Source of the DNA: Flavobacteriaceae bacterium
Lineage (GTDB): Bacteria > Bacteroidota > Bacteroidia > Flavobacteriales > Flavobacteriaceae
Reading direction: 5' to 3'
NCBI GenBank assembly: GCA_013042625.1
Contig: JABDPU010000140.1
Location: 1-36,299 of the forward strand
Length of the DNA: 36,299 nucleotides
Positions 1-36,299 of the stretch are shown piece after piece (the first letter of the stretch is position 1; each line of letters begins with the position of its first letter). A program made the position numbers and the translations under genes. The notes below the pieces were generated by a model, which was not told where the DNA came from, did no database searches, and saw only the letters and a program-made list of their open reading frames with translations.

Positions 1-620
1 CCTCCGAATTTCGCGGCACTTGGTATATCATTAAGCAGGTTGAACTGTTCCTTCAAACGAACCACAAACACCTCAATCTCTTTACCCAGGCGGGTAGGTG
101 AAGCAGGCTGACCATGAGTTCGAGCCAGCATGGCGACATCACTCCAGCTCAGTGAGAGTTCAGAGAGTTTTTCAAGCAGCTTAAAGTATTCAGGGACGTA
201 AACGTCATTCATGGCATCCTTGATACTCAATGGGATTGCCGTATTATTAATATCCTGTGAGGTCAGGCCGAAATGAATGAATTCCTTGAAATCAGATAAT
301 CCAAGTTCTTCGAACTTTTCCTTGATAAAATATTCAACCGCCTTAACGTCGTGGTTAGTCACCTTTTCAATGCCCTTGATCTTTTCTGCATCTTCAGAAG
401 TAAAAGACTGATAGACCGATCGTAATTCTTCAAATTTTTCAGAACTGACGGCCTCAAGTTGAGGCAATGGAATTTCACATAATGAAATGAAATATTCAAT
501 TTCAACCAAAACCCGGTATTTGATGAGAGCCTCTTCAGAAAAAAACCTGGAAAGTGACTCGACCTTGTCCCGATATCGACCATCGATTGGAGAAATAGCA
601 TTAAGGTTGGAGAGCGTCAT
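1..620 (-). CDS. purB: Adenylosuccinate lyase, N-terminal part. The ORF runs off the window start, so the C-terminus is missing.
   Basis: This gene is not in the ORF track because it is open at the window edge. My manual translation of the minus strand from the ATG at 618-620 gives MTLSNLNAISPIDGRYRDKVESLSRFFSEEALIKYRVLVEIEYF...HFGLTSQDINNTA...ARTHGQPASPTRLGKE with no stop before position 1. SPIDGRY, TSQDINN and THGQPA.PT are the usual PurB/fumarate-lyase superfamily signatures. Confidence 0.85.
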   Translation of the reverse strand, partial: MTLSNLNAISPIDGRYRDKVESLSRFFSEEALIKYRVLVEIEYFISLCEIPLPQLEAVSSEKFEELRSVYQSFTSEDAEKIKGIEKVTNHDVKAVEYFIKEKFEELGLSDFKEFIHFGLTSQDINNTAIPLSIKDAMNDVYVPEYFKLLEKLSELSLSWSDVAMLARTHGQPASPTRLGKEIEVFVVRLKEQFNLLNDIPSAAKFG

Positions 621-675
621 ACAAAGCGTAATTTTGAAAAATCAAAGATACGTATTGACAGGCATTTTTCAGATT

Positions 676-1245
676 TCAAACCACCTTTTTTAGACGGTCT
701 AAGAGCTTTGCTGCCCTGTTTTGATATCCCACACTGCCAGAAGCATAATTTCGCTCAAGAATTTGAATCAATTCGGGATGTATCCAGTCATAAATTTTTC
801 CGAATAAATATAAAACGGTCATGCTGTATGCTTGCGGTGCGATTTTTTGATCAGTAATCAGGTAATCGAAACACAGCTCAATAATTCGTTCCCGGTGGTG
901 CGATTTCAGCATGGATTTGGTAAGATTATCCTCTTTACTGAAATAGGCGATGGCCAGGTTCTCACAAATCTTGGCTACTGGGCGAACCGCCGAATCATAA
1001 TGTACCTTGTGCATATTAGAGGTGAAGGTATCAAGTTCCGGTAGGATAGCATCTAAATCTTCACGGGCCACGAATTCTAATAACCAGGCAGCCTTACATG
1101 ATTTTTTATCGTTTACTTCAAAAAGTTTTTGAAGAACAAAAGGCAATAATTCTGGGTTTTTAATCACTGTCCGTGCATAATAAACCCGGTTTTCTCTGGA
1201 ATGATTAACAAATTTTAATTCCTTGTTAAGGTCGGTTGCATTCAT
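676..1245 (-). CDS. Hypothetical cytoplasmic protein, predicted all-alpha and possibly HEAT/ARM-like.
   Basis: 189-aa ORF with an ATG start, 55 bp upstream of purB on the same strand. It has no signal peptide or TM segment and shows helix-rich periodicity. I recognise no catalytic motif. Confidence 0.55.
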   Translation of the reverse strand: MNATDLNKELKFVNHSRENRVYYARTVIKNPELLPFVLQKLFEVNDKKSCKAAWLLEFVAREDLDAILPELDTFTSNMHKVHYDSAVRPVAKICENLAIAYFSKEDNLTKSMLKSHHRERIIELCFDYLITDQKIAPQAYSMTVLYLFGKIYDWIHPELIQILERNYASGSVGYQNRAAKLLDRLKKVV

Positions 1246-1291
1246 CGTTTAATTTCCTACTTTTAAATTAATAAATCCAATTCCAATCAAC

Positions 1292-1765
1292 ATGAAAATC
1301 GTAAAGAAAATTCTGATATTTCTATTGATCGTGTTTATGATTATGCAATTCTTCGGTCCGGACAGAAATGAAGGAGACCTCAGTTCGCTGGATGCTTTTA
1401 TCAGTGATACCAATCCGCCTGACGATGTTCATCAAACTCTTAAGATGGCTTGTTTTGATTGTCATAGCAATAAGACGAGATATCCCTGGTATAACCGAAT
1501 TACTCCTGTTAACTATTGGATTGCTGATCATGTTCGACATGGGAAGGGTGAGTTCAATATGTCTGAATGGAATACCTATTCCGATAAGAAGAAGGACCAC
1601 AAACTTGAGGAAGTTGTTGAAGAGGTAAAGAAAAAACATATGCCTTTAGATTCCTACACCTGGATTCATTCTGATGCCAAATTAACAGAGGAGCAGATTT
1701 CTGCCTTAGCAGGCTGGGCCGATCGCGCCAGGCTTAAATATAACCTAAAGGGCAAACCCAATTAA
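1292..1765 (+). CDS. Membrane-anchored haem-binding domain protein (Haem_bd-type, CxxCH).
   Basis: N-terminal hydrophobic anchor (ILIFLLIVFMIMQFF). CFDCH haem-c attachment motif followed by SNKTRYPWYNRITPVNYWIADHVRHGK..MSEW, which is the pattern I associate with PF14376-type haem-binding domains. Confidence 0.7.
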   Translation: MKIVKKILIFLLIVFMIMQFFGPDRNEGDLSSLDAFISDTNPPDDVHQTLKMACFDCHSNKTRYPWYNRITPVNYWIADHVRHGKGEFNMSEWNTYSDKKKDHKLEEVVEEVKKKHMPLDSYTWIHSDAKLTEEQISALAGWADRARLKYNLKGKPN

Positions 1766-1769
1766 ACCA

Positions 1770-3020
1770 ATGTTCAGGACACTTATTATTGCATTGGTAT
1801 GGCCGGAACCAAATGCTTCCGCCGCCGGGACTCATATGATGGATCTGATCGATGCATTAAGACCTGTCTCAGAAACCATAGATTTTGCCTGTACATCAGG
1901 CCCTTCTGCCTACCCCGAGGATCTCGATAATCTTGGGGTAGTTAAACATTCTATTCAGGTTAATGATAAGGATTTTGATTTTTTGATCAAAGATCTTAAT
2001 CCCGATCTTGTAATATTCGACAGGTTTATGGCCGAAGAGCAATTCGGATGGCGTGTTGCTGATATTTGTCCGGAAGCCATTCGGATTCTTAATACGGAAG
2101 ATCTGCACGGCCTTCGAAAAAGCCGTCAACTTCAGCTGTCTGGCCATGATTTGAATTCATCTGGCTTTGTTGAGAATGATGTGATGAAACGAGAATTAGC
2201 CTCAATTTTCAGGTCTGACCTGAGTTTGATAATCTCTGAATTTGAAATGGATTGGTTACAATCTCATGCCAAATTAAATGAGGATCAATTGCACTATTTC
2301 CCCTTATTAACAGCAGATTCAGCTTCCGAAGGGAAAAATAAAGACAGGGAGTTTGATAATCGAGGGGGCTTTGTCATGATAGGGAATTTCAGGCATGCAC
2401 CAAATGTTGATGCCATTTACTTTTTAAATGAGGAGATCTGGCCCTTGATCCGGAAGATGAAACCCTCAGCTGAAGTCAGGATATATGGTGCCTATATGCC
2501 TGAGAACTTAAAAAAACTGGATAGCGAGCAGGAAGGGCTTTATTTGATGGGACATGCCGAAAATTTGTCCCAGGTTTTTAATCATGCCCGTATATTGCTC
2601 GCTCCTTTAAGATTTGGCGCAGGCCTCAAAGGTAAATTGATGGATGCCATGAGTCAGGGGATTCCATTCGTCACTACCACCTATGGAATGGAAGGTTTCT
2701 CAAATTTTGAAGACGTTCCTTCTGCTGTGGCAGATGATCCCGGGAGTTTTGCAAAACTGGCCATTGAAATGTATCATGATGCCCAGAGATGGGAGAAGCA
2801 TCGGCTTAGAGGTTTTGAATTTATAAACAAGTATTTCAACAGGGAGGATCACTTAAATATGCTCAGGGCTGGAATCGAAAATTTTGCCGAACAAAAAAAT
2901 GATTTACGTGAAGGTAATTTATTGGGTTCGGTATTCAGACATCAGAGTCTGCAGAGCACTAAATATATGAGCAAGTGGATTGAGGAAAAGAACAGGACGC
3001 CCATTTCAAGTTCTGAATGA
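1770..3020 (+). CDS. GT-B fold glycosyltransferase (group-1/GT4-like).
   Basis: 416-aa ORF starting 4 nt after the previous stop. The C-terminal half (GNFRHAPNVDAI...ILLAPLRFGAGLKGKLMDAMSQGIPFVTTTYGMEGF) matches the nucleotide-sugar-binding domain of group-1 glycosyltransferases. Confidence 0.7.
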   Translation: MFRTLIIALVWPEPNASAAGTHMMDLIDALRPVSETIDFACTSGPSAYPEDLDNLGVVKHSIQVNDKDFDFLIKDLNPDLVIFDRFMAEEQFGWRVADICPEAIRILNTEDLHGLRKSRQLQLSGHDLNSSGFVENDVMKRELASIFRSDLSLIISEFEMDWLQSHAKLNEDQLHYFPLLTADSASEGKNKDREFDNRGGFVMIGNFRHAPNVDAIYFLNEEIWPLIRKMKPSAEVRIYGAYMPENLKKLDSEQEGLYLMGHAENLSQVFNHARILLAPLRFGAGLKGKLMDAMSQGIPFVTTTYGMEGFSNFEDVPSAVADDPGSFAKLAIEMYHDAQRWEKHRLRGFEFINKYFNREDHLNMLRAGIENFAEQKNDLREGNLLGSVFRHQSLQSTKYMSKWIEEKNRTPISSSE

Positions 3021-3506
3021 TTGACTACCCAACTTTGTAATCAGGTGACTAACGAGGATCCCGAGAAAACTATAAGGAAAGGACAGGGCCATAATTAACC
3101 ACCCAAACTGCAGTCCCATTAAAGTTCCATCTAAGAGTAATACTTTCAACCAATTCTTCGGATAAAATCCTGCCTGCATATCATGTAAATGCCAAAGCAT
3201 CCCTCCGAAAGGAGAACTGATGAGAATGGTGAATACTATGATAAATGCCGTCCAGAAAATGCGTCCGTAAAATGAAGCACGATAAAACCTATCGGCTGAA
3301 ACGGTAGCAATAATTCCATAGAAGAAACAAGGGATTGCAATATATTGCTCCGGATTCTGATAATGATACAAATACATTCTGAAATACTTACCGAAGACAA
3401 ATCCATTTGGCATTATTTCATATAGTAAATAGTAGGCAGGAACTGCAATTCCAAAACTTAGCAGCCAAAACAGTAATAAACGCCTTATATCAAAAGAATT
3501 TTTCAA
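3006..3506 (-). CDS. Small polytopic membrane protein with about 5 TM segments and unknown function.
   Basis: 166-aa ORF that is strongly hydrophobic throughout. The apparent start is a TTG at 3504-3506, which overlaps the TGA stop of the upstream sirtuin gene (a TTGA overlap). The start codon is uncertain. Confidence 0.5.
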   Translation of the reverse strand: MKNSFDIRRLLLFWLLSFGIAVPAYYLLYEIMPNGFVFGKYFRMYLYHYQNPEQYIAIPCFFYGIIATVSADRFYRASFYGRIFWTAFIIVFTILISSPFGGMLWHLHDMQAGFYPKNWLKVLLLDGTLMGLQFGWLIMALSFPYSFLGILVSHLITKLGSQSFRT

Positions 3507-4189
3507 ATGACCTCATTAATAAGTCGATCCTTTAGTGTGGCCATACCTTCGGTGGCCTTAAAGGGAAGAACTTCAATTTGTGCATTGCTCTGGATAGCAG
3601 GCCTTGGATCGATGTAAAAGACCGGGATGTGTTCCGGAGCATAGTGCATCAGGCTGGCGGCAGGATAAACCTGCAGAGATGTCCCTATGATCAACAACAG
3701 ATCGGCCTGTTCACAAACCGACATGGCTTTGGGGATTAAAGGCACTGACTCACCGAACCAGACGATATGCGGGCGAAGTTGGTAACCTCTTTTACATATA
3801 TCCCCTAACACCAAATCCTTTTTCCAGTCCATGACATCAAATTCATCATATATACTTCTAACTTTAAACAACTCACCATGAAGATGCATGACATTGGAAC
3901 TTCCGGCACGTTCATGAAGATCATCTATATTTTGCGTAATTATGGTAACATTAAAGTGGGCTTCCAGTTCAGCCAGGTCGCAATGTGCCTGGTTAGGATC
4001 TACTTCAAGCAATTGCTTTCTACGCTGATTATAAAAATCGAGGACGAGTTCAGGGTCCCGTCTGAATCCTTCAGGAGATGCGACTACAGTTACATCATGA
4101 CCTTCCCAGAGTCCGTCTTCATCTCTAAAAGTTTTTAGTCCGCTTTCAGCGCTCATTCCAGCCCCTGTCAATACCACTAAATGTTTCAT
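3503..4189 (-). CDS. cobB: NAD-dependent protein deacylase of the Sir2 family.
   Basis: GAGMSAESGLKTFRD (NAD-binding GAG.S..SG...FR), TQNIDDLHERAG and the catalytic HLHG are all present. The C-terminal IIGTSLQVYPAA is also typical. Confidence 0.85.
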   Translation of the reverse strand: MKHLVVLTGAGMSAESGLKTFRDEDGLWEGHDVTVVASPEGFRRDPELVLDFYNQRRKQLLEVDPNQAHCDLAELEAHFNVTIITQNIDDLHERAGSSNVMHLHGELFKVRSIYDEFDVMDWKKDLVLGDICKRGYQLRPHIVWFGESVPLIPKAMSVCEQADLLLIIGTSLQVYPAASLMHYAPEHIPVFYIDPRPAIQSNAQIEVLPFKATEGMATLKDRLINEVI

Positions 4190-4263
4190 AGTTCTAATTT
4201 AGACAATCTTACTACGGTCTCAAAGTACATTTTTAGAATGATTTCATTATTTTCATACTGAAG

Positions 4264-4926
4264 ATGAAAAAGGAGGAACTTCAATTACTCGAATATCTGC
4301 AATCCTATCTCACAGAACGCCGTTTGTCGCGTTTTGAAGAGGTCTTATCTAATCGCACCAGGCATTTTACAGTGGCCGTTGAAGATGTATATCAATTACA
4401 TAATACAAGTGCAGTCCTCAGAAGCTGTGACATTTTTGGAATTCAGGATGTCCATATTATCGAAGAGATGTATGAAGATCGTATCGATAGTGAAATAGCT
4501 ATGGGTGCCCAAAAATGGATTAGCATTTCGAAACATGAATCCGCAGCTAATTGCATTGATCATATAAAATCAAAGGGGTATCAGGTTGTGGCAACCACAC
4601 CGCATCATGATGAATGCAGTTTAGCAGATTTTGATGTTTTGGCCCCTTCTTGTTTTTTCTTCGGAAGAGAAACCGATGGGTTATCGAAAGCCATCCTCGA
4701 CCGGGCCGATTCTTACCTGACCATACCCATGTACGGATTTACGGAAAGCCTTAATATTTCGGTTTCTGCAGCCATTATACTTCAATCGGTTACCAGAAAA
4801 CTCAGGAATAGTGACATTCAATGGCGATTACCGGAAGAGGAGCAATTGGAATTAAAGCTGGATTGGTGCAAAAAAACCATCAAGAGCATTGATTCCATTT
4901 TGGAGCGTTACCAGCAATCCCTTTGA
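4264..4926 (+). CDS. trmH: SpoU/TrmH-family RNA 2'-O-ribose methyltransferase, probably tRNA Gm18.
   Basis: FTVAVEDVYQLHNTSAVLRSCDIFGIQDVHII (motif 1), FFFGRETDGLS (motif 2) and IPMYGFTESLNISVSAAIIL (motif 3, the SPOUT knot). Confidence 0.75.
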   Translation: MKKEELQLLEYLQSYLTERRLSRFEEVLSNRTRHFTVAVEDVYQLHNTSAVLRSCDIFGIQDVHIIEEMYEDRIDSEIAMGAQKWISISKHESAANCIDHIKSKGYQVVATTPHHDECSLADFDVLAPSCFFFGRETDGLSKAILDRADSYLTIPMYGFTESLNISVSAAIILQSVTRKLRNSDIQWRLPEEEQLELKLDWCKKTIKSIDSILERYQQSL

Positions 4927-4965
4927 TTTTTTCGTAAATTTAATAACCAACAGCAATTCAATGAT

Positions 4966-5162
4966 ATGAAGATAAGTACTTATCTGACCTTTCATGATAA
5001 ATGTCAAAATGCGATGAAATCGTACAAGGATATATTAAATGGCGTGAAACTATGATGTCAGGATTCACCGATTTGTCGCAGAAAGTTTGTGAAATACCAG
5101 CCGGATAAGAGAACAATATTTTGCATAGCAATCTGAGTGGGCTAAGTATTTTCTTAGTCTGA
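4966..5162 (+). pseudogene. Decayed remnant of a PhnB/VOC-like small protein of the 3-demethylubiquinone-9 3-methyltransferase-domain type.
   Basis: Frame 1 reads MKISTYLTFHDKCQNAMKSYKDILNGVKL* (stop at 5053-5055). After a frame change at about 5052 the sequence reads MMSGFTDLSQKVCEIPAG*ENNILHSNLSGLSIFLV*, with an in-frame TAA at 5106-5108. Joined together these resemble the N-terminal ~65 aa of PhnB-like proteins (MKI.PYL.F.G.C..A..FY....G......M...........P......I.H..L.IG.....). The rest of the gene is absent. Confidence 0.45.
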
Positions 5163-5224
5163 GAGATTAGGTCGATTTAGGCGGGGGAAGGCCTTATGTT
5201 CCCGATTAATAATAGTTACTCAAA

Positions 5225-5743
5225 ATGGTATTCGTTTACATTTTAGTTATAATCATCGCGATTGTAGTGATCCTCGGATTATTTGCCCCAAAACGATATG
5301 ATGTTAAAAGAAGTATTCTTGTGGCTGCACCGATAGATAAGGTGTATAATTATTTGAAGTTCCTGAAGAATCAGGATGAATGGTCACCCTGGAAGCAAAG
5401 GGATCCCAATATGGAACAGGAGTTTTCGGGAACCGATGGTGAAATTGGATTTATCGCCAGATGGTCGGGCAACAAGGAAGTTGGCGAAGGTGAGCAGGAA
5501 TTAAAGCACCTCTCTGAAAATGAAAGTATACTTACAGAACTGCGTTTCTTCAAACCCTGGAAATCACAATCAGACGGATATTTTCGTTTTAAGGAAAGAG
5601 ATGGCCAAACCCGGGTTACATGGGGTTTTAATGGGAAAAATAAATTTCCGATTAATATTTTTATGTTGTTTTACAATATGGAAAAAGCCGTAGGAAAGGA
5701 TTTCGATGAGGGATTGAGTAATTTGAAACAAATTTTAGAATAA
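5225..5743 (+). CDS. SRPBCC-superfamily protein (polyketide cyclase / START-like) with an N-terminal TM anchor.
   Basis: 172-aa ORF with a hydrophobic N-terminus (VFVYILVIIIAIVVILGLFA). The rest follows the usual SRPBCC pattern (V..Y..L.....W.PW......M......G.DGE.G....W.G...VG.GEQE). Confidence 0.7.
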   Translation: MVFVYILVIIIAIVVILGLFAPKRYDVKRSILVAAPIDKVYNYLKFLKNQDEWSPWKQRDPNMEQEFSGTDGEIGFIARWSGNKEVGEGEQELKHLSENESILTELRFFKPWKSQSDGYFRFKERDGQTRVTWGFNGKNKFPINIFMLFYNMEKAVGKDFDEGLSNLKQILE

Positions 5744-5750
5744 TAGATTC

Positions 5751-6128
5751 ATGGAACACAATATGATAGGCTGGTTTGAGATTCCGGTGACGGACATGGA
5801 CAGGGCCAAGGCATTTTACGAGGCAGTTTTTCAGATCGATATACATGTACAGGATTTTAACGGTGTATTAATGGGTTGGTTTCCATGGGCTGAAGGTAAA
5901 TCCGGTTCATCCGGATCACTCATTAAACAGGAATCTTACAAACCTCATTCAGAATATGGCGTACTTATTTATTTTTCATCCGCTGACGTAAAAAATGAAG
6001 TGAATAGGGTAGAGGCCGCAGGAGGTAAGGTTTTAAAGACGAAAACTCAGATTTCACCCGATGTTGGTTATATGGGATTATTCCTGGATACCGAAGGGAA
6101 CAGGGTTGCCTTGCATTCCAGGCAATAA
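5751..6128 (+). CDS. VOC-family (glyoxalase/bleomycin-resistance fold) protein.
   Basis: IGWFEIPVTDMDRAKAFYEAVF...G.....F.D.EGN.V.LHS is the usual small single-domain VOC pattern. The true start may be the internal Met at 5763. Confidence 0.8.
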   Translation: MEHNMIGWFEIPVTDMDRAKAFYEAVFQIDIHVQDFNGVLMGWFPWAEGKSGSSGSLIKQESYKPHSEYGVLIYFSSADVKNEVNRVEAAGGKVLKTKTQISPDVGYMGLFLDTEGNRVALHSRQ

Positions 6129-6129
6129 G

Positions 6130-6909
6130 CTATAACCGGTTTTTATTTCGGCTTAAAACCTTGTATTCTTCATAACACTCGCTTATAGCATCCAGAATCT
6201 GGAGATCGTTTGCAGTACGAATAAATTCTTTGGAATAATTGCATTCACTCACGATGAGGTCGAGGTCAACGCGGTCAACCTGCAAAAGGGCAGTGAGCAT
6301 TTCACGATCAAATCGGGTCGCAAGGATATTACGAATTTCATCATCCCGTTTCATTTTACGCAGTTTCCGCAATTCATTGGGCTTTTTGCCAAACATTTTA
6401 TGCAGGAAATCAGCTGGATTGAATAAGGCACCAAGTACTTTACTAACTGCTCCCGGAGAGCGCGAGCCACCTTCATATCCTGTGGTTGGCAGGCCTGAAA
6501 TACTATACCTGACCGGTTGGTTCACAGGCACTTGTTTTATATCGACTTCAAGATAGCCTGTAAGCTTTAACTGGTTGATAACCACTTCTTCAAGTGCCAG
6601 GGCAAGCTCGGTCATTTCAATTGTAGTGGCCGTATCGTATTTGATCCAGTCATTGGTAACCCTTACCCGGATTGATTTATAGCCCAAATATGAAAGATGT
6701 AAAGTATCATTGGCCTGGGCCCTGATCTCAAATTCACCATCAACATTCGTTGCAGTACCCAAAACCTGGTTCAGGTTGACAATGTTTACATTTTCAAGCG
6801 CAACATCTGTTCCGGCACGAATAACACGGCCTTTAACCGTAGTAACATCCTGTGCGGATATAATTTGCGTAGAAAGAACACAAAGAATTAGGAACAGCAA
6901 TTTTTTCAT
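6130..6909 (-). CDS. Secreted protein with a carboxypeptidase-regulatory-like (CarboxypepD_reg) domain.
   Basis: Signal peptide MKKLLFLILCVLSTQIISAQ. This is followed by VKGRVIRAGTDVALENVNIVNLNQVLGTATNVDGEFEIRAQANDTLHLSYLGYKSIRVRV, the beta-sandwich pattern of CarboxypepD_reg-like domains. Confidence 0.7.
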   Translation of the reverse strand: MKKLLFLILCVLSTQIISAQDVTTVKGRVIRAGTDVALENVNIVNLNQVLGTATNVDGEFEIRAQANDTLHLSYLGYKSIRVRVTNDWIKYDTATTIEMTELALALEEVVINQLKLTGYLEVDIKQVPVNQPVRYSISGLPTTGYEGGSRSPGAVSKVLGALFNPADFLHKMFGKKPNELRKLRKMKRDDEIRNILATRFDREMLTALLQVDRVDLDLIVSECNYSKEFIRTANDLQILDAISECYEEYKVLSRNKNRL

Positions 6910-7039
6910 GAGCTCTTTTTGATGCCTTAAAATTACTAAACTTAACTGTTTATTTCGGAATTACGATACAATTTTGACTTATTATTAACAGCCAATCCAC
7001 CTGTAATCTAATACTTTAAGCTATTTGATTCCTTTGATA

Positions 7040-8764
7040 TCAGTAACTTTTTCGCCTTTTGTTTCTTCTGTCAGGCCTGTTTTTTCGTTTCCTGCTTTGA
7101 TTTTTGAAAGTCTGGGATGCAGATCGTTTTCCCGACTTATTCTTTCTGCCTGGCTTTCTTTTTCTGTCACCATCGGTAATTTCAACATGTATACTTCTCC
7201 CCTTATATTTAAAGTCATTTAAAACTTCAAGGACCTTAGGTATTTCAGATAGTTCGGTGTTAAAAAATGAGAAATTGTTCTTGACATCTACTTTGAAAAT
7301 ACCATCTCGTCCAACTTGCAAAACATTCCTGAGGAAATCCTTTAGTTTCATCCAATCGAATCCATCACGACTACCGACATTTATAAAGAATCTTGCTGAT
7401 TCACCAAATGATTGTCCTCCTCCTGCCTGGATAGAACCGCCCTTAGCATTGAGGTCTTTTGCATTTTGATAATAATTGAAAAACCTTGAGAATTCAACTG
7501 AAAAGAATTTTTTAATCAACTCTTCCTTAGTGATATCCTCGAATAATTCATTGATCTCATGAAGGAAGGGATCGATCTCGTGATTCATTTCAGTGTCATG
7601 AACCTTATTCGCTAATGACATCAATTGTACCTGGCAGATTTCTTTACCATCTGGAATTTGCTTTTGTTCAAATGGCTTTTGGATGATCTTCTCTATACTT
7701 TGTATTTTCCTGGTCTCACTCTTTGAAATGATAACCATGGAAATTCCAGATTTTCCTGCTCTTCCGGTTCGTCCACTTCTGTGTGTGTAGGTCTCAATTT
7801 CGTCGGGTAATTGGAAGTTAATGACATGTGTAATATCATCAACATCAATCCCTCTTGCTGCCACATCTGTTGCAACAAGCATTTGAATTTGTTTGTTACG
7901 AAACGACTTCATGACCAGGTCTCTTTGATTCTGACTAAGGTCACCATGAAGGGATCCGGCATTATAGCCATCATCAATCAGTTTTTCTGCGACACGCTGA
8001 GTGTCTCGTTTTGTACGACAGAACACTACGGAAAAAATATCGGGATTGGCATCAGCCAGTCGCTTTAAAGCCAAATAACGATCACGGGCATTGACTAAAT
8101 AATATTCATGGCTGACATTTGTAGCACCTTGATTACGGGAGCCAACTGTGATCTCATCAGGATTATGCATGAATTTTTTCGCGATAATTGATACCTCCTT
8201 GGGCATGGTAGCAGAGAATAGCCATGTACTTTTGTCATCCGGTGTATGAGATAAAATAGAGGTAATGTCCTCATAGAATCCCATATTCAGCATTTCATCT
8301 GCTTCATCTAATACAGCATATTCAATTTTAGAGATATCAACCATCCTTCGGCCGATCATATCTTTCATCCTGCCCGGTGTGGCTACAACGATCTGCGCTC
8401 CCCTTTTAATCGATTTTGCCTGATCAGAAATACTGGCTCCTCCATAAATGGCAGTCACATTAAGGCCTTTATAGAATTGTCCGTAAAGCTTTAACTCATT
8501 GGTAATCTGAAGACATAATTCCCGGGTAGGAGCAAGTATAAGGCCCTGTGTGGTGCGGCTTTCAATATTTATTTTCTGAATCATGGGAAACCCAAATGCG
8601 GCTGTTTTACCGGTTCCGGTTTGCGCCAGTCCCACCAGGTCCCTTTCGTTTTCTAATAATAATGGAATCGCTTTGATTTGTACCTCGGTAGGTGATGTAA
8701 AACCAAGGTTTTGAACGGCTTGAAGAATTCTGTCTTCAAGTCCGAGTTCATGAAATGTACTCAT
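7040..8764 (-). CDS. deaD: DEAD-box ATP-dependent RNA helicase with a DbpA-like C-terminal RNA-binding domain and a highly basic tail.
   Basis: Q-motif (F..LGL......A...LGF..PT.VQ), AQTGTGKT, PTRELC, DEAD (VLDEADEML), SAT, VATDVAARGID and HRSGRTGRAG are all present. The C-terminus reads KRKPGRKNKSGKRS...RKRKNRPDRRNKRRK. Confidence 0.9.
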   Translation of the reverse strand: MSTFHELGLEDRILQAVQNLGFTSPTEVQIKAIPLLLENERDLVGLAQTGTGKTAAFGFPMIQKINIESRTTQGLILAPTRELCLQITNELKLYGQFYKGLNVTAIYGGASISDQAKSIKRGAQIVVATPGRMKDMIGRRMVDISKIEYAVLDEADEMLNMGFYEDITSILSHTPDDKSTWLFSATMPKEVSIIAKKFMHNPDEITVGSRNQGATNVSHEYYLVNARDRYLALKRLADANPDIFSVVFCRTKRDTQRVAEKLIDDGYNAGSLHGDLSQNQRDLVMKSFRNKQIQMLVATDVAARGIDVDDITHVINFQLPDEIETYTHRSGRTGRAGKSGISMVIISKSETRKIQSIEKIIQKPFEQKQIPDGKEICQVQLMSLANKVHDTEMNHEIDPFLHEINELFEDITKEELIKKFFSVEFSRFFNYYQNAKDLNAKGGSIQAGGGQSFGESARFFINVGSRDGFDWMKLKDFLRNVLQVGRDGIFKVDVKNNFSFFNTELSEIPKVLEVLNDFKYKGRSIHVEITDGDRKRKPGRKNKSGKRSASQTFKNQSRKRKNRPDRRNKRRKSY

Positions 8765-8900
8765 TCTTAAGTTAAGTATTCGATCTTGTTATAACATGCT
8801 GCATTAGAAGTGAATCGACATACTTAAACCTAAACTTCACACAACATTTCCTCACCCTGAGGACGATTGATACGCCTTTTTGATTATGGCGATCGAGGCG

Positions 8901-8908
8901 CAAAGATA
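8901..8908 (-). promoter_or_regulatory. Candidate Bacteroidota -7 box (TATCTTTG on the minus strand) for the helicase gene.
   Basis: It matches the TAnnTTTG consensus exactly and lies about 135 nt upstream of the ATG. I found no clean -33 TTTG, so support is weak. Confidence 0.3.
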
Positions 8909-8931
8909 GCTGTTATAAATCAATTCTTAGC

Positions 8932-9510
8932 TTAAATGTCATTTAAGTGTTTAATTAGCTCCCGGATGGCTAAACTTCTGTGACTGATCGCATTCTTTTC
9001 AGCAAGAGGCATTTCAGCAAATGTTAGATGCTGCCCCATAGGTTGAAAAATAGGGTCATAGCCAAAACCGTAATCTCCTGTTTTTCTCTCTGTAATTTGA
9101 CCTTCACAAATACCGGTAAAGGTTTTGAGTCCCGATTTCATTCTTAAAGCCATTACGGTTTTAAACCTGGCATTGCGATTCTTGACATGAGTCATTTTAT
9201 GAAGGACTTTATTCATATTCGCTTCGGCATCACGATCTGCTCCGGCATAACGAGCTGAATAGACTCCTGGTTCAGCGTTCAAAGCATCGATTTCAAGTCC
9301 GGTGTCATCGGCAAAACATTCATAACCGTAATGTTCATAGATATATTGGGCTTTTTGAATGGCATTTCCTTCAATGGTTGGTTTGGTCTCGGGAATATCT
9401 TCAGAACACCCGATTTGTTTTAATCCAACGATTTTCCAATTATCTCCTAACAAGGATTGAACTTCTTTTAATTTGTGTTCATTATTGGTGGCAAATACCA
9501 AGGTCTTCAT
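8932..9510 (-). CDS. rdgB: Non-canonical purine NTP (dITP/XTP) pyrophosphatase of the RdgB/HAM1 family.
   Basis: LVFATNNEHKLKE...ETG.T...NA..KA......G....ADD(T/S)GLE.DAL...PGVYSAR.AG...FGYDPIF are the usual HAM1/RdgB motifs. Confidence 0.9.
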   Translation of the reverse strand: MKTLVFATNNEHKLKEVQSLLGDNWKIVGLKQIGCSEDIPETKPTIEGNAIQKAQYIYEHYGYECFADDTGLEIDALNAEPGVYSARYAGADRDAEANMNKVLHKMTHVKNRNARFKTVMALRMKSGLKTFTGICEGQITERKTGDYGFGYDPIFQPMGQHLTFAEMPLAEKNAISHRSLAIRELIKHLNDI

Positions 9511-9712
9511 CCGTTCTTATTTTTTCAAAAATAAGCTATTTGAGATTGATAATTCTATTAAATTCCTGAGGATCAGCTCCTTTAATTGATGAAAATTTTC
9601 AGATTAAAATACCGAATATATAGCCCAGGAAAACACATCAATTTTTTTCCTTCCTTTCAACGGAAAAAGTGACGTTTATAAGCCCGTTTTTCGTAAATTG
9701 TAGTAACAAAAA

Positions 9713-11713
9713 ATGAAAGCAATACACCTAGCCATTTCTTGTGCAGGAAGCGGGATAGGACAGTCGATTGTTGATTCATGCAAGCTTTCCGACCTTCCAC
9801 TTGTAACCTACGGATTTGATTGTAATCCCAGGGCCTATGGTATATACGATTGTGACCAGCAAGTACTTACGCCCAAGATCAATGACCCCAATTATATTTC
9901 TGAGATCATTGAAATCTGCAAGATCAAAGGTATAGATATTTTCATTCCCGGAACCGATCATGACGTACACCTCGTTTCGAAGCATGTACAGTCATTTAAT
10001 GAGGCTGGAATTGAGGTGATAGTGTCTTCTCCTGAGTTTGTAGACATCGTCAGGGATAAGGAACAGACGAGCACTATACTGAATAAGGTAGCACCATTGT
10101 TTGTAAAAAGTTATAGAAAGGATGCCATTTTCTATGCTCTTCAACGGAATGAAGTTGATTTCCCACTTATAGCCAAACCCTTAGGTGGATCGGGATCGGT
10201 AGGAATACAAATCCTACTTGATCGGTCTGACCTTGCTCACTTAAAAGATGATGATGTGGTACAGGAACTCGCTGTACCCGCTACTGATGATATCAACTAT
10301 TCCTATTTCATGGATCAGATCAGTCTGAGGATCAACCCACAGGTTTCAGAATTATCAATTCATATGGTCACAGATCGAAATGGACGATTAATGGGCAGGA
10401 TGGTGACATATAATAAGCTGAAAAGCGGCGTTCCTATTGAGATTCTTCCGTATGAGAATGAGGAGGTATGGCAAGCCATTGAACCTCTTATTGAGGATTT
10501 TATTGAACGCGGTTGGAGGGGCCCGCTTAATATTCAGGGCAGGCTAACTGACAATGGCCTTAAACTCTATGAGATGAACGCAAGATTCACTGGAATAAGT
10601 GGATTAAGAGCGCATCTTGGTTTTAACGAGGTAGACGCCTGCATCAGGAGTTGGCTACACCTTGATGATAAAAGGAGTAAACTTACTTTTAATCCGAATC
10701 TGTTCGGCCTGCGTCAAACATCGAATATGGTCGTTCATTTAAGCAGGTCTCAGGAGGTTTCGGAATTGGTGGATATATTGAGTCCAAAAGAAACAAAAAA
10801 CAAGCAGACCTTGTTGATAACAGGTTCTACAACTTATCTCGGGTTGAATCTATTAGAAACTTTAAGTTCAGAATACCCCGAAGACTATCACATATGGGTA
10901 CTTTCAAGAGATGTTGAAAAAGCTAATCATCTTCATAACGACAATGTGCGCATTTTTGGATTTTCAGATCTGGAGCAAGGGAAACTGCCCATTGGAAATG
11001 TTGATTTCCTGATTCATACCGCTTTTTCCCGTCCGTTTAAATCAAAAGAAAACATTGCCAACAGCCTGAGGATCACTTCAAAACTTTTCAGTATTGCTGC
11101 ACAGCATCAGGTTGCTCATATCATTAATGTTTCTTCACAGTCGGTTTACGGCAGGATTGAAGATAAGCCATTGCGAGAGAGCTCAAAAATTGCTCCGGAA
11201 TCTATATATGGCCATGCAAAATATAGTGCAGAATTGATGCTGAAAGAACTGTGCCGCCCTCATAAACAGATTAAGCATACCTCTCTGCGATTACCCGGAC
11301 TGACCGGAGCGGCAAATGGAATTTTGGAAATCGATCCTGTATCAGAGCTTGTAAGACAGCTTAAAAACGGAGAGGATTTACAAGTGGACGGAGAATTGAC
11401 CGCATTTGACAGATTAGATATAAGGGATGCCGTCGCTGCGTTGATCGCATTTATTAGTAAAGACGATAAAAATTGGAAATCCGTATACAATGTCGGTAAT
11501 CCAAACCATGTTAATAGTAAAGAATTGTCTGAAAAAGTATTGAAGATTGGGAAGGACTATATTCCCGATAATCGTTCGATATTGAAATTTCACAATACAG
11601 GTACTGACGCAGAGCAAGGGATGGATTCGTCACAATTTATGGAACATACAGGATGGTCTCCAAAATACTCTCTGGAAGAAACGATAGATTCCTTATTCAG
11701 ATATGAGCATTAA
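9713..11713 (+). CDS. Two-domain fusion of an N-terminal ATP-grasp ligase (~aa 1-345) and a C-terminal extended-SDR NAD-dependent epimerase/dehydratase-like domain (~aa 365-666).
   Basis: ATP-grasp motifs are FPLIAKPLGGSGSVGIQIL, VVQELA and GPLNIQGRLTDNGLKLYEMNARFTG. SDR motifs are LLITGSTTYLG (a Rossmann variant), NVSSQSVYG (catalytic Ser) and YGHAK (YxxxK). It is a single uninterrupted 666-aa ORF. Confidence 0.75.
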   Translation: MKAIHLAISCAGSGIGQSIVDSCKLSDLPLVTYGFDCNPRAYGIYDCDQQVLTPKINDPNYISEIIEICKIKGIDIFIPGTDHDVHLVSKHVQSFNEAGIEVIVSSPEFVDIVRDKEQTSTILNKVAPLFVKSYRKDAIFYALQRNEVDFPLIAKPLGGSGSVGIQILLDRSDLAHLKDDDVVQELAVPATDDINYSYFMDQISLRINPQVSELSIHMVTDRNGRLMGRMVTYNKLKSGVPIEILPYENEEVWQAIEPLIEDFIERGWRGPLNIQGRLTDNGLKLYEMNARFTGISGLRAHLGFNEVDACIRSWLHLDDKRSKLTFNPNLFGLRQTSNMVVHLSRSQEVSELVDILSPKETKNKQTLLITGSTTYLGLNLLETLSSEYPEDYHIWVLSRDVEKANHLHNDNVRIFGFSDLEQGKLPIGNVDFLIHTAFSRPFKSKENIANSLRITSKLFSIAAQHQVAHIINVSSQSVYGRIEDKPLRESSKIAPESIYGHAKYSAELMLKELCRPHKQIKHTSLRLPGLTGAANGILEIDPVSELVRQLKNGEDLQVDGELTAFDRLDIRDAVAALIAFISKDDKNWKSVYNVGNPNHVNSKELSEKVLKIGKDYIPDNRSILKFHNTGTDAEQGMDSSQFMEHTGWSPKYSLEETIDSLFRYEH

Positions 11714-11722
11714 TTATTAAGT

Positions 11723-11752
11723 TTAATTTTAATTCAGTTAAAATTAATTTTT
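11723..11752 (+). terminator. A/T-only hairpin followed by a T-run after the ATP-grasp/SDR gene, possibly a weak terminator.
   Basis: TTAATTTTAA (11723-11732) and TTAAAATTAA (11738-11747) form a perfect 10-bp inverted repeat with loop TTCAG, followed by TTTTT. The stem contains no G:C pairs, so it is thermodynamically weak. Confidence 0.3.
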
Positions 11753-11829
11753 AATTCCTGATATAAATCATCTAATTTTCTCTAATAGAAATTTAAATTT
11801 ATAATGAACAATAAGTTAAATCACTACAT

Positions 11830-12129
11830 ATGAATATAAATATTGAATATGTTCGAATGGATAATAGCGAGGCCCTCAATGACTATGTAAGGGGTAAATT
11901 GCAGAAAATCAGCAGAAAGTATGAGTTTGTTATCAATGCTGACGTGCATTTCGAACATGAACAGGACCCGAAAGGCAAAGGATGTATTTGTAAAATGGAA
12001 CTTAGCTTACCAGGTCCGAGAATTTTTGCAACGGCCAATGAAAAAAATTATGAGATGGCTGTTAAACATACCATTGATGAATTGGTAAAACAACTTAATA
12101 AACGTAAACAGGTTTTTAAAACCCATTAG
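11830..12129 (+). CDS. hpf: Short HPF/RaiA-family ribosome hibernation factor.
   Basis: 99-aa ORF. The pattern I.......S.AL..YV..KL.K....Y.......V......(D/P).K.....E..L...G.....A.....Y.A(V/I)......L..QL.K.K is typical of sigma-54-modulation/S30EA-family proteins. Confidence 0.8.
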   Translation: MNINIEYVRMDNSEALNDYVRGKLQKISRKYEFVINADVHFEHEQDPKGKGCICKMELSLPGPRIFATANEKNYEMAVKHTIDELVKQLNKRKQVFKTH

Positions 12130-12157
12130 TTGAATTAGATAATTGATTGAATTGAAA

Positions 12158-12187
12158 GAAAAAGGGGCTCAGCCCCTTTTTTTGTTG
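12158..12187 (+). terminator. Rho-independent terminator of hpf.
   Basis: The sequence is AAAAGGGGC-TCA-GCCCCTTTTTTTG. The GC stem is GGGGC (12164-12168) pairing with GCCCC (12172-12176), followed by a T-run. Confidence 0.7.
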
Positions 12188-12318
12188 TAGAAATTAGATT
12201 TTTATTCTCTGCGAAGGCCCAAGAGCCTCTAACTGCATTTTAATAGGACGGAATAAAGAGGCCTCATAGGAATTACTAAGCCTGAAAACTCATTTGTTTT
12301 CAGATTCATGAGCCTGCT

Positions 12319-12792
12319 TTATTTGTGATGATAAGATTCTCCCCTGATAATTGTAAATGCCCTGAAGAGCTGCTCGGCGAAAAAAATCCGTACCATCTGA
12401 TGAGAAAAAGTCATCTTTGAGAGAGAGATACTTTCGTTAGCCCGTTTATATATTTCCTGAGAAAACCCATAGGGTCCACCGATTACAAAAACGAGTTGTT
12501 TCATCCCGCTGTTCATTTTCTTCTGAAGATATTTGGCCAATTGCTCCGAAGACATCTCACGTCCATTCTCATCCAGTAAAACCACAATGTCATTGGGATT
12601 GAGCTTTTTCAGAATCAATAATCCTTCGGCCTTTTTTTGCTGCTCGACATCAAAAGCCTTCCTGTTCTTTAAATCCGGGATTATAGTGAGTTCTGTCCGG
12701 GCATAATGCTTTAACCTGTTAAAATACTCATCGAAGAGATTGGAAACTTCCTTTCTATCTGTTTTTCCTATGGCAATTAGTTTAATGGTCAT
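12319..12792 (-). CDS. rlmH: 23S rRNA (pseudouridine1915-N3)-methyltransferase.
   Basis: 157-aa SPOUT protein. The motifs I.AIGK...........EY.KRL, LDE.G...SS...A, FVIGG.YG and LSLS.MTF.HQ(M/L).R..F.EQL(F/Y)RA..I..G..YH are diagnostic for RlmH. Confidence 0.9.
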   Translation of the reverse strand: MTIKLIAIGKTDRKEVSNLFDEYFNRLKHYARTELTIIPDLKNRKAFDVEQQKKAEGLLILKKLNPNDIVVLLDENGREMSSEQLAKYLQKKMNSGMKQLVFVIGGPYGFSQEIYKRANESISLSKMTFSHQMVRIFFAEQLFRAFTIIRGESYHHK

Positions 12793-13229
12793 TTCCTGTT
12801 AGTTCGAAAAATGGTTTCAACAATGCTTTTTAGTTTGTTGTAATCCCAAATTAGTAAATAAATATTGGCAAGCAACATTAAACCTGCAACATAAGGAGTA
12901 CCCTTAAAATGCATGGCAGTAACAATAATAAAAATATTGATGGCAATTGGAAAATACAGCAAAGCACCAAAAAATGAAGTTCTGGGTACGAGTAATAATG
13001 CTGCTGCCAGCAATTGTATAAGTCCGAGAAAATTCCAGTAGAACCCGGTTCGATACAGGGCTTCAAAGAAAAAACCAATCGGTGAATCCAGTCCCAGAAC
13101 GGTAAAGCGTTCTCCAAGTACTTTTTTTAATCCTGACGGAAGAAAGGCCAGAGCCAAAAGTATTCTGACAAACCATGTAAAAAGCTTGAAAAGTGTTTTC
13201 TGGCGAATTGTGTTGATTAGCTTTTCCAA
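12789..13229 (-). CDS. DoxX-like small membrane protein with about 4 TM segments.
   Basis: 146-aa hydrophobic ORF whose stop overlaps the rlmH start (an ATGA overlap). The pattern RILLALAFLPSGLKK...G..QLLAAALLL.PRT resembles the DoxX family. The apparent start is a TTG at 13227-13229 and is uncertain. Confidence 0.5.
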   Translation of the reverse strand: MEKLINTIRQKTLFKLFTWFVRILLALAFLPSGLKKVLGERFTVLGLDSPIGFFFEALYRTGFYWNFLGLIQLLAAALLLVPRTSFFGALLYFPIAINIFIIVTAMHFKGTPYVAGLMLLANIYLLIWDYNKLKSIVETIFRTNRK

Positions 13230-13340
13230 AACAATAGTTGCTCTATATCACGGACGAATGATCCCTGAAATTGTTACCGCTAAACCGGTAGTTAAATTGG
13301 GAAAAATACTCTAATTTCGTGAGAACCTAATTTACAAATT

Positions 13341-14198
13341 ATGATCAACAAGGAGCAATTTGAACATGAATTGACCTTAATAATTGACAATGCTATTCGG
13401 GAGGATGTTGGCGATGGGGACCATAGTTCACTGGCCTGTATCCCTGAGACTGCTTCCGGCAAGGCCAAATTGCTGGTAAAAGATGAGGGCATACTCGCCG
13501 GGGTGGAGTTTGCGCGAGGTGTATTTAAGGCGGTTGATCCTGAGTTATCCATGGAGATTCTGCTTGAAGATGGTTCTGAGGTGAAATATGGTGATATTGC
13601 TTTTTATGTTGAAGGATCTTCACAAGCAATCCTGAAAGCAGAACGGCTGGTTCTTAATGCTATGCAGCGCATGAGCGCCATAGCTACCAAAACACATTCA
13701 TATGTTGGTTTATTGAAGGGAACGAATACCAAAGTTCTGGATACGAGGAAAACAACCCCGGGAATACGAGCACTTGAAAAGTGGGCCGTTAAAATTGGGG
13801 GAGGAGAGAATCATAGATTTGCCCTTTATGATATGATCATGCTCAAGGACAACCATATCGATTTTGCCGGAGGAATCACTAAAGCCATAAACATGACAAG
13901 GGCCTATTTAAAGGAGACTGGAAGAGACCTCAAGATCATTGTGGAAGCACGGGATTTAAAGGAGGTTGAAGAGATATTAAGCAATAAAGGCGTATACCGC
14001 ATTTTGCTGGATAACTTCAACTACGAGGATACAAGAAAGGCTGTTGAGCGCATTGGTGATCAATGCCTTACGGAGTCTTCTGGTGGTATTACGGAGCAAA
14101 CCATCAGGCACTATGCGGAATGCGGAGTCGATTATATTTCCTCAGGAGCACTGACGCATTCAGTGAATAATATGGATCTAAGTCTGAAAGCGGTTTAA
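13341..14198 (+). CDS. nadC: Nicotinate-nucleotide diphosphorylase (carboxylating), also called quinolinate phosphoribosyltransferase.
   Basis: EDVGDGDHSS, AERLVLN.MQRMS.IAT, LDTRKTTPG.R.LEKWAV..GGG.NHR..LYD..MLKDNHI, and a C-terminal SSGGIT......YA..GVDYIS.GALTHS. Confidence 0.9.
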   Translation: MINKEQFEHELTLIIDNAIREDVGDGDHSSLACIPETASGKAKLLVKDEGILAGVEFARGVFKAVDPELSMEILLEDGSEVKYGDIAFYVEGSSQAILKAERLVLNAMQRMSAIATKTHSYVGLLKGTNTKVLDTRKTTPGIRALEKWAVKIGGGENHRFALYDMIMLKDNHIDFAGGITKAINMTRAYLKETGRDLKIIVEARDLKEVEEILSNKGVYRILLDNFNYEDTRKAVERIGDQCLTESSGGITEQTIRHYAECGVDYISSGALTHSVNNMDLSLKAV

Positions 14199-14199
14199 G

Positions 14200-15141
14200 A
14201 TGTCAGATGATGTTGAAGATAAATTAGAACGAATCCCGGTCATTAATTGGATAGTCAGGCTGCTGAAGTCGATAAAATTACCCGGCTTTGAAGGATTATC
14301 TCTCTATGATCTCATGGAGATGTACCTCATCGGAATTGTGGAAGGAGCCCTGACGACAAGGGCGAGTGCCATCGCCTTTAGTTTTTTCACGGCGATATTC
14401 CCCTTCCTCTTGTTCATTATTATCGTCATTCCCTATATACCCTTTGATAATTTCCAGGAGGATTTTCTGGTGTTCCTGGATTCATTCCTTCCACCACAAA
14501 CATCGGACTTCTTCAATGAAAATATTTTTGAGAACATCAATCGTAGTAACAGCGGCCGATTACTGTCAACAGTATTTTTGTTGTCGCTGCTTTTAATGGC
14601 AAACGGTGTTAGCGCAGTATTCTCTGGCTTTGAGCATTCCTATCACGATCAACTCACCCGAAATGTCATTAAACAATACTTATATGCAACCGGAGTGGCC
14701 ATTATTCTGGCCATCCTCGTTATTGTTACCGTAGGTGTTGTAGGATATTTTGAGATTTATGTCATGGAGAACCTTCGGGACTTCGGATATATAGATAGCA
14801 ACCAGGAACAGACAGGTATTAAGCTGGGTAAATATGGTTTCTTCGTGATTATGATCTACCTGGCCACCGCTACATTGTATTATTTTGGAACAAAAGAAGG
14901 AAGACACTCTAAGTTCTTTTCAATAGGGGCGTTACTGACTACCTTACTTATTTTGCTCACCTCTTATCTCTTCGGAATATATATAGAGAATTTCTCAAAG
15001 TATAATGAGCTTTATGGTTCAATTGGGGCCTTGCTTATCTTGCTATTCTACCTTTGGCTTAATTCTAATATTTTATTATTAGGCTTTGAACTGAACATCT
15101 CTATTCATAACCTGCGGAAAAAATCTCAGACCGATGAATAG
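14200..15141 (+). CDS. YihY/BrkB-family inner-membrane protein.
   Basis: 313-aa ORF starting 1 nt after the nadC stop, with six or more hydrophobic segments. RASAIAFSFFTAIFPFLLF and the C-terminal YGS.GALLILL.(W/Y)L.....ILLLG.E.N are typical of this family. Confidence 0.75.
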   Translation: MSDDVEDKLERIPVINWIVRLLKSIKLPGFEGLSLYDLMEMYLIGIVEGALTTRASAIAFSFFTAIFPFLLFIIIVIPYIPFDNFQEDFLVFLDSFLPPQTSDFFNENIFENINRSNSGRLLSTVFLLSLLLMANGVSAVFSGFEHSYHDQLTRNVIKQYLYATGVAIILAILVIVTVGVVGYFEIYVMENLRDFGYIDSNQEQTGIKLGKYGFFVIMIYLATATLYYFGTKEGRHSKFFSIGALLTTLLILLTSYLFGIYIENFSKYNELYGSIGALLILLFYLWLNSNILLLGFELNISIHNLRKKSQTDE

Positions 15142-15247
15142 TATATTGCTGTTTTAATGATAAGAAAGAAATAATATCACTCCTCATTGTTAACAACAAG
15201 GGTCTTTCAGACTTCAATTTAAAAACGAAACCCTTTACCTTTATGCC

Positions 15248-17701
15248 GTGTCGCACTTCGTTGATATCATACTACCCATTCCACTTGAAAAACTCTTCAC
15301 ATATCAAATAAGTGATGAAGAGTCTCAGCTCCTAAGGCCAGGCATGCGAGTTGCAGTTCCCTTTGGGAAATCTAAGATATACACGGGCCTTGTGCATCAC
15401 CTTCACCAGGAACCACCACATGCCTATGAGGCAAAAGAGATCTATGAAATCCTTGATGAAGAGCCAATTGTTACAGAGAAACAATTAAAACTTTGGCAAT
15501 GGATTAGCAGCTATTATATGTGCACTTTGGGTGAGGTGCTTAGAGCAGCGGTTCCCGGTATTTTTCTCCTGGAGAGTGAGACTATCATTACCCTAAACGG
15601 GGAAAACAGAGACGGGGACAAATCACTGAATGACAATGAATTTTTAGTTTATGAAGCTTTGGTACACCAGGAATCGATCAAAGCACAGGATGTGGCTCAT
15701 ATACTCGACCGAAAGAGCATCCTACCCTTGCTAAAATCGATGATTGACAAAGGTGTTATTAAGGTAAGGGAGGAGTTACAGGAAAAGTATAAGCCCAAAT
15801 TGACCCGCTTTGTAAAAATTGAGGAGAGGTTTCGAAATGAGAAGGATTTAAATGAATTGCTTGAAGGTATGGACAGGGCACCTAAACAGCGTGATCTGAT
15901 CCTGGCCTATTATTCTATGACTTCTGATAACGAACTTGTTGCGGTTCCGGGTTTGTTGGCTAAGGGCCATGGCAGTTCTCAACAACTAAAAGCACTAATA
16001 AAAAAAGGAATTTTTTCTGAGCACTATCTGGAAACAGGTAGACTCCCAAGTTATGATGAAGAAAAGCAGCAGGTGAAAACCCTGACAGACCTTCAGCAAA
16101 CAGCACTCACCCAAACAAAGAAATTTTTTGAGGATGGTAAAACGGTTTTATTGCATGGTGTGACAGCATCAGGAAAAACCGAGATATATGCAAGTCTGAT
16201 TAAGGAGACCATTGAAAGAGAAAAGCAGGTATTGTATTTAGTTCCGGAGATTGCCCTCACAACTCAGCTGGTGGCCAGAATGGAAAAATTGTTTGGTGAT
16301 GAAATGCTAGTCTTTCACTCCAGATATTCCTTGAATGAACGCGTTGAAGTTTGGAATCATGTTCTAAAGGGCAGTCAGAGGGCAAAGATTGTCCTGGGAG
16401 CGCGATCGGCGGTGTTTTTACCATTTAATGATCTTGGACTGGTTATAATTGACGAAGAGCATGAACCTTCCTATAAGCAATTCGACCCGGCACCCCGTTA
16501 TCATGCCAGGGATACTGCAATAGTTCTGGCTCAAATGTTCTCCTCATCAACCATAATGGGTTCGGCAACACCTAGCCTGGAATCGTATTATAATGCTGCA
16601 ATTGCCCAGAAATACGGACTGGTTGAACTCAAATCGCGTTTTAATGATGTTTTGATGCCCGAAATAGAATTGATAGACCTAAAGGATAAATACAGGCGAA
16701 AACGCATGACTGGTCATTTTAGTGACCGCCTGATCCAGGAAATGGAAGAGGCACTTGAAGGTAATTTCCAGATCATATTGTTTCAAAACAGGAGAGGATT
16801 TTCACCCATCGTGGAATGCAATACTTGTGGAAATTCACCGCAATGCCCGAATTGTGATGTTTCGCTGACCTTCCATCAATTTAAGAATCAGCTGAGATGT
16901 CACTACTGTGGATATAATCTGCCCATGATACAGCAATGCCAGGCTTGTGGAAGCCCGGAGTTAGATAGTAAAGGTTTCGGAACGGAGCAGATAGAGGAGG
17001 AGGCTAAAGTCTTGTTTCCGGAGGCGAAGGTAGCCAGGATGGACCTGGATACTACACGAGGGAAATACAGCTATAATCGTTTAATAAATAAATTGGAGAA
17101 TCGGGAGATCGATGTTTTGGTTGGTACCCAGATGCTCACAAAGGGATTGGATTTCAGGCATGTAAAACTGGTTGGGATAATGAATGCAGACGCCTTGCTT
17201 AATTTCCCTGATTTCAGGGCGCATGAGAGGAGTTTTCAACTGATGCAGCAAGTCGCCGGTCGTTCTGGAAGAACTGATGTGAGAGGTAAAGTAATCATTC
17301 AAACATATAATCCGTATCATCGAATCGTTCAACAGGTTTCTGCCTATGATTATCAGGATATGTTTGATGAGCAATTGGAACAGAGAAGGACCTATAGGTA
17401 TCCACCGTTTTACAGGCTTATACGAATTACCCTTAAGCATAAGGATTTCAATAGGGTAAATGAAGGCAGTGAATGGCTGGCTATGGCTTTAAAACGCAGA
17501 ATCCCGGCTGAGGTATTGGGACCGGAGTTTCCACCAATAGCTCGTATCAGAAGGCAGTATCTTAAAAATGTCCTGGTGAAGATTGGTCCTGGTCAGTCCA
17601 TAGGAAAAACGAAAGAAGCTATTCTGAAAGTCAGAAATAGCTTCTTCAGTATAAAAGATTATAGACCTATAAGGGTAATATTAAATGTCGATTACTATTG
17701 A
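15248..17701 (+). CDS. priA: Primosomal replication-restart protein N' (PriA helicase).
   Basis: The start is a GTG. The N-terminus reads FVDIILPIPL...FTY. Walker A is GVTASGKTE and Walker B is DEEHE. There is a Cys-rich zinc region (C.TCG....CP.CD..L..H......L.CHYCG.......C..CGS) and a C-terminal GTQM..KG.DF.....V.....D. All are PriA signatures. Confidence 0.9.
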   Translation: MSHFVDIILPIPLEKLFTYQISDEESQLLRPGMRVAVPFGKSKIYTGLVHHLHQEPPHAYEAKEIYEILDEEPIVTEKQLKLWQWISSYYMCTLGEVLRAAVPGIFLLESETIITLNGENRDGDKSLNDNEFLVYEALVHQESIKAQDVAHILDRKSILPLLKSMIDKGVIKVREELQEKYKPKLTRFVKIEERFRNEKDLNELLEGMDRAPKQRDLILAYYSMTSDNELVAVPGLLAKGHGSSQQLKALIKKGIFSEHYLETGRLPSYDEEKQQVKTLTDLQQTALTQTKKFFEDGKTVLLHGVTASGKTEIYASLIKETIEREKQVLYLVPEIALTTQLVARMEKLFGDEMLVFHSRYSLNERVEVWNHVLKGSQRAKIVLGARSAVFLPFNDLGLVIIDEEHEPSYKQFDPAPRYHARDTAIVLAQMFSSSTIMGSATPSLESYYNAAIAQKYGLVELKSRFNDVLMPEIELIDLKDKYRRKRMTGHFSDRLIQEMEEALEGNFQIILFQNRRGFSPIVECNTCGNSPQCPNCDVSLTFHQFKNQLRCHYCGYNLPMIQQCQACGSPELDSKGFGTEQIEEEAKVLFPEAKVARMDLDTTRGKYSYNRLINKLENREIDVLVGTQMLTKGLDFRHVKLVGIMNADALLNFPDFRAHERSFQLMQQVAGRSGRTDVRGKVIIQTYNPYHRIVQQVSAYDYQDMFDEQLEQRRTYRYPPFYRLIRITLKHKDFNRVNEGSEWLAMALKRRIPAEVLGPEFPPIARIRRQYLKNVLVKIGPGQSIGKTKEAILKVRNSFFSIKDYRPIRVILNVDYY

Positions 17702-17703
17702 GG

Positions 17704-18399
17704 TTAAATGTTGTTCAAGGCATCAACCAATTGAGTTTTCTTATTTCGGCTCAATGGTATTTCAAATGATCCCACTTCTACATTCTTGCTATTAAATCGA
17801 TCGATTTTATCTAGGTTTACTATATAGGACTTATGTATTCTCAGGAATTTTCCGGCAGGTAATTCTGCTTCAAAGGCTTTCATTGTAGAAAGCACAACAA
17901 GACTATTCTCTTCTGTTACTACTTTCACATAATCACCCAGGGCTTCAATCCATTTGATATCCTTAATATAAACCTTACGTTTTTTAAGATTGCTCTTCAC
18001 AAATATATGTTCACCATCAGTTTCATTGAAGTCCAGTTTGAGCTTATGCTGCTCTATGGCCTTATCAACGGCGGTGTTAAAGCGTTCTCTCGTGATTGGT
18101 TTTTGAAGGTAGTCGGTTGCGTCGTAATTAAAAGCCTTGAACGCATATTCAGTCTTACCTGTGACAAAAATAATTTGAGGTTTGTTATTAAGAACATCCA
18201 GAAGTTCAAAGCCGTTAAGAACGGGCATTTCGATGTCCAAAAAGATTAGGTCTACTTTGTGAGTATTGAGTCCGTTTTTGGTCTCCAGAGCACTGCTATA
18301 TTCAGCAATCAAATTGAGATTGGGATGATTCTCAATCAATTTGACTATAGACAAGCGCTGGATTGCGGAATCATCTACAACAACACAATTTAAAGTCAT
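17704..18399 (-). CDS. LytTR-family (LytR/AlgR-type) two-component response regulator. No histidine kinase is adjacent.
   Basis: The receiver domain (VVVDDS....L......DLIFLDIEMP..NG.EL) has the conserved Asp. The C-terminal LytTR DNA-binding domain reads I.WIEALGDYV.V......V...TM...E..LP...F.R.H.SYIVN. Confidence 0.85.
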   Translation of the reverse strand: MTLNCVVVDDSAIQRLSIVKLIENHPNLNLIAEYSSALETKNGLNTHKVDLIFLDIEMPVLNGFELLDVLNNKPQIIFVTGKTEYAFKAFNYDATDYLQKPITRERFNTAVDKAIEQHKLKLDFNETDGEHIFVKSNLKKRKVYIKDIKWIEALGDYVKVVTEENSLVVLSTMKAFEAELPAGKFLRIHKSYIVNLDKIDRFNSKNVEVGSFEIPLSRNKKTQLVDALNNI

Positions 18400-18533
18400 A
18401 ACATTTAATTCTTTAGGTTAAGATATCGACAATAGTACAAAAATTTCGGTTAAAAACCAAAAAACATCGACAAAGTGTATTTATTAACAAAATTTTAACA
18501 ATAGTTTTATTCCATAAAAATTAGAGCAAAAAT

Positions 18534-18565
18534 GTTGCCAAAGCTCATTATAATGGTTATTTTTG
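18534..18565 (+). promoter_or_regulatory. Candidate sigma-A promoter of the rpsF-rpsR-rplI operon.
   Basis: The -7 box TATTTTTG (18558-18565) fits TAnnTTTG. A -33-like GTTG lies at 18534-18537, giving a 20-nt spacer. The start codon is about 43 nt downstream. Confidence 0.35.
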
Positions 18566-18608
18566 CAGGCGTTTTTATGAACAATTATAAAATAATTTAA
18601 ACAGAATT

Positions 18609-18947
18609 ATGAATCATTACGAAACTGTTTTCATTTTAAATCCCGTTTTATCTGAAGAGCAGATAAAGGAAACAGTAAAGAAGTATGAAGGTTTTCTTAC
18701 TTCAAAAGGGGCTAAGATGATAGCCAAAGAAGATTGGGGCCTGAAAAAGCTGGCTTACCCAATCCAGAATAAGAAAAGTGGTTTTTACCATCTTTTTGAG
18801 TACACCGTTGATGGTGAGGTGATCAATCAACTTGAAGTTGAGTTCAGACGTGACGAGCGCTTTATGCGATATCTCACAGTGAAATTAGACAAGCACGCAG
18901 TAGCTTGGGCTGAGAAACGTAGAATAAGAGACAAAGAAAAAGCGTAA
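18609..18947 (+). CDS. rpsF: 30S ribosomal protein S6.
   Basis: [18 protein letters not shown]...EDWG.(K/R)KLAYPI......G.Y is the S6 signature. Confidence 0.95.
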
Positions 18948-18949
18948 GC

Positions 18950-19246
18950 ATGGCAAGTATTGAACAACAGGCAAAAGGAAAGAAAGACGGAGAGATCAGA
19001 TATCTGACTCCGCTTAATATCGAGACGGTTAAAGCAAAGAAATATTGCAGGTTTAAAAAGTCCGGTATAAAATATATTGACTACAAAGACCCGGATTTCC
19101 TCATGAAATTCGTGAATGAACAAGGTAAGATTTTACCAAGGCGTCTAACCGGAACTTCACTGAAATACCAGAGAAAGGTTTCAGTTGCAGTGAAACGTGC
19201 ACGCCACCTGGCATTGATGCCTTATGTAACTGATCTTTATAAATAA
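18950..19246 (+). CDS. rpsR: 30S ribosomal protein S18.
   Basis: [15 protein letters not shown]...L..F.NE.GKILPRR.TGTS.KYQR.V..A.KRAR..AL.PY is the S18 signature. The gene starts 2 nt after rpsF. Confidence 0.95.
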
Positions 19247-19259
19247 TACTGGCATAACT

Positions 19260-19712
19260 ATGGAATTAATATTGAAACAAGACGTCGAAGGACTCGGATT
19301 CAAGGATGACATTGTAACTGTCAAAAATGGTTATGGTAGAAATTTCCTGATTCCCCGGGGGGTTGCTCATTTAGCAACACCTTCGGCCAAAAAAGTACTT
19401 GCCGAAAACTTGAAGCAACGTGCTTTTAAAGAAAAGAAAGTTATTGATGATGCTACAGCGCTCTCTGAATCACTTCAGGCACTGGAAATTAAAATTCCTG
19501 CCAAAGTTGGTTTGGGAGATAAACTGTTCGGTTCGGTGAATAATATCAATGTTGCCGATGCCCTTGAAAAGGAAGGCCACGAGATCGATAAGAAATTTAT
19601 CAATGTGATTGGTGGAAATGTTAAGCGTTTGGGCAAATACAATGCGGTCATCAGATTGCACAGGGAAGTAACACTCGATTTACCATTTGAGGTTATTCCT
19701 CAGGCTAAATAG
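19260..19712 (+). CDS. rplI: 50S ribosomal protein L9.
   Basis: MELILKQDVEGLG.KDDIV.VK.GYGRNFLIP.G.A..AT is the L9 N-terminal signature. The length is 150 aa. Confidence 0.95.
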   Translation: MELILKQDVEGLGFKDDIVTVKNGYGRNFLIPRGVAHLATPSAKKVLAENLKQRAFKEKKVIDDATALSESLQALEIKIPAKVGLGDKLFGSVNNINVADALEKEGHEIDKKFINVIGGNVKRLGKYNAVIRLHREVTLDLPFEVIPQAK

Positions 19713-19742
19713 TTTGAACATTGAATTACCAATTATAAAAAC

Positions 19743-19766
19743 AACCGCTTTTCAAGCGGTTTTTTT
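19743..19766 (+). terminator. Rho-independent terminator after rplI.
   Basis: AACCGCTT (19743-19750) pairs with AAGCGGTT (19754-19761) and runs into a T-tract ending at 19766. Confidence 0.65.
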
Positions 19767-19769
19767 ATT

Positions 19770-20240
19770 ATGAAATATAAACGTTTAACAAAAGAACAAT
19801 TAGAGGAATTACACCAGGAGTTTATCAATTTTCTGGCAACACAGTCGATCACAGTTGACGAATGGGACTCTATAAAAACAGATAAGCCTGAAGTCGCCGA
19901 ACAGGAACTGGATGTCTTTAGTGAACTGGTTTGGGAGGGCGTACTGCAAAAGGTTCAGTATCTGGAGAATATCTCGAAGCAACACCTCTATTTATTTGAA
20001 ACTACAGAGGCTGAAATTCGCCTGATTGGATTAAAAATTCTGAATGAAGCCATTGACCTAACCACCGCTGAAGGTTTTAACTGGCTCAGGGAAAACCTGA
20101 TGGATGACTCTGTTGAATTGTTCCATGCCAATAAAGCCTATTCAGAGGATCCACTCATAGACCGATTTCAACTGATCGAACAAGGAGCGGTTATCACCAA
20201 GGGAGATTTGTTCCGCTATTTTGATCGTTTGGTTGGATAA
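19770..20240 (+). CDS. Conserved hypothetical acidic cytoplasmic protein. From memory it resembles the Bacteroidota-specific DUF6495-type family, but this is unverified.
   Basis: 156-aa ORF with coding-like composition and no TM segment or signal peptide. The ATG lies 3 nt after the rplI terminator T-tract. Confidence 0.6.
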   Translation: MKYKRLTKEQLEELHQEFINFLATQSITVDEWDSIKTDKPEVAEQELDVFSELVWEGVLQKVQYLENISKQHLYLFETTEAEIRLIGLKILNEAIDLTTAEGFNWLRENLMDDSVELFHANKAYSEDPLIDRFQLIEQGAVITKGDLFRYFDRLVG

Positions 20241-20281
20241 ACACGTAAAAATTTGAGATATTTGTTCATCTTCATTTGAAC

Positions 20282-21652
20282 ATGGCACAAAAACCAAGAA
20301 TTCCGAAGGGAACCCGTGATTTTTCTCCTGCTGAGGTAACAAAGCGTCAGTATATTATTGAAAGTATCCGATCTAATTTTGAAGCGTTTGGCTTCCTGCC
20401 AATTGAAACCCCGAGTTTCGAATTATCAGATACCCTATTGGGTAAATATGGTGATGAAGGGGACAGGCTGATCTTCAGGATTCTCAATTCTGGTGATTAT
20501 CTTTCTAAAGTTGATCCTTCCATACTTGCTGATAAGGACTCGGCTACTTTGGCCGGATCTATTTCTGAAAAAGCATTGCGCTATGACCTCACCGTGCCGT
20601 TTGCACGCTATGTCGTGCAACATCAAAACGATATTGTGTTTCCCTTCAAACGATACCAGATCCAGCCTGTATGGCGTGCTGACCGGCCGCAGAAAGGACG
20701 CTTCCGGGAATTCTTCCAGTGCGATGCCGATGTCGTTGGAAGTAAATCCCTCTGGCAGGAAGTGGAATTCATTCAACTGTATGATGCCGTATTTCATGAT
20801 TTGAAGCTGAGTTCGGTTCAGATAAAGATCAATAATCGAAAGATATTATCCGGAATTGCAGAGCTAATCGATGCAACCGATCAATTTGTTGCTTTTACAG
20901 TGGCTTTGGATAAGCTGGATAAAATAGGGAAGGATAAAGTAGAGCAGGAGTGGCGTTCCGCAGGAATTTCTGATGAAGGTATTGAAAAGATACAGCCCTT
21001 GTTCGATTTAAAAGGCCATGTGCGCGAACAAGTTTCCCAGCTGAAGGCATTGCTTGCAGACTCGGAAACAGCTATGTCTGGTTTGAATGATACTGAATTC
21101 ATTCTTGATGCGCTGGATACGCTGAAATTGAAAACGGCTTCTGTAGAGCTTGATGTAACCTTAGCACGAGGGCTTAATTATTATACAGGCACTATTTTGG
21201 AGGTTGCCGCACCTGATGGTGTGCAATTGGGATCGATTGGTGGCGGCGGTCGCTACGATGACCTTGCCGGAGTTTTTGGACTGAAAGGTGTTAGTGGTGT
21301 TGGAATTAGTTTCGGACTGGATCGTATTTATCTTGCGATGGAGGAATTAAATGTATTCCCTGAGACCGTGAGCCAGGATGTGGAAGTCTTATTCATAAAT
21401 TTTGGTGAAAAGGAAGCCATGTATGCTATGAAAGCTATGAAAAAACTTCGGGATTCATCTGTAAACTGCGAGTTGTATCCCGATCCTGCTAAGATCAGCA
21501 AACAGATGAACTATGCCAACAGAAGGAATATTCCCTTCGTAGTTATGGCGGGAGACAAGGAAATGGCTGATGCCCAATACAGCTTAAAAAATATGAAAAC
21601 AGGAGATCAGGATACACTGTCCATTGAATCCCTGATAACTGCATTAAAATAA
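20282..21652 (+). CDS. hisS: Histidine-tRNA ligase.
   Basis: PKGTRDF.P, the class-II motif 2 region (FKRYQIQPVWRADRPQKGRFREFFQCDADVVG), GGGRYD.L and a C-terminal anticodon-binding domain. I prefer the ATG at 20282 (MAQKPRIPKGTRDF) to the TTG at 20276 used in the ORF track. Confidence 0.9.
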   Translation: MAQKPRIPKGTRDFSPAEVTKRQYIIESIRSNFEAFGFLPIETPSFELSDTLLGKYGDEGDRLIFRILNSGDYLSKVDPSILADKDSATLAGSISEKALRYDLTVPFARYVVQHQNDIVFPFKRYQIQPVWRADRPQKGRFREFFQCDADVVGSKSLWQEVEFIQLYDAVFHDLKLSSVQIKINNRKILSGIAELIDATDQFVAFTVALDKLDKIGKDKVEQEWRSAGISDEGIEKIQPLFDLKGHVREQVSQLKALLADSETAMSGLNDTEFILDALDTLKLKTASVELDVTLARGLNYYTGTILEVAAPDGVQLGSIGGGGRYDDLAGVFGLKGVSGVGISFGLDRIYLAMEELNVFPETVSQDVEVLFINFGEKEAMYAMKAMKKLRDSSVNCELYPDPAKISKQMNYANRRNIPFVVMAGDKEMADAQYSLKNMKTGDQDTLSIESLITALK

Positions 21653-21682
21653 AAAGCTCCGGGTCTACATCCGGAGCTTTTT
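21651..21682. terminator. Bidirectional rho-independent terminator between convergent hisS and the 2182-aa gene.
   Basis: AAAGCTCCGG (21653-21662) pairs with CCGGAGCTTT (21671-21680) across an 8-nt loop. An A-run lies 5' and a T-run 3', so the hairpin has a U-tract on both strands. Confidence 0.7.
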
Positions 21683-21707
21683 GGTTGAAGTAATTTTAAT
21701 ATCTACA

Positions 21708-24700
21708 TCACTCATTAACTAATACCATTTTTGAAAATGAACCGCCTCGGGTATTAATCTTAAGGATGTAGGTCCCAGTACTTAAATTACTCACTTCATA
21801 TTCTGAATAAGAGTTCTCTACAATCTCCTCAACAGAATATATCGCTTTACCTAATGCGTCATACACGACGATAGAGGTAATTTCTTTTAATGTTGGATTG
21901 ATCAGGATTATACTGTCTATGTCATTAACATAGTGTACATCCATCTGGTCGTATTCAGGGTCATCAATATTCAATGCCTGTGTGCTGAATACAATGCTGA
22001 ATCGCTCGGTATGTTCACCTGCAGTGAGGAAGAATTCATAGTCACCCAGGGTGAGATCATGATAAACTTCTAATTCACTATCATAAACATAGGCCTTCAA
22101 TCCGTTTGTGTTATTTGAAAAACTGTCCAGCGAAATAGAGTTCATTCCATCTATATTGGAGTGTACTCCAAGTGCTAATGTTGTCATTTCAGTCAGGTTT
22201 CCAATACCCTGGATATTGTGTTTCTTGTCTTCAATTATCCAGTAGAGATCGTCCATCTGATCGGCAAATACTTCGGCGTCATAACCCCAGTCAATATCTG
22301 CAGTAGCATTCTCATCTATGGTCAATAGTAATTGACGTCTAAGGGTATTTATCGAATTAAATCCAATACGCACCTGTGTCCTCGGATCGTTAGAGTTAAA
22401 GGTTTGAGAATTATTGTTATTCGATTGTGCAGCCGGAGCAGTTCCTGAACCAAAAGTTATATTGGCTCCCTGGTTGGCTTCCATGAAAATGGAATTACCA
22501 GATGACTCCTTGTGATAAACACGCTGTCCGTTGTTGAAATTAATAGTACCTGTACCTTCAGCTACAACGAAGAAACCTTGTCCGACCGGAATATATCGTC
22601 CCGGAAGTTTAGTTGGTGTACCTCCTGTTCCAACATCAGGATCGTTAGTTCCCAATGCTGCAGATGGTGCTCCACCTGAGAGGTTATAGGTGCCGTATCC
22701 TCCTAAATATTCAGACAGCACGTGTGAACCGCCACCCCAGTGTTCCCAGAAATATAGGGTACCTGTTGTTGCGCCGGTCCCGCTTATTACAGGTCCGTTG
22801 TCTAAGATAAACTGATGGGCATCTATAGCTGAGGCATAAGGATTACCTACCAGGTAGTCATTGCCAGCCGATAGAGGCAGGTTGATCACTGCATTATGAG
22901 GTTTTCCATTGAAAACATAATTCTGATCATCGGAAATACCACCTGATCCGGGGCCTTTCATTGTAAAGCCTTCACCAGCTAAGAGATTACCTGTACTCCT
23001 CACATGTTGCCAAGATGGATAATCGTCATCCAACTGGTTAGCAAATTTCCATATCCAGTAATCTGCAATTCCTATCGGGTTGGTATTTGTGCCGTTATAT
23101 CCTGTTGTTATCCAGTTGATATTCTGAGTATCATCAAAAATGACATCATCAACGGTATAACTGTTATTGTTTGAGGTTATATTACTCACACCTACAGGTG
23201 CTGCCCAATAGTTATAGGTATAAACATCTGCAGTTCCCTGCTGATCTCTTTCCAGCGTTCCTGAACTAGTGACTTCAAGGTCACTGCCAAGTGTTTGTAC
23301 AAGCTGTGATTCACCTTCAAGGTCTATGGTTCCATCTAACTGGAGATAGTGAGTTACAGTCAGTCCGTTTCCTGTACCAGCAGCTGTGTCGCCATCGATC
23401 TGGATATCACCTGAATATTGTTTTAAGGCCAATACCGATCGGTCTCTTCCTAAAACATCATCTGTAGCTATCCTGATATCGTGACTGGCTTCTACAATGT
23501 TCCAATCAACAGACATATTTGAGTCTACAATGGACACATCATTCGGAAGATTTTGTTCCGCATCGTTCAACCAGGTTGAAGGTGTGGTCCAGTCGCCATC
23601 AGAATTTGAAACATAAGGTAGAGGAGCTGTTTGCCTGTCTACCGTATCAAGATTCCTTAAGGCACCCAGGACATCGTTACCTGATACATCATTAACATTG
23701 GTATATGTATAGATGGTCATGTCGTAGTAAGCAGCCAGGTCTGTCCACGGGATCGACCCAACTTCATTTTTTGTTATAGTTGTTGGTAATTCCTTACCAC
23801 TAACAAATCCTGCATTGTCGGCAATTTCCTGGTTCATGATGAATCGCATTTGATCGACAGTTAAAGCACGGTCCCAAATCCTTACTTCATCAATGTTTCC
23901 TCTATAGTGGGCGACAGGAGTGTTTTTGCCGGCAGCTGCCAGGTAAAATGACTGATTTGTATCCACAGGAGGAGTTAAATTTTCAGTTTGGTCCAGTACC
24001 CCGTCGATATATAGATTGGCTTCTGTACCATCAAAGATGACGGCTACGTGATGCCATTTGTTTTCAGGAATTGAAACATTAGATCGGATATCTTCTGTCG
24101 ATCCATTTTTCCAGCTCATTTCTACTCGACCTCCACCATCAAATCTTAGATCATAACCTTCAGTATATGCTGCATCGCGTTTCGATAAAATTGAACTGTT
24201 CTCTGAACCTGTATCACGCTTGATCCATGCAGAGACAGTAAATTCAGTGGTGTTAAGATTCAACTGATTTTCCATATCAACATAATCAGAAATACCATCA
24301 AATCTGATCGATCGGTCAGAAATAACCTGAGGGGCATATCCAAAAGTGATATATTTTGTTCCGTCGAAATCATAGAAACAAAACAGGTTACCCATTCCGT
24401 CAGATTTCATAACACGGTATGTTGCAGTCGGATCGAAAACCGGACTATCTGAAATAAGCATCAGGTAATCTCCCGGAGGATTGATATTTCGAATCGCGGC
24501 CTGAGGGATCTGAACTTTAACCAGTCCGATATCACCGCCGGTCTCTACAAATTTCCAGTGTCTTTGCATTCCCGTGAAGCTAACATCGGTGTTAAGAGCA
24601 GGAACAATTCCCGCACTCATATTCACACCAACAGGAGCTTCCGGTAAATCAAGACTAACACCATTATTTCCCCACATGAGGAATTCACGGTTGTTGAAAG

Positions 24701-27700
24701 TGTCTGGATTATCGGAAATGTTCAGATTATTAGTATCATAAATCTCAGTCAGTCCAATGGTTAAAATACCTTCGGTTGGACCTATGGCATCAACACCATT
24801 ATTTATACTGCTGGATTGCTTTTGAAGCAGGGCAGAGGCATCATCTCTTCCAATTCCTGCAATGTCATAATTAAACCCGGCATTGTCAGACTGATCCCAG
24901 ATCACTCGACCCTGAGAGTCAACATAGTCTTGAGAAGTTCCATTTACTCCAAGTGTAATTCCATACTTAACAGCAAGGTAACTGCTGATTCGGTTACGTT
25001 CCTGGGTGAGGTCACCGTCGTCTTTACGAGATGAGTAGGTGATCATTTCAACCACACGGGCATTTAGAGATGATTCCCAACCTTCACTTCGTCCGATCCA
25101 ATACCTGGAATCATTGGTGTTCATATATTCAGGAATATCATTCTGGGTGGTTTCAATATCAATTTGATTGTAATACAGCTCCTGTTGAGTATCTCCGGGA
25201 TTATTACGAGTATTGATAATCCCAACATTGTCATAGACCGAACCTGTTCCTATTTCAGCTACAGCATAACCATCAGGGGGACTTTGACCTGTGGAAAACG
25301 AGTCATGAGCGTAACAAATGATTTCTCCATTTACTCGTGCCGTATAATATCCGAATCCAACCCCTGTGGCATCCGTGGCATTTTGGTCGAGATGAGCATC
25401 ACTACAAAATACATCCATAAAACCAAAGTTGTTCGTGATCGGGGTTTCATCTGTTATCAATACAACAAAAATATCTTGTGTATGGAAACCATATTCACTG
25501 GTGAGGAAATGACCTGCACCACTATCATGTGAAAAATCGGAATCCAGGGTATAAGTTGCATAGGCATTATCGAATTCAACCACTGGGTTAAAATTCAAAT
25601 TATCAGTGACATTATCATGATAAGTCGGAGCCTGTGCAGGGTATTTTGCATAGGCATCTCCACCACGTCCCTGGTCTACCCAGTTATTCATGGACTGTCC
25701 GTCATTTAAGCTATGACCATCATTGGCTTTTAGCCAAACGGTAAGATCGGAAGTTACTCCACCAGGAGCAGTTGTTGGCTCCGCCTTTACAGTAAAGGTG
25801 ATCTTATCAATGGCCAGGTCACTTCTGTAATTATTCCCGGTAATACCCTGAACACGGATCCTGATCGTCTGGCCAATATAGGCGCTTAAGTCAAAACTGA
25901 TTGGGATCCATGATGAATTTCCTGAGTTTTGAACCTCGCCGTTATAACCAGTAAGGTTTACAGGAAATGTTGTTCCGCCATCTGTACTTAGATCGACGTT
26001 GAGATTACCCATGTCTTGTCCGTGCATATGATAAAACATGGTAACCCTTGGGTTTACAGTTCCTGTAAGGTCAACACATGGAGAAATAAGATTAGCTGTA
26101 TTGTTATAATTTGCACTGGCTTCTGTGTACATATAATACGACCCGTCATGAGCACCATTTGGCCCGGTGTTTCCAGTTGGAGTTCCTCCTGTCTGGTTGG
26201 TCCAGTCGAAATTATCGGTCAGGTCCTGAGACCAAAGGCCAGTGCCTGATTCGAAACTCTCTTCATATGGAAAAGTGTTCACAAGTGGACCCGGACAGGT
26301 ATTAAGTGTACCAGTTCCCTGAATGGCAAATCTATATGGATTCTCATCTGAATCGTCATTTCCAATAACGATCACGGCCTGGCGTAAACCGACGGCAGAC
26401 GGACTAAATCGTACGTTAAATGTTGTGCTATTTCCAGCAGCAATAGGGCTAATGGGTTGCACGGTAACCGTAAAGTCTGCCGCATTTGGTCCGGCAATAT
26501 TCACGAAAGGAGGTCCAACCAAATTAAGAGGGTTGGCTCCACCCTGATTAAGGATAGTGAATGTATGAACAACGGAAGAACTGACGATGACCGTTCCAAA
26601 ATCGGTGTCATCTGCTACAGAAGGCGTCAGGTCGTTGTTTGCAATGCTGTTTCCTAAACCGGTAATATCGATTTCCTGGGCAGGAGAGGTTCCGGTTCCC
26701 TGGATATCAAAATTATAAGGATTTTCATCTGAATCATCATTAGCGATGGTTAAGGTAGCTGAACGAAGTCCTGTAGCGGTCGGTAAAAATGTAACATTAA
26801 AATTTGAAATTCCACCCGGTGGAACCACGTTTGCGGGCGGTGCTGAAATGGCAAAATCACCTGGATTTGCTCCACCAATTACAATAAAAGGTGCAGCACC
26901 GGTTAAATTCAGTGGTGCGGTGCCTGTATTGTGGATTGTAAATGTATGGACAACAGGTGTTCCTATAGCTACTGTGCCCCAATCGGTATCATCGGCTACT
27001 GCGGGGGTTGTATCTCCATCAAGAATTGAATTTCCAAGACCTGTCACATCCATTTCCGGTTGTGGTGAACCAGTTAATCCGCTTAGGTCAATAATTTGAA
27101 TTTCGTGCGATGTGCTATTACCGCTACGATGTGACCAATGGGCGGCCTGGGTAGTGGAGTTAAAATAATAGTTTCTCCATCCACGTCCGTAAGCTGTTCC
27201 ATTACCACTGGAGGTAGATGAACCTACAATTAAAGCCTCGCTGGTACTTGTAAGTCCGGCTGCAGCAATATTTACTGTTGTTTCATTTGCAGGGGCGAAG
27301 GCACTTTGAAATCGTGTCACATTCATGCCTGTATTATCAAGAACATGAACAAAGTGACGGTTGGTTCCTGCCGAATCATGGTTGGCATTAAAAGTCCAGT
27401 CTACCAGCTGATTACTGGAACCGGGAGTCATAACAGGCCAGTTATCGGCAATGGCGTCATTGGTTCCGCTGGATCCTGTATCACCAATATGATGGGCGAA
27501 GATCACAGCATTACCCCAACCGCTTACATTAGTAGCGGCTCCTATACCATTGGCACTGGCACTTAAGGTAATGTTTCCTGTATCTGATGCAGAATTTCCG
27601 GAGTCACCATGTAGTACGGTCCAGTTAGTTCCGGTGAATTCAACCACAGTAACATACACTGTAACATTATTGCCGTTCGAACCTTTTTGAACTCTTAAGG

Positions 27701-28256
27701 TTGATGCATTTTCAAGATACGCTAAGGCTGTGCCCGAATCTGCATCATCGGAGGTTGAATTGTTCATTATTCCTGTTATAAAAGGAATACACTTAGCAGC
27801 GTTCACCACTCCACTCAAAGCCTGAGTAGTATTATTATTCGTCCCATTAAGGGTCACTGAATATCGACCACGGACAATAAATTCATTGGGTCCGCCAGGA
27901 GTTCCAACATATTCCCATATGGAGGTATTAAATCTTGTATTAGAATTTACTGAGGCGGATTCGCGATAGTAAGACAAAGTGCCAGTTGCAGTTAATTGCC
28001 TGGCTCCGGCTAAATCATCACTTTCAAGGTTTCCTCCACTACCGGGAACACCAGCTTGGGATTTTCTGTTGTTGTTGGCTAATTCAATGGCATTGTTCAA
28101 TGATGCAACCGGAGTAAATCCTGTGTTGGTTCCACCGGTGCGGCCAATATCATCCTGGAGGTGTTGAACGTTAAAATCTTGTGCGAATGAAACTGTACTA
28201 AATACAAAGGTCAGTAGCAAAGGCGCAATTCTGGTTAAGAATGTAGAATTATTCAT
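21708..28256 (-). CDS. Giant (2182 aa) secreted multidomain T9SS cargo protein. Order of modules: signal peptide, unique ~370-aa N-terminal domain, 2 Ig-like (choice-of-anchor-D-type) repeats, MAM, unassigned 491-aa module, LamG, unassigned ~626-aa module, type-A T9SS CTD.
   Basis: Single uninterrupted ORF. The signal peptide is MNNSTFLTRIAPLLLTFVFSTVSFAQ. Domain motifs are listed under the sub-features below. It is colinear with the neighbouring 1949-aa paralogue from the repeats to the C-terminus. Confidence 0.85.
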   Translation of the reverse strand: MNNSTFLTRIAPLLLTFVFSTVSFAQDFNVQHLQDDIGRTGGTNTGFTPVASLNNAIELANNNRKSQAGVPGSGGNLESDDLAGARQLTATGTLSYYRESASVNSNTRFNTSIWEYVGTPGGPNEFIVRGRYSVTLNGTNNNTTQALSGVVNAAKCIPFITGIMNNSTSDDADSGTALAYLENASTLRVQKGSNGNNVTVYVTVVEFTGTNWTVLHGDSGNSASDTGNITLSASANGIGAATNVSGWGNAVIFAHHIGDTGSSGTNDAIADNWPVMTPGSSNQLVDWTFNANHDSAGTNRHFVHVLDNTGMNVTRFQSAFAPANETTVNIAAAGLTSTSEALIVGSSTSSGNGTAYGRGWRNYYFNSTTQAAHWSHRSGNSTSHEIQIIDLSGLTGSPQPEMDVTGLGNSILDGDTTPAVADDTDWGTVAIGTPVVHTFTIHNTGTAPLNLTGAAPFIVIGGANPGDFAISAPPANVVPPGGISNFNVTFLPTATGLRSATLTIANDDSDENPYNFDIQGTGTSPAQEIDITGLGNSIANNDLTPSVADDTDFGTVIVSSSVVHTFTILNQGGANPLNLVGPPFVNIAGPNAADFTVTVQPISPIAAGNSTTFNVRFSPSAVGLRQAVIVIGNDDSDENPYRFAIQGTGTLNTCPGPLVNTFPYEESFESGTGLWSQDLTDNFDWTNQTGGTPTGNTGPNGAHDGSYYMYTEASANYNNTANLISPCVDLTGTVNPRVTMFYHMHGQDMGNLNVDLSTDGGTTFPVNLTGYNGEVQNSGNSSWIPISFDLSAYIGQTIRIRVQGITGNNYRSDLAIDKITFTVKAEPTTAPGGVTSDLTVWLKANDGHSLNDGQSMNNWVDQGRGGDAYAKYPAQAPTYHDNVTDNLNFNPVVEFDNAYATYTLDSDFSHDSGAGHFLTSEYGFHTQDIFVVLITDETPITNNFGFMDVFCSDAHLDQNATDATGVGFGYYTARVNGEIICYAHDSFSTGQSPPDGYAVAEIGTGSVYDNVGIINTRNNPGDTQQELYYNQIDIETTQNDIPEYMNTNDSRYWIGRSEGWESSLNARVVEMITYSSRKDDGDLTQERNRISSYLAVKYGITLGVNGTSQDYVDSQGRVIWDQSDNAGFNYDIAGIGRDDASALLQKQSSSINNGVDAIGPTEGILTIGLTEIYDTNNLNISDNPDTFNNREFLMWGNNGVSLDLPEAPVGVNMSAGIVPALNTDVSFTGMQRHWKFVETGGDIGLVKVQIPQAAIRNINPPGDYLMLISDSPVFDPTATYRVMKSDGMGNLFCFYDFDGTKYITFGYAPQVISDRSIRFDGISDYVDMENQLNLNTTEFTVSAWIKRDTGSENSSILSKRDAAYTEGYDLRFDGGGRVEMSWKNGSTEDIRSNVSIPENKWHHVAVIFDGTEANLYIDGVLDQTENLTPPVDTNQSFYLAAAGKNTPVAHYRGNIDEVRIWDRALTVDQMRFIMNQEIADNAGFVSGKELPTTITKNEVGSIPWTDLAAYYDMTIYTYTNVNDVSGNDVLGALRNLDTVDRQTAPLPYVSNSDGDWTTPSTWLNDAEQNLPNDVSIVDSNMSVDWNIVEASHDIRIATDDVLGRDRSVLALKQYSGDIQIDGDTAAGTGNGLTVTHYLQLDGTIDLEGESQLVQTLGSDLEVTSSGTLERDQQGTADVYTYNYWAAPVGVSNITSNNNSYTVDDVIFDDTQNINWITTGYNGTNTNPIGIADYWIWKFANQLDDDYPSWQHVRSTGNLLAGEGFTMKGPGSGGISDDQNYVFNGKPHNAVINLPLSAGNDYLVGNPYASAIDAHQFILDNGPVISGTGATTGTLYFWEHWGGGSHVLSEYLGGYGTYNLSGGAPSAALGTNDPDVGTGGTPTKLPGRYIPVGQGFFVVAEGTGTINFNNGQRVYHKESSGNSIFMEANQGANITFGSGTAPAAQSNNNNSQTFNSNDPRTQVRIGFNSINTLRRQLLLTIDENATADIDWGYDAEVFADQMDDLYWIIEDKKHNIQGIGNLTEMTTLALGVHSNIDGMNSISLDSFSNNTNGLKAYVYDSELEVYHDLTLGDYEFFLTAGEHTERFSIVFSTQALNIDDPEYDQMDVHYVNDIDSIILINPTLKEITSIVVYDALGKAIYSVEEIVENSYSEYEVSNLSTGTYILKINTRGGSFSKMVLVNE
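21711..21944 (-). other. T9SS type-A C-terminal sorting domain (aa ~2105-2182).
   Basis: The terminal 78 aa read ...SIILINPTLKEITSIVVYDALGKAIYSVEE...YEVSNLSTGTYILKINTRGGSFSKMVLV. This shows the usual Por_Secre_tail beta-strand pattern (..(V/I)Y(D/N)..G..(V/I)......L..G.Y(I/L)(V/L)......K.(V/I)). Confidence 0.75.
23823..24314 (-). other. LamG / concanavalin-A-like lectin domain (aa ~1315-1478).
   Basis: RSIRFDGISDYVDM.....FTVSAWIK.......ILSKRD....GYDL......W(H/N)HVAVIFDGT.ANLYIDGVL.........F.(L/I)(G/A)A......Y.G.IDEVRIWDRALT..Q(M/I) is the Laminin_G_3 pattern. Confidence 0.8.
25788..26297 (-). other. MAM domain (aa ~654-823).
   Basis: C..........FPYEESFESGTGLWSQD..DNFDWT.QTGGTP(T/S).NTGP..A.DGS.YMYTEAS......A.LISPC.DL.........F.YHM.G..MG.L.VDLS.D.G.T.........G........W....(F/I).LS.Y.GQTI.IR..G.TG....SD.AID.I.F is the MAM pattern. 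Confidence 0.8.
26304..27062 (-). repeat. Two tandem ~125-aa intragenic repeats (aa 399-526 and 527-651; nt 26679-27062 and 26304-26678). They are Ig-like and of the choice-of-anchor-D / HYDIN-like type.
   Basis: Each copy reads (E/Q)(M/I)D(V/I)TGLGNSI...D.TP.VADDTD(W/F)GTV.....VVHTFTI.N.G...LNL.G.......G.N..DF......P........ST.FNV.F.P(T/S)A.GLR.A...I.NDDSDENPY.F.IQGTG. Confidence 0.8.
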
Positions 28257-28309
28257 AAGCGGTTAAGTTTATAGTTTGGGACTACTATGTGTTATAATGA
28301 TATAACAAT

Positions 28310-28341
28310 CAAATATAGAAATACCCCCTACCAAACGCAAA
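28310..28341 (-). promoter_or_regulatory. Candidate Bacteroidota sigma-A promoter of the 2182-aa gene.
   Basis: On the minus strand a TTTG (28338-28341) is followed by a 20-nt spacer and TATATTTG (28310-28317). This matches the -33 TTTG and -7 TAnnTTTG consensus exactly. The ATG is about 55 nt downstream. Confidence 0.45.
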
Positions 28342-28456
28342 ATTATTCGACGAAACACACATATGAATTATAAATATCTGAAATACAAATAGATACGTAT
28401 AATCAACACTTCAGATTTATCTTACAAAAAAATTGAATTATCGATGAAAAGCACTA

Positions 28457-28495
28457 TAAAAAAATAAGAGCTTCCCGAATACTCAAGAAGCTCTT
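28457..28495 (-). terminator. Rho-independent terminator of the 1949-aa gene.
   Basis: AAGAGCTTC (28466-28474) pairs with GAAGCTCTT (28487-28495) across a 12-nt loop. On the minus strand the hairpin is followed by ATTTTTTTAT. It begins 23 nt after the stop codon. Confidence 0.6.
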
Positions 28496-28518
28496 TTAAG
28501 TGATTAAATATCTACATC

Positions 28519-31500
28519 CTATTCAACCAAAACTTTTTTGGTAATATTACCTTGTTCGGTTTCAGATTGCAGGATATAGGTCCCAGTACTTAAATTACTC
28601 ACTTTATACTCGACATAGGAATTTTCCGAAGGAATATTCTCAATCGAATAAATTTTCTGTCCAATTACATTGTAAATAGTAATTGAGCTTATGTTGATAT
28701 TAAATGGATTAACAATTATAATGCTATCCATATCATTAGAATAATAAACATTGAATGATCCAGTCTCTTCATCTTCCAGAATGACTTCATCGATGGCTTC
28801 TTCATCATCTGTGAGATCTGAATTATCGGTTCCTGTTTCAACATATCGGAAAACGATTTCAAATCGGCTCAGGTTTTCACCGGCTGGCAGATAGAATTCA
28901 TATCCGCTTTCCATTAAATCATGATAGAGCTCGAGGTCCTTGTCATGAATCCAAACCTTCATATCTTCTTGTGCATTTAAAAGTTCATCAAGAACAATGG
29001 TATTCAATCCATCATTTTCGGTATGAATTCCCAAAGGAAGCACAGTATTTTCACTTAAATTATCTGTACCCTGAATAACGTATTTATCGTTGTTGATCAG
29101 CCAGTAAAGGTCATCGATCTGGTCTTCGTTTAACTGGCCGTCATAACCATTATCAATACCATCTGTAGCATTATCATCTACCGTAAATAACAGTTGTCGG
29201 CGCATGGTATTAACCGAATTGAATCCAATCCTGAATTGTGGCCTGGATTCTTCCTCTTCAAATAACTCGAAATCACCTAATCCGTTTGAACCTTCAGAAC
29301 CGAAAGTAGGATTATCCGACTGAGGTGCTTCTACAAAAATTGAGTTTCCTGATGATTCTTTATGAAATACACGTTGCCCATTATTGAAATTAATAGTTCC
29401 GGCCGTTTCAGCTACTACAAAGAATCCTTGTGCAACCGGTATATATCGTCCGGGTGTTTTTGTTGGTGTTCCGCCGGTTCCTACATCAGGATCGTTTGTG
29501 CCCATAGCTGCAGATGGTGTTCCTCCCGATAAATTGTAAGTAGCATAACCACCTTGATATTGACTCAATACGTGTGATCCGCCACCCCAGTGTTCCCAGA
29601 AGTATAGTGTCCCTGTTGTAGCTCCAGCCCCGTTTATCAAGGCTCCGTTATCCAGAATGAATTGATTAGCATCCAGGGCAGATGGATATGGATTACCAAC
29701 CAGATAATCGTTTCCTGAAGATAAGGTCAGGTTGATATCGGCATTGTTCGGTTTACCCAGGTAAACATAATTCTGATCATCCAGGATTGCACCACTGCCA
29801 GGCCCTTTCATCGTAAATCCTTCACCGGCATTAACCGTGCCTGTACTTCTAACATGTTGCCAGGAGGCGTAGTCATCATCGGGCTGATTGGCAAATTTCC
29901 AGATCCAGTAATCTGCTATACCGATAGGTGAGGCATTACTACCATTATAACCGGATGTTAACCAGTTTATATTACTGGTCCCATCTCGTAAAATATCGGG
30001 CAGAGTATAGTTGTTATTGTTGGACGTTATATTACTGATTCCTACGGGAGCAGACCAATAGTTGTAGGTATAGGTATCGGCTGTTCCTTGCTGGTCGCGT
30101 TCCAAGCGTCCTGAACTGGTAACCTCAAGGTCGCTGTTCATGGTCTGTATAAGCTGCGATTCACCTTCAAGATCGATATCGCCATCCAGGTTGAGGTAGT
30201 GGGTTACGGTAAGTCCATATCCTTCTCCGGTAGCATTATTACCATCAACCGTAAGCGTATTTGCATTAACAAACAGTCCGAGAACCTTTCTATTATCATT
30301 ATTAACGGCAGGAAGATCAGTTGCATTTATGATGTTGACATCATGGTTGATCTGAACGATATTCCAATCGACCGAAACGTTTGAATCGACGATTGAAGTT
30401 GTTCCGGGAATGTTCTGAACACTTCCGTTTTCCCATGTATTCAGATTTTCCCATGTTCCGGTCTGCGTTGACTTGTAGGGTAGTGGAGCAGTTTGCCAAT
30501 CCACTGTAACCAGGTTCTTTAATGAGCCCTGTATACCATTTCCTGATTCATCTTTTGTATTGGTATAGGTATAAGTTGACATCGGATAATAGCCTGCAAG
30601 ATCTGACCATGGCAAGGTTGCCGTATCATCTTTAGTTGGCGTTATCGCAAGATCCTGGAAATATTTGCCACCGACGAATGAGGAGTTATCCTCTATCTCC
30701 TGGTTCATAACATACCTCAGTTGAGTGGCAGTTAATGCCGCGTCCCAGACTCTTACTTCATCAATGTTTCCATGGAAATAAGCGGTAGTTCCGGTTTTAC
30801 CTGCAGCTCCGACGAAGAATGATTGATTCGTGGCTACAGGGGCAATTCGTGTACGTGTTGTATCGGCTACACCATCGATGTACAAAGTGACATCTGTGCC
30901 ATCGTAAATAGCGGCTACATGATGCCATTTATCTGTTGGAATAACGACAGAAGACGTAACTTCCTGTATTGGTCCTCCGCTATTTCTCCATCGGAAGTGA
31001 AGACGTCCGAGGGTATTTATTCTCAGGTCATAACCTTCGGTAAAACCGGCGTCACGCTTCGAAAGGATGGATTTGTCTGTCGAGTTTGCACCGCGATTGA
31101 TCCATGCCGAAATAGTAAATTCGGAAGGATTAACATCGAGGTTGTCTTCCATATCGATATAGTCCAGGTTTGCCGGATCGAAATAGATCGAACGCTCAAA
31201 AACGCGTTCAGGAGCCCATCCAAAGGTGATGTATTCTGTTCCGTCGAAATCGTAGGTTGTACTCAATGTAGCACCGGATTCGTCCATAACCCTGTAGTCT
31301 GCAGTAGGATCGAATACTCCGGTTGATGAAATGAACATCAGGTATCTTCCGTCCGGAGGTGTGGCAGTTCTCACAGCGTTACTTGGTAAAGAAACTTTTA
31401 CGGTTCCTATATCTCCGCCATTTTCAACCACTTTCCAGATTCGGGGAATCGCTTCAAAGGAAACATTAGTGACTAAGCTTGCATCTCCAATTCCGGCACT

Positions 31501-34368
31501 CATATCAACGGTTACAGACATGGCTGCACCATTTAAGCTGGCGCCATTATTTCCCCACATTAGGTATTCGCCATCGTTAAAGGTATTGGAGTTGGTAGTT
31601 ATATTTTCGTTGTTAGTGGTATAAATGTCTGTTAGTCCCATCGTGAGCACACCTTCAATAGGACCGGTTCCATCTGTAGCGTTATTTACACTACTCGATT
31701 GTTTTTGAAGTAATTCGGAGTCGTCATCCCGCCCGATTCCAGCAATATCATAATTGAATCCTGCATTGGCCGATTGATCCCAGATCACGGTACCGTTTGA
31801 ATCGACATAGTCTTGAGAGGTACCATTAGCTCCTAATGTGATACCATATTTAACAGCCAGGTAAGACTGAACACGGTTTCTTGCCTGGGTTAAATCGGCA
31901 TCAGCCAATCGTGAATCAAACGTAATAACCTCGGCTATTCTTGCATTTAAGGAGGCTTCCCAGCCCTCACTTCTGCCAATCCACCATCTACCATCGGAAG
32001 TGTTCATATATTCGGCCGTATCATTCTGGGTTGTCTCTATATCATTTGCGTTGAGATACAATTCCTGTAAGGTATTGGCCGCATTATTCCTGGTATTGAT
32101 TATACTAACATTATCATAACTTGAACCTGTTCCTATTTCGGCTACAGCGTAACCATCGCCTGCACCACTAAAGGTATCATGAGCATAAGAAATAATTTCG
32201 TTATTGATACGTCCTGTATAATCACCAAAGCCTAATCCTGTGGCATCGGTCTGGTTAGTTTCTACGTGGGCATCGCTACAGAAAACATCCATAAACCCGA
32301 ATGAATTGGTTATGGGTGTGTCATCTGGTATAATTACAATGAATATTTCTTGTGTAAAGAATCCATAATCACCATAAAGGAATTCTCTTGTGTTATCATC
32401 ATAAGAGTAATCTCCATCTGTCGTAAATGTGTTATAGGAATTGTCAAATTCAATTACAGGGTTGAAATTAATATTTTGAGCGGCATTATCCCTATAAGTT
32501 GGTTCCTGCCCTGTTGTATTGATCTTTCCATCATCACCACGACCCTGGTCAAGCCAGTTAGACAAGCTTTGTCCATCAGTCAGGGTGTGTCCATCATTAC
32601 TTTTAAGCCAAAGTGCCAGGCTTGATGTTTCTCCACCAGGACCGATAGTTGGATCTGATCGATCGATTATTGAGAAATTATCGATAGCAATATCACTTCT
32701 GTTGCCAGCTCCGGTGTTTCCTTGTATCCTGATTTTAATGGTTTGCCCGATATAACTACTTAAATCGAAACTAAGGGGTATCCATTCCGAATTATTCGCG
32801 GTCTGTGTTTGCCCGGTAATTGTTATGAGGTTGTTCGGATATGTCAGTCCTGAATCTGTACTTAAATCAACGCTAAAACTATTGACATGACTGCCATAAA
32901 TATGAGCATAGAATGTTGCTCTTGGATTAGTTGTTCCAGTCAGGACAAAACAAGGTGAGATCAGGTTGGCAGTGCTACTATTATTTCCATCTGATTCTGT
33001 ATAATAATAATTTGATCCATTGTATGCACCAGATGGTCCTGTACTTGCGGTCGGAGTTCCACCTGTTCCTTGGGTCCAGTCGAAATTATCTCCTGTGTCC
33101 TGGGCCCACATTCCTGTTCCTGACTCAAAATCTTCTGTATACGGGAAGGTATTGACATAACCACCACATAAATCGATCCCGGTTCCCTGAATGTCGAAGT
33201 TGTAAGGGTTTTCGTCAGCATCATCATTACCTATGGTCACCACTGCTGTTCTTAGTCCAAGGGCACTCGGATTGAAAGTTATATCAAAGGTCGTTGAACC
33301 TCCAATGCCTATGGTATTTGATGGAATGGCGGTTACTGTAAAATCTGCAGCATGAGTTCCAGAGATTGTAACATAAGGCGATGCTCCCATCAAATTAAGG
33401 GTTAAGGTACCAGTATTATAAATTGTAAAGGTGTTAACATTGGTTCCTGCGGTAATATCTACATTTCCGAAATCTGTATCGTCCGTGGTCGAAGGTGTGA
33501 TATCTCCATCCACTATAGAATTACCATTACCCTGTATATCGATCTCGGGTTGTGGGGTAGTTGCAACACCAGTTAAATCGAAGTTGTATGGATTTTCATC
33601 AGCATCGTCATTAACAATTGAAAAGGTTGCCGTTCTCGTTCCTAATGCTGTTGGATTAAAAGTTATCACAAATGTCGTGGTACCTGCCGGAGTAACCGGA
33701 GTTGCAGGAGGTGTAGTTACAACAAAATCAAGAGGATTGGCTCCTGTTACTGCTGTTGCACCGAGGTTGAGGTTGGCAGTACCAAGATTATGTATTGTGA
33801 ATGTATGAGCAACCGGAAATCCAATTGCCGTTGTACCAAAGTCAGTATCATCAGTGGTAGACGGCGTTATATCTCCGTCTGCAATTGATATGCCAAGCCC
33901 GGTAACATCCATTTCAGGAACAGCTGCTTGTCCGGTTCCCTGGATTGCAAATGTATATGGTGAATTGGTTCCGTTTGTGAATGTAATGGTCACGGTAGCT
34001 GTCTTAAGGCCCGGAGTACTTGGAGTAAATGTTATTATGTGATTCAGCGGTGTGCCGTTACCTGTAAGATTTCCAAGATTAGCAACAGCAGGTGTAAAGT
34101 CTGCAGAGCCCGTAATGGTGACTGTAATTCCATTTAATCGATTACCAGGACTTCCTCCTGATGCCGTGTTGTCTAGAACAAAGGTATTTGGATTATTATT
34201 TCCAACGATTATGGTACCAAAATCGGTTCCATCGGTTATCCAGGGTGTAGTATCACCACTAGTTATGGTATTACCATTACCTGTTACTGTTAATGTTCCC
34301 TGCCCATATGAAAAGGCTGAGAACAATAATACCAGGACGGTAAATTTATATTGGTTAAAACACTTCAT
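28519..34368 (-). CDS. Giant (1949 aa) secreted multidomain T9SS cargo protein, paralogous to 21708-28256. Order of modules: signal peptide, 3 Ig-like (choice-of-anchor-D-type) repeats, MAM, unassigned 490-aa module, LamG, unassigned ~646-aa module with acidic linkers, type-A T9SS CTD.
   Basis: Single uninterrupted ORF with signal peptide MKCFNQYKFTVLVLLFSAFSYGQ. Long blocks are nearly identical to the neighbouring gene, for example LERDQQGTADTYTYNYWSAPVG, IADYWIWKFANQ and GTLYFWEHWGGGSHVLS. Confidence 0.85.
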   Translation of the reverse strand: MKCFNQYKFTVLVLLFSAFSYGQGTLTVTGNGNTITSGDTTPWITDGTDFGTIIVGNNNPNTFVLDNTASGGSPGNRLNGITVTITGSADFTPAVANLGNLTGNGTPLNHIITFTPSTPGLKTATVTITFTNGTNSPYTFAIQGTGQAAVPEMDVTGLGISIADGDITPSTTDDTDFGTTAIGFPVAHTFTIHNLGTANLNLGATAVTGANPLDFVVTTPPATPVTPAGTTTFVITFNPTALGTRTATFSIVNDDADENPYNFDLTGVATTPQPEIDIQGNGNSIVDGDITPSTTDDTDFGNVDITAGTNVNTFTIYNTGTLTLNLMGASPYVTISGTHAADFTVTAIPSNTIGIGGSTTFDITFNPSALGLRTAVVTIGNDDADENPYNFDIQGTGIDLCGGYVNTFPYTEDFESGTGMWAQDTGDNFDWTQGTGGTPTASTGPSGAYNGSNYYYTESDGNNSSTANLISPCFVLTGTTNPRATFYAHIYGSHVNSFSVDLSTDSGLTYPNNLITITGQTQTANNSEWIPLSFDLSSYIGQTIKIRIQGNTGAGNRSDIAIDNFSIIDRSDPTIGPGGETSSLALWLKSNDGHTLTDGQSLSNWLDQGRGDDGKINTTGQEPTYRDNAAQNINFNPVIEFDNSYNTFTTDGDYSYDDNTREFLYGDYGFFTQEIFIVIIPDDTPITNSFGFMDVFCSDAHVETNQTDATGLGFGDYTGRINNEIISYAHDTFSGAGDGYAVAEIGTGSSYDNVSIINTRNNAANTLQELYLNANDIETTQNDTAEYMNTSDGRWWIGRSEGWEASLNARIAEVITFDSRLADADLTQARNRVQSYLAVKYGITLGANGTSQDYVDSNGTVIWDQSANAGFNYDIAGIGRDDDSELLQKQSSSVNNATDGTGPIEGVLTMGLTDIYTTNNENITTNSNTFNDGEYLMWGNNGASLNGAAMSVTVDMSAGIGDASLVTNVSFEAIPRIWKVVENGGDIGTVKVSLPSNAVRTATPPDGRYLMFISSTGVFDPTADYRVMDESGATLSTTYDFDGTEYITFGWAPERVFERSIYFDPANLDYIDMEDNLDVNPSEFTISAWINRGANSTDKSILSKRDAGFTEGYDLRINTLGRLHFRWRNSGGPIQEVTSSVVIPTDKWHHVAAIYDGTDVTLYIDGVADTTRTRIAPVATNQSFFVGAAGKTGTTAYFHGNIDEVRVWDAALTATQLRYVMNQEIEDNSSFVGGKYFQDLAITPTKDDTATLPWSDLAGYYPMSTYTYTNTKDESGNGIQGSLKNLVTVDWQTAPLPYKSTQTGTWENLNTWENGSVQNIPGTTSIVDSNVSVDWNIVQINHDVNIINATDLPAVNNDNRKVLGLFVNANTLTVDGNNATGEGYGLTVTHYLNLDGDIDLEGESQLIQTMNSDLEVTSSGRLERDQQGTADTYTYNYWSAPVGISNITSNNNNYTLPDILRDGTSNINWLTSGYNGSNASPIGIADYWIWKFANQPDDDYASWQHVRSTGTVNAGEGFTMKGPGSGAILDDQNYVYLGKPNNADINLTLSSGNDYLVGNPYPSALDANQFILDNGALINGAGATTGTLYFWEHWGGGSHVLSQYQGGYATYNLSGGTPSAAMGTNDPDVGTGGTPTKTPGRYIPVAQGFFVVAETAGTINFNNGQRVFHKESSGNSIFVEAPQSDNPTFGSEGSNGLGDFELFEEEESRPQFRIGFNSVNTMRRQLLFTVDDNATDGIDNGYDGQLNEDQIDDLYWLINNDKYVIQGTDNLSENTVLPLGIHTENDGLNTIVLDELLNAQEDMKVWIHDKDLELYHDLMESGYEFYLPAGENLSRFEIVFRYVETGTDNSDLTDDEEAIDEVILEDEETGSFNVYYSNDMDSIIIVNPFNINISSITIYNVIGQKIYSIENIPSENSYVEYKVSNLSTGTYILQSETEQGNITKKVLVE
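28522..28755 (-). other. T9SS type-A C-terminal sorting domain (aa ~1872-1949).
   Basis: ...SIIIVNPFNINISSITIYNVIGQKIYSIEN...YKVSNLSTGTYILQSETEQGNITKKVLV has the same pattern as the paralogue's CTD. Confidence 0.75.
30694..31194 (-). other. LamG / concanavalin-A-like lectin domain (aa ~1059-1225).
   Basis: RSIYFDPANLDYIDM...FTISAWINR.....SILSKRD.GFTEGYDL......KWHHVAAIYDGTDVTLYIDGV........FFVGAAG......F.GNIDEVRVWDAALT..QLRYVMNQEI. Confidence 0.8.
32665..33168 (-). other. MAM domain (aa ~401-568).
   Basis: CGGYVNTFPYTEDFESGTGMWAQDTGDNFDWTQGTGGTPTASTGPSGAYNGSNYYYTES...ANLISPCFVL......F.AHIYG..VNSFSVDLSTDSG.....W.PLSFDLSSYIGQTIKIRIQG.TG.G.RSDIAIDNFSII. Confidence 0.8.
33172..34299 (-). repeat. 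Three tandem ~125-aa intragenic Ig-like (choice-of-anchor-D-type) repeats. They span aa 24-146, 147-269 and 270-399 (nt 33931-34299, 33562-33930 and 33172-33561). The first copy is the most diverged.
   Basis: Copies 2 and 3 read E(M/I)D(V/I).G.G.SI.DGDITPSTTDDTDFG.........NTFTI.N.GT..LNL.........G....DF.VT..P.........TTF.ITFNP(T/S)ALG.RTA...I.NDDADENPYNFD(L/I).G. Copy 1 keeps GDTTPWITDGTDFGT...FTP..PGLKTATVTI......PYTFAIQGTG. Confidence 0.8.
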
Positions 34369-34415
34369 TAGTGACTAAGTTTTAAGTAGTTTGGGACTAA
34401 CTTTCACTTTATTAA

Positions 34416-34462
34416 GGGTCAATGAGATGTGTGACCACTCGGGCAACACATCTCATCGACCC
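34416..34462 (-). terminator. Long 17-bp hairpin between the M14 peptidase gene and the 1949-aa gene. It may be a terminator, attenuator or RNA-stability element.
   Basis: On the minus-strand RNA, GGGUCGAUGAGAUGUGU pairs with ACACAUCUCAUUGACCC across a 13-nt loop (16 Watson-Crick pairs and one G-U). It starts 19 nt after the M14 stop codon. It is followed by UUAAUAAA only, which is a poor U-tract. Confidence 0.4.
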
Positions 34463-34481
34463 GATTAGAATACTAACATAT

Positions 34482-36299
34482 TTATTCTTTGATCAATCGT
34501 TTAACAAGGCTCTGTCCGGAATCGGCATCGGTCATCTTCAACAGGTAAGTTCCGGATGAAAGCGGATTGAGATTGTTTATTAATATTGTGTTTCCAGAGG
34601 TTGTGAATTCAGAATGAATTAAACGTCCTCTGATATCATACAATGCGAGTTGCATACTTCCAGCCTCGAATTGTGATGGCAGATCTATTTCAATTTCTGA
34701 ATCGAATGGATTCGGATATATTTTCAAATCAGCCAAGGATTCATCTTCCAATCCGAGTGTATCAACAGTTACGTCCACCTGAATCGTGACCTGATCATTG
34801 CCACATAGCGGATCGGTACTGGTGAGAATCACATCGTATTGACCACTGGCACCATAGGTATAAACCGGATTGGTGTCTGTTGAAGTTCCTGATCCATCAC
34901 CAAAATCCCAGCTATAGGTATCGGCGTCGGTTGAGGTATTGGTAAATGTCACCTCACCATTATTTGATGGATTAACAACATGAGAGAAATTCGCAACCGG
35001 TAGCGGATCAACATTTACGATCACTTCTTCCCTGGCGCTCTTAATTGGAGAGATTTTCCAGTCGTAAAAGAAGTAATAGTAGTTGGTATCTACATTTGAA
35101 TTTTTGATTGAAATCGAACCATTATTGTAAGGATAATTGGTTCCGGCAGCTGCGTTATTTCTCCACAGATTAAAGCCTGATGACATTTCGGCACTTGCTA
35201 ATCTGAGGTCATTGGCTACAGGGACTATAAAGTCAAGTGTAATTTCCTGAATTCCGGCAGACTCAACAATAATAACTCTTGAATCAAGCATGTTTCCTGC
35301 GCTGTCCTGTAATTGAACTTCAATTTCTCCGGCCTGCTGTGCATTGATCTCTACAGATTTCAATAGTACAGACTCTGTGCAATCGAATATCAGGTAACGG
35401 TCATTTTGACCACCGGCGAAGAATCCACCGTTTGTAGTATTTCCGGTTTCACCAACATTTGGTCTGGAAATTACTTGTTCAACAAAATATGATGTCGTTG
35501 CGGTTAAGGCAGGAGTTGTAAAGTTTGCTCCTGTAAATACAGGTGTATCACCTGCAATGTCATCGTACCAGTTCAGTGTTCCGGTACCGGTAGCGCTTAA
35601 GTTTGCAGTACTGTTCTCGCAAATAGTTGTATCTGATGCGGTTGGATTAGAGGTAGTAGCTACCAATGTTATATTCTGAACGGTTTTAGTATTGTTTGAA
35701 ATACTTACACCGTTAATAGTTTGTGATACATATCCCGGCGCCTCATAGGTTACGTTATATGTACCAGCTTCAAGCAGTCTGTAATAATCGCCCAGGGTAG
35801 GATTAGAGCTTACCCAGGTATTTAAATTCATATCATCATGCCCTGTGATCTTTATATTGGCTTCAACAGGGTTTCCAGACTCGTCCGATACATTTCCCTG
35901 TAATCCGTAATCGGCCTGCTTCATATAATCGAGAAAGGCTTGCTTATTCCAGTTCCAATGATTTGGTAATTGGTTACCAGGAAGGAATTTGGTGTCGGAT
36001 AATTCTATTGTTACTTCTTTGGAATGCCTGAAATAGTTCATGTAGTCCTGTCGGCCACCATAAACAACATACCATTGAGCTCCGTTGGTTACACCCGGAC
36101 TTGGGTCTATACCTGAATCATAATCAACGGTCATATAGTTACCGGGAACACCTGGAGAATTATGCACATTATCGGCGTATTCAACTGAGATATACTCGAA
36201 GTAATCATGATCTACATGCTGATTGTAAGTGTTGTCGTAAGGGTAGTTAACCAGCTCAACACCACCGTGGAAATTAGCTGCCAGTACGATGTTTCGAGA
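34482..36299 (-). CDS. M14-family zinc carboxypeptidase (N/E-like subfamily), partial. The N-terminus lies beyond the window end. The visible part comprises the peptidase core C-terminal portion, a carboxypeptidase-regulatory-like beta-sandwich, an Ig-like domain plus an unassigned beta-domain, a PKD domain and a type-A T9SS CTD.
   Basis: The track ORF begins at an internal GTG (36167). My manual translation continues upstream without a stop to 36299: SRNIVLAANFHGGVELVNYPYDNTYNQHVDHDYFEYISVEYADNVHNSPG.... The (A/S)N(F/L)HGG..V.NYP(Y/F)D block is the M14 substrate/zinc-region signature. GNVSDESGNPVEANIKI...GDYYRLLEAGTYNVTYEAPGY is the transthyretin-like regulatory domain. Confidence 0.85.
   Translation of the reverse strand, partial: SRNIVLAANFHGGVELVNYPYDNTYNQHVDHDYFEYISVEYADNVHNSPGVPGNYMTVDYDSGIDPSPGVTNGAQWYVVYGGRQDYMNYFRHSKEVTIELSDTKFLPGNQLPNHWNWNKQAFLDYMKQADYGLQGNVSDESGNPVEANIKITGHDDMNLNTWVSSNPTLGDYYRLLEAGTYNVTYEAPGYVSQTINGVSISNNTKTVQNITLVATTSNPTASDTTICENSTANLSATGTGTLNWYDDIAGDTPVFTGANFTTPALTATTSYFVEQVISRPNVGETGNTTNGGFFAGGQNDRYLIFDCTESVLLKSVEINAQQAGEIEVQLQDSAGNMLDSRVIIVESAGIQEITLDFIVPVANDLRLASAEMSSGFNLWRNNAAAGTNYPYNNGSISIKNSNVDTNYYYFFYDWKISPIKSAREEVIVNVDPLPVANFSHVVNPSNNGEVTFTNTSTDADTYSWDFGDGSGTSTDTNPVYTYGASGQYDVILTSTDPLCGNDQVTIQVDVTVDTLGLEDESLADLKIYPNPFDSEIEIDLPSQFEAGSMQLALYDIRGRLIHSEFTTSGNTILINNLNPLSSGTYLLKMTDADSGQSLVKRLIKE
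34485..34733 (-). other. T9SS type-A C-terminal sorting domain of the M14 peptidase.
   Basis: LKIYPNPFDSEIEIDLP.....MQLALYDIRGRLIHSE......ILINNLNPLSSGTYLLKMTDADSGQSLVKRLIKE contains the canonical (Y/F)PNP(F/V/A) and L..G.Y(L/I)(L/V)K motifs. Confidence 0.85.
34764..35009 (-). other. PKD domain of the M14 peptidase.
   Basis: PVANFSHVVNPSNNGEVTFTNTSTDADTYSWDFGDGSGTSTDTNPVYTYGASGQYDVILTSTD contains the PKD signature (F.N.S....(Y/F).WDFGDG......NP.(H/Y).Y...G.Y.V.L). Confidence 0.85.

Follow-up and report, generated by a model that had tools for sequence, protein, structure and literature searches.

What is the role of two neighbouring giant genes in a stretch of DNA from a member of the Flavobacteriaceae? 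The question reaches beyond this genome: marine members of the family are prominent in colonising and degrading algal particles, and the way in which they attach is poorly known. The genes lie in tandem on the minus strand of the window, i.e. the whole stretch of 36,299 nucleotides that was analysed.

21708..28256, minus strand: P1 gene, 2182 aa, intact open reading frame
28519..34368, minus strand: P2 gene, 1949 aa, intact open reading frame

The lengths of both reading frames far exceed chance expectation at 40% GC. A first-pass annotation of the letters had described two minus-strand giants of this size with one module order, taking up 12.4 kb of the 36-kb window. This description stands: P1 and P2 occupy 12,399 nt of 36,299 nt, and residues 400-2182 of P1 and 151-1949 of P2 are 62% identical (BLASTP), with a module order common to both paralogues. 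P1 comprises a signal peptide, an N-terminal domain, two choice-of-anchor-D Ig repeats, a MAM domain, a PF26628 module, a LamG domain, a C-module and a type-A CTD. P2 runs from its signal peptide through three choice-of-anchor-D Ig repeats, MAM/choice-of-anchor-J, the PF26628 module, LamG and C-module to the type-A CTD.

P1 aa 27-399 (373 aa), 27060..28178, minus strand: N-terminal domain, an orphan domain missing in P2
P1 aa 400-652, 26301..27059, minus strand: two choice-of-anchor-D/HYDIN-type Ig-like repeats (NF012200, PF22544)
P1 aa 653-825, 25782..26300, minus strand: MAM (PF00629)
P1 aa 826-1305 (~480 aa), 24342..25781, minus strand: central module (PF26628 in homologues; model)
P1 aa 1306-1475, 23832..24341, minus strand: LamG (PF13385), opening the conserved C-terminal cassette
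P1 aa 1476-1754, 22995..23831, minus strand: linker and C-module subdomain 1, all-β
P1 aa 1755-2104, 21945..22994, minus strand: RemA/RemZ-like region (profile match to RemZ and RemA)
P1 aa 2105-2182, 21711..21944, minus strand: T9SS type-A CTD (TIGR04183 and structural superposition)
P2 aa 23-399, 33172-34302, minus strand: three Ig-like choice-of-anchor-D repeats
P2 aa 400-571, 32656-33171, minus strand: MAM (PF00629, NF038128)
P2 aa 572-1049, 31222-32655, minus strand: central module
P2 aa 1050-1222, 30703-31221, minus strand: LamG (PF13385)
P2 aa 1223-1499, 29872-30702, minus strand: linker and C-module subdomain 1
P2 aa 1500-1867, 28768-29871, minus strand: RemA/RemZ-like region
P2 aa 1868-1949, 28522-28767, minus strand: T9SS type-A CTD

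The reading favoured here, with somewhat more confidence than doubt, is that P1 and P2 are paralogous, Sec- and T9SS-exported, diversifying multi-lectin surface adhesins. The predicted export is indicated by both ends of the proteins, as the first-pass annotation had also proposed. By inspection, each N-terminus resembles a Sec signal peptide, with a basic n-region, a hydrophobic h-region and a small-residue cleavage motif (MNNSTFLTRIAPLLLTFVFSTVSFA followed by QD in P1, MKCFNQYKFTVLVLLFSAFSYG followed by QG in P2). At the other end, TIGR04183 (type-A CTD, NCBIfam) scores 34.4 bits in P1 and 26.0 bits in P2 against a cutoff of 23, and Por_Secre_tail PF18962 (Pfam) scores 28.6 bits in P1 and 25.8 bits in P2, the latter slightly under the cutoff of 27. 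Superposition of the modelled CTD on the solved mirolase and NucA CTDs gives a TM of 0.68-0.76 (prob 1.00). Lysine K1110 of RemZ, conserved near the C-terminus, contacts PorV and was used for comparison: in a profile alignment the KK of the P2 end (...ITKKVLVE) is aligned with RemZ K1109/K1110, and the P1 end (...FSKMVLVNE) has a lysine at the position of K1109 and a methionine at that of Lys1110. None of the gld, spr or por genes for T9SS and gliding machinery lies in the window; a T9SS is presumed in the host on grounds of taxonomy, because the relatives of P1 and P2 are all Flavobacteriaceae. P1 and P2 are thus predicted to be exported T9SS type-A cargo, made of recognition and adhesion folds. 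The signal peptide would direct them to the periplasm, and the type-A CTD would be recognised by the PorV/SprA translocon; after export, they may reside on the cell surface, or be partly released as reported for RemA.

Which ligands could such proteins bind? The annotated count of two or three choice-of-anchor-D repeats, followed by MAM and LamG, is borne out by Pfam and NCBIfam, with two repeats in P1 and three in P2. NF012200 scores 142 and 182.5 bits (NCBIfam), and PF22544 also matches (Pfam). MAM (PF00629) is found with E values of 2e-18 and 2e-12, and MAM proteins in the PDB were matched too; the bounds of the MAM/choice_anch_J match are 667-822 in P1 and 413-567 in P2, where NF038128 also matches. 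Laminin_G_3 (PF13385) gives E values of 3e-34 and 6e-31 (P1 1320-1469, P2 1069-1217). The N-terminal domain of P1 has neither a Pfam or NCBIfam match at E<=10 nor, for its profile against PDB sequences, any structure. The same profile retrieved 36 homologues from a database of 5.8 billion proteins, all of them without names. Relatives at 58-73% identity are N-terminal in the giant protein of 12 related loci and in a third array gene of one further locus.

The first-pass annotation had placed more than 1100 aa of each protein in two modules without a family or catalytic signature. Neither module has a Pfam or NCBIfam family in the local searches, and the absence of a catalytic signature also stands; the central module nevertheless probably belongs to PF26628, and the C-terminal region is related to RemA and RemZ. 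What is left in P1 without a fold or family match amounts to ~650 aa, namely the N-terminal domain and subdomain 1 of the C-module.

The central module has no Pfam or NCBIfam match at E<=10, the Pfam set scanned being one without the PF26628 model. Nearly all of its 111 homologues carry a precomputed PF26628.1 assignment, and by homology the module is a probable member of this newer family, a predicted lectin-like jelly roll rather than an orphan. The AF2 model (pLDDT 85, pTM 0.90) consists of a ConA/LamG-like jelly roll, a helix (YLAVKYGITL) and a β domain with a GIGRDD/QKQS motif. The top Foldseek matches are the BoNT/TeNT Hc receptor-binding domains and trans-sialidase lectin domains, at E ~6e-8 and prob 1.00, with a TM of only ~0.35 and ~10% sequence identity. 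A LamG profile match to 4qvs is weak. The likeness to clostridial neurotoxin Hc and the trypanosomal trans-sialidase lectin domain concerns the fold of one domain; shared ligands do not follow from it. Small proteins that combine SprB repeats with a type-B CTD also carry PF26628 modules.

Among the enzymes with a ConA-like jelly roll are GH16, GH7, PL7 and the like. Either the PF26628 jelly roll or the C-module might be a cryptic enzyme (a ConA-fold glycoside hydrolase or polysaccharide lyase), which would make P1 and P2 giant polysaccharide degraders. The marine Flavobacteriaceae hosts are known polysaccharide degraders, and polar residues are strictly conserved (K272, D313, Q320 and the GIGRDD motif; H364 and H370). 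This is nevertheless very improbable: catalytic Pfam and NCBIfam families have no match at E<=10, the 50 structural matches listed for the central module are all non-catalytic lectin or receptor-binding domains with no GH or PL enzyme among them, and the C-module has no enzyme match. In addition, the most frequent Pfam families of cassette-bearing relatives, 25 of which were listed, include no catalytic one, and no SusC-like, SusD-like or CAZyme genes are found nearby among the window ORFs scanned.

For the ~630-aa C-module (P1 1476-2105), Pfam and NCBIfam were empty at E<=10, bar sub-threshold DUF4988 and DUF6619 noise among the isolated modules. A profile of the C-module family against PDB sequences, on the other hand, found RemZ (E 2e-59) as well as RemA (E 2e-48), the matches spanning the final ~430 aa. 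P1 1755-2180 aligns with RemZ 716-1112 and with RemA 1053-1435, and single-sequence phmmer matches to RemZ have E values of 3e-22 and 5e-17. The statement that P1 and P2 match no characterised Bacteroidota surface system is thus overturned, for part of each protein: by sequence comparison, homology with RemA and RemZ, both gliding adhesins, lies in the C-terminal region, only ~20% of each, and the remainder matches no characterised adhesin. RemZ is a type-A T9SS substrate and RemA homologue (PMC10994853). RemA itself, a motility adhesin with a lectin, brings about aggregation via galactose-containing EPS (PMC8481357, PMC12618676).

The parallels with RemA (Fjoh_0808) and RemZ (Fjoh_0803) of Flavobacterium johnsoniae are several: a signal peptide, a type-A CTD, large size, a homologous pre-CTD region of ~350 aa together with the CTD, lectin-type binding domains in the passenger, and genes that belong to paralogue families. 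The passengers themselves are unrelated. P1 and P2 lack the SUEL lectin of RemA (no Gal_Lectin/SUEL domain in Pfam) and the Gly-rich region of RemZ, and have other lectin-like folds instead: unlike RemA and RemZ, they carry choice-of-anchor-D Ig repeats, MAM, the PF26628 module and a LamG fused to an extended C-module. They are ~1.4-2 times as long, and a role in gliding is putative.

The RemA/RemZ-like region consists of a β domain A (P1 1755-1925, with GNPYASA, YFWEHW and GQGFFV), a disordered linker and a β-sandwich B. Between P1 and P2, conservation peaks in domain A, with 83% identity, as compared with 55-67% for the other structured modules. Subdomain 1 is modelled with high confidence over about aa 1546-1685 of P1 and has weak similarity to RemZ 608-682. 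Structure prediction and Foldseek, which gave a lectin-like jelly roll for the central module, were less informative here: a role of the C-module as base or anchor is suggested conditionally, because its model has moderate confidence (pLDDT 75) and Foldseek against the PDB found a solved-fold match in the CTD only, and no enzyme. S-layer, BSP and ENGase matches were rejected at a TM of about 0.1. One strong match in BFVD, annotated as 'putative hemin binding protein' and assigned to an uncultured marine phage, was read as a homologous cassette carrying a transferred name, and not as evidence of function.

Would proteins of this kind stay on the cell? Many type-A CTD cargo proteins of F. johnsoniae are released, and RemA-HaloTag is found partly in the medium (PMC12618676). 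P1 and P2 have no membrane anchor in their sequence, and lectin-like folds suit release equally well. They might then be soluble glycan-binding or matrix-scaffolding proteins that cross-link particles or EPS, with no motility role. This is a minority view to which some weight is given, although RemA and RemZ, the only characterised relatives of the pre-CTD region, are both cell-surface adhesins, and the very strong conservation of domain A suggests a protein that touches a conserved partner of the cell, not one that floats free. Domain A is, on the surface-adhesin reading preferred here, a candidate for the cell retention of RemA-class adhesins. The C-terminal cassette (LamG, C-module and CTD) would form a constant base or stalk that contacts conserved cell-envelope components. 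The N-terminal part would be built from shuffled, variable binding folds (choice-of-anchor-D Ig, MAM, PF26628 jelly roll and, in P1, the orphan head), whose putative targets are glycans or further surface ligands, be it on other cells or on polysaccharides of algae or particles.

How widespread is this architecture? The first-pass annotation had considered P1 and P2 a candidate for a novel system, which is not supported: the combination of LamG, C-module and type-A CTD occurs in 3751 protein clusters at 50% identity, always with the C-module at the C-terminus, the proteins being 700-3676 aa long, and many genera show synteny at the locus. The family is most likely large and generically annotated rather than fundamentally new, and P1 and P2 are not rare. 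Database proteins from Winogradskyella, Psychroserpens, Algibacter and further genera have the same cassette at 46-69% identity, and are named only 'LamG-like jellyroll fold domain-containing' or 'T9SS type A sorting domain-containing protein'. Laminin_G_3 was present in 24 of 25 sampled cassette-bearing proteins; the domains preceding the cassette in this sample (Ig, PKD, SprB, HYR, GEVED, MAM, pentaxin, GBD, fn3) are binding or structural only. A constant cassette with exchangeable heads is thus defined, and the analysis ties a very large family of giant T9SS proteins, annotated in generic terms, to RemA and RemZ.

Distribution and copy number, which the first-pass annotation had proposed to map, are as follows. 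Matching full-length architectures were found in 77 loci, all from Flavobacteriaceae of many genera; the closest relatives (81-86% identical) come from MAGs (loci L001 and L008), and a look-up of the exact P1 protein found no entry in the collection searched. Related marine Flavobacteriaceae have arrays of 1–4 giant genes, which are convergent with hisS in 56 of the 77 loci. Tandem copies within arrays range from 36% to 92% identity, and N-terminal architectures vary between orthologous loci. The site adjoining hisS is thus a fixed hot spot where giant genes duplicate and shuffle, and repeated tandem duplication and domain shuffling at this site may diversify the binding end. An orphan LytTR response regulator is encoded nearby, at 17704-18399 of the window, and is almost invariant.

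At this fixed locus, copy number and N-terminal architecture turn over rapidly, which might also reflect an arms race, with P1 and P2 as a protective or decoy coat (S-layer-like, or decoys for phage or predator receptors). An S-layer protein ranks first, without significance, among the PDB matches of the C-module, and one cassette-like protein is filed as 'uncultured marine phage' in BFVD. Little credence is given to this proposal: the PADLOC anti-phage defence models had no match at E<=0.01, the S-layer match (TM 0.09) carries no meaning, the BFVD entry is more likely a homologue whose contig was misfiled or derives from the host, and diversifying adhesins give an identical evolutionary pattern.

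Two known systems were also compared with the locus. The window's 21 other ORFs scanned with Pfam gave housekeeping families or no match, with the ORFs at 5751-6128 and 12789-13229 (at least 100 aa) outside the scan. A SusC/D polysaccharide utilisation locus was rejected, there being no adjacent TonB-dependent SusC-like or SusD-like genes among the ORFs scanned. SprB-type adhesins (type-B CTD, SprF-dependent) resemble the predicted P1 and P2 in being giant T9SS cargo on the flavobacterial surface; this assignment was rejected because PF13573 and PF13585 are absent and the downstream region consists of a terminator and hisS, with no sprF/porP-like gene.

The gene upstream of P2 had been annotated as a T9SS-secreted peptidase, and domain matches agree.

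34482..36299, minus strand: T9SS-secreted M14 carboxypeptidase, upstream of P2 and truncated where the window ends

In 51 related loci, the array is immediately preceded, on the same strand, by an M14 homologue. In Porphyromonas gingivalis, the T9SS M14 carboxypeptidase CPG70 trims the C-termini of surface adhesins and gingipains. The likeness lies in the genetic pairing of such a peptidase with T9SS surface adhesins; processing of P1 and P2 would be a lead only.

The regulatory elements are as follows.

28257..28358, minus strand: P1 promoter and leader, conserved upstream of giant genes in >40 loci of many genera
28347-28358, minus strand: P1 promoter box GTGTTTCGTCGA
about 28327-28340, minus strand: second, degenerate P1 box TTGCGTTTGGTAGG
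28310-28317, minus strand: P1 -7 box TATATTTG
28272-28284, minus strand: conserved P1 leader motif TAGTCCCAAACTA, then AACCGCTT-ATG
28466..28495, minus strand: terminator-like hairpin (13-bp stem and T run) immediately past the stop codon of P2
21651..21682, minus strand: terminator-like hairpin (12-bp stem and T run) after the P1 stop codon, before the convergent hisS
34369..34462, minus strand: M14-P2 intergenic region, with a 17-bp-stem hairpin (34416-34462), then the leader TAGTCCCAAACTA (34387-34399)

A scan for sigma-70 sites was at chance level (40 sites vs 43.7 expected), so these sites were not used, and the P1 promoter is assigned from its cross-genus conservation. The motif ATTTCRTCGA occurs 84 times on the gene strand vs 2 times on the opposite strand in 1.61 Mb, where a rough composition estimate puts the chance level at ~5 per strand. 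Giant genes have 59 of these sites upstream, and M14 genes 16. Adhesin and M14 genes therefore share the direct-repeat promoter box in related genomes, a conserved 5' leader is also common to them, and the adhesin array and the T9SS M14 carboxypeptidase are probably co-regulated.

A more far-reaching proposal, entertained only tentatively, is that the locus exemplifies a previously unrecognised co-regulated surface module of marine Flavobacteriaceae. It would unite the M14 carboxypeptidase with a rapidly diversifying array of giant RemA-like lectin adhesins under a shared direct-repeat operator (TGCATTTCATCGA-N7-TTGCATTTCATAGA), a conserved CCCAAA leader and a dedicated regulator (conceivably LytTR), with maturation of the adhesins at the cell surface as the presumed task of the peptidase. 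The LytTR link is speculative because no promoter box was found upstream of the LytTR gene, which thus bears no sign of autoregulation. Promoter box, leader and partner peptidase offer handles on the regulation and maturation of T9SS adhesins.

Only one of the two genes had been credited with its own promoter and terminator. Terminator-like hairpins in fact follow both, and the part of the claim that concerns the P1 promoter is backed by the conservation described above. Rfam gave no family at threshold for the intergenic region or the whole window. The M14-P2 intergenic region has no promoter boxes; its hairpin-plus-leader arrangement has an equivalent in L001.

The two giant proteins P1 and P2 belong to a large, generically annotated family that is nevertheless tied by its C-terminal tail to RemA and RemZ, the gliding adhesins of Flavobacterium johnsoniae. 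The two genes and the head domain of P1 are:

21708-28256, minus strand: P1 ORF, 2182 aa, uninterrupted
28519-34368, minus strand: P2 ORF, 1949 aa, uninterrupted
27060-28178, minus strand: P1 N-terminal head domain (P1 27-399), 373 aa, orphan

The first-pass annotation described both proteins accurately, and its module list is reproduced by Pfam and NCBIfam: choice-of-anchor-D/HYDIN-type Ig repeats (two in P1, three in P2), a MAM domain in each (the P2 copy is also scored as choice-of-anchor-J), Laminin_G_3, and a type-A T9SS sorting domain (CTD). For the latter, TIGR04183 exceeds its cutoff in both proteins; the P2 score falls marginally short of Pfam's own cutoff. By inspection, both N-termini resemble Sec signal peptides. 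P1 400-2182 and P2 151-1949 share 62% identity with few gaps (BLASTP). Local Pfam and NCBIfam scans gave no match at E<=10 for P1 27-399, the central module (P1 826-1305, P2 572-1049) or P1 1476-2105, which covers the C-terminal module (C-module).

The link to known adhesins comes from this C-module of ~630 aa. Sequence searches of PDB chains retrieve RemZ (E 3e-22 and 5e-17); a profile of 36 family members detects RemZ at E 2e-59 (residues 716-1112) and also RemA at E 2e-48 (residues 1053-1435). The homologous region on P1 spans residues 1755-2180, and a further weak stretch pairs P1 1609-1690 with RemZ 608-682. Between P1 and P2, conservation peaks in the RemA-like domain A (P1 1746-1925), at 83%. 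An AlphaFold2 model of the C-module, of moderate confidence (pLDDT 75), comprises three β subdomains and the CTD plus a disordered linker; of these parts, the CTD alone has solved PDB counterparts. The whole model also matches BFVD entry A0A8D9C8P8 (E 3e-23), a 587-aa 'putative hemin binding protein' filed under 'uncultured marine phage'; either a phage carries a copy of the cassette (LamG, C-module and type-A CTD), or a bacterial contig was entered as viral by mistake.

RemA is a motility adhesin bearing a lectin; it mediates aggregation via galactose-containing EPS, and part of it stays anchored while part is released (PMC8481357, PMC12618676). A released matrix protein is a possible, less well supported reading of P1 and P2. 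The data fit multi-lectin adhesins of the RemA class that are exported by the T9SS, their C-terminal base constant and their binding end diversifying; that they are exported, stay on the surface, bind ligands or have any role in gliding is inferred.

An exhaustive HMMER search places the C-module family in 3751 representative clusters at E<=1e-3, 833 of them at E<=1e-30; in every case the module forms the very C-terminal end of its protein, whose length ranges from 700 to 3676 aa. Among 25 sampled representatives, 24 contain Laminin_G_3; the cassette is preceded by Ig, PKD, Ig_7, SprB, HYR, GEVED, MAM, pentaxin, galactose-binding-like or fn3 domains, and the 25 most frequent families listed for the sample include no catalytic family. 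Source annotations are generic ('LamG-like jellyroll fold domain-containing protein', 'T9SS type A sorting domain-containing protein'). The earlier suggestion of an unmatched, possibly novel system is upheld only in part: this is a poorly annotated, uncharacterised family, yet it is widespread and linked through its tail to an adhesin class already known.

In the central module, of ~480 aa, the first-pass annotation recognised no family. Although blank in the local scans, it has 111 database homologues, nearly all carrying the precomputed Pfam family PF26628.1, which is more recent than the Pfam copy used here. Elsewhere it occurs in small proteins whose sole other domain is a type-A CTD, alongside SprB repeats and a type-B CTD in proteins of ~783 aa, and in a few non-Bacteroidota. 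The AlphaFold2 model (33 input sequences) is confident (pLDDT 85, pTM 0.90) and all-β: a jelly roll (residues ~1-250), one helix with the invariant YLAVKYGITL, and a second β domain bearing a GIGRDD/QKQS motif. The top Foldseek matches of the model (E ~6e-8, TM ~0.35) are botulinum/tetanus toxin Hc receptor-binding domains and the trans-sialidase lectin domain, a likeness at the level of ConA/LamG domains. A profile search of PDB sequences gave just one weak LamG match. A cryptic enzyme is possible and less well supported than an adhesin; no hydrolase or lyase stands among the matches listed by Foldseek and the profile search.

The P1 N-domain has no match in Pfam or the PDB and only 36 database homologues, all unnamed. 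Its conservation is high: columns average 75% identity, and many W, H, R and G residues are invariant. In 12 related loci it sits N-terminally in the giant protein, and in one more it does so in a third array gene.

Taking one genome per species yielded 295 relatives, of which 77 loci were examined, from Winogradskyella, Psychroserpens, Aquaticitalea, Algibacter, Hyunsoonleella, Olleya, Yeosuana, Gaetbulibacter, Gelidibacter and others; the closest (L001, L008) are MAGs with 81-86% identity. Most giant genes repeat the core of PF26628 module, LamG, C-module and CTD, and the N-terminal mix of N-domain, Ig repeats and MAM varies between genomes. A decoy coat is again possible, with less support than a diversifying adhesin. 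Arrays comprise 1-4 genes; tandem copies share 36% to 92% identity, which indicates repeated duplication. Farther upstream, L005, L007, L021, L040 and L043 hold a second, more distant subfamily of giant proteins (LamG and C-module, 37-40% identity to P1; e.g. L040:1409-9346), which suggests larger surface-protein islands.

The array is convergent with hisS in 56/77 loci, and past hisS recur DUF6495 (55 loci), rplI (46), a LytTR regulator (42) and priA (29). Directly upstream on the same strand, 51 loci carry a T9SS M14 carboxypeptidase of 800-3055 aa (median gap 214 nt); the secreted peptidase noted earlier beside the giant genes is, by domain scan, this enzyme. Other scanned ORFs of the window, including hisS, rplI, rpsF, priA, nadC and the LytTR regulator, are housekeeping or lack a Pfam hit. 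Flanking and regulatory features are:

17704-18399, minus strand: orphan response regulator, receiver and LytTR domains, synteny with the adhesin locus kept in 42 loci
19770-20240, plus strand: DUF6495 gene between hisS and rplI, position kept in 55 related loci
28257-28358, minus strand: P1 promoter box and leader motif, conserved across many genera
34369-34399, minus strand: P2 leader motif region, conserved across many genera
34416-34462, minus strand: 17-bp-stem hairpin between M14 stop codon and P2 leader

The two 5' leaders share one exact 13-mer, TAGTCCCAAACTA; in 41/77 loci its core 10-mer precedes the first giant ORF by ~20 nt. Strong terminator-like hairpins lie 3' of both genes. A sigma-70 promoter scan stayed at chance level, and Rfam had no family match. 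Alignment of 44 upstream regions gives the consensus TGCATTTCATCGA-N7-TTGCATTTcAtaGA-N11-TAtgTTTG-...-TTAGTCCCAAACT-aAAAtTTAACCGCTT-ATG, read from sequence as a 20-nt-period direct repeat overlapping a putative Bacteroidota-type -33/-7 promoter, then a conserved leader. The direct-repeat box (TGCATTTCATCGA-N7-TTGCATTTCATAGA) and leader TAGTCCCAAACTA precede giant adhesin and M14 genes (e.g. L013:8740-8830, L027:6345-6413), the latter with the same double box and a CCCAAA leader. Across 1.61 Mb of loci, the box ATTTCRTCGA has 84 gene-strand occurrences versus 2 on the opposite strand (back-of-envelope chance expectation from composition, ~5 per strand); 59 sites precede giant genes and 16 precede M14 genes. 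P1, P2 and the partner carboxypeptidase are probably co-regulated.

LytTR regulators bind direct repeats, so the syntenic one is a speculative candidate for the box, which was not found upstream of its own gene. Its identity is 92-97% across genera whose hisS and ribosomal protein L9 share just 66-77% and 67-84%, respectively.

In the window the whole promoter is present on P1; P2 has only the hairpin and leader, as in L001, and may therefore be transcribed by read-through from the M14 gene. The hairpin's 3' arm (ACATCTCATTGA) is similar to the promoter box, and an equivalent hairpin occurs in L001 (~9905-9950); the hairpin may stand in for the promoter as a box-derived attenuator or processing site.
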